DNA of 51,630 nucleotides from positions 1-51,630 of IMG/VR virus record IMGVR_UViG_3300033153_003505; one strand, 5' to 3'. Of the stretch, positions 1 through 51,630 are shown one piece after another. Under the pieces are notes generated by a model. That model ran no database searches. It was not told where the DNA came from and worked only from the letters and a program-made list of their open reading frames with translations. The DNA is from a virus (lineage: Duplodnaviria > Caudoviricetes). The position numbers and the translations under genes were made by a program. How positions within the stretch are numbered: position 1 is the stretch's first letter; each line of letters starts with the position of its first letter.

Positions 1-779
1 ATTAGCTTATCAATTAATGTATCCTTAGCACATAGGTTACTATTTAATGCAAATTGCATCTTTGGTTTATCTTCGATGAACTTATCAAACAAGCGCCAGG
101 TGTGTGGAGACATTAGAGGCTCGCCGCCTGTTAAGCGTAGCTCTTGCAAGCTATCTTTTAAGTCTGACTCCCACCATTTAAAGAACGCTTCTACATACGG
201 ATTAGTTTCTTTTGGACCAAACGGTTCTGCTTCGTCATGTGCATGTGTAAAGTGATTGCGTCCGTCACTTATTAGCTGACGATACGGTCCACGGACCTTA
301 ATATCTTTAGCCCATGTGGTACTGAATGCAGGGTTACAATAACTACATGCAAAGTTACAAGTCCTATCAAATGCAATCTCAAGTGTTTTAAGATTAACAT
401 CATCGCGAGGATCAAGCATTGAAACATGCTGAACATCCTTATCCTCATATATCACAGACTTGTAAACGCGGTCGCTAATTGCACCGCGTTCCATATCTTC
501 GATTTTCCAACAATAGCCGCATCCTGGTGGCCGACGTCCGTCTTGCATTTGCATACGGTCTGTTTTCTTTTCACGTGTATTGTGCAAGGCTCTTGGGTTG
601 TGTTCAAGTTCCTTAATATCAATTTGGTGTGCTGTTGGATGATGACAGCTAGTAGTCTGTCCACTGCCTAACCATATAGTAGCATTAAACCATTTCGCAA
701 GACACAATGAAGGACTAAACGAATTGATATAGTCTAGCACTTCTTTGTCGGTTTCACGGCCATCTTTTCTAAGACTCAT
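1..779 (-). CDS. Twitch/SPASM-type radical SAM protein, truncated at the window edge (not in the ORF track)
   Basis: Hand translation from ATG 779 (ATGA overlap with the upstream stop) gives MSLRKDGRETDKEVLDYINSFSPSLCLAKW...TSCHHP...GCGYCW...FDRTCNFACSYC...LRLTGGEPLM, open to base 1. It has the CxxxCxxC and GGEP motifs and is a paralog of 2567..3976. Confidence 0.9.
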   Translation of the reverse strand, partial: MSLRKDGRETDKEVLDYINSFSPSLCLAKWFNATIWLGSGQTTSCHHPTAHQIDIKELEHNPRALHNTREKKTDRMQMQDGRRPPGCGYCWKIEDMERGAISDRVYKSVIYEDKDVQHVSMLDPRDDVNLKTLEIAFDRTCNFACSYCNPAFSTTWAKDIKVRGPYRQLISDGRNHFTHAHDEAEPFGPKETNPYVEAFFKWWESDLKDSLQELRLTGGEPLMSPHTWRLFDKFIEDKPKMQFALNSNLCAKDTLIDKL

Positions 780-1825
780 AACAATATATTCCTAATTTTA
801 TATTCTTCTTCGGTTGCAAACTCAAATACTCTTGACTTATTATACACTAATGCTGGAAGCATGTCAGTATATAAATCGATTAATTCCGACTCTGTTTTAT
901 TGCATACCCATTCTATAGTTTTGACTATACTAGGAATAACATCATCTTCGTGTAGATCTGTTAACGGATACGGAAAATACTCATTAAACGTTTTGAATCC
1001 TCTATCTTCTAGCCACTTATAAGTGCGCGTATTACCGTTTATTATAAACGGGCGCATGCCAATCATTGGCTTAAATTGTGTTTCGGATACAAATACATTA
1101 TCCCACGGGCGAAACTCTGTCGCCCCTATTACATGCAGAAAATGGTTTTCCCAGTAATCCATATTGTGCAAACTTAACACGTCATGAGGTATACCAAATT
1201 CATCGTCCTTGTACCAGTGTCCTGTTGCTACGTAATCTTCTGCTTTCTCACCAACACTTAAATATAATTCATTTGCTGGATCGTTGTCGTAACAAATATC
1301 TGGCTTGCCCAATGTCACTATCCCTTGTGAATCTAACCCGCCATCGATCAATGCGTTTACTAACTTTACTCTGTGTTCTCTAGGTTTTCTATTATATGCA
1401 ATGTACTTGTATTTAAAACTTGCCGGCAATAACTCGTCTTCAGTATAGTGCTTAAACTCATGCAACATAATTGGCGCAAAGAAATTAAACTCGTATTCGG
1501 AGTTATCAAAGTTTCCAATTAAATGTAGCTTAGGGTTTCCGAGGTTTTTGCAAAGAACATCTAGTTTTTGTGTGTTGAGCATAATAGGATCAACAGATGC
1601 CAAAATAAACAAATTGTCGTAGGTTTCATCACCTGCTATTAACTGACTGTACATGTCATTATCAAATTGTGGCCCAAACCAAGTGCTATTAATAAAGATA
1701 TTCTTCTCGCCTGCATATTTACTAACGATGTTATTTTTAATAATATCTATAATGTTGGTCTCGTACTGAGACCACAGCCACTTGTCTGGGAATTGTGTAC
1801 CGACGTAAGTTAAATCACCCTGCAT
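776..1825 (-). CDS. Hypothetical protein, possibly glycosyltransferase-like (GT-B-like C-terminal domain)
   Basis: 349-aa ORF with YNRKPREHR and FVSETQFKPMIGMRPFII...GFKTF motifs that resemble the (T/S)EK-type motif of GT10/CgeB-like domains. The function is inferred. Confidence 0.5.
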   Translation of the reverse strand: MQGDLTYVGTQFPDKWLWSQYETNIIDIIKNNIVSKYAGEKNIFINSTWFGPQFDNDMYSQLIAGDETYDNLFILASVDPIMLNTQKLDVLCKNLGNPKLHLIGNFDNSEYEFNFFAPIMLHEFKHYTEDELLPASFKYKYIAYNRKPREHRVKLVNALIDGGLDSQGIVTLGKPDICYDNDPANELYLSVGEKAEDYVATGHWYKDDEFGIPHDVLSLHNMDYWENHFLHVIGATEFRPWDNVFVSETQFKPMIGMRPFIINGNTRTYKWLEDRGFKTFNEYFPYPLTDLHEDDVIPSIVKTIEWVCNKTESELIDLYTDMLPALVYNKSRVFEFATEEEYKIRNILL

Positions 1826-1841
1826 AATTTAGATATTCTCA

Positions 1842-2570
1842 TTATAACACCTGTGCTGTTAATTGTTTTACAATAAAGTTAGCTATTGTTATATGTCCTT
1901 TAATATTTGGATGACCCAAGCATGGCCTAATGTATTCCGCAAGCCTTTCAATTTGATACTCCCAATCCTTAGAAGTTATTGATGGACCATCAGCATTTAT
2001 CATTCCTTTAGTATCAAATAACGGATTGTTAAAGAGTTGTGCCAAACATTGTTCTCTGGGTGTTAACCAACACGAGGACGGAACTATATCAAATTCTGAT
2101 TTATCTTCTATCGAGAAGAGGTTTGCGAAAACATGCTTCACGCCAATACTCTTGCACCATAGATGTAATAAATTTATATTTTGATCATAATTATATTTGC
2201 GTTGTGGTTGTGTGTCAAAATACTTATACCATTGTTCTGTATACGGATGAAGTAAATTATTATGATTTTCTAAATCACTAGCGCGTAACTGAAACCTTTC
2301 GCCTTCATCTCCGAGTATAGTAATCCTGTGACTAGCGGTTAAGCAGAAAATTACAATGTCATCTGGCGTTAAGTCTGAGACAATTCCCGAAAACTCAAAT
2401 GCTATATCGTCAATGCTTGATCCTGACGTTCCTAAATTAACGCATTCATATTCTAACTCATTACTAACAAGCTGGGCGAAGGTGTACTTGTATTTTTCTT
2501 TGTCAGGAACTAACATTTCTAATTCATCGCCAGCAACCCAACTGTCACCAAACCAATATATTTTCTTCAT
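1842..2570 (-). CDS. SGNH/GDSL hydrolase-like protein (acyl esterase or transferase)
   Basis: N-terminal FGDSW, block II NLGTSGSS and C-terminal HPNIKGH motifs. Confidence 0.75.
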   Translation of the reverse strand: MKKIYWFGDSWVAGDELEMLVPDKEKYKYTFAQLVSNELEYECVNLGTSGSSIDDIAFEFSGIVSDLTPDDIVIFCLTASHRITILGDEGERFQLRASDLENHNNLLHPYTEQWYKYFDTQPQRKYNYDQNINLLHLWCKSIGVKHVFANLFSIEDKSEFDIVPSSCWLTPREQCLAQLFNNPLFDTKGMINADGPSITSKDWEYQIERLAEYIRPCLGHPNIKGHITIANFIVKQLTAQVL

Positions 2571-3976
2571 GTACTATCTCTTTTTGCGAAGTATTTGCAT
2601 TCTTCCCAAAATGAAATTAACTCCGGGAATACTTCTTCAAACTTTGTATCATGTCGCTTATCTGCTTCAGTAAAGAAGCGATAGAAGTCTGCCTTCTTTT
2701 GTTCAACATTATCTGTTCCTTGTTTCATCCACGCAATGTCTCTATCCATGCGTTGTACTTCGTAATCCTTAAAGCCATGAAAGCGATCGTCTTCTGTTTC
2801 CATATGGTCTAACATGTATTGTTTTGCATCTTCCAACTTACTAACAAAATGCTCTGGAAGTATTTGCATACTTTGCCATTCTGGTGTACGTAGCACAGGT
2901 GTGTCAAACCAAATACGCTGGAAGTCTGTACTGTACTTTCTTCGCAGATGCAAAATGCACATCATTAACTGTCTGAGATTATGAATAGACAAATTGTTCA
3001 TTGTAATAATAAATGTTACGCTACTGTAGTTAGGTACGTCAGTTAAGAACTCTTCCACGCGCTCCAACAATAAATTAAAGTTTAATCCATGGCGTATGTA
3101 TTCGGCTTGCTCACCCCATGTATCAACACTTACGTACTGCATGAAGTGTTCGATCTTGCCTGTCGTTAATTGCTTAACATAGCCCATGTACTTGTCCCAA
3201 AGTTTTTGGTCTACTGACAGATTGCTTGTAACGTTCAGATGTAAATCGGGCTTTGGATTTGCTAATACATAATCAAATACCTTGTAGGTATTCTTGTCCA
3301 TAAGTGGCTCGCCGCCTGTCATTCTAAAATGTACAAGTTCTTTATATAGTTCTGGCCACCACTCCCAAAATGCATCAACGTACGGATTATCTTCACGGTT
3401 GGGTATCGGGCGTCTATTACCTGTAAAGTACGCGGGATCATTATGCGGTTGTGTTGTCGGATAGGCACCGTGCTTCTTAACTTCCTGCATCCAAGTTGTA
3501 GAAAACTGGGGTGAGCAGTAAGAACACGCTAAGTTACATGCATGGTTAAAGTTAACCTCTACGTAAGAAGGGTTAACATCGGCATACGGGTTTGCAACTA
3601 TAGCGTCAAAGTCCTTAGCGGCCCAAGGCTCGCCACTTCTATAGTGACGATCACTTAACTTTCCTTCAGCTTCCATCATCCAGCAATAACTACATTCAGG
3701 AGGCTGTATTCCATCTATCATTAATTGGCGAGCATCAATTTTTTGCTTTGTATTATGTAACGCGCTCGGATTTTTCTTAATATCGTCAATGCTTATTTGA
3801 TGCAATGGTGGATGGTAACAGGAATTGTTTAATCCAGTAGGCAAGTGTAAGGACACTTGCTTCCACTTGGCAAGACACATAGACGGACTAACAGTATCTA
3901 ATTTTTCTTTCATTAGCTCTGCGTCTGAGAGGAACTTACTTTTAAAGTCTTTATTAACTTCGTCACCCTTACTCAT
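2567..3976 (-). CDS. Twitch-domain radical SAM protein
   Basis: CNLACSYC cluster motif, MTGGEPL, and N-terminal Cys-rich CLAKW...SCYH...CSYCW auxiliary cluster ligands. Confidence 0.9.
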   Translation of the reverse strand: MSKGDEVNKDFKSKFLSDAELMKEKLDTVSPSMCLAKWKQVSLHLPTGLNNSCYHPPLHQISIDDIKKNPSALHNTKQKIDARQLMIDGIQPPECSYCWMMEAEGKLSDRHYRSGEPWAAKDFDAIVANPYADVNPSYVEVNFNHACNLACSYCSPQFSTTWMQEVKKHGAYPTTQPHNDPAYFTGNRRPIPNREDNPYVDAFWEWWPELYKELVHFRMTGGEPLMDKNTYKVFDYVLANPKPDLHLNVTSNLSVDQKLWDKYMGYVKQLTTGKIEHFMQYVSVDTWGEQAEYIRHGLNFNLLLERVEEFLTDVPNYSSVTFIITMNNLSIHNLRQLMMCILHLRRKYSTDFQRIWFDTPVLRTPEWQSMQILPEHFVSKLEDAKQYMLDHMETEDDRFHGFKDYEVQRMDRDIAWMKQGTDNVEQKKADFYRFFTEADKRHDTKFEEVFPELISFWEECKYFAKRDST

Positions 3977-4965
3977 AATCCATCCTTATTGTATCCGCGT
4001 TCTAAGTAGATTTTCATCACCTGGTAATTGTGTTCTATATCGTGATGACAATCTTGGAAAATAGAATATATATTTTCTGATTCGATTAGTTCATGTAAAA
4101 TATTAAACACGGCTGTTACTCTTTCTTTGCCAACTAAGTTATCATATTTTATAGGAATAACATGCTGGAACAATTTTAATGGTGCTACTAATTTTAAGTC
4201 TTTAACCATTTGTGACTCTGTACTCAACTGCAAAGCAAGACCCGGACTTGATAGTAGTAAGAATGGTCGCCTGTACATTATGCACCGAATTAACTTTTCT
4301 GTTATTTGCCAATTATTAGGCGAGTCTGACGTTTCGCATATTATTTCAATTGGAATCTGCTGGTATACTTCGCCCCAATCTACATAGTTACGTGGTGGTA
4401 ATATCGGAACATCCTGCACAATACCAATATCACTATACGGCTTGTGTTTCGTTAAGTCACTCCACAATGCATTGGACTCTTTAAGATACGTTAGAACCGA
4501 AAGCGTATTTACAGATTCATCTTCTACAGATTGGTTCATACTAGTTAATCCAAGCTCGGCGTATTTAAAATTTCGAAACGCTTCAAGTGCATGTAATCTA
4601 GATACATTTAGTCGCCCAACAAACATACCAAATAATTTTGAATGGTCCCAGTGATTAAACTCTATAGGGATTGGTAGTTGTGCAACAGGGTCGCCAGCAT
4701 CACTAACAGTCATGTTATAACTTATTAATTCCGATTCTTTATGGTTGCCGTACTTAAAATGTATTGTACTAGAGTCCCACTTATAGTACTGTACTAAATC
4801 ATCAACTAAATCTATTAATCCTATGTCAATTGCAGAGATCGGTTCCTTAGTATATATTTCAATGCCGTTGCCTTCCTGCATTATCTCTATTATTTTAGCT
4901 GCTAGTATTCCGATATTCTTTATTTCATCGTTACCAACAAACTTTTGTATTTCTAGCCTTACCAT
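3973..4965 (-). CDS. Hypothetical protein, TEK-motif glycosyltransferase-like
   Basis: 330 aa with EIICET...QITEKLIRCIMYRRPFLL, similar to the C-terminal motif of 776..1825. Confidence 0.45.
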   Translation of the reverse strand: MVRLEIQKFVGNDEIKNIGILAAKIIEIMQEGNGIEIYTKEPISAIDIGLIDLVDDLVQYYKWDSSTIHFKYGNHKESELISYNMTVSDAGDPVAQLPIPIEFNHWDHSKLFGMFVGRLNVSRLHALEAFRNFKYAELGLTSMNQSVEDESVNTLSVLTYLKESNALWSDLTKHKPYSDIGIVQDVPILPPRNYVDWGEVYQQIPIEIICETSDSPNNWQITEKLIRCIMYRRPFLLLSSPGLALQLSTESQMVKDLKLVAPLKLFQHVIPIKYDNLVGKERVTAVFNILHELIESENIYSIFQDCHHDIEHNYQVMKIYLERGYNKDGL

Positions 4966-5897
4966 CCTTCCCGATTCCGTATCACATCCATTTCGCGTAC
5001 CATTATACCTTTGTTATGCCAGTTCGCACGGTAATGATATTTCATAAACTTGCTGTAAAATACATCTGGGTCGAGAATTTGCAAATCTAGCTGGCTACTA
5101 AGTTGTTCGCCAATCTCCCGAATTGACTGGAGTGGATCGTTTTCGCATTGCAGCACGACGTGGTTGTACACCTCTTCTAATTCGTCAAAGTCCTGTACGT
5201 TTTTATAGTCCCAATCACCTAGCATTGTCATATGTGTTCCCATGCGCGCGCCAAGTATTGCGTAAATTCCATTCTCAACATCAATTCCGATGTTATGCCA
5301 AATACTTAAATTATCCATGTTGCGTTTATGTACATCAGATTTAAAGTCTACTAGTGATGGCCTAGTGCCTTGGTTAAGACACATCTTAACCCCTTCGCGG
5401 AAGCCTGCTCTCCATGCTTGGAACTGACTGGCGTCTGGATACGTTGTGCTATAACAGTCATGCATAGCCCAGTACAACGGATCGAAACAAAACTCAACAT
5501 CTGTATCATCTCTACCCTCTGAGGCTTCGTGCGTTTTCATATTATATATAAATTCTTTTGGCCAACAACTGATGCCACCATTGCCGTACGTTAAGCCATT
5601 AATGTGGTTACGTGCTTTCCAGCGGAATACAGCTTGCTCGTACTGGGCATCTTTTAAATCAAGTGTTAAGTTAAAGAAGTCCAAGTCCGGCAAGTTGTCG
5701 CCATCTATTAGAATAAACCTATCTGTTTGGCTTGCATCTGCTGCGGCTTTGTGTGCTGCATCACTGCCTTTAACGCCGTCGACTCTAACTGCCCACGGAA
5801 CCATATTTTTAATCTTAACCCAGAACTCTTCTTTCTGTGGTTCGTCGTAGCTAAGATAGACTACGTCCAAGTCTGCTATGTCAACTAAGTTACTCAT
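4959..5897 (-). CDS. Putative GT-A fold glycosyltransferase
   Basis: DVVYLSYDEP, RVDGVKGSDAAHKAAA and FILIDGDN (DxD) motifs typical of GT2-like proteins. Confidence 0.65.
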   Translation of the reverse strand: MSNLVDIADLDVVYLSYDEPQKEEFWVKIKNMVPWAVRVDGVKGSDAAHKAAADASQTDRFILIDGDNLPDLDFFNLTLDLKDAQYEQAVFRWKARNHINGLTYGNGGISCWPKEFIYNMKTHEASEGRDDTDVEFCFDPLYWAMHDCYSTTYPDASQFQAWRAGFREGVKMCLNQGTRPSLVDFKSDVHKRNMDNLSIWHNIGIDVENGIYAILGARMGTHMTMLGDWDYKNVQDFDELEEVYNHVVLQCENDPLQSIREIGEQLSSQLDLQILDPDVFYSKFMKYHYRANWHNKGIMVREMDVIRNREGW

Positions 5898-6213
5898 ACG
5901 TTTTCATTTCCCAGTACTGTTCGTCGCCAACAATAGTAATGTCATCCTTTGTCGTACCATGCCCGAAGTGTGCGGGTACTAGCTTACCTATCGACGTACT
6001 ACGCAACCGATTTATTTTTCCATCTTTAACTGTTATATCTAGACGAAGTTCGGCAAATTCTTTAGCGGTGATTGTAATATAATCTCCGGGCTTGTCTTCC
6101 ATCGAATAAAATAACGGCCCGCCAGTTTCGATATCGTAGTACAACCTGAAAAACACTTTTGGTTTTTCAAATTGATCGTCTAGAATATCTAATGCATCAT
6201 AGAAGTTAGTCAT
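5890..6213 (-). CDS. Hypothetical protein
   Basis: 107-aa ORF overlapping both neighbours by 8 nt within the operon. Confidence 0.7.
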   Translation of the reverse strand: MTNFYDALDILDDQFEKPKVFFRLYYDIETGGPLFYSMEDKPGDYITITAKEFAELRLDITVKDGKINRLRSTSIGKLVPAHFGHGTTKDDITIVGDEQYWEMKTYE

Positions 6214-6424
6214 CCGTTAACGAACGCTTCTCATGATATATTATAATTGCATCTTCCATTAATGCAAGTTGCTTAAATATTTTTTCTAGTGAGGTTGCCG
6301 GAGCACCACGCTTTAATCCGCGAATTAACTTATCGCGAAAGTATTGTACATCGTCGTCTGTAACTACTTTGCCTGCTATTTCAGCGAAGCCTCTAATTTT
6401 TTCGTCATCTGTTAATATTGTCAT
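6206..6424 (-). CDS. Hypothetical protein
   Basis: 72-aa ORF that fills the gap in a tightly packed operon. Confidence 0.6.
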   Translation of the reverse strand: MTILTDDEKIRGFAEIAGKVVTDDDVQYFRDKLIRGLKRGAPATSLEKIFKQLALMEDAIIIYHEKRSLTDD

Positions 6425-7208
6425 AATGTTTATTTAACTCCTTGCTAAATTCCTTTATATAATAGTGAAATGGATATTCCTGATCAATTGTGTTAATGCG
6501 TATGTTAGACTTATCCAATTCCCAAATTAGTTCTTTCGTCCAGTCTTCCTCAGCCAACCAATTTATCTTACCCTTCATATGTATTAATGACGGATAGCTA
6601 GTACCTGGCAATGTAACGTTTTCTACGCCAATTAGTGCGGCAGCTATAGCATATATTAAATCTGTTGTGCCGGGGTCGGCTAGACCCATTTTAATATGTG
6701 GTTGCATTACTTTCCAGCTACTAAACAACGACCGCACAATATTAAAAAAGTTATGCGAGGTTCTACTTACGCGCCAGTATGTAATTGCATTATACACGTC
6801 CGGCAAATTGTTTACATCAAATATCTTCCTGTATGTACGATCACTAGTGATTTGATTATGATAATTTCGTGCGCCGGTTGTTAATACAACGTCCTTGTGT
6901 TCTAGCATTTGCCACCAGTGGTCAATACTGTGGGGTATTATCATATCAGCTTCAATCTTTATTGTTTGTCTAAATGGACTAGCATGTAGTACCTGCCAAT
7001 CGTTAGCAAGTACATTCTCGTAATTAACATCATACGGAAATACTTCGCTGTAATCAAATACGCTAGAATCATAATGTTTATCAGACAACAATGCTATCTT
7101 TGCATCTGGTGTATGTAATCGTATGCTCTTAGCACATGCATTAGCACAGTCGATGTAGTCGTCGCCAATAGCCCAAATTAAGTAACCGCGTTCTGCTTTA
7201 ATCGGCAT
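6405..7208 (-). CDS. Putative GT-A nucleotide-diphospho-sugar transferase (GT8-like)
   Basis: RGYLIWA...YIDCANACAKSIR, SPFRQTIKIEADM (DxD-like EAD) and a C-terminal HMK/FHY. Confidence 0.6.
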   Translation of the reverse strand: MPIKAERGYLIWAIGDDYIDCANACAKSIRLHTPDAKIALLSDKHYDSSVFDYSEVFPYDVNYENVLANDWQVLHASPFRQTIKIEADMIIPHSIDHWWQMLEHKDVVLTTGARNYHNQITSDRTYRKIFDVNNLPDVYNAITYWRVSRTSHNFFNIVRSLFSSWKVMQPHIKMGLADPGTTDLIYAIAAALIGVENVTLPGTSYPSLIHMKGKINWLAEEDWTKELIWELDKSNIRINTIDQEYPFHYYIKEFSKELNKHYDNINR

Positions 7209-8013
7209 CTATTAATCTCTCCATTGCGACCTTATTTAAACAATGAAAGTCTTGTCCTTTAATTACTGACTGCATTTTTCTCTGCTTGTTTCTTGACCAT
7301 TTCTCGTACCGTAATTCAAATTCTGTGTCATTTATTTGTGTTACGTTAATATCTGTAGTCGCAGTTGGTAATAACCACGGGATGGATGGTATTGAATCTA
7401 ACCGATGCCCGTGTGCAATTGATAATGCTATGCTCACAGCATAATCGTTACGGAACGGTGATAGGCTAAACCCATATACCTTTGAATATAGCTGGTAGTT
7501 ATCTTTAATCATTGCAATTAAGTTAAACATAAATTTTGAATGATCTGACTTACGAAAGAATAAAACTGTTGCCCAGTAATGTGGAAACGGTGTAGTGCCA
7601 AACATCTGATATGCATTGAGGCCTGCTTTGTTTGCTACATCATAAACCGCCCTATGACATAAAAAGTCATATGGTGAATCAAATAACAAATTTAACTGAT
7701 CGCTATTAACGATATAATCACTGTCGATTACTATCGTTTCGTCGTATGGACTAACGTCGAATGATTGGAAACGATTTACATTATACCAATAATCAATTTG
7801 ATCTTCTTTAAATGCATCATAGTTTCGCAGACTCAATGCCATTGCTTTCTTAAAGACAACGTTATGTTTGGTTTCGCTAACACTAGCTTCATCTGTTACT
7901 ATTGTCGTTGGCAAGCCAAGAAACTTTTCTACTCTATCTGCCACCCATGTTGCTTGTTTGAAATAGTTAAGTTTGGTATTATTGAAAGCAAATATTAAAA
8001 CGCCTCTACTCAT
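7198..8013 (-). CDS. Putative GT-A nucleotide-diphospho-sugar transferase
   Basis: MSRGVLIFAFN..., SPYDETIVIDSDY (DxD), FRNDYAVSIA. The start was moved to ATG 8013, which makes an ATGA overlap with the 8010 stop. Paralog of 6405..7208. Confidence 0.65.
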   Translation of the reverse strand: MSRGVLIFAFNNTKLNYFKQATWVADRVEKFLGLPTTIVTDEASVSETKHNVVFKKAMALSLRNYDAFKEDQIDYWYNVNRFQSFDVSPYDETIVIDSDYIVNSDQLNLLFDSPYDFLCHRAVYDVANKAGLNAYQMFGTTPFPHYWATVLFFRKSDHSKFMFNLIAMIKDNYQLYSKVYGFSLSPFRNDYAVSIALSIAHGHRLDSIPSIPWLLPTATTDINVTQINDTEFELRYEKWSRNKQRKMQSVIKGQDFHCLNKVAMERLIDAD

Positions 8014-8327
8014 CGTTTCGTTTGCAACTCTTCGAATTCTTGGTACCATCCATTCATCTGTTCTTGCCAGCGCGTAACTACCATGCTGTATAACTCAAGC
8101 GAGTCAACCTTACACGGGTTTCCGTATTCATCTAATATTACAACGTTAGCAGTTGATCCTGTTGCTGTTAATAAGGAAAGCAATTCGGGACCAGCTTTCC
8201 ACATGCCATTAAAGGCCGCAAATAACATTTTGGATTCGTATTTTTCTTTTAGTACTCGTTTAGCAGAGTCGTGATCGAAATATCGCCTTACTTTGTTGGT
8301 GACATTTGAGTTTTCATTGTTGTCCAT
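8010..8327 (-). CDS. Hypothetical protein, first gene of the accessory operon
   Basis: 105-aa ORF preceded by a GAGG Shine-Dalgarno sequence. Confidence 0.7.
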   Translation of the reverse strand: MDNNENSNVTNKVRRYFDHDSAKRVLKEKYESKMLFAAFNGMWKAGPELLSLLTATGSTANVVILDEYGNPCKVDSLELYSMVVTRWQEQMNGWYQEFEELQTKR

Positions 8328-8344
8328 TTAATAACCTCTGCCGC

Positions 8345-8373
8345 ATTGTAGCAGGATTAGTGTTAAATGTAAA
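8345..8373 (-). promoter_or_regulatory. Sigma70-like promoter for the radical SAM/glycosyltransferase operon
   Basis: The minus strand reads TTTACA-17 nt-TACAAT with an extended TGn, about 17 nt upstream of ATG 8327. Confidence 0.6.
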
Positions 8374-8376
8374 GAT

Positions 8377-8412
8377 ATAATATGATGCAGACTAATTTCT
8401 GCATCATATTAT
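8377..8412 (-). terminator. Hairpin, probable terminator of the tail fibre transcript
   Basis: Perfect 15-bp inverted repeat ATAATATGATGCAGA/TCTGCATCATATTAT with a 6-nt loop, just after the 8422 stop. The U-tract is weak. Confidence 0.6.
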
Positions 8413-8421
8413 GGGGTTTGA

Positions 8422-10062
8422 TTATACTACGATTACTGTGCCTGTACCACTAATTGCACCAGTTTCGTCTGCTTCGCCACCGCCGGTGCCTACGCCTGTT
8501 GCTGTAAAGATAGTATTAACATTGCTATCAGCTGCACCAATTAATGTAAAGTTTGTTGCTTGTGGATTGGTAATTATATATTCCTTACCAACTTCAAACG
8601 ATCCTGCTGTAATCTTAGTGTCACTTGGAGTGAATCTTTTATTAACAGCGTTCGCACCAAAACCGCCAACTAGTGTAAAGTCCGATGTACCTACAGTTAC
8701 AACCTGGTAGTCAACACCTGCAATCATCGCTGTAGCGTTAACAGTTGCAGGAGTTATTGCTATTACTGTACCTGTACCACTAACTGCGCCAGTTTCTTTG
8801 GCCTTGCCTGTGCCGGCGCCTACGCCCGTTGCAACAAAAACGACACCTAGGGTAGTACTTGACGCGCCGATTAACGTAAAGTCTGTTGTACCAAGTTTAG
8901 TAATTATATATTCTTTTCCAATTACAAAACTGCCAGCAAGAGTGGCTGTGCTGTTTGTCTCTGCGTTTGGAGTAAATGTTTCGTCTACAGCGTTAGATGC
9001 TGCGCCAACTAATGTAAAGTCCGATGTACCTACACTTACAACCTGGTACGTAGTGAAACCTACCATATCAATAGCATCAATTTCAGTAATCAACGCAGTA
9101 TCACCGCCAGCTATTACTGGTGTTCCCCAACTATTACTCAAGTAAGTAACACTTGGTGGAATTACTGTAACTGTAGTAGTTAATGTTCCATTAATTATTT
9201 CATCTACAGACCACGGTGCGCCTTCGGTATTATCTCTTTGTACGTGATCGTCAACATAGTCTACCGTTAACGATAATACTGCTCCTACTACTTTAGCATT
9301 TAATTGAATGTAGTTTGGTGTGTAAAGATAAGCTGAATCAAACTGTTTAAATATTCCAGCAAATCCTACGCCGAGAGCAAATACACCAGTTCCTGTTGCA
9401 AGTACGGTTGGTGATCCACTGCCACCTATTTTTGTTGTTCCTGTATATGCTACTGCGGCAATAGTCTTCGAAGCTGCAATACCTGTTAAGTTAATCGTAC
9501 CACATGCAGCACAAAGGTTAGTCCAACCTGTATTTTTAGTATTTGCTGTGCCACCGCTACGTGCAAAAGCAACAGAAACTCTGCCGCCTGCATTAAAGAA
9601 GTAACGCATTTCAGCCTCACTGCCAAATGTAACTGTTGTTGGAACCGTTACAGTATCAATCCATTCATCTGTTCGAGCAATAACACCGCCTGTTGTATAC
9701 GGTGTGCCACTTGCTGCGGCTTCGTGTCTGTTTGTTGTAATAGTAGAAATGTTGCCTGCTAGTGCTGTTAACACTGCAATTGGGTCAGTGGCTACAGGGT
9801 TAGTTATTGCAGTAATAGATGATCCCTGATGATTTGCGTAAGTTGTAATTTTATTTAATAACGATGCCCATTGCGTAGCTGAAATTACTGTTCCTGCAGT
9901 TACCGCAGTTACCGCAGTTTGGCCGTATCCTCTATCAGTTGCGCCTGCCGCGCCTACTGTATTTACGTTGTTGTTTGTGTTATTTGCTGTTCCGTCTATA
10001 TTGCCGGTTGCAAAAGTATTATACTCATCATCTAATATGGTATTTCCTGCTAAGTAAGCCAT
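8422..10062 (-). CDS. Virion structural or tail fibre-like protein with repeated C-terminal beta domains
   Basis: Gly/Thr/Ala-rich 546 aa with four copies of a YxxxxxGTxDFTLxGA module at the C-terminus. Lies in the tail module. Confidence 0.7.
   Translation of the reverse strand: MAYLAGNTILDDEYNTFATGNIDGTANNTNNNVNTVGAAGATDRGYGQTAVTAVTAGTVISATQWASLLNKITTYANHQGSSITAITNPVATDPIAVLTALAGNISTITTNRHEAAASGTPYTTGGVIARTDEWIDTVTVPTTVTFGSEAEMRYFFNAGGRVSVAFARSGGTANTKNTGWTNLCAACGTINLTGIAASKTIAAVAYTGTTKIGGSGSPTVLATGTGVFALGVGFAGIFKQFDSAYLYTPNYIQLNAKVVGAVLSLTVDYVDDHVQRDNTEGAPWSVDEIINGTLTTTVTVIPPSVTYLSNSWGTPVIAGGDTALITEIDAIDMVGFTTYQVVSVGTSDFTLVGAASNAVDETFTPNAETNSTATLAGSFVIGKEYIITKLGTTDFTLIGASSTTLGVVFVATGVGAGTGKAKETGAVSGTGTVIAITPATVNATAMIAGVDYQVVTVGTSDFTLVGGFGANAVNKRFTPSDTKITAGSFEVGKEYIITNPQATNFTLIGAADSNVNTIFTATGVGTGGGEADETGAISGTGTVIVV
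8425..9075 (-). repeat. Imperfect tandem duplication of about 335 bp within the fibre gene
   Basis: TGTAAAGTCCGATGTACCTACA occurs at ~8674 and ~9013, and ATTACTGT.CCTGTACCACTAA.TGC.CCAGTTTC at ~8432 and ~8762. Confidence 0.8.
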
Positions 10063-10086
10063 TATTTAATTCCTATTTTTATAATT

Positions 10087-11538
10087 TTAGTTTACAGTTA
10101 CAAAAGCTTCAATGACGCCTTCTGTTTCTGTTGTTTTATTTTCTAATGCTCTACCAATAACATTAAATGATGTCATTTCTGATGGTAACGCTGCCCTGGC
10201 TAGACCATTTCCTGCAGAAACAAGTCTTTCGCCTCTGTTGATTTTGCCAATTACCCGAACTGGCACCCTGCCGCTCATTGCTACTGCTGGGTGGGTCTCA
10301 TTATCACCAGCGGCTGCATTCATTAAAAATGCCGCGCTAGTACTTATAACTCCAAATACATCGTCCGACAAATCGTTTGCCGCTTTTGTAATTTCTTCTA
10401 CGCCGCCTAATTGTACTACTGTGCCTGGTGTATATGGTGCGTCAGAATGGAAGCGTTCAGCCAAATCAGCGTACTGTGCTGAAGTTGATTGTCCGCTAAA
10501 TGTAACAGCATGTATAGTATCAAAACGTTTTAGTGCTTCGCCAAAATCAATTGTTGCATCGACATCTGGGTTGATAACGCCAGTGACGTCAGCAGTTCCG
10601 TTTAATATGTCATCAACATAATCTTTGTTTGGAATGTCTAATCCCGCTAATGGAGTTGCTACTTGTGCGCGAGCACTTGCGCCATCGCATGTAATAACAG
10701 TTGTTGTAAGACCGCCGTCATTAACTTGAAGGAGTAAATCGCCATCGAGTGTAATGTTACCAAGAATTACATCATTGCCAGTAACTTTAAGTTTACCATC
10801 GCCGTCAGCACCAACCGTTAATCCGTTATCGTTAATAATGCCTAATGTACCAATTGTAGTATCGTCTAATAGCGAACTTAAAAATCCTGCGCTATTAACT
10901 CCACCTAGTAATTCTGCATTTGTGGCGTCTCCTACAAACTTAGGAAACTGTCCTGCTATTGTCAAAGCCATTTGGATGCCGGGCTTGATAGTTGCTGCAA
11001 ATCCTGTTATTGGAGTAGCTGGTGTAAACTCAGCATCTTTACTAACAATTGAAACAATCTCATCATTTACAAAAAGTTTAATTACAACGTGATCAACTGC
11101 GATGCTATCTGTAATAGTATCAATGATCGAACCTGACGTTCCTGTGCCTGCTGTAAATGCTGGGCCGACTAATATAAAGTTAGTACCATCGTAAGCGTTC
11201 AATTGTGAATTTACTGTATCGAACCACAAATCACCTGTTACGTTTGAAGTTGGTTCTGCTGGTTGCGCTGCGGCTGCTCCTAAGTTTTTAAATATTGTTC
11301 CATTGTAAACTTTAAGTAAGCCTGCACTTGAATCGAACCATAGTTGGCCACTTAGTGGGTTAGTCGGTGCAGTAGCGTTCGCATTGTTTTCAAGCATCCT
11401 CAGGAAGTTTTCTCCTAAGAATTCGCCGTAACCTGCGTAGTTCTTACCGATAATAGTAATGCTACTATCTGTATTAATTGTTCCATCTGTGACGGTTGCA
11501 AAGATAGAACCATCTGTTAAATTTATTGTATAAGCCAT
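10087..11538 (-). CDS. Tail fibre/spike protein with a C-terminal intramolecular chaperone (Peptidase_G2/IMC-like) domain
   Basis: N-terminal GKNYAGYGEFLGENF and GQLWFD repeats. C-terminal STSAQYADLAERF...VFGVIS...GRVPVRVIG...VIGRALE, typical of autocleaving chaperone domains. Confidence 0.75.
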   Translation of the reverse strand: MAYTINLTDGSIFATVTDGTINTDSSITIIGKNYAGYGEFLGENFLRMLENNANATAPTNPLSGQLWFDSSAGLLKVYNGTIFKNLGAAAAQPAEPTSNVTGDLWFDTVNSQLNAYDGTNFILVGPAFTAGTGTSGSIIDTITDSIAVDHVVIKLFVNDEIVSIVSKDAEFTPATPITGFAATIKPGIQMALTIAGQFPKFVGDATNAELLGGVNSAGFLSSLLDDTTIGTLGIINDNGLTVGADGDGKLKVTGNDVILGNITLDGDLLLQVNDGGLTTTVITCDGASARAQVATPLAGLDIPNKDYVDDILNGTADVTGVINPDVDATIDFGEALKRFDTIHAVTFSGQSTSAQYADLAERFHSDAPYTPGTVVQLGGVEEITKAANDLSDDVFGVISTSAAFLMNAAAGDNETHPAVAMSGRVPVRVIGKINRGERLVSAGNGLARAALPSEMTSFNVIGRALENKTTETEGVIEAFVTVN

Positions 11539-11561
11539 TTAAGAACTCCGTTTATTACCTT

Positions 11562-11569
11562 TATTTATC
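11562..11569 (-). promoter_or_regulatory. Late promoter-like box GATAAATA
   Basis: Variant of the T4 gp55 consensus TATAAATA, 23 nt upstream of ATG 11538. Confidence 0.5.
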
Positions 11570-11572
11570 ACT

Positions 11573-12178
11573 TTATGTTGTCGACAAGTTCGTCAACGTT
11601 TGTATGCGAACTGTATAATCTATTTGTATCTGGCGGTTTAAAGACTTTTGAATTGGGTGGAATACCACATGCGTAATAAGCTTCGGATCCTCGCCAATAC
11701 CATTCCATGCTTTTAAGCCAAGTTCGTCAAAAACAAAATCACCATCAAGTTCGGTGCTATTATCAAATGCCTGCTGACCGCTTGGTTCGCCATAATCAAG
11801 TAAACAACTAACTAAAATATCAGTATAAATCTTACCGCTTGTATGCAGAACTGTTAGGTTGTTTCTTGCTGTGTCTGTATTAGCAGTTGAATTATCATCA
11901 ACTACTTTTAAATAAGTTTGGTTGTACAAATCTGCGTTTTGCCCAGTTGAGTTTGCAGGCAAATATGTAATAACGCCTGTTGGGTCAACACTAGTGCCAC
12001 CATTACCAAATGACATTTGATAGATCTGGCCTATTCCCTTATTTGCCAGGGAATGTGCTAACGATTCGCTGAAGTTTTCGTAGTGAATAGCATTCGTTTT
12101 ATCTTCGAATACTTCTCCTGTAATCGGATCAAATACTTTAATATGACCTGTTATCTTAAGATTACCTTGTTGTATCAT
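11573..12178 (-). CDS. Conserved structural hypothetical protein (baseplate or fibre-attachment region)
   Basis: 201-aa ORF in the tail operon containing FVFDELGL and LITHVVFHPIQKSLNR. Confidence 0.65.
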   Translation of the reverse strand: MIQQGNLKITGHIKVFDPITGEVFEDKTNAIHYENFSESLAHSLANKGIGQIYQMSFGNGGTSVDPTGVITYLPANSTGQNADLYNQTYLKVVDDNSTANTDTARNNLTVLHTSGKIYTDILVSCLLDYGEPSGQQAFDNSTELDGDFVFDELGLKAWNGIGEDPKLITHVVFHPIQKSLNRQIQIDYTVRIQTLTNLSTT

Positions 12179-12315
12179 TGTGATGTTTCTCTCTTATCTA
12201 CTAGTACTTCGCCAGAATTTGGATCGGATATTTTAATGTGTTCATCAACTAAAATCTGTCCGCTTTCGTTAGCTTTATCTCCAGCCGATTTATTTTCTTG
12301 TTCGTTATTCTGCAT
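12175..12315 (-). CDS. Small 46-aa hypothetical protein (not in the ORF track)
   Basis: MQNNEQENKSAGDKANESGQILVDEHIKISDPNSGEVLVDKRETSQ. It makes an ATGA overlap with the next gene and has a GATAAATA box at 12325-12332. Confidence 0.65.
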   Translation of the reverse strand: MQNNEQENKSAGDKANESGQILVDEHIKISDPNSGEVLVDKRETSQ

Positions 12316-12346
12316 AATAGCTATTATTTATCTACTTTAAAAATCA

Positions 12347-15300
12347 CTAACTTTTAATAAACACTGCCTGCAAAGTAGTCTGATTTTCTAATTTGACCTC
12401 AAATCCATCATCTGAGTTTGTGCCTGGTGCATACCAAATGCTATCCGCAGCTTCCGTTGTATCATTTGAAATAATTCTTGCTGTTCCTGGCACTAATCCT
12501 TGAGCACTTACATCGTATACCACGTCATTAGTTGTGTGTAATGATGGAATGCCTGTGCCAGCTGTGCCGCGACGTAAGCCACTCACAGTGTTATTTAACA
12601 AGTCACGTTCACGATATGTGATTCGCTCACCGTTAATAATTAAAATACCAAATTTTGCCATTGCTAAGTCAGGTGTACCAAGTACACTTGCATCGTCTAC
12701 GTAGATGATGTCGTCTGTGTCTGACAGATCTTGCGTTAAGAATGTATCGGACATTTTGTACATAGCTACTGAGTCACGCATATCTTTAAATAACCTAAAC
12801 GATGTGCCTGTGAATGTATCAAATACTTTAATATCAAGCGTATCAAATATAGCACCCGGCACTAATTCTTCTGGGGCATGTGAATGATATGTGTCAATGA
12901 ACTCACCGCCATCTACATTAATATCAGTTGGGCTTGTGCCTAGGAATGTGTCAAGGAACTGACTCTCATATATAGCATCAATCAAATCGTCACTGTATGT
13001 AGGGAACCCTTCTGGGCCAATATCAAAGTTATCAAATGGTACTGTATCGAATGTTGACAAATCAAAGCCTGTGTTTTGATCAAACCCAACACCGTCAACT
13101 TCAACGCCCGGATACGCAATACCATTAATAAGCAATGATAAATCTAAGCCTGGACTATTAACGTCTGACACATAAAAACCAGTAGTACGATCAATACCAC
13201 TAAGTGATTCAATATTCACTAACTCATGTAAGTCTGGATTAAATGTTGTTGCTGGTGCTGTATCTATTATTCTGTATACATCATTATCAACTTTTACAAG
13301 TTGGTCAACATCATAAGCTGTGTCTGCTTCCCACGCAACGATATTCGTTTCGTATTCGTACCTGTCATATTTTACCGACGTATTAAATGTTCGCACTAGC
13401 TCATTATTCATTACTGCCAATGCCTTAGCGTCTGCACCGTTACCGCCAACAAATGTAATTGTAGGTGTTTCGGAATAGCCACTTCCTGGGTCAACTATAT
13501 TGATCTCAACAACAAGGCCAGACACATCAACTCTAGCTGTCATTGTCGCAGGAGTTAAACTTTCGCCTGTAACTTCAATAGTTGGTGCCACTGTATACCC
13601 AGTGCCTGGATTAGTAATTATTACATCTTCAATAGTTAATTGATAATTAGCGAACCATTCTTTCCATGGTGCCGTCTGCCACACTTCATCTGTAGCTAAC
13701 TTGTTACTTGGATCAGTAACTAATGTTGCACCGTCGTCTAATATAGGACTAATATATTGATCAAATTCTGCATCGTATGTTGATGGGCAATCAAAGTCAG
13801 TAACTGTGCCATTTACATAGTCAATGCCATCATAACTTAATAAGAAGTCTTTAACTTTAGTGTGATATGGCTTAGTTTCCTTAATGTAATCAATTAAGTA
13901 ATCTTGATTATCTTTCTGGTAAACATCATATTGTGACAAGCTACGTACTTTCTGCGTCACATCAATTAAACTTGTTTTGTACAACCAATCAACGTGCGGT
14001 TGTTCTGCTAGAATGTAGTTGAATACAGATAAGATTGCCCTGCTTCGTTCAATTGCTAAATCGTCTATTAATATTTCTTCGTTTATTGATCTAATTATTT
14101 GGCGTAATTCAATAACTGGTTCTTCGTCGAAGTTTTGTGCTCCGAATACTTCAATGTCCCAGCCGTAACGGCCAAGTTCGTAATTCCAAAGTACCTCGTT
14201 GAACTGAATAGTACCATTTTCTAATGCTACTCTATCCCATACACCGTCAACTAATCTATAGATTTCCCAACTGCCAATACTGTTATGCACTACTTTTGCA
14301 ATAGCGTTATTTTCAATGCCATTCAATGTAGATAACTCAGTAAACTCGTTAACAACATAATCTACAGAAGTTAATGGGTTAAAGTCTTCCGCGTTCCAAT
14401 TTACAAGATCCCAAAAACGTTTAGTATCGTAACTCTGTACGCGCTTCAGCTGTAATGTTTTTGCTGGAGTAACTTCGTAAATAGCCCACAAGCCGCCACT
14501 GTTTTCATCTGTCTCAAGTAGGTATGAATATCCAGCTGGCACCGTTGCTAAATCTTGGAATGATAATTCTTCATTGTTAAAAATCTGTTCGTCCCATTCT
14601 CCGGATGTATCTGAAGGCATAGCTTCTTCGCTGTTAAGTAATGTATATGGTTGCGATTCAGCAACCGTGTACTTAATTAGTATGCCGTTCACTTTCTTCA
14701 TGTAACTCGACAATGCTGCATATCTATCAACAAACATTGATTTACGTGGGCGGAAGTCAATACCGAATCTGTCTGCAGGACTTAATCCCACGTCAGGTAC
14801 TAAGTTGCCTAGTGAATCAACACCTGCGAAACTATCCTGTAATTTTTTAAATAACCCATCTGACAAGAAATCTATAGGATGATTTTCGCGGAATAAATCA
14901 TATTCAACAAACACATTGCTATCATTCTTAGTTCTATCGTATTCGACATATATTACCGAATCGGTATTTTGAATTATATCGTTACAGTTATAAAGTCCAA
15001 TTGTGTTTGGCGCAATAAAGGCCGCGTACGACACACCCGAACTAGAAGGCGATTCAATGTACGATGCAATAGCACTCGCACTTAATGTCTTTTCAGAGTT
15101 AACACTAATTGTTTCAACACCGTTAACCCAATAGTAATAGCTGTTATTGACTATTCCAGATTTTTTAACATTTGCAATTGTGATAAATTTATTTTCATCT
15201 AGAACTGTTCCGGTACCTGTGTATTCGCTAGGTGGTACATTGCTCTCAACCCACTGGTATACATCGATAGTGCTACCGTTGAATACTTTGCCCCATAATT

Positions 15301-18300
15301 TACTAGCTTGTTTCGCATCGCCAATATTATAATCTAAGAAACGAACAGTTGAAACGTCCCACCAAATCTTACCAACCTGCTCCTTGCCCCAAAGCAACCC
15401 TATATTTGTGTCGCCGTAAACAGTTGGATCGTACACTGTTATAAAATCTAAGTTCTGACTTGCTGCGCCAAGTACCTTTCCATTTAATGGATCGATATAG
15501 TCTAAGTAACGCGACACATTCATTGTATTACTATTATAAATGTATGTTGAGTTGATTAGATCAACATCAACTATCCCGTTCCGTATATTCGTTGCATTCC
15601 AGCTACGTGAATTAGTTGTATTTCTAAATACAACAATTCGACCAATGTCTGAATCATAACCTACTGACCCAACAACTAATATACCATCAACTAAACTAAC
15701 AGCACTACCAAAGTCATCACCTGGTGCGATGCTAGTAACAATTACCTGTTGACCGAATACTAATTTACCGCCAGTAAATACATCTCCATCATTCAATAAG
15801 TCGTATGTATAAACTACACCGCTTCCGAGAACCGTTGATGCATTGTCCATAGTCACCGCAGTAGAATCAAACGATGTCTCTTGGTCAACTACTGCTAGTA
15901 TATCTGTAGCATTGCCATCCACTGCGCCTACAACTAATTGATTTAAGTCTAAATCAATATGTAATGAGTTTCCAAAGTGTTGATCTTGTGTAGCGTCAAC
16001 TGGGCTTGTAATAGTCTGATCAACGTAGTATGGGGTTAACCCTAAATCTGCAAGCGTAACAGTTTCACCCGGTAATACATCTAACTTGTTAGCAATTGAT
16101 TGTACTTCTTTATTAATCAACTCAATAGTTAAATACCCGTCTTGAAATGATGCTCTAACATTTGGAATAGTTATTAAGTTAATCGCATCTGCTACATCTT
16201 CTGATGAGCCGCCAGCTGGAAGAGCTACTTCTACGTTGTCTATTCTAATAGAACTACTAGCCGGTATTGTTGGATTTTGTATTGTGCTTGTAATGTATCC
16301 AAACATTCTTGGCTGGTTAATGTAACGTGTAACGCTACCCTTGCCATCTAAGTCATTCTCGGCTCCGAAGTAAACTGAACATTTTGCCTTGCAAATAGTT
16401 ACAGCATTACCAAATGTAGCACCGACTGTTGGGGTTTCTGCTGCGACTAATTGTATTAATTTAAATTCAGTTGTATCAATTTCTAAGAAGTCGCCAACTT
16501 TAACAGCACCAGGTTCAAGTGTTACAACGTTGCCTGTAATGCTATATTCATAATTTAAATTTGCGCCTTCTTTAATTAGTTGCTTGCCATTGTTAAACAC
16601 CGAACCAAGTGCGGTTCTAGTTGATGAATATGTTAAATCATTTGCATCGCTTATTACAAAACGTTCAACTACTCTATCAATAATGTATGCGTTACCTGTG
16701 TCTGTGCCTGTGCCCGGTGCTGTAATAACAATGTGACTACTGTTTTCAGTTACATCAATTTCTGCACCAAAGCGATCGCTTGATCCAAGTGTACCAACAA
16801 TAGAGCTAATGAATCTAAATGTTGTGCCTAGTGAAATGCTAATGTTTGCTGTGCCACTAGCTGGTGCCGTTGCAAACACCACGGCAGTTCCTACTAACGT
16901 ATAATCAATTATTGGACGTTGTATTATTGCATCAACTTTAACAATAATAGAATATAATCCATCAAGCGCAAATAAATCTACTACTGCAAAGGTATCTTCT
17001 ATCGTGTCGCCACCATATACTACAGTGTCTTTTCGCGAAATAACAACCGTGTCACCTGCGTCTGGTAACGTTGTTAATATGATATTTGGTGCTACGTAAT
17101 CATAGTCAGAAGCATAATCTAATAGTACACCGTTAACGGTTACATTAATTTCATTCTCTGCACTAATAACGATATCGCTTGTAATATCATATTGCAGTGT
17201 TGCTCCGTCGGCTATAAACGAGACCTGTTGTGTTTCGTAATCTATTTTCTGATATGAATGAACCTTGTTATTATCTGGCTCACCAACAAATACCCAGTTT
17301 TCATCTTTGCTCATTGCAATACTTAAACCAAAGCCATCACCAAGTGTAGATCCCAACGTTTGATCTGGACTAACAAGCAATTGGGTTTCGATAACATTAT
17401 CTAATGTTCTATTACGATTTGCAATTGCTACAATGCCCGGAGTACTTACATCGCCTGGCGCTGTAATAGCACCCCATGCTTCTATTAATACCACATCGTT
17501 ACCGTAGCGTGAAATATTTGAATTACTGTTTAACGATAATGGTAGCTTCCATGTGTAATTTCCAACACCATCTTTATTATAAAAGTGTGCTTCGCCTGTA
17601 GCTGGATCTCCTACTAGTAACCCGGAATTTGCGTATCCTTGTGATACGCTCTGACCAAATTCAGCTGTTACTCCATTAGGATTAATTTCTTCATCGCTGT
17701 ATATAAACGGGCGTGTTTTCTTATATGTTGCTGGCTGCCCGCCATCGTTTGCAACCCAGACAGTTTCGGGTGTATGAATGTTATTATCAAACACAGAGCC
17801 TGCAATAGAACTTGGTACATCTACACGTGCCGATCCAAATTGTAATATAATTCCCGTGCCGTCCAGAATACAAGTTTGATTCTTAGCCAGGGCGCCGGCT
17901 ATTACAATGTTAATTGAATCAAACACTCGTAATACCTTATGGGTGCCATCAACTAATTCATCAAAGTCGAGAACAACGATTGTGTCGTTAGCTGCGAAGT
18001 TATGTGCGATGTTAGTAACTAATGTTAAGGTGTCGTCTAAATTATCAGTCACACTAATAACAATAGGATCTTGTTTAATTGCACGATATACATTCCAATC
18101 AGTCTCTGTATCCCTTGCAACCCATATTAAAGTACCTTCACTCACATCACTAGTTACATCTATTTCACTAATATCAAAAACAGCGATGTCTACATCATCA
18201 ACATCCACAAAGCCTGCCGTTGGCAAAGCTGTGTCTAAGTTCTGCTCGCTGCATGTAGGGAAAATATTTTTATTTGTGTTCTTCTCGCTCTGCTTATAAA

Positions 18301-21300
18301 TGTTAGCTACAGGAATTAGCAAGTCGCTAACTGATGCGTCGGCTACCGAGTCAACAATTTCTACTAGGCTCGGATTTGTTGTAAGACTGTCTTCGTCAAG
18401 CTTCAATTCAATATATGAACGGTTGCTAGTAGCACCATAACTAGCGCGTTTAATCGCCCAGTTCTCAAAAATAGTATAATCAACTGTTTCTTTGTTTAAC
18501 TCTGCATCTACAAATAAGTTGAGACTATCAACTGTGCCTTTATTCTCTATCATATCACTGTAAATGTTTATCTGACTAATGTCATCTAAGTCCAATGAAC
18601 GCAAGTAATCTCGTGAACGGAAACCTGTTAACCCAAATGCCATTAAATCAACATCGCTTTCTAAGTTTGCAGTTTTATTATTGTAGTACTGAAGCATTTG
18701 GTCTGACTTAGTCGCCAAGTTAGGCAATAGGCCCTTGTTAATGCTATTGTAATCTGTTTTTACCCATTGGCCGTAATCAAATGTTTCGGATGGTTGAACT
18801 TTTTCAGACGCGCTCCAGTACGAATTCTTAAACTTAACAATGTCGCCCTTGTTATACGTGCTTACTTGTGTCCAAGTTTTAACATTATCTTCGTTATATA
18901 AGAAGCCTTGTGCATCTAGCTGACCGTTCCAGTCGTACGTAGTAAATCCAGATAGTTTAACACGATGTTGTCTTACGCCAGTGACTGGATCATAAATTAA
19001 GTCATTGAATATACTAACATTATCTAAAATTAGCAAATGCTCAAAACTAGTTAGGTTGAATTTTAAGTAACTAATAATGTTACCGTCGATCATTTGTAAC
19101 TTAAAGTTATTATCGATACGATCAACTACGTAGTCGCTAATATCTAGCGGTTCTCTATTTTGATTTAATGGCTGTTCTGTTAATTCTAAATTAGTTAAAT
19201 CATCAACAATGTGTAACTCTCGTTCAAACTCTAATGCCGTTGCCGCTGGGTTTAAGTTAATAATGCTGTTAACCGCCCAGCCTTGGTCTGCCCAGTACAA
19301 AAATTCCTGGACCATTTGCACCCAGTTAACTGCCTGTGTGTTTTCACGTTCTTCAAATTTCAATCCCGAGCGTATTAAATATTCGTTGTAGCTTACAATA
19401 AATTCACCAATAGCCTGCTTACTAGTAAACACATGGCCATATGGAATATATTCTATAGAGTCAGCAAAATCTAATGGAACTCTAATAGACGAAGTTGCTG
19501 CATTGGTTCTACCAACAGCGATAGTATCAAAGCGTCCTGTATTTACAGAGGATTGTATTTTAAAATATGGGTCTGTAAAACTGTTGCCAATAACTGCATA
19601 ACCATCAGCAACCTTTTGTACTACAATTGATGAATATATAATTTCATCTAGTGGTTGATTCTTATACATTAATAATTTGTAACTTTCGTCGGGCAATAAT
19701 AAGCTATTATTTGTGCTGTCCGGGCTACTCTTGTCTGTAAAGATTTTTAAGTTATTCTTATCTGTAAACGATGCCATATGGTGACATAGGTTCACATTAA
19801 GATTTGATAAGTCCGTTTTAAGTTTTGCAAGACTTTCGTAACCAAAGTGTTTGTTGTAATCAATAACCCAGTTTATGTAACTATGCTTAACTGTATTTTC
19901 ATCAAGTAACTCAATGTCACGTACATCAATTCTTAGACGACTATCATACAAGTACTGTTCTGAAACTGCATCATAAACATAACGATCTCTGTCAGACATT
20001 AACGCAAAGTACTGAGCTGGCCTAGTTAATGCATACAGTGTTTGCATTGCAAATGGCCATGCACTTGATTTTCTCCAAGCCGATTCAGCCGGGGCTACAT
20101 CGCTAACCTTCCATGACTTCTTAAAGTCGTACGCCGAATAGCCTGCTATTAGAGACTCTAACGGCATCAATAAGTGACCTTCGCCATCAACCGGTAGTAT
20201 TTGAGTCAGTCCAGGACGCACGTATCTTTCATCTACGTGTTCATTGGCTGGATCTTTAATTAACCCGGCTTCCATGTCGTCCCATAATACTAAGTTACCA
20301 CTAGTGTACGGTGCTGGACCGTAACGTAGTGTCCACCAGTCTGGGCGTTCTGCTAATCCAACCATTTCCCACGGACGCTCATGTGGTGCATCTGTATCGT
20401 AGTAGTCTATATAGATGCCACGCCAGTGTCCTTGTTCAATTGACGCATTAGTTAATTTGTCAGTTGAGGCACTGTAGTTCCATGTTTTGTCTTCTGCTTG
20501 ATTGTAATCTTGTTTTTTGTAATCAATTCTGTTCCAACCTAACCACGACAGTAAGATAGGTGACAGTACTTCAAGAATTTCTTGATCTGCGTAATCTGTT
20601 ACACGAAATGCACCCGGCATAATATCAGCTGGTTCAATCGGAATAACGTCGTTTACTTTAATATTGTTATAGATACGTTTTTCAAATTCTAATAATACTA
20701 AATCACGTATATCGTTATTGCCATCGTTGTCTTTTCCAAAGGAAGTAGTAATGCTGCCATCGTGTCCTCGTACGACGTCGACTGGATTCGTATAAGTGTC
20801 ATCTGTAAATATCAACGGTTTGTATTTTGGAAACAAACCTAATTTAGTAGGTGTGCTTGGCACTATTGCGCCGAGCGTCGTGTTGTATTCGTTAATTCTT
20901 ATAACATCATCCGGTAATATTTCAACCGATACATTAATACGTGGGCCGTCTGTTGCTACACTGTAGTCAGTATCTTTTGTTAGCAGTATACCATTATGAT
21001 ATACTAGTATCGCTTGGGTGTTAGCAGTTAAGAAGTCATATGTGTTAAGCGTAGTAAACGTTCCTGTACTAATCGCTGTTACTAAGTACTCGGTAGTTTC
21101 GTAATCCGAGCCAGATGGTAACATATCGCTCCAGTAGTACGAACTATCAACTGTTTTACCTGTGTTAATATCCTTAATTGCATTGTCTAGAATATCGCCT
21201 GGCGTCATTCCAAATATATCGTGCTTCTCAACCCAATCAGTTAACTGATTCTTAAACTTTTCGTACTGGCGTGACGCAAAGTCTACTGAACTAAAGAAAT

Positions 21301-24136
21301 TATATTCTTTAAAGCGCATAAACATAGCGGCAAGTGCAATTGGGGATGATTGTTGTACAATAAAGTTACCGTATTTGCTTATGTCACCTAGGTCACGTAG
21401 ATTATTAGCACCATTAATATCACCCTGCACCGTTAATATGTTTTGTGCTAGGTTGTTATAGTGATTACGAATCGTGCCAAGTGTTAATAACGTTGTGTTC
21501 TCATTGAACATGTTACTTGATAAGTTAGTTGGAATTTCGTAGTACCCATCTTTACTAATGTCGTTGCTAATTACTTTTAGTTGCAATTCAGCATCTTCCG
21601 GAATGGTATTTAAAAATGTAATAACATTCGCAGTTACTTCGTACTCGTCCGGAGTAATAAATGCACCATTAGCAGTGATTCTAACGGCAGGGATTAATAA
21701 ACCATCTTCCGGTGTAATATCTAATATTACAGGTTCGCCTGTATATACCAAATCAATAACTTGTGCCTGGCGTGACTGTTCAATTGATTTAACCCAACCA
21801 ATTGCATTTGTATGTTCAATCCGGGTGTTGTATTTTCTAGCAAAGCCATTACTAATTGGTGTGTCGGCAAGTGACACACTATCTTCTACATACAAGAACG
21901 TGTCGTTGTACATATTATTTTCAAAAACAATATCGCCTAGGTTATCAATGTTTAAATATCTTAACGGGAAGCCAAGCACTGTATCATTTGCACCAGTGCC
22001 TTCGGCATAGCTGAATAACTTACTGCCAGTGAACGTAGTGCTTGAGTATGCGTTAATATCACCAAGCGAATTACCGTTAGTATCGAATATATCAAACAAC
22101 GGTGCCTGGTTAACAGACGTTTTAGCTTGTGACTCTACCCAAGCAGTACCATCAAATGTGTACGTTGTACCTTGTTGAGTAAATCCTTTTGCAACTACAA
22201 CAATATCATTTTCTTCACTATCACTATCATCTGCCAGGACTAAGTTTAAAGTTTCGTTACCGTCATTGTTAACATCAATAAACTCAACTAAGAAAATCTT
22301 GTCTCTAACAGTTGGGTCGGCGTCGTTAGAAAAGATAATACGACTACCGTCTATTAATTTATATCCATCAACTGTGTAACCCAGCGATCCATTAATGTTT
22401 GACATTGCGTCGAGCTCGGCAAAGTCAATAATATCAACAAGTTGCTTACCGTACGTTCCGTAATTAAATAAACGCAAATCTGCATCGAACTCAATGATTG
22501 GGCGAGATGCTCTATTGTTATTATCGATATCTACTACAGTGTTGTTATATTCTGCGGTTGCTGTGATAACATCTAAGTGGAACCATCTGTTGCTGCGAGA
22601 CCATGCATTTTTATCTAGGCTAGATCTATTAATAGTAATATAATCTAACTCAGTTGGTGCATTTAATGTTCCATCCATCGCCGTTGTATCCCAAGCCGAG
22701 ATGTCCCACGGGACAGTAAAACTTGTGGCATACGTCTCTGGCACTTGTAAATCGTTAACTAGCACCAAGCGTATTGATGTACCAACCCCTTCTACAATAT
22801 AATCACTTCTATCGTATTCTTCTGGAGATACTACACCACGAAATCGTACTTTAAGTCCGTTTGTAAATACTACCCCATTTGGACTTGTATAAGTTGGTCT
22901 GCCAAGTATATCGTCTATATCTAAAATTGCGGATGACTCATTATCAACTACACTAATAACACCAAAACGATTTGGGTTAGTTGCATCTTGATAATATAAA
23001 GTATCTAGCGATGCTGTTTCAAGCGGTACTTGTTCAAAGTATCCGTCGGAGTCTTTAAAGAAACCTACGTTACTGTATAGCGCACCATATAGTATTGTGA
23101 ACTTTTCAAAAATCGTAATTTGTTGCAGTGGAATTAATCTAACATATATGTCGCCTAGTACGTCTTCAAGATAAATTCTAAAAATTTGGTATCTGTCTTC
23201 TTGGTTAGTTAACGGTAACCCGTCGTTAACCCAACCCAAGTCAACTGCATCGCCTGGCGTGTCGTCTAAGAAGATAACAGTCTTGTTATCAATGTTTTGT
23301 ATGCCGGCTATCTCGCTAACATCATCAAGCAACTGATCAGCTATTGTATCCATACGCCTATCAGTCGCTATATCAACGTTGCCTATGCTTGTTAAGTTAT
23401 GATAGAAACTTTGTGCATCACTAGCCGGAACATTGAATTGAATTGTGCCGTTGTCTTCGCCGTTGTTTGTAACTCCAACAATGTCTCTACTGCTGATATT
23501 ATCTGCCCACGGTACTGTACCGTCTAGCCCTGGATGTGTTTGAATATAAAAAGGACTGCCAGTCTGATCTAGATTGAAGTTATACGAACCTCCGCGTAAC
23601 ACTGTAATAACAGGGTTTGCAACGTTAAATCCTTCAATTGAAAACGAATTTGCATTTGCAGTAATTTCAAAATCGTTTGTTAGCAACACACTTGATGCTG
23701 CTACATCAACACTGTCAGGACCATTCGGTAACCAAAAGTATTGAGAGTAGTTTACAAACTTGTCAAAATCAATAAGCGGTGACCAGCTATACATGTCAGA
23801 TTTAAATAAGCGATCGTGATTATCAACATTGGCGCCAGTAGTTGCTAGGCCATCTAATAGACCCAGGTACGTTAACGCGTCAACAGTGTCACCGTTCTCG
23901 TCTTTAAATATAACTCCTGGCTCAAGTTGATAGTTAGTTCTTCTTTCTGTCAACTCATCAATATATCCATCAGTTGATGACTTACCCGGAGCATTTATAC
24001 GACCAATGTAACCTTGAGTTTGTTTTAACTTTGGTTCTTGAATCAATTGATCAAGAGTTGAGTTTAAAAACTTTCTGTTAGTTGGTGTTTGAAAGATCTC
24101 TGGTAGAAAATCTACACTGCGAATTCTATCTGCCAT
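12347..24136 (-). CDS. Giant multidomain baseplate/tail structural protein (3929 aa)
   Basis: Single uninterrupted acidic ORF directly after the gp6-like gene. It has FG-GAP-like repeats (FGxSV...LVVG), PGTGYTxAPTI repeats and FD/WD-rich segments. Confidence 0.8.
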   Translation of the reverse strand: MADRIRSVDFLPEIFQTPTNRKFLNSTLDQLIQEPKLKQTQGYIGRINAPGKSSTDGYIDELTERRTNYQLEPGVIFKDENGDTVDALTYLGLLDGLATTGANVDNHDRLFKSDMYSWSPLIDFDKFVNYSQYFWLPNGPDSVDVAASSVLLTNDFEITANANSFSIEGFNVANPVITVLRGGSYNFNLDQTGSPFYIQTHPGLDGTVPWADNISSRDIVGVTNNGEDNGTIQFNVPASDAQSFYHNLTSIGNVDIATDRRMDTIADQLLDDVSEIAGIQNIDNKTVIFLDDTPGDAVDLGWVNDGLPLTNQEDRYQIFRIYLEDVLGDIYVRLIPLQQITIFEKFTILYGALYSNVGFFKDSDGYFEQVPLETASLDTLYYQDATNPNRFGVISVVDNESSAILDIDDILGRPTYTSPNGVVFTNGLKVRFRGVVSPEEYDRSDYIVEGVGTSIRLVLVNDLQVPETYATSFTVPWDISAWDTTAMDGTLNAPTELDYITINRSSLDKNAWSRSNRWFHLDVITATAEYNNTVVDIDNNNRASRPIIEFDADLRLFNYGTYGKQLVDIIDFAELDAMSNINGSLGYTVDGYKLIDGSRIIFSNDADPTVRDKIFLVEFIDVNNDGNETLNLVLADDSDSEENDIVVVAKGFTQQGTTYTFDGTAWVESQAKTSVNQAPLFDIFDTNGNSLGDINAYSSTTFTGSKLFSYAEGTGANDTVLGFPLRYLNIDNLGDIVFENNMYNDTFLYVEDSVSLADTPISNGFARKYNTRIEHTNAIGWVKSIEQSRQAQVIDLVYTGEPVILDITPEDGLLIPAVRITANGAFITPDEYEVTANVITFLNTIPEDAELQLKVISNDISKDGYYEIPTNLSSNMFNENTTLLTLGTIRNHYNNLAQNILTVQGDINGANNLRDLGDISKYGNFIVQQSSPIALAAMFMRFKEYNFFSSVDFASRQYEKFKNQLTDWVEKHDIFGMTPGDILDNAIKDINTGKTVDSSYYWSDMLPSGSDYETTEYLVTAISTGTFTTLNTYDFLTANTQAILVYHNGILLTKDTDYSVATDGPRINVSVEILPDDVIRINEYNTTLGAIVPSTPTKLGLFPKYKPLIFTDDTYTNPVDVVRGHDGSITTSFGKDNDGNNDIRDLVLLEFEKRIYNNIKVNDVIPIEPADIMPGAFRVTDYADQEILEVLSPILLSWLGWNRIDYKKQDYNQAEDKTWNYSASTDKLTNASIEQGHWRGIYIDYYDTDAPHERPWEMVGLAERPDWWTLRYGPAPYTSGNLVLWDDMEAGLIKDPANEHVDERYVRPGLTQILPVDGEGHLLMPLESLIAGYSAYDFKKSWKVSDVAPAESAWRKSSAWPFAMQTLYALTRPAQYFALMSDRDRYVYDAVSEQYLYDSRLRIDVRDIELLDENTVKHSYINWVIDYNKHFGYESLAKLKTDLSNLNVNLCHHMASFTDKNNLKIFTDKSSPDSTNNSLLLPDESYKLLMYKNQPLDEIIYSSIVVQKVADGYAVIGNSFTDPYFKIQSSVNTGRFDTIAVGRTNAATSSIRVPLDFADSIEYIPYGHVFTSKQAIGEFIVSYNEYLIRSGLKFEERENTQAVNWVQMVQEFLYWADQGWAVNSIINLNPAATALEFERELHIVDDLTNLELTEQPLNQNREPLDISDYVVDRIDNNFKLQMIDGNIISYLKFNLTSFEHLLILDNVSIFNDLIYDPVTGVRQHRVKLSGFTTYDWNGQLDAQGFLYNEDNVKTWTQVSTYNKGDIVKFKNSYWSASEKVQPSETFDYGQWVKTDYNSINKGLLPNLATKSDQMLQYYNNKTANLESDVDLMAFGLTGFRSRDYLRSLDLDDISQINIYSDMIENKGTVDSLNLFVDAELNKETVDYTIFENWAIKRASYGATSNRSYIELKLDEDSLTTNPSLVEIVDSVADASVSDLLIPVANIYKQSEKNTNKNIFPTCSEQNLDTALPTAGFVDVDDVDIAVFDISEIDVTSDVSEGTLIWVARDTETDWNVYRAIKQDPIVISVTDNLDDTLTLVTNIAHNFAANDTIVVLDFDELVDGTHKVLRVFDSINIVIAGALAKNQTCILDGTGIILQFGSARVDVPSSIAGSVFDNNIHTPETVWVANDGGQPATYKKTRPFIYSDEEINPNGVTAEFGQSVSQGYANSGLLVGDPATGEAHFYNKDGVGNYTWKLPLSLNSNSNISRYGNDVVLIEAWGAITAPGDVSTPGIVAIANRNRTLDNVIETQLLVSPDQTLGSTLGDGFGLSIAMSKDENWVFVGEPDNNKVHSYQKIDYETQQVSFIADGATLQYDITSDIVISAENEINVTVNGVLLDYASDYDYVAPNIILTTLPDAGDTVVISRKDTVVYGGDTIEDTFAVVDLFALDGLYSIIVKVDAIIQRPIIDYTLVGTAVVFATAPASGTANISISLGTTFRFISSIVGTLGSSDRFGAEIDVTENSSHIVITAPGTGTDTGNAYIIDRVVERFVISDANDLTYSSTRTALGSVFNNGKQLIKEGANLNYEYSITGNVVTLEPGAVKVGDFLEIDTTEFKLIQLVAAETPTVGATFGNAVTICKAKCSVYFGAENDLDGKGSVTRYINQPRMFGYITSTIQNPTIPASSSIRIDNVEVALPAGGSSEDVADAINLITIPNVRASFQDGYLTIELINKEVQSIANKLDVLPGETVTLADLGLTPYYVDQTITSPVDATQDQHFGNSLHIDLDLNQLVVGAVDGNATDILAVVDQETSFDSTAVTMDNASTVLGSGVVYTYDLLNDGDVFTGGKLVFGQQVIVTSIAPGDDFGSAVSLVDGILVVGSVGYDSDIGRIVVFRNTTNSRSWNATNIRNGIVDVDLINSTYIYNSNTMNVSRYLDYIDPLNGKVLGAASQNLDFITVYDPTVYGDTNIGLLWGKEQVGKIWWDVSTVRFLDYNIGDAKQASKLWGKVFNGSTIDVYQWVESNVPPSEYTGTGTVLDENKFITIANVKKSGIVNNSYYYWVNGVETISVNSEKTLSASAIASYIESPSSSGVSYAAFIAPNTIGLYNCNDIIQNTDSVIYVEYDRTKNDSNVFVEYDLFRENHPIDFLSDGLFKKLQDSFAGVDSLGNLVPDVGLSPADRFGIDFRPRKSMFVDRYAALSSYMKKVNGILIKYTVAESQPYTLLNSEEAMPSDTSGEWDEQIFNNEELSFQDLATVPAGYSYLLETDENSGGLWAIYEVTPAKTLQLKRVQSYDTKRFWDLVNWNAEDFNPLTSVDYVVNEFTELSTLNGIENNAIAKVVHNSIGSWEIYRLVDGVWDRVALENGTIQFNEVLWNYELGRYGWDIEVFGAQNFDEEPVIELRQIIRSINEEILIDDLAIERSRAILSVFNYILAEQPHVDWLYKTSLIDVTQKVRSLSQYDVYQKDNQDYLIDYIKETKPYHTKVKDFLLSYDGIDYVNGTVTDFDCPSTYDAEFDQYISPILDDGATLVTDPSNKLATDEVWQTAPWKEWFANYQLTIEDVIITNPGTGYTVAPTIEVTGESLTPATMTARVDVSGLVVEINIVDPGSGYSETPTITFVGGNGADAKALAVMNNELVRTFNTSVKYDRYEYETNIVAWEADTAYDVDQLVKVDNDVYRIIDTAPATTFNPDLHELVNIESLSGIDRTTGFYVSDVNSPGLDLSLLINGIAYPGVEVDGVGFDQNTGFDLSTFDTVPFDNFDIGPEGFPTYSDDLIDAIYESQFLDTFLGTSPTDINVDGGEFIDTYHSHAPEELVPGAIFDTLDIKVFDTFTGTSFRLFKDMRDSVAMYKMSDTFLTQDLSDTDDIIYVDDASVLGTPDLAMAKFGILIINGERITYRERDLLNNTVSGLRRGTAGTGIPSLHTTNDVVYDVSAQGLVPGTARIISNDTTEAADSIWYAPGTNSDDGFEVKLENQTTLQAVFIKS

Positions 24137-24139
24137 TTA

Positions 24140-27100
24140 TTAACCTGCCTTAGTCTGTATGTTGCTTGCTGTTAACGCATCAATAATTGTTACATCGTCA
24201 ACAGTTGCCGCACTTGTAAAAATTTCGTACGGTGCTGATTTAATTTCGTATAAGTCGCCAAACGTCTTAGATGGATCTTTTGACGTAATAACAATTGATG
24301 CCACTGTATCACCTAATTGCGAATGTATAAAAGCTGCCAATTCTGAGAAGTAAAATGTATCTCCGAAGTCCCAGTTATCAATATCAAAATATTCATTAAT
24401 GGTTGATATCACGCTACTTTTAATTTCACTATCACTAGTGGTTGTGTTACTAACTTTAACCACTTTAATAAAAGCCTGTAACTGTGTGTCTGCCTTATTA
24501 CCAAACAACGGTTTAAACACAACACTACTTAAAACCATATTGTCACTAATCATTTTGCTTTCTTGCAAATCGTCGTATTGTACAGACAATTCATCAGTTG
24601 TTGGAACAGCTGGTTCCTCAACTGAATTAGTAACATCCTGAATGTATCTAAGGTGTGAGTCGTAATAATTTGCAGTTACAACATACACGTCGATAATGTT
24701 TGTTACACTTGGGTTAATACGTCTAGTCTCCGGACTGTTATGCCTGTACTGGAAGTGTAAATTGTCACGCCCAATCTTAGCAGTATAATCAAATCGTTCT
24801 ATTAATTCTCTTATAGTTCCGTTTTCAACTTGCAATTCAAAGAACTTGTCTTCAGCAGTTGCATAAAATATCTGCCCAGCAACATGTTCTGTTTTAACTA
24901 ATGCAATGTCGCCTTCTGTTTCATATTCATCATTAATCGTTGCTGATGTTACTGGCAGCAGTCTTTCTAAGTTGTCAAAGTCGACAGTTGATTGGAAGTA
25001 AACATTTCTGTTTAAGTTAATTCCCGACTCATCAACTATTAGTTTAAAGTAGTCTGGATTATCTGCAATGCCATCGTTGTCAAAATCAGTAAAACTAACT
25101 TCTACATTGTAATCATTTACATAGCCATCTGGTTCAACACTTTGATCAATAATATCCATTACTACATCGGATGACAGCGGATTATGTGAGCCATCTGGCT
25201 TGGTGTTTATTTTTAGTACGTTAATGAAATCATTAACAATTTGTCCGGATCTTGGATCAAATATCTTACGACTATTATCATAAAAGAATCTTGTTTCTAA
25301 GATGCTTGCGAAGAAATAGTTTAATGCTCTAGTAGAAACAGTATAACCTTCCGGCGTTGAAATAAACTTAACCATCCAGCTTGCGTCTGCATTTGTATTT
25401 GATGTTGACTGTGCATTTGACAAGCTAAATTCGCTTGTGTCATCTAAGTTGTCTGCACTAATAACATACCAAATATTATTTAAATGATCAAAACCAATTC
25501 CAAAGTTACGTAGTAACTCCACTTGTGTTAACATTTCTTGTTCAATAACAACCGATAAGTCCGAATTAAACAATGGTATAATTTCTTCTGCTTCGGCGCC
25601 TGTTGGAACAAAGTTGTTTATCTTAACAGGGCCTACAGTATTACCCGGCGCTGCGGCGCCACTTAATGTACCTTCAACCTCAACACTTGTAATTGTTGTC
25701 CATATCTCAGTTTTGTCGCCAGCGTGATTTGATACTCCTGCTTGCAATCTATTGTTTTCATCAAAATGTAAACCAGCTGGTGCAACAAACTTAACTAACG
25801 ACTGTGGCAATAAGTGCTGTCTGTTATCATTAACAAACGGCCCAATTGCTCGAGCATTGCCTTCAGAGTTTTTAAAGTAACCAGATGTCTCATTTGTTAT
25901 TGTTGTATTCTGTTGCCAAATTAAACGTGTAATTTCGCCTGCTGCTGGTAATGCAACACGGGTAAAGTTTTCATAGTAAAACTGGATTGTTCCACGACTG
26001 CCTAGTAGTGGTTCAACTTGATTTCTAAATACGGAGTCAATGTCATTTCTATCATTGAATGTAAAATTAAATGTTGTTAAGTTTGTGTCTTTATAAATTA
26101 GTCCATCACTAGCGTATGCATTAATGCTACTGTACTTGCCGGTTGGGTCAACTAAATCTAAGTAACGACTTGCTCCGATGTTTGTTCTGTTAATTGCTTT
26201 ACTTTTTGTAATGCTACTATGCGCGGTGTACGGAAAGTTGTTATAGTCTTCGCCGTTAACCATTCTGTTTTGTGTGTAAAAACGTGCTGGGGCTCTGCGT
26301 TTAATATCGTCAATACTTTCATTGCCTTTCGCATTTGAGATAGGTTGTTGCAATCCAATAGTAAGAGTAAGCGTCTCATCGCGTCCAGTCTTGCTAGTGT
26401 AACTTATGTTAACGTCAATGTTCTGAATCTCTTCAGGGTTGATAACATATTCTAGGCCGTTGCTTTCGCGTATATATGTGCGAAAATCACCAATTGGTAT
26501 TTCACTAAACACACCGTCACCAAAGTTAAATGCAATCTGATCATTTACTCTGCTTGTAACGCTAAAGAACTTGCGCTGACCGGCAGCGAGCTGTGTATTG
26601 TTTGAAGTGTATACGTTACTAACTTCATCCCATTCTTCCGTGCCTGATGATGTAGTTGCATCAGTTTTAAATAACCAAACATCATCATTATTGATGCCAG
26701 GAATATCAATGTCAATTGATATGTTGGCAATGCGTTCACTAAGTGTAAAATCTTGTGTTTGTAATGTGCCTTGTTTAAAGTAGAAAAAGTATCCGGTATT
26801 CGGACTAGCAAAGCCTTGATTATCGTTTCTGTATAATAAGTTAAGTTGGCCGTTTGCGCTTGGTGCAGGTTCGTATATGCTGTCCTTGCCAATGGATGTA
26901 CCATTAACAATTTCAAAATCCATTACAGAACCATCAACGGTTGCAGAGAACGGGACAACAGGCAAGAAGCCATCCGACATATTAATTTCATATTCGTCTG
27001 TTCTAATGCCAACAATGTTTGCAGTACGGCCCGGCTGACCAATCTTTTGACTATTAATAAGTGCCGCACTTAGAATCGTTGTAAGCTGTTCTTGCCAATC

Positions 27101-27550
27101 ATCATTGGTTTTGTCATTCCAGCGAATTGCAACATTACCGAGATTGTTTTTATTGTAGTCTACAATGTTTTCTGTAGTGGAAGCTGCAAGTATCTTAAGA
27201 TAGCCGCGCGCGGTCTCGTTACGCTTTGGAGTATATCCAACTAACGTAGCTAGGTTGTTAACGCTGTCGCGTCTTTCTGCGGTATCTAAGAAGTTTTCGC
27301 GTGTATTTAAATCGCTTCTGAATGCTAAAGACTGTCCCATGAATGCCATTAAATCAAGTAACGCAATGTATTCAGAGCTTTCAGTGTAATCATTAAACGT
27401 TTCTGGATGATGCTGACGCAAGTAATCTACAAATGTTTTGCGGATTGTTTCAAAGTTGTAACTTTGTAGGTCGGCTTCTTTGTAGGTCTTATAGATTCGC
27501 TGCCAATCTTCCGTACCAAATATTGCCGTTTGTCTAGAGGTCTTTGCCAT
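24140..27550 (-). CDS. Baseplate wedge subunit, T4 gp6-like
   Basis: N-terminal FETIRKTFVDYLR...ENFLDTAERRDSV...LVGY, plus FGDGVF and ESIDDIKRRAP...QNRMVNGEDY, characteristic of gp6/baseplate J. Confidence 0.85.
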   Translation of the reverse strand: MAKTSRQTAIFGTEDWQRIYKTYKEADLQSYNFETIRKTFVDYLRQHHPETFNDYTESSEYIALLDLMAFMGQSLAFRSDLNTRENFLDTAERRDSVNNLATLVGYTPKRNETARGYLKILAASTTENIVDYNKNNLGNVAIRWNDKTNDDWQEQLTTILSAALINSQKIGQPGRTANIVGIRTDEYEINMSDGFLPVVPFSATVDGSVMDFEIVNGTSIGKDSIYEPAPSANGQLNLLYRNDNQGFASPNTGYFFYFKQGTLQTQDFTLSERIANISIDIDIPGINNDDVWLFKTDATTSSGTEEWDEVSNVYTSNNTQLAAGQRKFFSVTSRVNDQIAFNFGDGVFSEIPIGDFRTYIRESNGLEYVINPEEIQNIDVNISYTSKTGRDETLTLTIGLQQPISNAKGNESIDDIKRRAPARFYTQNRMVNGEDYNNFPYTAHSSITKSKAINRTNIGASRYLDLVDPTGKYSSINAYASDGLIYKDTNLTTFNFTFNDRNDIDSVFRNQVEPLLGSRGTIQFYYENFTRVALPAAGEITRLIWQQNTTITNETSGYFKNSEGNARAIGPFVNDNRQHLLPQSLVKFVAPAGLHFDENNRLQAGVSNHAGDKTEIWTTITSVEVEGTLSGAAAPGNTVGPVKINNFVPTGAEAEEIIPLFNSDLSVVIEQEMLTQVELLRNFGIGFDHLNNIWYVISADNLDDTSEFSLSNAQSTSNTNADASWMVKFISTPEGYTVSTRALNYFFASILETRFFYDNSRKIFDPRSGQIVNDFINVLKINTKPDGSHNPLSSDVVMDIIDQSVEPDGYVNDYNVEVSFTDFDNDGIADNPDYFKLIVDESGINLNRNVYFQSTVDFDNLERLLPVTSATINDEYETEGDIALVKTEHVAGQIFYATAEDKFFELQVENGTIRELIERFDYTAKIGRDNLHFQYRHNSPETRRINPSVTNIIDVYVVTANYYDSHLRYIQDVTNSVEEPAVPTTDELSVQYDDLQESKMISDNMVLSSVVFKPLFGNKADTQLQAFIKVVKVSNTTTSDSEIKSSVISTINEYFDIDNWDFGDTFYFSELAAFIHSQLGDTVASIVITSKDPSKTFGDLYEIKSAPYEIFTSAATVDDVTIIDALTASNIQTKAG

Positions 27551-27577
27551 AAAATATGATTCTCTTAATGTTTCAAC

Positions 27578-27585
27578 TATTTATG
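27578..27585 (-). promoter_or_regulatory. Late promoter-like box CATAAATA
   Basis: Intergenic, upstream of the gp6-like gene. Confidence 0.5.
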
Positions 27586-27613
27586 GAAAAGTATAAACAG
27601 CGTACTTTAAGAG

Positions 27614-27988
27614 TTAAGCAATAGTGGCGGTTTGCGTATCCTGTATGAACGTTATGTAAAAGTCTTCTGTACTTCTTTCCGGTAGTAAACTAACCGAAGC
27701 ATGTACCCTGATAGTGTTAACTGCATTTGTAATTACAATGTCGTGTATCTCTATGCGTTGATCTAAACCAATGATACGACGAATTTCATTTTCAATCTTG
27801 CTAGACGTTAGCGAATCATTTGGGTCAAACAGATAATCCCAAACTCGGGTTCCAACTTCTGGACGTCCCGGCAATGTACCAGCGCGTATTAGAAGCGCAT
27901 TAAGTAAGTCGCGCTTAATGAGATCGCGATCTGTTAGTGTGAATTTTTTAACTTTGTCTATTGTGCTAAACCCTTTAAAATTTGGCAT
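27614..27988 (-). CDS. Baseplate wedge protein, gp25/GPW family
   Basis: LIKRDLLNALLIRAG...PEVGTRVWDYLFDP...IRRII..DQRI. Confidence 0.85.
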   Translation of the reverse strand: MPNFKGFSTIDKVKKFTLTDRDLIKRDLLNALLIRAGTLPGRPEVGTRVWDYLFDPNDSLTSSKIENEIRRIIGLDQRIEIHDIVITNAVNTIRVHASVSLLPERSTEDFYITFIQDTQTATIA

Positions 27989-28881
27989 TATGAATCTCCC
28001 GAGCAGGCGTTATAGTCTTTAGGACTAAGGGCCGATAACTTACTTGATACATCACTAAGTGATGTTGATATGCCACTTAGTGATGTTGGAATGTCACTTA
28101 GTGATGTTGGCACAGGAAGCCCTTTCCTTAAGGCTTGCGCTGCCACTGCTGCCAAAGCTGCGATCTCGGCAGGAGATTGTATTCTAAGGCTTCCTACTAG
28201 TTTATCAACACCAGCATCGATGTTGGCGGTGTCAATTGTTCCAATGGCTAAATCTGGTAACTTGACAGTGGCTGCTCCAATGCCTTTTAATTTACCTAAA
28301 ATGTCTGCACTTTTAATAACTGTCAACACTGCTCCAAACTTAGCAATGTTTCCGATTTTATCCATTGCAGAATTTAAAGCATCTGACACAGTGCCTAATA
28401 GTTTAGCCTTAATATTTGCTGGCGAAAACTTTGCAGCCATTCCAGCTAATGCAGCTAACTCTGCGGCGGTTTCGTTTCCGGTTATAACTCCCTGAAAACG
28501 TAAGTCACATACATTTGTTACCATAACTTTATTAATTAGTTCACGCTGCAATTCTTCGTTATTTAATAAATCATCAACACTAGTTACACCGTATTTGCCT
28601 GTAAATACCGATGGATCAGCTAACACTGCCGCAAGATCTAATGGCGAGTACGAAACGTTAAGCCCTTTCTTTACAACACCTGTTTGCTGCAAGTCTTGTA
28701 GCGTAAGTCCATACGATCCTAGCCCATCTACTGTAATTACATTTGAAGCCTGCTCCGTGTCCTTTGCTAGTCCTGCTAATATACCAGCGGTTTCGTCAAT
28801 TGACAAATTAGGTACGGCATTAATTGTACCATCAGCTGATAATACTTCGACTACATCTTTAATTTCAACTACACAACTCAT
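27988..28881 (-). CDS. Hypothetical baseplate-associated protein
   Basis: ORF between the gp5-like and gp25-like genes. The start is set at ATG 28881, just after the gp5 stop. Confidence 0.6.
   Translation of the reverse strand: MSCVVEIKDVVEVLSADGTINAVPNLSIDETAGILAGLAKDTEQASNVITVDGLGSYGLTLQDLQQTGVVKKGLNVSYSPLDLAAVLADPSVFTGKYGVTSVDDLLNNEELQRELINKVMVTNVCDLRFQGVITGNETAAELAALAGMAAKFSPANIKAKLLGTVSDALNSAMDKIGNIAKFGAVLTVIKSADILGKLKGIGAATVKLPDLAIGTIDTANIDAGVDKLVGSLRIQSPAEIAALAAVAAQALRKGLPVPTSLSDIPTSLSGISTSLSDVSSKLSALSPKDYNACSGDS
28051..28112. repeat. Three copies of a 21-bp tandem repeat encoding PTSLSDI/PTSLSGI/STSLSDV
   Basis: CACT(A/T)AGTGATGTTG at 28053, 28074 and 28095. Confidence 0.8.
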
Positions 28882-28882
28882 A

Positions 28883-30322
28883 TTATGATTCGTCAAACGG
28901 TTTTACGTTTGAAACTCCTGTGTTGTGTGCATCCCACGGTTCGTGTGTTGGGGCGCGTGTAACAATACTTTTAAACTTATCAGCTATTAACTTAAAGCCC
29001 TCAGTATCGTTCTTTGTTGCGTCTGGGAAACTAACTAGCGGCAGTGCCTTTGGCGCTAATACTGATGGTGCGCCCCCATCATTCAATCCTATCGTTGCAC
29101 CCTTAATCTCTGTATGGCCACCCGACTTAAATGATGCTGCACCGCCTGCATCAGTAGCTAATGTGCCATCACTCTTAATGCCAATTTTAGTTTTACTGTA
29201 TGCAGTAAAACTCTTTTTGCCAGTTAAGTCTAATGCATCCTCAGATTCAATTGCAATTCTTTTCTTACTATGTAAATTAATACCTTCGAGCGCATCAATG
29301 TTAACATTCATATCAGCATGAATATTAAAGTCGCCACCTGTACGTAAATTAATACTATTTGCAGCCCACCCATCAATCGTGCCTTCAGCACCTAGTTCCC
29401 ACCATGCGTTACCGTTAGCATGTACGATGTATATAGATCTGCCATCGTCAGTCATTGTAATTTGATGCCCAAGCGAAGTACGAATACGTATTAAATTATT
29501 GTCGCCATTAACCTCGCCGTCATCCATAACAAAAGTATGGCCGCCACGTCTGCCGACGATACTAGTATCGGTTTCTTCACCGGATTCAATTTTTTCCTTA
29601 ACGTCGTGGTCAAACATTCCGCCAGTATATATTGGGCGGCCGGGTGTACTAATGCCGTATACATAGCTTGGACTTTCACGCTGAGCACTTGATGATATAG
29701 GTCCACGATACGGATCTATTAATAATCCTTGTTTCCACATTTGTCCTGCTACTACAGAATGAATTGGTTTTGCTATTTTACCAAACTCGCTACTATCCAT
29801 CGACGTTTGATTTTTGTCCATTTCGACTACTGGCTTACGTGCTGCATGGGCACATTTTTCAGCTTGGGCGGTGTTACTGTAAGCTACGTCTTCTTTTGCA
29901 CCGATGGCCGGTATCATCTGATTCATTTGTGGTTCGGGAATAAAACCTATATAATAGCATTTGTCTCTCTCACCATTTGAAAAAACAACCAGTACTCTAA
30001 CACCTGGGTCAGGAACGTTTGCCCACATACCATATGCATGGCCGTTATTTTCAAAATCCGGAACCGATGCGTCAATCTTTTTATGTGGTGTTACGCCGTA
30101 GTACGGTGAAAGATATCGTGCTGTGGTCCAGGATGACGGCTGGTCCTTTGTGTTTTCATCTCCAAAAGCTTCAATCCATACTTCAATTCTTCCGCTATGC
30201 GTAGGATCTGTTGTAGCCATAACTTCAGCTTCAAACGGGCCAGAGTATCCGCCAACACCGCCGCGGTCTTGTCTAAAACTTTTACCTGCTCGCCAACCAT
30301 CTGTATAATCTTCTTCAGCCAT
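28883..30322 (-). CDS. Baseplate central spike, gp5/VgrG-like (OB-fold plus beta-helix)
   Basis: DPTHSGRIEVWI, YGMWANVPDPGVRVLVVF, GHTFVMDD, RIRTSLGHQITM and C-terminal RAPTHEPW. No lysozyme domain was recognised. Confidence 0.85.
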   Translation of the reverse strand: MAEEDYTDGWRAGKSFRQDRGGVGGYSGPFEAEVMATTDPTHSGRIEVWIEAFGDENTKDQPSSWTTARYLSPYYGVTPHKKIDASVPDFENNGHAYGMWANVPDPGVRVLVVFSNGERDKCYYIGFIPEPQMNQMIPAIGAKEDVAYSNTAQAEKCAHAARKPVVEMDKNQTSMDSSEFGKIAKPIHSVVAGQMWKQGLLIDPYRGPISSSAQRESPSYVYGISTPGRPIYTGGMFDHDVKEKIESGEETDTSIVGRRGGHTFVMDDGEVNGDNNLIRIRTSLGHQITMTDDGRSIYIVHANGNAWWELGAEGTIDGWAANSINLRTGGDFNIHADMNVNIDALEGINLHSKKRIAIESEDALDLTGKKSFTAYSKTKIGIKSDGTLATDAGGAASFKSGGHTEIKGATIGLNDGGAPSVLAPKALPLVSFPDATKNDTEGFKLIADKFKSIVTRAPTHEPWDAHNTGVSNVKPFDES

Positions 30323-32241
30323 TACTCTTCAGGCTCCTTACCTGTAATACATTTCTCTGGAATGTATACCAACGTGCCTTTTAATTGTTGTGTAAACTTG
30401 CCCGCGTTAAGTTGTGTTATAATAGTGTTTGCTCTATAGACAAAACTATATTGAGACACACCGCCTGGATTCCTGCCATCGACATCCTGAAGTAAGTTCT
30501 TTTGAGTTACATCAGCAACACCAGTCTCTAAATCGTAATCAACAACGGTATTAAAATTTACAGCAAAAAATACTTCGGCCTTGTCGTAATTTATTGAACC
30601 GTCGAGTAGTATATCTTCACCCGGGTCTGCAGTTGCAGCATAAAATAATTCGCTCTGTGACAGCCAGTCTGGGTCGCCAAGTATGTCAATACTAACATTG
30701 GCAATATCTTGTGGTGCATATAATACGCTAGCCGCGTTAGCAGCTTGCTCGCCAGCCTTATTTTCACTACTTTGTGCCTGTGTCGAGTTAGCTCTGTATA
30801 CTTGCATTGCCCTAAGGTTTGTTTGAGTGCCTGGGTTTGCATCTGGATCTTGTTTATGTTTATCACTAAATGTAGTGTAGTAGAAATTATTATATTCTTG
30901 CTTGAAATCCAGGACCTCTGTGTTCTTACCTGTGAACCAAAAATCATATTCCTTATGTGTTTTAAAACAATTATCGCTACCATTAAAAGCTCGTGTGTCA
31001 ACTGTTTTAACTTCGAAACTTGTAACAACGTAAGTAATCTTATAAGCCCAAGCCTGGCGGAACGAATCGAAATTTAATATCTCAATTCGCGGACGTATTT
31101 TAAACCACTTTAGTGCCTCGTTGTTTTTCTTTTTAAATTTGCCGGCTTTGTCCTTAGTTTGTTCAGTAATTTGTGCATACTGGTTAGTAATATACGAACT
31201 AGACCTAATTGCAAGGTCTAAAAATTTCACAATCTTCATCCCAGCATTAAGGGCAAAAGTTTGAACGGTATTAATTGATTTTGCACTATCGGATGACAAC
31301 TTAGATGTAACTTGCCCTGTTGCTTCGCCTGGTGTACCGCTCCTTTGAATAGCAAAGGTGCCCGGTGCGCCTACTTTAGCGTCTTTAAGCCCAAGATTAT
31401 CCTGAAATTCAATTGCATACACATTTGGGTATTCGTACTTCTTATCGCCTTTGTCGGTTTTAGTGGATAGGGTATTCTGGTGAATGTTGAGGGCTTCCAT
31501 AAGTCCTTTATTCTCGATGCCGCTAGCATATTTAATTTTCTTTGTGCCGTCGAGCAAATCAGTTAAGGTATTTCCTTGTAATGCCATATCATGTGGAATA
31601 GTACCATTGACCTGACCGTGTCCTATTTGTGTTTGCGGACACACACACTCACACGAGTAAACAACCTTAGCAGTTTCAACACGAAATCTAGAAGCTGTTA
31701 TCATAACAGGTATCCACTTCTCGATATATGACTTTGGATCAGACCCATCATCAAATTGTCCATTTAGTACTTGCTTACCGTTTTTATCATATCCGTAAAA
31801 TCGTATCACTACCAAATAAATTTGATTAATTGGATTAAAGTTTTTGTACTTCAAATCTTTAGCAAATTTAGTAGAGGCATTATATAAACGCTCTAGGAAA
31901 GTTAATCCCATCGGTTCCGTAACTGTGAAATTTAATTTGAAAGTGTTTTGTGGCCCGCCCGTAGCTGTTCCTGCGATATAGCTCTCAAGCTGTATATCAT
32001 CTAGAAAGAAATCATGATTAAAATATTTGTTACGTTTTGCTCCAAAATTACCGCCAGTAAGTGACGAGTCGCTACTTATACCACCACTTTGCACTAGCAA
32101 CTCTAGACCCTCAACACTCTTTTGTCCGCTAGCCATCATGTTAAAATAGTGTTTGGGTGATTGTAGGTACAACGAAATACTATACGTCATATTGTTAAAC
32201 TTCCGAAATCTATTTGGGATCGGTTCGTTTAGTTCTGGCAT
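30322..32241 (-). CDS. Baseplate hub protein (gp27/gpD-like)
   Basis: FTVTEPMGLTFLE, IDILGDPDW, and a C-terminal Y...IITQLNAGKFTQQL. It lies directly upstream of the spike gene. Confidence 0.6.
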   Translation of the reverse strand: MPELNEPIPNRFRKFNNMTYSISLYLQSPKHYFNMMASGQKSVEGLELLVQSGGISSDSSLTGGNFGAKRNKYFNHDFFLDDIQLESYIAGTATGGPQNTFKLNFTVTEPMGLTFLERLYNASTKFAKDLKYKNFNPINQIYLVVIRFYGYDKNGKQVLNGQFDDGSDPKSYIEKWIPVMITASRFRVETAKVVYSCECVCPQTQIGHGQVNGTIPHDMALQGNTLTDLLDGTKKIKYASGIENKGLMEALNIHQNTLSTKTDKGDKKYEYPNVYAIEFQDNLGLKDAKVGAPGTFAIQRSGTPGEATGQVTSKLSSDSAKSINTVQTFALNAGMKIVKFLDLAIRSSSYITNQYAQITEQTKDKAGKFKKKNNEALKWFKIRPRIEILNFDSFRQAWAYKITYVVTSFEVKTVDTRAFNGSDNCFKTHKEYDFWFTGKNTEVLDFKQEYNNFYYTTFSDKHKQDPDANPGTQTNLRAMQVYRANSTQAQSSENKAGEQAANAASVLYAPQDIANVSIDILGDPDWLSQSELFYAATADPGEDILLDGSINYDKAEVFFAVNFNTVVDYDLETGVADVTQKNLLQDVDGRNPGGVSQYSFVYRANTIITQLNAGKFTQQLKGTLVYIPEKCITGKEPEE

Positions 32242-32242
32242 C

Positions 32243-32539
32243 TTAGAATCCTAATGTATCACGTAGGGTAGTTATAGTAGGTACTTGTATTACAGTGCCT
32301 ACGCTAAAATCTATTAATGGATTTTTCAAAACATCTGGATTTCGTTGTGCAAATACCCACCACAGTTCTGAGTCTTCATATAAGTCAAATGCTAGTAAAT
32401 CAGGACGCATGTTATATGTCTCTGTGATTATAAATTTTACATCACTATCCAGTTTCGGAATAGGCCTGTTAACCATTAAATCTAAGTAATGATCGTTAAG
32501 ACCCGTTAAACCGTACGCACTTTTTTTCGAATATTGCAT
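32243..32539 (-). CDS. Baseplate wedge gp53-like / LysM-like protein
   Basis: YNMRPDLLAFDLYEDSELWWVFAQRN. Confidence 0.8.
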   Translation of the reverse strand: MQYSKKSAYGLTGLNDHYLDLMVNRPIPKLDSDVKFIITETYNMRPDLLAFDLYEDSELWWVFAQRNPDVLKNPLIDFSVGTVIQVPTITTLRDTLGF

Positions 32540-34206
32540 TACCAGAACCCCTTCTTAAGCAAACTACCGCTTGCATATTCTTCTAGACTAAATTCGTTAC
32601 TAACTTGTTCACGTGTCTGAATTGGAATCATTGTAAAGCTAATATCAATCTTTGTAGGTACATACGTTGCCTTGCTGTACGTATCATCTTCACCGTTATT
32701 ATTTTTCTTTACTGGCACTGTCCCGCCAATATCCACTTGTGTGCCGAGCCTTAGACTTGGATCAGTTGGATTACTTGGTGGGGGTGGTGTTGGTTGTATG
32801 CCTGCAGGGTTACCGCACGGAATGTAATCAACATCGTTAGGTAAGTTATAGTTCATCATGGTAACCGCACATGGATGGTTGTTAAATTGGAACTCACCAA
32901 GCCCAGTTAAGAATACAACTGGTGGCGGCATGCCTCTCTTTTTATCTTTTCCATAAAACATCTTTGTTGCACTTCTTAAGAAGTGCAATGCAGCTAACAA
33001 GTAGTTCGCTTCTTCAAGATCGTTTGCTGTGAAGGTTGCTGTTACTAGAATGTTTTGTACTTGACTTCCTTTATAGAAATAACCTCTGTAATTACTATGC
33101 ACTAAGTCATAGTTTTCATAATCTGCGTTATACTGCACCGCAATTGTTGGAGTATACGGAAATATAAGACCTTCGGTGTCAGCTAACGGTTTTAATATAC
33201 CCGGGTTTGCTGATCTATATAGATAATCAGCGGACGGTGCTAAGTGTAAGCGAACGCGCCAGTCATTTTCTTTGTTTGCTTCTTCCTGGCTGATTGCATT
33301 ATTTGCGGCTTCCTCTGCAATAGCAGCATTAAATGCGGCTTCTTCAGCAGCTTCTTCGGCAGCTTCAAAATCAGCAATAGCATCTTCGTCTAAGTCTTCA
33401 TTCTCGTTGAATGGGTCATCGTCAACTACTGCCGCAGCTGGATCATCTGATGACACTATTCCATCCGAGGACGTTGCAATTATATTTTTCTTTTGGTCGT
33501 CCGGCAGTGCATTATACTCGTCTGTAGTAATGACATTGCCGAACCTGTCTTTATACACTGTAGGTTGTGGTATAGAAGTGGTTGCCCTATCGGCCTCGGC
33601 ACCTTTTGCTGTTACCGCTCGCCCTGCGGCGTTTAATTCTGAGTCTCTAATTAGAGCTGAGTTAACTTCTGCTGGTGATAATCCCTGGCTTTCCAGTACT
33701 GCGCGTTTCTCAGCTTTGAGTCTTACCCTCTCCCTCTCTAGTGCGGCTTCCTCTTCTCGTAATGCTGTACTTTCCGCGGTTTCAACGGTTATACTTCCGC
33801 GGTTCTCAGTTGTGCCGCCACCAGTTACGGTTACCGATACTTCTGTGTTGCTAAGTGTAGCATCCGTTGGTGGTGAAATAGGAGCAGCAAAATCATCCTC
33901 ACCGGCAGGTATAGTAGTAGTAGATCCCGGAATAACTTCAGTTGTAATATTGCCGGCACCGTCAGTAGTTGTGGTTATAGTAGGATCGATTGTAACTACC
34001 GTTGCGGTGCGGGCAGCTTCTTCATCAGGATATTCTATTTTAGTTACTTCAAAGTAGTCATTGCCGCCATCTATGCCTGCAATAGCTTCAACACCCTCAG
34101 CAGTACTAAGACCAGCCATGTCGTATGCTTGCTCTGCGGTATACCCTTGAGCAATATATTGGTTTGCTTGTATTACTAACGATTGTTCTTCCGACCGCTG
34201 ACTCAT
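32539..34206 (-). CDS. Tail tube initiator-like protein (gp48/gp54-like) with a long low-complexity N-terminal extension
   Basis: C-terminal GLIFPYTPTI...VTATFTA...HFLRSATKMFYG...PPPVVFL.G.G...YVPTK. The N-terminal ~310 aa are Thr/Ala/Glu-rich. Confidence 0.65.
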   Translation of the reverse strand: MSQRSEEQSLVIQANQYIAQGYTAEQAYDMAGLSTAEGVEAIAGIDGGNDYFEVTKIEYPDEEAARTATVVTIDPTITTTTDGAGNITTEVIPGSTTTIPAGEDDFAAPISPPTDATLSNTEVSVTVTGGGTTENRGSITVETAESTALREEEAALERERVRLKAEKRAVLESQGLSPAEVNSALIRDSELNAAGRAVTAKGAEADRATTSIPQPTVYKDRFGNVITTDEYNALPDDQKKNIIATSSDGIVSSDDPAAAVVDDDPFNENEDLDEDAIADFEAAEEAAEEAAFNAAIAEEAANNAISQEEANKENDWRVRLHLAPSADYLYRSANPGILKPLADTEGLIFPYTPTIAVQYNADYENYDLVHSNYRGYFYKGSQVQNILVTATFTANDLEEANYLLAALHFLRSATKMFYGKDKKRGMPPPVVFLTGLGEFQFNNHPCAVTMMNYNLPNDVDYIPCGNPAGIQPTPPPPSNPTDPSLRLGTQVDIGGTVPVKKNNNGEDDTYSKATYVPTKIDISFTMIPIQTREQVSNEFSLEEYASGSLLKKGFW

Positions 34207-34229
34207 AAATGTCTTCCTATTAAGTGTTG

Positions 34230-34237
34230 TATTTATG
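34230..34237 (-). promoter_or_regulatory. Late promoter-like box CATAAATA for the baseplate operon
   Basis: Lies upstream of ATG 34206 at the head of the minus-strand structural operon. Confidence 0.55.
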
Positions 34238-34270
34238 GGTATTCATAATAGCGTTATATAATGAATTAGG

Positions 34271-34298
34271 TTGACAAAAGACTTACGTATGTTAAAAT
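34271..34298 (+). promoter_or_regulatory. Sigma70-like promoter for the gp55-like gene
   Basis: TTGACA-16 nt-TAAAAT with an extended TGn. Confidence 0.65.
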
Positions 34299-34326
34299 GT
34301 TAGTCACTACAGTTACAGAGGAGATT

Positions 34327-35349
34327 ATGGCTAAGAGAAAAAAGAATTACCTAAATAATAAGGATATACTTAAAGAGATTCATTTAAGCAAAATATCATT
34401 TTGTTCCTTTCAAGATAAGATTGAGGACAATCAACAAGACTTTATAGTAGAAACACTAAGCGACATTTGGGGCTTAAAAAATGTCGAAGTTAAAAAAGCA
34501 ACAGAAACAACTGATGCTGTCTTTAAAGATATACCAGTCATAGAATTAGCATTACAAGCAAGAGCAACACGCCTTTCTAAATTAGATATTCCAACCAATG
34601 TCGAAGATGTTAAACTAGAGGACGTTGTCTTTCGTGTCATGACTAACGAACATATTCCACTAGTTCCTAAGAAAAAATCAAGAGCGGGTATTGCTAAAGA
34701 AGCCAAACAAGCTAAGTCAAATGCAGTGTTTAATGAATTGGTTGAATCCGACGATGTTCAAGAACCTGCAGATCCTAGCGTTGAACTTATACCAATGCGC
34801 GTTAACTTCCCTCCGTTCTTCCATTACAGGATTACAAAATTAGCAGACCACGGGCTTGCCGAGGAAGGTAGCGATGCAATGTCAGCAAGCATTGTTGGAA
34901 AATCACACTGGAAAGGTGATTTAGTGACCGGTGAATTTAATAAGGATCTTGGTAAAACTACTGATAATCTAGCAATGATGTACATCAAACTATGTGAACG
35001 TTACGGCACTCGTAGCAACTGGCGTGGGTATACGTACAACGATGAGATGCAAGGTCAAGCACTATTGCAGCTATCACAAGTTGGATTACAGTTTAATGAA
35101 TTTAAATCGCAGAATCCATTTGCGTATTACACTGCCGCAGTAACTAACAGCTTTACTCGTGTGTTAAACATTGAGAAAAAGATGCAGAACATACGTGATG
35201 ATATCTTAGAAGCTAACGGACTAACACCAAGTTGGACTAGGCAGTATGCTAACGATGGTGCGAAAGACGAACCACAATTTGATTACAACGTTGGCAAGCC
35301 CGGTAGGAAAAAGAAAGCCGATAAACCTACAGAATCCACTGAAGATTAA
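34327..35349 (+). CDS. gp55: Late-transcription sigma factor, T4 gp55-like
   Basis: NYLNNKDIL, NWRGYTYNDEM and QFNEFKSQNPFAYYT motifs. ATG 34327 follows a GAGGAG Shine-Dalgarno sequence. Confidence 0.85.
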   Translation: MAKRKKNYLNNKDILKEIHLSKISFCSFQDKIEDNQQDFIVETLSDIWGLKNVEVKKATETTDAVFKDIPVIELALQARATRLSKLDIPTNVEDVKLEDVVFRVMTNEHIPLVPKKKSRAGIAKEAKQAKSNAVFNELVESDDVQEPADPSVELIPMRVNFPPFFHYRITKLADHGLAEEGSDAMSASIVGKSHWKGDLVTGEFNKDLGKTTDNLAMMYIKLCERYGTRSNWRGYTYNDEMQGQALLQLSQVGLQFNEFKSQNPFAYYTAAVTNSFTRVLNIEKKMQNIRDDILEANGLTPSWTRQYANDGAKDEPQFDYNVGKPGRKKKADKPTESTED

Positions 35350-35353
35350 TTAG

Positions 35354-35382
35354 TTGCGGTTAATGCTATATCGTAGTATAAT
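35354..35382 (+). promoter_or_regulatory. Sigma70-like promoter upstream of gp47
   Basis: TTGCGG-17 nt-TATAAT. Confidence 0.55.
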
Positions 35383-35407
35383 TACCGAGCGAGGATAACA
35401 ATAATAA

Positions 35408-36421
35408 ATGAGTCAGCTGTTTAGTAAAGCAATAGTATTTACAGATATACATTTTGGGTTAAAATCAAATAGTCAACAACATAATAAAGATTGCGAAGCA
35501 TTCGTAGATTGGGCTATAGAAACAGCTAAAGAACACGGTTGCGAAACTGGTCTGTTCCTTGGCGACTGGCATCATCACCGGTCATCAATTAATCTCCAAA
35601 CTTTAAATTATAGTTTACGGAGTCTAGAAAAATTAAACGATGCGTTCGAAAACTTTTATTTCATCCCGGGCAATCACGATTTGTACTATAGAGATAAGCG
35701 TGACATACACGGCATTGAATGGGCAAAGCACTTGCCCAATATTACAATATGCAACGATTGGTTTAAGCAAGATGATGTTGCTATTGTTCCGTGGCTTGTT
35801 GGCGACGACTACAAAAAATTAACAAAAATTAAAACCAAATATATATTTGGACATTTTGAGTTACCGCATTTTAAAATGAATGCGTTGGTAGAGATGCCGG
35901 ACAACGGTACTGTTAAGAGTGAACAGATGTCTAAAGCTGAGCATGTGTTTAGCGGACACTTTCACATGCGCCAATCCAAAGGCAATGTTACGTATATTGG
36001 TAATTGCTTTCCACATAACTTTGCAGACGCCGGTGACGACCAGCGCGGCGCAATGATACTCGAATGGGGTAAAGACCCAACGTATCAAACATGGCCAGAC
36101 CAACCTTTATATAATGTAATAAACCTTAGTGATCTATTAGACGATGCTGATAATTTACTCGGCCCTAATATGTATGTTAAAGTTAATGTAGATATAGATA
36201 TTAGTTACGAAGAAGCTAACTTTATTAAAGAAACATTTATTAACAAATACGGTCTACGTGAAATTAGTTTAATTCCAATGAAGGATTCGGAATTTGAAGA
36301 AGACAACAATGAAGTAGTATCATTCAACAGTGTTGATACTATTATTAGCGAACAGATTACTGCAATTGAAAGTGACTTTTATAAAATTAGTTTGTTAATG
36401 GAAATATACAATAGCTTATGA
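35408..36421 (+). CDS. gp47: Recombination nuclease subunit, gp47 (Mre11/SbcD-like)
   Basis: Metallophosphoesterase motifs DIHFG, GDW, GNHD, GHFE and SGHFH. Confidence 0.92.
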   Translation: MSQLFSKAIVFTDIHFGLKSNSQQHNKDCEAFVDWAIETAKEHGCETGLFLGDWHHHRSSINLQTLNYSLRSLEKLNDAFENFYFIPGNHDLYYRDKRDIHGIEWAKHLPNITICNDWFKQDDVAIVPWLVGDDYKKLTKIKTKYIFGHFELPHFKMNALVEMPDNGTVKSEQMSKAEHVFSGHFHMRQSKGNVTYIGNCFPHNFADAGDDQRGAMILEWGKDPTYQTWPDQPLYNVINLSDLLDDADNLLGPNMYVKVNVDIDISYEEANFIKETFINKYGLREISLIPMKDSEFEEDNNEVVSFNSVDTIISEQITAIESDFYKISLLMEIYNSL

Positions 36422-38352
36422 TAAAAATAAAAAATCTAACAGTAAAAAACTTTATGTCAATTGGCAATGCCACACAAGCTGTGGACTTCGATCGCGATGA
36501 CTTAACATTAGTACTCGGAGAGAATCTCGACCTCGGTAGCAATGGCTCCAGGAACGGCACGGGTAAAACTACACTCATAAACGCACTTAGTTATGGCTTG
36601 TATGGCAGCGCCTTATCTGACATTAAAGTAAACAATCTTATTAATAAAACAAACGGAAAGAACATGTTAGTTAGTGTTGAGTTTGATATTGATGCTGTTG
36701 AATATAGAATTGAGCGCGGACGCAAACCGAACTTGTTAAAGTTCTTTAAGAATAACCAAGAACTTGTAGACGAAAACGAAGCGCAGGGTGAACAGAGGGA
36801 AACGCAAAAAGATATTGCTGGCCTATTAGGTATTAGTCATGACATGTTCAAACATTCAATTGCGTTAAACACATACACAACGCCATTCTTATCCATGCGG
36901 GCTGTGGATCAAAAGAATATTATTGAAGAGTTGCTCGGCATTACAGTATTATCTGAAAAGGCTGAAGCACTTAAAATAACTAACAAAATAGTAAAGGATA
37001 ATATCAAAGAAGAAAACTTCCGCCTGGAAGCGGTTATTAAAGCTAACGAACACATAGAAGAACAAATTGCAGGGCTTGAACGTAGGCAGCGTATGTGGAA
37101 GTTAAAGAAAGATGAGACTGTTGGTGATTATACTTCCGACATTGAAAAACTCATGGAAATTGATATTAACAACGAACTGCAAAAACATAAAGACAATGCA
37201 GATGCTAGAGAAACTGCAAAGAGTACATGGTATCAGTTAACCAGCGACAAACAAGAAGAACATGATGTTACTATGAATGAGTTCATTAATGAGAAAGCCG
37301 TTGTTACCGAACACAATGCAAGCATTAGCAAACACAATGCTGAAATTTTAGATTGCAACAGATGGATTCAATCCATTGAGTCTGACCGAGTAATTAACGA
37401 AAAACGGTTACAAGGGTTAGCAAAAGATATAGAATTAATTAACGAACACAAGTGTCATGCATGTGGACAAGAACTGCATGACGAAAAACATGAAGAAATT
37501 AAAGCACAAAAAGAACAACTAGTACAAACTATTGCAGCTGAAATACTTGCAGGCGAAACACAAGAAATGGAACACAAGCAAACATTAGCAGAGCTCGGTT
37601 CGCCACTCGAAACAAAGGTAGTTCCTGAGAAACCTGTACTAGTTCCAATTGAACGAATTGAACCTCTTGTTCTAGAAACATTCTATAGTACAATTGACGA
37701 AGCGCACGGACATAAGAGCTCATTCGAAACATTAACATCACAATTAGAAACAGCACTAGCAGACGAAGATCCGTACAGCGAACAGATACACGACATGAAC
37801 GATAAAGGCTTGCAGGAAATTTCGTACGATGAAATGAATAGACTTGACGAGTTACAAGAGCACCAAGCATTTTTGTTAAAACTGTTAACAAGCAAAGACA
37901 GCTTCATACGTAAAAAGATTATTGAACAGAACTTAGCTTACTTAAACAATAGGCTTACACACTACCTAACAGAGATTGGCTTACCACACCGTGTACGCTT
38001 TATGTCTGACCTATCTGTTGAAATTACAGACATGGGACGAGACTTAGACTTTGACAACTTGTCACGCGGTGAACGTAACAGACTTATACTATCGTTAAGC
38101 TGGGCATTCCGCGACGTGTGGGAAAGTTTGTACAATCACATTAACTTATTGTTTGTAGATGAACTTGTTGACAACGGCTTAGACACTAACGGTGTTGAAG
38201 CTGCAATTAAAATTATGAAGGGCATGGCACGAGAGCGCGGTAAGAGCGTGTGGCTAGTGTCACACAGAGACGAATTAATTAATCGTGTAAACAATACCAT
38301 GATGGTTATTAAAGAAGGTGGCTTTACTAGTTACGAGAGCGCCGCTGCATGA
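36418..38352 (+). CDS. gp46: Recombination ATPase subunit, gp46 (Rad50/SbcC-like)
   Basis: Walker A NGTGKTT, coiled coil with a CHAC zinc hook, signature LSRGE, Walker B LFVDE and the VSH loop. Confidence 0.93.
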   Translation: MIKIKNLTVKNFMSIGNATQAVDFDRDDLTLVLGENLDLGSNGSRNGTGKTTLINALSYGLYGSALSDIKVNNLINKTNGKNMLVSVEFDIDAVEYRIERGRKPNLLKFFKNNQELVDENEAQGEQRETQKDIAGLLGISHDMFKHSIALNTYTTPFLSMRAVDQKNIIEELLGITVLSEKAEALKITNKIVKDNIKEENFRLEAVIKANEHIEEQIAGLERRQRMWKLKKDETVGDYTSDIEKLMEIDINNELQKHKDNADARETAKSTWYQLTSDKQEEHDVTMNEFINEKAVVTEHNASISKHNAEILDCNRWIQSIESDRVINEKRLQGLAKDIELINEHKCHACGQELHDEKHEEIKAQKEQLVQTIAAEILAGETQEMEHKQTLAELGSPLETKVVPEKPVLVPIERIEPLVLETFYSTIDEAHGHKSSFETLTSQLETALADEDPYSEQIHDMNDKGLQEISYDEMNRLDELQEHQAFLLKLLTSKDSFIRKKIIEQNLAYLNNRLTHYLTEIGLPHRVRFMSDLSVEITDMGRDLDFDNLSRGERNRLILSLSWAFRDVWESLYNHINLLFVDELVDNGLDTNGVEAAIKIMKGMARERGKSVWLVSHRDELINRVNNTMMVIKEGGFTSYESAAA

Positions 38353-40118
38353 AATTCGAATTAAAAAATGTAGATGAATTCCAAATTGAAGTTACGGGAT
38401 ATTGTAACGCGGCCTGTCCTCAGTGTCCGCGTAATCTCAATGGTGATCAAGAGAATCCACATCTACAAAAAGAACATCTGTCACGCGATATAATTGACAG
38501 AGCGTTTACGCCCGAGGTATGCCAGCACTTACGACAAATATTCTTTTGTGGTAACTACGGCGATCCAATCATGCATCCAAAGCTATTAGATATAATGGGT
38601 GACTTCATGAAAAAGAATGCAGACATTAATATTTACATGCACACAAACGGTGGAGCACGTACTCCTAAGTGGTGGGCTAAACTTGCAAAAGTAATTGGAC
38701 CTAACGGGCGCGTCGGATTTAACATAGACGGTCTTAAAGATACAAATCACATATACCGCTGCAATACGGACTTTAAAAAGATTATGGCTAACGTCAGAGC
38801 ATTTATCAAAGCTGGTGGTCGTGCTGAATGGAACTTTATTGTTTTTAAACATAACGAACACCAAGTACTTGAAGCTGAACAGCTTGCTAAGAAAATGAAG
38901 TTTGAAACATTTAATAAACGTGCCACTGGTCGTTTCCTAGATTACAATAACTTTATAGAACTTGACAGTTATCCAAAGCATAATAAGGATGGCGAGTTGG
39001 AATATCATATCGAGATTCCAACTGAAATTAAAAACAGAAACAGTAGCATGGTGTTCTTACCAAAGTTAAAAGAAAAACACGATCATTACTTAGGCGAATA
39101 CTTTAGCAATACAGAAATTAGCTGTGACTCATTATGTAGACACCATGGCAATGCTCACGGTAAAGTCGAAAAGAGCAAACTGTTAATTACATCAAACGGT
39201 CTTGTACTCCCTTGCAACTTCTTTAATCACAACTTAGTCGATGCACGTTTTCATAATAGAGATATTGTGCCGGGCGCAAACGATATGAGCTTTTTACCCA
39301 ATGGTAAAAATCAAGTCCGGGATTTTCTAGACCAGCATAACGCAACTACAGAGATGAATATAAATTATACATCGCTTAAAGACGTTATGCATAATGCGTT
39401 TTGGGATGAGCTTGTAGAGAGTTTTGATAAGACACTAGACACAGGTCGTATATTTGAATGTGCATTAACATGTGGCAAAGACTTTTATAAAGTATGGGAT
39501 CAAGTACACTTCCAACAAAAATCATACTTAGTTACAGGTGGTGGGAGCGGGTTAGGTTTAGAATTAGTACATCACTTTAAAGGTGTTAACATCTCTCGCT
39601 CTAATGCAGATATAGAAGGTGACATTACTAACCGCGAAGACATAGAACGTATTGCAGAGGAGTCACTTAACTACGATGTGTTTGTTAACAATGCATTTGA
39701 TGGTCCGGCTGGTGAACCACATGTAAACTTCGGGCAGGTTAACTTGCTAACAGCAGTATTTGATAAATGGAAAGCGGCGGGCAAGGAAGGACACATTATT
39801 AATATTGGCAGCACAAGCGCCACCGAAATTGTTGCACCTGACCCAACGTTCGAACGCTATAGAGTTACAAAGGCAGCGTTAATACATGCAAGCAAACAAT
39901 GTACTGCGGCGTTTAAAGAAAACCAGGTACTATTCAAGACTACAGTTATTAACTTTGATAGACTTGACACTCCGCTGAGTAGGAGTCGCGATAATTGGAC
40001 TGGCAACGGTACGCCGTTAACGGATATAATTAAACAAATTGAAATGATCACAGACATGCATCCTAATACTTGCATAGAAGAACTTACAAGCTGGGTGAAT
40101 AGGGATTATTCCGAATGA
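38349..40118 (+). CDS. Radical SAM (SPASM/twitch) protein fused to a short-chain dehydrogenase/reductase
   Basis: N-terminal CNAACPQC, CGNYGDP and LPCNF...CALTC. C-terminal LVTGGGSGLG, DVFVNNA, IINIGS and YRVTK (YxxxK). Confidence 0.85.
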   Translation: MKFELKNVDEFQIEVTGYCNAACPQCPRNLNGDQENPHLQKEHLSRDIIDRAFTPEVCQHLRQIFFCGNYGDPIMHPKLLDIMGDFMKKNADINIYMHTNGGARTPKWWAKLAKVIGPNGRVGFNIDGLKDTNHIYRCNTDFKKIMANVRAFIKAGGRAEWNFIVFKHNEHQVLEAEQLAKKMKFETFNKRATGRFLDYNNFIELDSYPKHNKDGELEYHIEIPTEIKNRNSSMVFLPKLKEKHDHYLGEYFSNTEISCDSLCRHHGNAHGKVEKSKLLITSNGLVLPCNFFNHNLVDARFHNRDIVPGANDMSFLPNGKNQVRDFLDQHNATTEMNINYTSLKDVMHNAFWDELVESFDKTLDTGRIFECALTCGKDFYKVWDQVHFQQKSYLVTGGGSGLGLELVHHFKGVNISRSNADIEGDITNREDIERIAEESLNYDVFVNNAFDGPAGEPHVNFGQVNLLTAVFDKWKAAGKEGHIINIGSTSATEIVAPDPTFERYRVTKAALIHASKQCTAAFKENQVLFKTTVINFDRLDTPLSRSRDNWTGNGTPLTDIIKQIEMITDMHPNTCIEELTSWVNRDYSE

Positions 40119-41116
40119 ACATAGCAATGGACCACTGGCATATAGAATTAAGCAGTAAGTGCCCACTAAAGTGTCCGCGGTGTCCGCGACTTGAAGTAGC
40201 AGAGTCATTGTTAAACAAACAACTAACACTAGACTTCTTTAAAGAACACGTTGGTGTTGACGTTATAAAGAACATTCAGAAGATTACATTGTGTGGCAAC
40301 GACGGCGACCCTATATATTGCACAGATTTAATTAATATCATTAAGTGGTTTAAAGAATGTAATCCAGATATAATGATTGTCATTGTAACAAACGGTAGCA
40401 ATAAACCAAAGTGTTGGTGGCGCGAGCTTGCACTTACACTAGATGAACATGACGAGATTCATTGGAGCATCGATGGGTTTGACGATATGTCAAACAACTT
40501 GTATCGTGTTAACTCAAATTGGAAAACTATTATTGACGGGGCAGAGGCATTTATTGATGCTAACGATACAACATACACGGTCTGGGCTGCAATTGCATTT
40601 AGTTTTAATCAGGATCGCTTAAAACAAATGACAGAGATGGCTAACGAAATGGATTTTGATGCATTCCAACTAACCAAAAGTACAAAATTTGGCAGTATGC
40701 ACTCTAGATACCCGCGGCGTGATTTCTTAGAGCCACGTAAAGAATTTGTTTCGTCATCGGGTCGCTTTGAGCGTGACTGCATAGCGTTATCAAATAAAGA
40801 ACGCCCAGACCAAAGTATAAAAAAGACTTTTAGGATACGAAAAGACGAATTAATATTTTCTAACGACGCAGGAATATGTATGATAGGCAACAAAGGCTTA
40901 TTTTTAAATAGTCGCGGTGAGCTGTATCCGTGTTGTTGGGTTGCAAATAGATTTGAACACAACGACCCGTGGTCAAACAATGCACTTAACTTATATAACG
41001 AGCCAGTTAGTAAACTTGCAACTTGGTACGATGATTTGATTTTTACATCAGCGGAATGTGTAGCTAAATGTACAAGGGCAAAACTTGCTGATGATGATCA
41101 CACGTTAGAATGGTGA
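40115..41116 (+). CDS. Radical SAM protein with SPASM/twitch-like C-terminus
   Basis: CPLKCPRC, CGNDGDP, LYPCCW and ECVAKC. Paralog of the preceding N-terminal domain. Confidence 0.88.
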   Translation: MNIAMDHWHIELSSKCPLKCPRCPRLEVAESLLNKQLTLDFFKEHVGVDVIKNIQKITLCGNDGDPIYCTDLINIIKWFKECNPDIMIVIVTNGSNKPKCWWRELALTLDEHDEIHWSIDGFDDMSNNLYRVNSNWKTIIDGAEAFIDANDTTYTVWAAIAFSFNQDRLKQMTEMANEMDFDAFQLTKSTKFGSMHSRYPRRDFLEPRKEFVSSSGRFERDCIALSNKERPDQSIKKTFRIRKDELIFSNDAGICMIGNKGLFLNSRGELYPCCWVANRFEHNDPWSNNALNLYNEPVSKLATWYDDLIFTSAECVAKCTRAKLADDDHTLEW

Positions 41117-41647
41117 TTAACTGTAGTAAAAATCAGTTATGTTAAACTCAGTAAACAGTTTATCTATAAGTTTTGTTAGTTTTCTAGATTTTGGATAAGC
41201 AGGAACTTTCTTCTTAGGATACTTTGCTTTGAAGAGTTTAATCATTTTATTATAAGATGATTTTTTAATTTTTGGTACTTTAGGTACCTCGCTAGGATGA
41301 ATGTAATAATTATCATCCTCGCAATACGCGCCAGCTTCTAAGTAGTCAGCTAGGTTGCGTAAGAACGATGGGAGATCAGTTGGGTGCTTAGATACATCAG
41401 CACCAAAGTATCGCTTCCAGTTATTTGTTATCTTACCTTCCATTGCGTTAGCACGGAATTCGATAGCATTGCGAATAGTACCTTTATCTTCTGCATAAGG
41501 TTCAGCCTTTAGTTTATGTATATGATCTAAAGCTGTCTTATCCAAAGGCACAGGTACGCCAAGTAAAGGACAAATTTTATTATTTTGCTTGTGGAGTTTT
41601 TCTTTAAGGACCTTAATGTCCTTTGTTTTAAGCTCTATATATGGCAT
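41117..41647 (-). CDS. Endonuclease VII-like (His-Me finger) nuclease
   Basis: QNNKICPLL...ALDHIH...GTIRNAIEFRANAMEGKI matches the gp49 pattern (LDHDH...GKVRGLLC..CNAAEG). The start is set at ATG 41647, after a TATAAATA box. Confidence 0.75.
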   Translation of the reverse strand: MPYIELKTKDIKVLKEKLHKQNNKICPLLGVPVPLDKTALDHIHKLKAEPYAEDKGTIRNAIEFRANAMEGKITNNWKRYFGADVSKHPTDLPSFLRNLADYLEAGAYCEDDNYYIHPSEVPKVPKIKKSSYNKMIKLFKAKYPKKKVPAYPKSRKLTKLIDKLFTEFNITDFYYS

Positions 41648-41650
41648 ACT

Positions 41651-41686
41651 GATATTTATAGTGGTGCAACAACGACTATAAATATC
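41651..41686. promoter_or_regulatory. Divergent pair of perfect T4-type late promoters within a 12-bp inverted repeat
   Basis: GATATTTATAGT-12 nt-ACTATAAATATC. TATAAATA occurs on the minus strand at 41653-41660 and on the plus strand at 41677-41684. Confidence 0.75.
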
Positions 41687-41689
41687 GAC

Positions 41690-42270
41690 ATGTTGTACAC
41701 TCCGCGAAGGGGTATACATCTAGGACGTTACAGACACCCAGTCAAAATGCACCCAGGAGCGGTGTGGGAAAATTCAGAACCCTTTGGAAGTTTATTGATT
41801 TAGCCTAAACACTATTGAAAGCCTTGGCGCAGGCGGTTAACATGCGCTGGTAACTCCTTCCTGATGTGAGAAGGTAGCCTAAATGCTCCGGGCAATAGCG
41901 GAGTTAACAGTCACTAACCGTGCCAACGGCTGACGATGCAATATGCCTTCCATATAATGCGTTTGACTGTGAAAAGAAATCAATTATGGGAAATAGTGTT
42001 TAGGCTAAATGATGACGGCTCTGCTAGAAAAAGAATGCAACCGTCGACCCTTACTTTGCTGGTGATCACAACGAGGTGAAGTAAAGGTTCCGTTGTGAGA
42101 GTCGGACATAGGAGGTAGCGGGCGACCGCCTTCGTGTTATTAATAATAACAATTGTCTATCGTGTGGGTGTTAACAGTATATCGTTAACATTGGTGAAAA
42201 AGTTCTAGGTCAACTAGTAAATCTCCAAAACAGAAAATATTTTTTTGTTTTTTGGCCCGCCTTAGGTGGG
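41690..42270 (+). ncRNA. Candidate large structured non-coding RNA, family unknown
   Basis: No convincing ORF, a late promoter immediately upstream, nested long-range helices including a perfect 19-bp stem (41798-41816/41992-42010), and G-U pairs that work only on the plus strand. Confidence 0.6.
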
Positions 42271-42468
42271 TGGAGTATGACTCCTTGTTCAGGTCAATCA
42301 GTTCTACTAGATAAACAGTAAATTTATTCTTTCCTAACGAATTAATACTAACTTAGCGTAAGCAGATATGAGTTTGTGTAGCGATAGCGTAACAAACGAA
42401 TAGATTTGCAAAAGCAAATCTCCCACAATGAGACTACATTGTCACTGTTATGACTAAAGGATCTGGTG

Positions 42469-42699
42469 TTAAAAGAAGGGTAAACCTGATTTCTTTGTAA
42501 GTTCTAGGTTTTCTTTGGATATGTTAGCAATCATTTCACGTTCACTAAGACTCATATTAAGCACGTCATGATATTGAACACCACCACGCATTGCCCAAGA
42601 CAATTTTAACGACTCATCGCGTATAGAGGCCGCTTCTTTATCTAGTTGATCAACAAAATTGGAAATTTCTTCAGAATTCAGGATTAAGAGTCTTGCACG
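42469..42699 (-). CDS. Frameshift-accessed C-terminal extension of the gp26-like chaperone (gp51/GT-like)
   Basis: Open frame of 76 codons, RARLLILNSEEISNFVDQLDKEA...WAMRGGV...KENLELTKKSGLPFF. It has no ATG near its start and begins at a T TTT TTC slippery site. Confidence 0.65.
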   Translation of the reverse strand, partial: RARLLILNSEEISNFVDQLDKEAASIRDESLKLSWAMRGGVQYHDVLNMSLSEREMIANISKENLELTKKSGLPFF

Positions 42700-43526
42700 A
42701 AAAAAGATGTCATATCCAGTGTAAACGGTTGCTCGTATTCATGTCTGCATTCTTCTTCAAAGCATTTAATCTTAAGTGGCTTTAGAGCCTCAGATGTTTT
42801 TTGTGTAATAACTGCTTTCTTAATTTGTTTGAATATTTCGTTATTACAATTTTCTAAAAACTCTAGGATATATTTTTCGCTATCACATGTAGTGCTAGGT
42901 GTTGTAATTGACTTAATGTTTTTAGCTAGTGTTGCAATGGTGTATTTAGATACCTTTTTAAATGCGTCGGACAATAATTTAACTTGTTCATCTGCATCCA
43001 TCTCCGAGTCTGCTATAATGTTTGACATTTTTTCTTCTTCAAATTGTAATTTATTATTTTCATTCAAGTCTTTATAAACCATTGGCTTAAAGAAAATAGT
43101 TAAATCACCTAGCGTTAACGGCTTAGAATAATCAGGATATTCAACTGATTCAATTATTACTCTTAAATCTAATGAGAAACTATGTTCTTCTTTACATTTA
43201 GGGCAAGTAGTATCTATATCCATTTGATGACCGAAGCTTGCAATTCGAATTGCAGCTAGTACCGCAGTGATATCTGTAATTGGCATCTGCCACGGGTCTT
43301 TGATAGATGGAATACAACTTTTAATAACGTCAACAATAGCCGATCCGTTAAACAATGCGTCAGGCGTTTTATAAGTAATTTCGTCTAACGCTGTCATTGG
43401 GTAAACTGGCAATTCATTTGTCTCAGGCATTTCAAGTGACCCGGCAGCATAGTATTCACCTTTGCTTGGCAACTCTAAATGAATTGCTGGACGTCTAAAG
43501 TATTCTGATAAGGGATTTTCGCTCAT
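42684..43526 (-). CDS. Baseplate hub / tail assembly chaperone, T4 gp26-like
   Basis: NPLSEYFRRP..LELPSKG, VYPMTALDE, AIRIASFG, CPKC and a C-terminal C....C. The start is set at ATG 43526, with a GGAAA Shine-Dalgarno sequence and TATAAATA at 43558-43565. Confidence 0.8.
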   Translation of the reverse strand: MSENPLSEYFRRPAIHLELPSKGEYYAAGSLEMPETNELPVYPMTALDEITYKTPDALFNGSAIVDVIKSCIPSIKDPWQMPITDITAVLAAIRIASFGHQMDIDTTCPKCKEEHSFSLDLRVIIESVEYPDYSKPLTLGDLTIFFKPMVYKDLNENNKLQFEEEKMSNIIADSEMDADEQVKLLSDAFKKVSKYTIATLAKNIKSITTPSTTCDSEKYILEFLENCNNEIFKQIKKAVITQKTSEALKPLKIKCFEEECRHEYEQPFTLDMTSFFVQDS

Positions 43527-43594
43527 GTAATAGTTTCCATAAATAGTTAAGTACATCTATTTATACGCACAGAAAAGCAGGGTTAAAATATCAC

Positions 43595-45730
43595 ATGGCA
43601 GATACCGAAGAACAAATTGAAAAGTTAGAAGAATTAATCGAAATGTACGAGAAAATGACTCGTACAGGCGAATCAGGAATTGACGCTCAGGTTAAACTAT
43701 GGCTATCAACTTCTAGAGCTGGACAATCAGTTACCGCGCTTGGCGACGCTGCAGGAAAAGCTACAAAAGGTCTTAAAGACTCTGCAAAATCCATAGGAGG
43801 ATCCACTGGTAATTTCAATGATTTAACGGCTGCGGTAACAGGTGTTATTGGAGCAGTATCGGGACTACTAGGAAAAATACCAGTCATTGGCGGTATCATT
43901 GAAGGCCTTGGAGATGCGGCACAAGAGTTAGCACAGTTTACAATTAGCCAAACGCAATCAGGTTTTGATTCGTTCCAACAATTATCAAAAGCAGGACAGA
44001 TTGGCGCTGACGGCGTAACTGGGTTAGCCAGATCAATTGACGAAGCTGGTATACCACTTCAAACTTATGCAAAATTATTAACTTCAAATTCAACGGCATT
44101 AGCTTACTTTAATACATCTGCTCTTAAAGGTGGCAAGTCGTTTGGTAAGTTGATGACGGAAATGCAAGATGGACAAGGTCATATGCTTCGTAATCTAGGC
44201 TTTAGCTTAGAAGAGATTGGCGAAACAGCGATCGGTTATCAGACTTTACAACAACGTTTAGGTTTTGCCCAAGAGATGGATCAAGACAAACTAGCTAAGT
44301 CTGCCGCATCGTACGGTAAAGAATTAGATATCATATCAAAATTGACAGGCGAATCAAGAAAAGACATCCAGGCTAAACGTATGGATCAATTACGAGATTC
44401 AAGATTTGCTGCCTATCTTAGAACACTTAACGACGAAGAAAGAGAACGTGTGATAAAAACCGCAGCAAATATGGCGCTAATTGGTGATGAGGCTGGTAAA
44501 GCGTTCCGTGGCGCAGCAACAGGATTTGTAACAGGTGACGCTGAACGACAGGCAATGGTAGCTGGAACGTACGACACAATGCGAGAAATTCATAAGCAAT
44601 CACTAGATGGAACTGCAAACTTTGCAAAGACAGCAAATCAAATGAAAGACGCTAGTGCTATTGCGGCTGACAGATTCATGGGATTGGTTAGTGCGGTTGG
44701 TGATACAGGCGTAATTGGTGCATTTAGTGAAATTGACAAAATTGCAAGAATGAATGTTAAGGAGCAAGAAGCGGCCATTGCAGCACAAAAAGCACAAACT
44801 AAAACTACTAAAGAAGGTGGTGATAAAGCAACTAATGCCTTAACTAAATCAATGACAACGATGCAAAAAACAACAGCAGAAATGAATGGAATGTTTATAG
44901 CAACAAAGCTAGGTACAGAAGGAATAGAATTGTTTACTGACACTTTAGCTGCATCTGTTGATATGATTGCTACAGCATTTGGCGTTGATACTGCTACAGA
45001 AAGAAAAGAAAAGCGCGCGAAAATTATTAGTGATGCCGCAGCTGGCAATAGATACAGTTTAGGCCTAGGGAAGGGCGAGACTGGGAAAATATCAGCTAGC
45101 CAGTCACCGGAGTTACAAAAGGCGTTAGCTGATATCAAACGTCTTGAAGATGATGCAGATGATGATGATGGTATGTCAGCAGCAGATATAAAGTTATTAA
45201 GAAAAGCCAGAGAGACCGTTGAACGATCATCAGTTAAAGTTGACGACCTTATTAAGGAATTAGTACCAAATGCTGGCTTAGGGGGATGGAACGTCAAACG
45301 TCGTTTGGGTCTAGGTGATGACGATTATATATTACCGTCTCAGGCAGCCTTACTTAAAAAGGCATTCAAAGCCGCGGTTGAGAAAGGTGACATCGTAATG
45401 AACGATGGTAAGATGAAAAGTGCCGCACCTTCAGTTAGAACTGCATTTGATCGTACTATGGGAGCAGACATTGTTCAATCAGGCCCGGGTGACGCGACAA
45501 GTCCTACTCGAAGCAGACCGCAAGAGTTAAAATCACAGCAAGACGCATTAGACGCGGCGTTGCAACAAACTATTACAGCCGCTGATGCTGATGGCCACCG
45601 ATCAGACCAAGAAAAACAAAGTATTCTAGCATTAACAAAAGTCCTTAAGGGTATTCAAACAGAAATGAATGGCTTGAAGAGGTTAACTGAAGATGGTAAT
45701 AATGATAGAAAACGCGGCCTAAGAGATTAA
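43595..45730 (+). CDS. Tape measure-like protein
   Basis: 711 aa, Ala/Gly/Gln-rich and probably helical, with a hydrophobic GVIGAVSGLLGKIPVIGG stretch. It is adjacent to the chaperone gene. Confidence 0.6.
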   Translation: MADTEEQIEKLEELIEMYEKMTRTGESGIDAQVKLWLSTSRAGQSVTALGDAAGKATKGLKDSAKSIGGSTGNFNDLTAAVTGVIGAVSGLLGKIPVIGGIIEGLGDAAQELAQFTISQTQSGFDSFQQLSKAGQIGADGVTGLARSIDEAGIPLQTYAKLLTSNSTALAYFNTSALKGGKSFGKLMTEMQDGQGHMLRNLGFSLEEIGETAIGYQTLQQRLGFAQEMDQDKLAKSAASYGKELDIISKLTGESRKDIQAKRMDQLRDSRFAAYLRTLNDEERERVIKTAANMALIGDEAGKAFRGAATGFVTGDAERQAMVAGTYDTMREIHKQSLDGTANFAKTANQMKDASAIAADRFMGLVSAVGDTGVIGAFSEIDKIARMNVKEQEAAIAAQKAQTKTTKEGGDKATNALTKSMTTMQKTTAEMNGMFIATKLGTEGIELFTDTLAASVDMIATAFGVDTATERKEKRAKIISDAAAGNRYSLGLGKGETGKISASQSPELQKALADIKRLEDDADDDDGMSAADIKLLRKARETVERSSVKVDDLIKELVPNAGLGGWNVKRRLGLGDDDYILPSQAALLKKAFKAAVEKGDIVMNDGKMKSAAPSVRTAFDRTMGADIVQSGPGDATSPTRSRPQELKSQQDALDAALQQTITAADADGHRSDQEKQSILALTKVLKGIQTEMNGLKRLTEDGNNDRKRGLRD

Positions 45731-45768
45731 AACTGAGTAAGTAAATACCTAGATGTATCCCATTAGTA

Positions 45769-45776
45769 CATAAATA
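45769..45776 (+). promoter_or_regulatory. Late promoter-like box CATAAATA upstream of the portal gene
   Basis: 18 nt before ATG 45795. Confidence 0.55.
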
Positions 45777-45794
45777 GCATAAAGAGAATCATAT

Positions 45795-47489
45795 ATGGCT
45801 TGGAAAAAATATTTTAAAGTAGCAGATACTTCGGGGACATTGAGCCCAATTAGTGGCGGCATGGGTACACTTAACGGACAGGTTGGCTTTAGGAACTATC
45901 AAAGCAACTTACCAGAAGTGTACACTGGTCACCCAAATCGAATTGAACGTTACAATCAATACGAAGCAATGGATATGGACAGCGAAGTTAATGCATGTCT
46001 TGATATCATTGCTGAGTTTGCAACACAGAATAACGAACAAAACAACACAGCATTCAATATTCATTATCACGAAAAACCAACTGATAATGAAATTAAAATT
46101 ATTACCCAACAGCTACAGCAATGGGTTAAGCTAAACGAATTCGATAAACGTATGTTTAAAATCTTCCGTAATGCTATTAAGTACGGTGATCAAGTATTCA
46201 TCCGTGATCCAGAAACGTTTAAGTTATTTTGGGTTGAAACTAATAAAGTACGCAGGGTAATTGTTAATGAAAGTGAAGGTAAACTACCTGAACAATACAT
46301 TATTCAAGACATTAATCCGAACTTAGAAAACTTAACTGTCGCAGCAAAAACAGTATCTGACTTCCAGTCCGGTCAGCCGAATAGCGGTTATACTGCACCA
46401 CAGACATATACAATTCCAGATCAAGCTGGCGGCGGCAATACAGGGCGTTTTAGTGTAGGTCCTAAGGAGTCAGCTGTTGATGCTTCACACGTTATGCACA
46501 TTAGCTTAACAGAAGGACTTGATTACAATTGGCCTTTTGGACAATCAATACTTGAACAGATTTATAAAGTCTACAAGCAAAAAGAATTACTTGAAGATGC
46601 TATTCTTATCTACAGAATACAACGAGCACCAGAACGTCGTATCTTTTATATTGATGTAGGTAGCATGCCAGCTCATTTAGCAATGAGTTTTGTTGAACGT
46701 GTTAAAAATGAAATACATCAACGTAGGATTCCAACACAAAGTGGTGGCGCCAATCAATTAGACGCAAGCTATAATCCAATGTCAATGAACGAAGATTACT
46801 TCTTTCCACAGACTGCAGACGGACGTGGATCTAAAGTAGAAACACTCCCTGGCGGTCAAAACTTATCTGAAATTGATGACTTGCGATACTTCAATAACAA
46901 GATGGCGCGTGGTTTGCGAGTTCCTAGTAGTTACTTGCCAACTGGCCCTGACGACACGTCGGGTACAGTAAATGATGGGCGCATGGGTACAGCATTAATA
47001 CAAGAGTTTCGCTTTAATCAGTATTGCGAACGTTTACAGAACAGCCTTATTACAAAGATGAATGAAGAATTTAAAATGTTTATGCGATGGAGAGGGTTTA
47101 ATATTGACGCTAAGATTTTCGATCTTAAGTTTAATGAACCTCAAAACTTTGCAAGCTATAGACAGACTGAGCTTGACTCAACCCGCCTAGGTAACTTTGG
47201 CGGTGTAGCCGATATTCCTTATATGTCTAAACGCTTTGCACTTAAACGATTCCTAGGACTATCTGAAGAAGAAATGCTTGAGAATGAAACAATGTGGCGC
47301 GAAGAGAACAACGTAACCGATGAAGAAGAGACAGGCTCAGCCGGTAGTGATTTACGTGGCGTAGGTGTAACACCAGGCGACATGGACGCTGACTTAGGCG
47401 ACTTGGAAGACTTCGAAGCAGAAGATGATCTCGATCTCGGCCCAGATGAAGCAGGTGCAGGCGGCGAACTAGATGTGGAACAGCCATAA
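45795..47489 (+). CDS. gp20: Portal vertex protein, T4 gp20-like
   Basis: LLEDAILIYRIQRAPERRIFYIDVG, EDYFFP...GRGSKVETLPGGQNL.EIDD. Confidence 0.95.
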   Translation: MAWKKYFKVADTSGTLSPISGGMGTLNGQVGFRNYQSNLPEVYTGHPNRIERYNQYEAMDMDSEVNACLDIIAEFATQNNEQNNTAFNIHYHEKPTDNEIKIITQQLQQWVKLNEFDKRMFKIFRNAIKYGDQVFIRDPETFKLFWVETNKVRRVIVNESEGKLPEQYIIQDINPNLENLTVAAKTVSDFQSGQPNSGYTAPQTYTIPDQAGGGNTGRFSVGPKESAVDASHVMHISLTEGLDYNWPFGQSILEQIYKVYKQKELLEDAILIYRIQRAPERRIFYIDVGSMPAHLAMSFVERVKNEIHQRRIPTQSGGANQLDASYNPMSMNEDYFFPQTADGRGSKVETLPGGQNLSEIDDLRYFNNKMARGLRVPSSYLPTGPDDTSGTVNDGRMGTALIQEFRFNQYCERLQNSLITKMNEEFKMFMRWRGFNIDAKIFDLKFNEPQNFASYRQTELDSTRLGNFGGVADIPYMSKRFALKRFLGLSEEEMLENETMWREENNVTDEEETGSAGSDLRGVGVTPGDMDADLGDLEDFEAEDDLDLGPDEAGAGGELDVEQP

Positions 47490-47497
47490 ATAACAGT

Positions 47498-47932
47498 ATG
47501 AAAAAGCTATTAACTGAATCAGAAAATTTACGTAGATTATCAACTATAGTTGATGAAACTCAACTTAATGAATATTTTGTTCAAGAAGGTATGACTCTTG
47601 AAGAAGTGTTTAATTCGATATTTCCTGATCCAGTTGAAGAAGAAGAATTTATTAACAACGAAGGTTTTGGCCTGCAAGCATTAACAGCGTGGCACGATGC
47701 ACATACTAAAATTAAACGTCTCGAACAAGCCTGGGCAAAGTATGCTACGGTTAGAGTTACTAACCGAGTGTTAGCCAGAATGTTAGATCAAAAAGCTGGG
47801 TACTTAGAATACAGTATTGATGACGCAGACGATTATATGATAGAAAATGCTGCATTACATAAAATGATAGAATTTATTGAATCGTTACAACCGAATGATT
47901 TAACAGATCAGTCAGGCGAGGAATTTGAATGA
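47498..47932 (+). CDS. Hypothetical acidic protein, possibly an internal head protein
   Basis: 144 aa with CATAAATA at 47485-47492 directly upstream. Confidence 0.6.
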   Translation: MKKLLTESENLRRLSTIVDETQLNEYFVQEGMTLEEVFNSIFPDPVEEEEFINNEGFGLQALTAWHDAHTKIKRLEQAWAKYATVRVTNRVLARMLDQKAGYLEYSIDDADDYMIENAALHKMIEFIESLQPNDLTDQSGEEFE

Positions 47933-48168
47933 AAATGTCCGACGTAACAATTTTGAATGAACTAGATCAACATATTCCTGGCATGCAAGACTTAGGAGAC
48001 GACCAGTCAACTAAGTATTCCTTACGTCAAACACGTCTTACTTTAAAGCAAATCAACAAGCTAAGAAAGATGAATGACATCCGTGAGTACGAGAAAGAAG
48101 CAAAGCTAAAAAACATTCGTGCTCAATATAGCACACCAGATGAAGACATGGGTGGCGAACCGTTCTAA
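47929..48168 (+). CDS. Small hypothetical head-region protein
   Basis: 79 aa containing RQTRLTLKQINKLRKM, with a GAGGA Shine-Dalgarno sequence and ATGA overlap. Confidence 0.7.
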   Translation: MKMSDVTILNELDQHIPGMQDLGDDQSTKYSLRQTRLTLKQINKLRKMNDIREYEKEAKLKNIRAQYSTPDEDMGGEPF

Positions 48169-48524
48169 TGAAAGAATTAGATCAACTTAAAATGCTTAAA
48201 GAAAGCATTGCACGTATTGAAGAAGAAACTAGTGAAGACTGGTATTCACTAAGTGATATAACAGATCCATATGATAAATTACTTAACACATTAGCTACAG
48301 CATTTTTTGACAAGTATGAAGCTGAACCAGAATTTGATCATGATTATGATGATATAGTAGTTGCATTTGATGTAGCTATTGACTCATTTGTAGGACATCT
48401 TTTTAGCCCCACCGAAGCATCAATGGAACAAGTTGACTCGTTAACCCCACCACAAATAGAAAAAATTGTAGATGTGTATTGGCAACTAGAACATGGCGCC
48501 ACTCGAGCAGATAGTCTACACTAA
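48168..48524 (+). CDS. Hypothetical acidic protein
   Basis: 118 aa with a TAATG overlap with the previous gene. Confidence 0.6.
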   Translation: MKELDQLKMLKESIARIEEETSEDWYSLSDITDPYDKLLNTLATAFFDKYEAEPEFDHDYDDIVVAFDVAIDSFVGHLFSPTEASMEQVDSLTPPQIEKIVDVYWQLEHGATRADSLH

Positions 48525-48649
48525 CCAGTAATACCCCCTGATTCTTCAAAAGATCTACCTTTTCACACCTTTTCCCCTGTTAAACCCTTACTTTTCCCCT
48601 TGACCGATTAAATACCAGCATAGAAAGTATACTTTTAGGAGATTCTAGA

Positions 48650-49429
48650 ATGAATAAATTTGAACAACTTATTGAGTACGTAATCAATGAAGAAGACAGC
48701 AAAGCTGAAGAACTTTTTCATGACATCGTAGTTGAAAAGTCACGTGACATTTACGAATCATTAATGGATAGAGAAGATGAGTTAGGCGGCGATGCAGCTG
48801 ACGAACTTATTAACGATATTTCTGCTGATGAAACCGGAATGCGCGAAGACGAAGATGAAATGGGCATAGACGACATGGGTGCGGAACCAGAGATGGGCGA
48901 CGAAATGGGCGGCATGGGCGATATGGGCGGCGCTGAAGAAGAAGCCGACTTAGAAGATCGTGTAGTTGATTTAGAAGACCAGCTTGATGCTTTGATGGCA
49001 GAATTTGATTCTGCAATGGGCGACGAGATGGGCGGTGACGAGATGGGTATGGAACCTGGCATGGATGACATGGGCATGGAACCAGAGATGGGCGGCGAAG
49101 AAGAAATGATGGCTGCTGGTCGATTCGAAAGCGAAGAAAATGCTGAAGAAGCTTTAGAAGAGAATGTTTCTCTAACTAAAGTAAGCAAAGGTATTTCTAA
49201 TTCAACAGAAGAAGGAACAATTAACAAGAAGTCTGTAAACGCTGACAACAGCGGTAAGAAAGGCGCAGTTGCTAAACCGCACCAAGAAATTGGTGAAGAA
49301 GGTAACGTAGCTGATCCAACAGTTAAACCAGGCGACGGCACAACAGAACCAAACGAAAGCAAAGTAACTGAACCTAAGAAAAAGGGTGAAGATGCTGGCG
49401 TTAATAAGAAAAGTATTTCCGGTTCTTAA
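48650..49429 (+). CDS. Acidic prohead core-like protein (position of T4 gp67/gp68)
   Basis: Very Glu/Asp-rich with G(D/G)EMG repeats, an AGGAG Shine-Dalgarno sequence, and a position between portal and protease. Confidence 0.65.
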   Translation: MNKFEQLIEYVINEEDSKAEELFHDIVVEKSRDIYESLMDREDELGGDAADELINDISADETGMREDEDEMGIDDMGAEPEMGDEMGGMGDMGGAEEEADLEDRVVDLEDQLDALMAEFDSAMGDEMGGDEMGMEPGMDDMGMEPEMGGEEEMMAAGRFESEENAEEALEENVSLTKVSKGISNSTEEGTINKKSVNADNSGKKGAVAKPHQEIGEEGNVADPTVKPGDGTTEPNESKVTEPKKKGEDAGVNKKSISGS

Positions 49430-49441
49430 AGGTAGTTTAAT

Positions 49442-50074
49442 ATGAGTTTCTTAAGAGAACACCTAACATTCGATGCAGCCCACGTACAACTTCTAAGTGA
49501 AGATAATACGAAAGGCGGCAAAGATTTGTACATGAAAGGTATATGTATTCAAGGCGATCAACGTAATGCCAATGAACGTGTATACCCAGTTCGAGAAATT
49601 ACTACCGCAGTTAAAACGTTAAATGAACAAATCACTGGTGGCTATTCCGTTTTAGGCGAAATAGATCACCCAGATGATTTAAAGATAAATTTAGACCGCG
49701 TGTCGCACATGATCACAGAGATGTGGATGGAAGGCGCTAACGGTTTTGGCAAGTTAAAGATACTACCGACGCCAATGGGCAAAGTCATTGAGACAATGCT
49801 TGAAGCTGGCGTTAAACTAGGTGTTTCATCTAGGGGAAGTGGTAACGTTAACGAAGCTACAGGACACGTAAGTGACTTTGAGATAATCACAGTCGATATC
49901 GTTGCTCAACCTAGCGCACCTGAAGCGTATCCAACAGCTATATATGAAGGCCTTATGAATATGAAGGGCGGATTGAAGTTGTTAGGTATTGCAGAAGAGG
50001 CTAGCGAGAACAAACGTGTACAAAGATATTTGAAAGAAGGCGTAATTGCTCTAATCAAAGATCTTAAAATTTAG
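49442..50074 (+). CDS. gp21: Prohead core protease, T4 gp21-like
   Basis: NANERVYP, LGEIDHP, LGVSSRGSG and DIVAQPSAPEA. Confidence 0.95.
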   Translation: MSFLREHLTFDAAHVQLLSEDNTKGGKDLYMKGICIQGDQRNANERVYPVREITTAVKTLNEQITGGYSVLGEIDHPDDLKINLDRVSHMITEMWMEGANGFGKLKILPTPMGKVIETMLEAGVKLGVSSRGSGNVNEATGHVSDFEIITVDIVAQPSAPEAYPTAIYEGLMNMKGGLKLLGIAEEASENKRVQRYLKEGVIALIKDLKI

Positions 50075-50085
50075 GAGACTACGAA

Positions 50086-51183
50086 ATGCTAGATGCAATC
50101 AAACAATTGCTTGATAGTAACGTGATTAACGAAGATACCAGCTCTGAGATAATGGAAGCCTGGGATTCAAAGTTAAACGAAGCTCGTGAAGAATTGCGTA
50201 CTGAGTTACGTGAGGAATTTGCACAACGTTACGATCACGATAAAACAGTAATGGTAGAAGCTCTTGATAAAATGGTTACTGAAGGTTTAGAAGCAGAGAT
50301 TGTTGAATTTAAAGAAGAGAAAGCTGCATTAGCAGAAGATCGCGTTAAGTTCAATAAGAAAATGTCTGAAAACGGTGCTAAGTTTAATAATTTCATGACA
50401 GCTAAGTTAGCTGAAGAGATTAAAGAACTTCGTAAGGACCGCAAGATCCAAAGTGAAGGTTTAGAGGCTATGGAGTCTTTTATTGCTAAGAACTTAGCAA
50501 AAGAGATTCGTGAATTTGCACAAGACAAGAAGGACGTAGTGGAAACTAAGGTCAAACTTGTTGCAGAAGCACGTACCCAACTCGTTGCACTTAAGAAACG
50601 CTTTGTAAAAGAAAGCGCATCTAAAGTACGGAACCATGTTAAAACCAAGTTATCAACTGAGTTAACAGCGTTACAAGAAGACATTAAAGCCGCTCGAGAG
50701 AACAGCTTTGGTCGACGTATTTTTGAAGCTTATATGAGTGAGTTCACAGCAACACACTTAAACGAAAATGCAGAAATCCGTAAGTTGAAAGATACATTAG
50801 CAGTTAAGGAAACAGAGTTAACAGAATCTGCAACCAAAACTACTAAGTTGGAAGCACTTACAGAAAGTAAAAACAAAGAGATTCGCATGATTAAAGAGAG
50901 CAATCAGCGTGACGAGGAACTAACAGATTTGTTAGCACCTTTGAACAAAGACAAGCGCGAAATTATGTCAAACTTATTAGAAAGCGTTCAAACAAGTCGT
51001 TTAACGAATGCTTTTGAGAAATATCTACCAGCGGTACTTGCTAATAAAGCTAAGGACGCTGCACCTCGTAAGAGAACTGTAGTTACTGAAAGCCGAAAAG
51101 CTGTAACTGGTGATAAAGCTACTAAAGTGAAAGTAGACGATAGCAATATTGTCGACATTAAAACTTTAGCTGGCTTAAAATAA
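50086..51183 (+). CDS. gp22: Prohead scaffolding protein, T4 gp22-like
   Basis: Long Glu/Lys coiled coil between the protease and the major capsid gene, with an AGGAG Shine-Dalgarno sequence. Confidence 0.8.
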   Translation: MLDAIKQLLDSNVINEDTSSEIMEAWDSKLNEAREELRTELREEFAQRYDHDKTVMVEALDKMVTEGLEAEIVEFKEEKAALAEDRVKFNKKMSENGAKFNNFMTAKLAEEIKELRKDRKIQSEGLEAMESFIAKNLAKEIREFAQDKKDVVETKVKLVAEARTQLVALKKRFVKESASKVRNHVKTKLSTELTALQEDIKAARENSFGRRIFEAYMSEFTATHLNENAEIRKLKDTLAVKETELTESATKTTKLEALTESKNKEIRMIKESNQRDEELTDLLAPLNKDKREIMSNLLESVQTSRLTNAFEKYLPAVLANKAKDAAPRKRTVVTESRKAVTGDKATKVKVDDSNIVDIKTLAGLK

Positions 51184-51204
51184 AGTGTAAATAGGAGATA
51201 TATA

Positions 51205-51630
51205 ATGTCACAAGCACTATTAGAAAGCCGTTGGGGTGAGACCAAAGAAGCATTGCTTGAAGGTCTAGACGGTACAAAACGTTCTACAATGAGCGTTATT
51301 TTAGAAATGAGCGTTATTTTAGAAAACACTCGTAACCACTTAGCAGAATCTGCGACAAGTGGCGCTACTGCCGCTGGTAACGTTGCAACATTAAACCGTG
51401 TTATTTTGCCAGTTATTCGACGTGTTATGCCAACCGTTATTGCTAACGAGTTGGTCGGCGTACAGCCAATGTCTGGTCCAGTAAGCCAGATTCATACTTT
51501 ACGTGTACGTTACGGAACTACAATGACAGATTCAAGCGCAGCAGCTACAGACGTTGCCGCAGGCGATGAAGCATTGAGTCCTTTCAAAATTGCTCAAGCA
51601 TATTCTGCTGGTAATGGCGCAGCACAGGCC
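51205..51630 (+). CDS. gp23: Major capsid protein, T4 gp23-like, truncated at the window edge (not in the ORF track)
   Basis: Hand translation gives MSQALLESRWGETKEALLEGL...ILENTR...VILPVIRRVMPTVIANELVGVQPMSGPVSQIHTLRVRY. Confidence 0.95.
   Translation, partial: MSQALLESRWGETKEALLEGLDGTKRSTMSVILEMSVILENTRNHLAESATSGATAAGNVATLNRVILPVIRRVMPTVIANELVGVQPMSGPVSQIHTLRVRYGTTMTDSSAAATDVAAGDEALSPFKIAQAYSAGNGAAQA
51289..51324 (+). repeat. Exact 18-bp tandem duplication in the capsid gene
   Basis: ATGAGCGTTATTTTAGAA occurs twice in frame (MSVILE-MSVILE). Confidence 0.9.

Follow-up and report, generated by a model that had tools for sequence, protein, structure and literature searches.

Background

In the plasmid ColE1, an upstream G-run of RNA II pairs with a C-run of the template further downstream, and a primosome site lies downstream. 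Phage T4 has several R-loop origins per genome, including oriF/ori(uvsY) and oriG, in which a promoter (a middle promoter) is followed by an unwinding element, and we know of no need at these origins for a large folded RNA with twin repeats. The element described here lies in a 51,630-nt stretch of jumbo-phage DNA (the window) and, on the reading developed below, has the T4-like phage background, the promoter with unwinding element and the several origins in common with T4. With RNA II, as presented in the accessible part of PMC5043065, it shares a non-coding transcript of about 550–600 nt, a possible role for RNase H and a 3′ end hybridising (in our element, a would-be hybrid) to its own template. 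It differs from ColE1 in lacking any sequence or Rfam match, in belonging to a phage rather than a plasmid, and in its pseudoknot, variable twin repeats and several copies per genome in cultured phages; antisense RNA I regulates ColE1, and the window has no Rfam match for such an RNA.

Three other described RNAs bear on the comparison. ROOL and GOLLD (PMC12286853, accessible part) are similar in size class and ornate fold, but the element has no Rfam match to them, the window has no tRNA and the one expressed look-alike is rare. The Polynucleobacter-1 RNA motif (Weinberg et al. 2010, PMC2864571) has no function assigned in the accessible text of that report. ncRNA004 of phage PA5oct (Lood et al. 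2020, PMC7318152), a 619-nt plus-strand RNA annotated from RNA-seq, is listed in the accessible text of that paper with neither structure nor function. Comparative evidence indicates that the element forms a plus-strand RNA structure, pseudoknotted and conserved across a large family of jumbo phages, and we propose, with a probability of roughly 0.45, that it acts like ColE1 RNA II as the precursor of a primer at an origin of replication.

Gene neighbourhood of the element

The virus record containing the window is 15% complete by estimate, which corresponds to a genome of about 340 kb of which the window is a 51.6-kb fragment; no second copy of the element was found in this record. Gene order near the gap is T4-like: a late sigma factor, SbcD/SbcC (gp47/gp46), two radical SAM genes and an endonuclease VII gene (minus strand) precede it, and a small gp51-like ORF and gp26 (both minus strand), then portal and head protease genes, lie on its 3′ side. 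The gap had been singled out from sequence as the only long ORF-free stretch, and 41720–42683 is the sole ORF-free run of ≥380 nt in the window, counting the 44-aa gp51-like ORF inside it as below the size limit of the ORF scan. The endonuclease VII-like resolvase gene (41117–41647, minus strand; phrog_423, E = 8e-21) is divergent from the RNA, next to which it lies, and is probably no dedicated partner of it. Signatures of tRNA, tmRNA, RNase P and introns had not been recognised, in agreement with the lack of any Rfam or ARAGORN match for tRNA, tmRNA, RNase P or group I/II introns in the window. Contigs from one DNA sequencing run (share 0.06) span parts of the gap at 80–99% identity.

Several other features of the region were recorded. 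The two radical SAM genes (38349–41116) are inserted after gp46, the first being fused to a short-chain dehydrogenase domain, and their number differs among close relatives (two in the window, one in L002 and L003, none in L007). A 975-aa gp46 frame in L004 (3532–6459, minus strand) aligns as two pieces, suggesting an inserted domain, e.g. an intein. A TTTTTTC run near the end of gp26 (42699–42705, minus strand) is kept in L002, L003, L004, L007 and L298 and is accompanied by a start-poor ORF (42469–42603, minus strand). The tail region includes a 3929-aa ORF (12347–24136, minus strand).

Extent and fold of the predicted RNA

The predicted non-coding RNA is about 610 nt long (41690–42300, plus strand) and is followed by an AT-rich tract and a hairpin tail; its 5′ end is inferred from a promoter box and its 3′ end from that of PA5oct ncRNA004. 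The ~550-nt element proposed in the sequence-only reading (41690–42270) is real but was drawn too short. All six of its helices that were checked by coordinate pair fully in the window, including 41719–26/42202–09 and 41733–40/42165–72 (8/8 each), 41798–816/41992–42010 (19/19), 41907–13/41964–70 (7/7) and 42014–18/42041–45 (5/5), and the small motifs named with them are also present; a seventh, additional trial pairing gave 3/6. As conserved features, however, two of these fail: the outermost helix (41719–26/42202–09) pairs in one of five aligned homologs, the window alone, and 41733–40/42165–72 in three of five. Instead, 42160–66 pairs with the loop at 42067–74 to form a pseudoknot, with compensatory changes at 3/7 pairs. 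The GCGA loop, taken for a GNRA loop, is not conserved either, synteny-found loci reading ACGA, ACAA, AUGA, UCAA or CCAA.

From 5′ to 3′, the RNA begins with two clade-specific hairpins (within 41699–41765), at 41699–41713, seen by eye in 3/5 homologs, and at 41749–41765, with compensatory change at 3/5 pairs. A 19-bp stem (41798–42010; 5/17 stem pairs compensatory) then surrounds a Polynucleobacter-1-like domain (41822–41964), and is followed by a hairpin (42014–42045; 2/5 pairs compensatory) with a conserved A-rich loop, a motif which in about 1.65 Mb of phage DNA is present at element copies only. The pseudoknotted core (42047–42166) comprises the stem 42047–60/42075–88, with the loop 42067–74 pairing with 42160–66, and a helix (42104–08/42154–58) closing two hairpins (42111–33 and 42135–51). 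A final G/C-rich hairpin (42255–42271), with 100% of alignment cells paired, is located between two copies of a 7-nt repeat. The sequence-only reading had missed this 3′ hairpin with its twin repeats (42207–42297) and the hairpin tail (42368–42421), as well as a divergent second TATAAATA and a weak RF01718 match inside the 19-bp stem.

A search with endonuclease VII gave eight loci: L001, identical to the window over its part of the gap, L002 (79%) and L003 (in part), both alignable to the gap, L004 and L007, syntenic but diverged, and three in unrelated settings. L298 and L299 were obtained as extra close homologs from a metagenome scan. In a five-sequence alignment, 115 named pairs in 18 helices were 96.0% paired, with 37 compensatory pairs, against 88.9% and 13.1 in shuffles (0/500) and 38–44% paired with slid partners, in a comparison that favours the structure because this was derived partly with RNAalifold from the same alignment, and in which five related sequences are few; covariation in the larger family is the stronger test. 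A first clade-specific pattern matched 0 viral stretches, and in 50,697 phage records blastn found only 8 short chance matches to the gap (1 with a family member as query). In two relatives tandem repeats occur directly 5′ of the RNA: an array of a short imperfect repeat in L295 (15555–15690; about 275555–275690 of genome G008) and a shorter one at the same place in L299 (1124–1165).

Folding energy supports a structured plus strand (z = −2.84, 1/100 shuffles as good) but, as the minus strand folds at z = −3.74, does not by itself pick a strand; for the core (41795–42170) z is −3.21, with 0/100 shuffles as good. That the minus strand folds as well as the plus by energy would suit a DNA-only element or an untranscribed relic, an explanation we regard as highly improbable given that the pseudoknot covaries, that a promoter appears where read-through is lost and that ncRNA004 is transcribed. 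Base pairs in three core helices of the family also speak against it: these include 7.5–21.8% G-U vs 0.6–1.2% A-C, a bias that points to plus-strand RNA, although the columns were picked for high covariation and RF01718 columns picked likewise are 98.6% Watson-Crick, so that the contrast is only suggestive. The large multidomain plus-strand RNA first proposed thus gains backing from family covariation and from G-U far above A-C in core helices.

The Polynucleobacter-1 domain and the wider family

The RNA had been taken to be of no recognised class. This holds for the 3′ half, which has no Rfam match, but the centre is already known, being a diverged form of the catalogued orphan motif Polynucleobacter-1 (RF01718). 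Rfam gave seven weak matches in the window, none at cut-off, so no strong match appeared, but RF01718 is weakly present at 41822–41964 (17.3 bits, E = 1.9, vs a gathering cut-off of 37; 22.3 bits in L002 and 21.3 in L003). The order of helices and the conserved loop letters of the model are found there (model positions 1–141 aligned; helices 3–8 paired at 87–100%). Among 15 syntenic loci picked from 45 found with gp26, six exceed the RF01718 cut-off, at 86–108 bits, and scores of syntenic relatives reach 86–120 bits. Conserved sequence in the passing syntenic loci extends about 300 nt beyond the model. Polynucleobacter-1 is thus one domain, followed in the window by about 330 nt of conserved pseudoknotted RNA, and many family members carry another 5′ domain besides it.

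An 18-nt core pattern matched at least 120 viral stretches, with about 1500 stored stretches estimated, chance matches included. An HMM of 87 pattern-found sequences, from which the window was excluded, finds 41824–42466 at E = 6.7e-13. The family has many Watson-Crick covarying columns, and its pseudoknot averages 6.8 bp over 87 sequences, vs 5.2 when partners are swapped, 300 shuffles reaching at most 5.55. The features that define this extended Polynucleobacter-1 family (pseudoknot, core helix, twins around the last hairpin, and tail) all occur in the window.

Other RNA subtypes occupy the same slot in L013 (4811–5259), L043, L046, L049 and L015 (5990–6513, minus strand); their 5′ and core sequences differ, whereas the twin-hairpin-twin module and the tail are retained, and our core covariance model (R1) does not match them. 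A scan of species genomes gave eight loci, six of them with jumbo-phage genes on apparently mis-binned contigs; copies in host islands were not confirmed, the remaining two being a short contig with none of the tested markers and a chance match in Streptomyces. Jumbo-phage contigs of up to 183 kb (L307–L310, L303–L305), apparently mis-binned, lie within bacterial MAGs of Polynucleobacter, Haliscomenobacter and Bacteroidetes.

Twin repeats around the last hairpin

In the window the 7-nt sequence AGGTCAA is present at 42207–42213 and again at 42291–42297, in the predicted 3′ end region of the RNA, and the two copies change together in homologs. The twins are identical in 87/87 homologs with both anchors, in 11 variants, vs a mean of 15 and a maximum of 31 in shuffles. 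Anchors were chosen irrespective of 7-mer identity, and the 87 derive from the at least 120 matched loci via 103 unique loci with enough flank; of the 16 left out, seven are, by eye, apparent members with variant anchors and matched twins and nine are apparent chance matches. A separate family alignment, preselected for identical twins, was kept out of this count. Further loci from mis-binned contigs have matched twins in 3/3 cases (by eye). Within the window clade twins read AGGTCAA, AGTCAA, AGCCA, GTTCGA or GGTGAA, and those of L004 and L007 are unclear. At least 41 twin changes were counted on a tree of 86 sequences built from the upstream part.

No third site complementary to the twins was found in the RNA or at any fixed place within 1.5 kb. 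Genome G008 carries two paralogs with different twins, matched within each, which points to a requirement in cis. The simplest reading of twins that are identical yet drift is a cis partner complementary to both, for which the template DNA strand qualifies and which we infer it to be. No mismatch of the kind tolerated through G-T pairing was seen between twins, although a slipped hybrid should permit some. Pairing of twin 1 with the segment after the hairpin, as in a K-turn or C/D box, was considered and rejected, as no covariation was seen. Twins that change in step, yet have no complementary partner, amount to an unusual constraint under any mechanism.

A ribozyme or self-processing RNA could employ a single active site at two identical positions, for instance to excise or circularise the hairpin between the twins, and the pseudoknotted core and highly conserved central motif would be in keeping with catalysis. 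We consider this quite unlikely: Rfam yields neither a ribozyme nor an intron match, no internal guide that could pair with the twins was found, and no gene is interrupted by the element.

Look-alike copies in cultured phages

A gp26 search gave 96 phage records. In 121Q, BF and GAP32 the genes are ordered as in the window, around a gap of 800 nt; the slot is taken by a resolvase in Paride/PA5oct and Phosso, and in Phosso an annotated RNase HI directly follows the gap; no matching gap or element was evident beside gp26 in Atu_ph07 and XacN1. Look-alike copies, all on the same strand, are dispersed in these genomes (four in 121Q, five each in BF and GAP32, three in Paride and PA5oct), with spacings of 52–84 kb in BF. 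Under random placement, evenness of this order has P = 0.005 in BF, the same in GAP32 (not independent of BF), 0.05 in 121Q and 0.19 in PA5oct; the shared strand says little, as that strand carries about 78% of the coding. Environmental relatives have mostly one copy, including the 99%-complete genome G007, which we counted against the primer reading.

Cultured copies show a covarying pseudoknot and matched twins of their own, and in 121Q all four share one twin. Synteny and architecture are what connect them to the window, no sequence score being significant: R1, which has only 11 pairs, gave no significant match in eight cultured genomes (best E = 2.4), and HMMs of the window family and of the cultured copies do not cross-match in either direction, including in 121Q. 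By synteny the gene slot agrees, and the order of helices, pseudoknot and twins agree in 121Q, BF, GAP32 and RaK2, as judged with a tuned descriptor. This order-and-pairing descriptor, loosened after a first version missed all cultured copies, finds 4/4 copies in 121Q, the 2/2 given for BF, GAP32, RaK2, the window and four environmental copies, with one match in 4.6 Mb of shuffled sequence; it misses PA5oct, Phosso, L002, L003, L004 and the second G008 copy, and gives one unexplained match (G008, 127383).

PA5oct was linked by the A-rich loop motif and by eye. Its ncRNA004 is a paralog of the PA5oct element in the gene slot of the window; it shares the A-rich loop motif and, by eye, the pseudoknot, core helix, last hairpin, AT tract and tail, but has a sigma-70-type box upstream, vs the late box of the window, and no significant model score. 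The annotation, whose boundaries are approximate, places its 3′ end 21 nt beyond the last hairpin, short of both the AT tract and the tail. According to the accessible text of PMC7318152, ncRNA004 accounts for 0.08, 0.03 and 0.02% of phage reads at 5, 15 and 25 min, and the syntenic copy, annotated as tiny ORFs, is absent from the four ncRNAs listed there.

This scarcity weakens the ROOL/GOLLD-like scaffold suggested in the sequence-only reading. More generally, the element could be a free structural or scaffold RNA, with both twins bound by one and the same phage protein or RNA, or pairing with each other as a parallel homo-base-paired duplex. The large ornate fold and the single twin common to all four 121Q copies are compatible with a scaffold or such a duplex, and one common twin-1 context matches, letter for letter, an 11-mer which, in crystals as in solution, assembles into a homo-paired DNA duplex with parallel strands (PMC4330391, accessible part). 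We nevertheless think this unlikely, though worth keeping in view: the G008 paralogs differ in twin sequence, the twins change at a pace with which a protein partner would hardly be expected to keep up, many of them, in cultured phages as in the window clade, are C-rich and have no GA steps, and the PA5oct look-alike is rare and declines late in infection.

Promoters and the adjoining nuclease slot

The perfect plus-strand box TATAAATA reported upstream of the element was confirmed at 41677–41684, as a T4-type late promoter box and predicted RNA start signal in the window clade. A second, divergent T4-type late box (41653–41660, minus strand) serves the endonuclease VII gene. The two boxes are 16 nt apart (41653–41684), and the minus-strand box is 5 nt before the endonuclease VII start codon, a spacing which suggests a nearly leaderless late mRNA. 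ATAAATA occurs 10 times in the window vs 22 expected, mostly just before gene starts, and in this rarity and placement behaves as a real late promoter in the phage of the window. That the RNA has its own late promoter fits the window clade but does not extend to the family, where TATAAATA is there in 0/59 members.

A co-oriented GIY-YIG-like gene (phrog_447) lies upstream in 54 of 59 long-flanked family loci, a RusA-like gene in three and a gene without assignment in two. Where the upstream gene faces away, promoter-like boxes appear, of the late type in the window, L002 and L298 and of the sigma-70 type in L003, L007, L298 and cultured phages (by eye), which we read as selection for transcription of the element. 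PHROGs labels phrog_447 (e.g. L013, 5263–5694) 'NAD synthetase', yet it matches homing-endonuclease families and is found in the resolvase slot; it is probably a minimal GIY-YIG nuclease, the fold name being our assignment.

Each genome has one type of nuclease beside the element, with three families overall, and we read this as an interchangeable resolvase slot, not a guide-nuclease pair. The nuclease partner suggested from sequence loses ground accordingly, as three nuclease families share the slot and none accompanies the dispersed copies. If the RNA guided the nuclease beside it or served it as a cofactor, in the way of HEARO/omega RNA and IscB, this would explain the minimal GIY-YIG-like gene directly upstream on the same strand in 54/59 family loci, but such a role is very unlikely in view of this variation of the slot between genomes (endonuclease VII, RusA-like or GIY-YIG-like), the dispersed copies and the absence of a HEARO match or a noted variable guide segment. 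HEARO/omega RNA itself was rejected as an identification, with no Rfam match and no fixed IscB/HNH gene downstream.

A late packaging or recombination signal, in which the RNA or slipped twin-repeat DNA marks a site for the resolvase or terminase, draws on the late promoter of the window clade, the position between gp47-gp46-resolvase and gp26-portal-protease genes and the nuclease gene that adjoins in 57/59 family loci, and slipped DNA would also require identical repeats. Dispersed copies have no nuclease neighbours, however, cultured-phage copies are preceded by sigma-70-type boxes (by eye), ncRNA004 peaks early and the core helices show an RNA-type G-U bias, so that we judge such a signal to be unlikely as well, a little beyond the scaffold.

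The element as a possible RNA-primed origin

A primer precursor would make use of the DNA that follows the RNA. The AT-rich tract (42298–42367), a candidate unwinding element, has 72% AT vs 56% in the RNA and 61% in the window (family means 71% vs 55% for tract and RNA). The two-hairpin tail (42368–42421), with GA-flanked stems, is a candidate single-stranded DNA signal outside the RNA: its DNA fold has z = −5.19, the motif occurs in 54/85 family members, and the tail hairpin in the family is strand-neutral (95.9% Watson-Crick, 1.8% G-U, 0.6% A-C).

In the proposed mechanism, RNA polymerase would transcribe the element from its own promoter if the upstream gene faces away, or by read-through if it is co-oriented, and the folded RNA would leave the twin repeats unpaired. 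One RNA repeat could then re-pair in a shifted register, with the template strand of the other repeat, a slippage that would explain why the twins stay identical despite free sequence drift. The persistent RNA-DNA hybrid would keep the duplex open beside the AT-rich tract and supply a 3′ end for DNA synthesis, directly or after RNase H, while the displaced plus strand would expose the hairpin tail as a loading signal for a helicase or primosome.

The layout, the low early expression of the look-alike and the even dispersal of copies fit a ColE1-like primer RNA at an origin. GC skew follows the gene strand, with no break at the element, and an RNase HI gene was found in one of five genomes searched, although an enzyme of the host could serve. 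T4 late promoters require replication already under way, and the late-type promoter of the window counts against the primer reading; with the late box, the element of the window clade would be a late or secondary origin.

More broadly, and as a tentative proposal that we hold to be possible rather than probable, T4-like jumbo phages may have a widespread class of RNA-built origins, in which a pseudoknotted RNA re-invades its own template via self-matched, drifting repeats with no initiator protein, multiplied in some lineages to four or five origins at even spacing. Neither Rfam nor the literature searched contains the 3′ half, the twin constraint or the multi-copy arrangement, and Polynucleobacter-1 is named in a single paper of that literature. 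The literature searched (including the accessible parts of PMC13282480 and of PMC6892783 on MIJ3, and subscription journals to a small extent) has no description of the RNA or of origins in these phages.

For the start of replication in jumbo phages of the gp55 type (Rak2-like phages, PA5oct and Paride, and a very large uncultured aquatic clade), the element is a concrete candidate that is present in laboratory phages. If the proposal is true, a 350-kb phage genome would be copied from many RNA-primed starts, and an orphan RNA motif from 2010 would be given a role, revealed as one domain of a much larger RNA.
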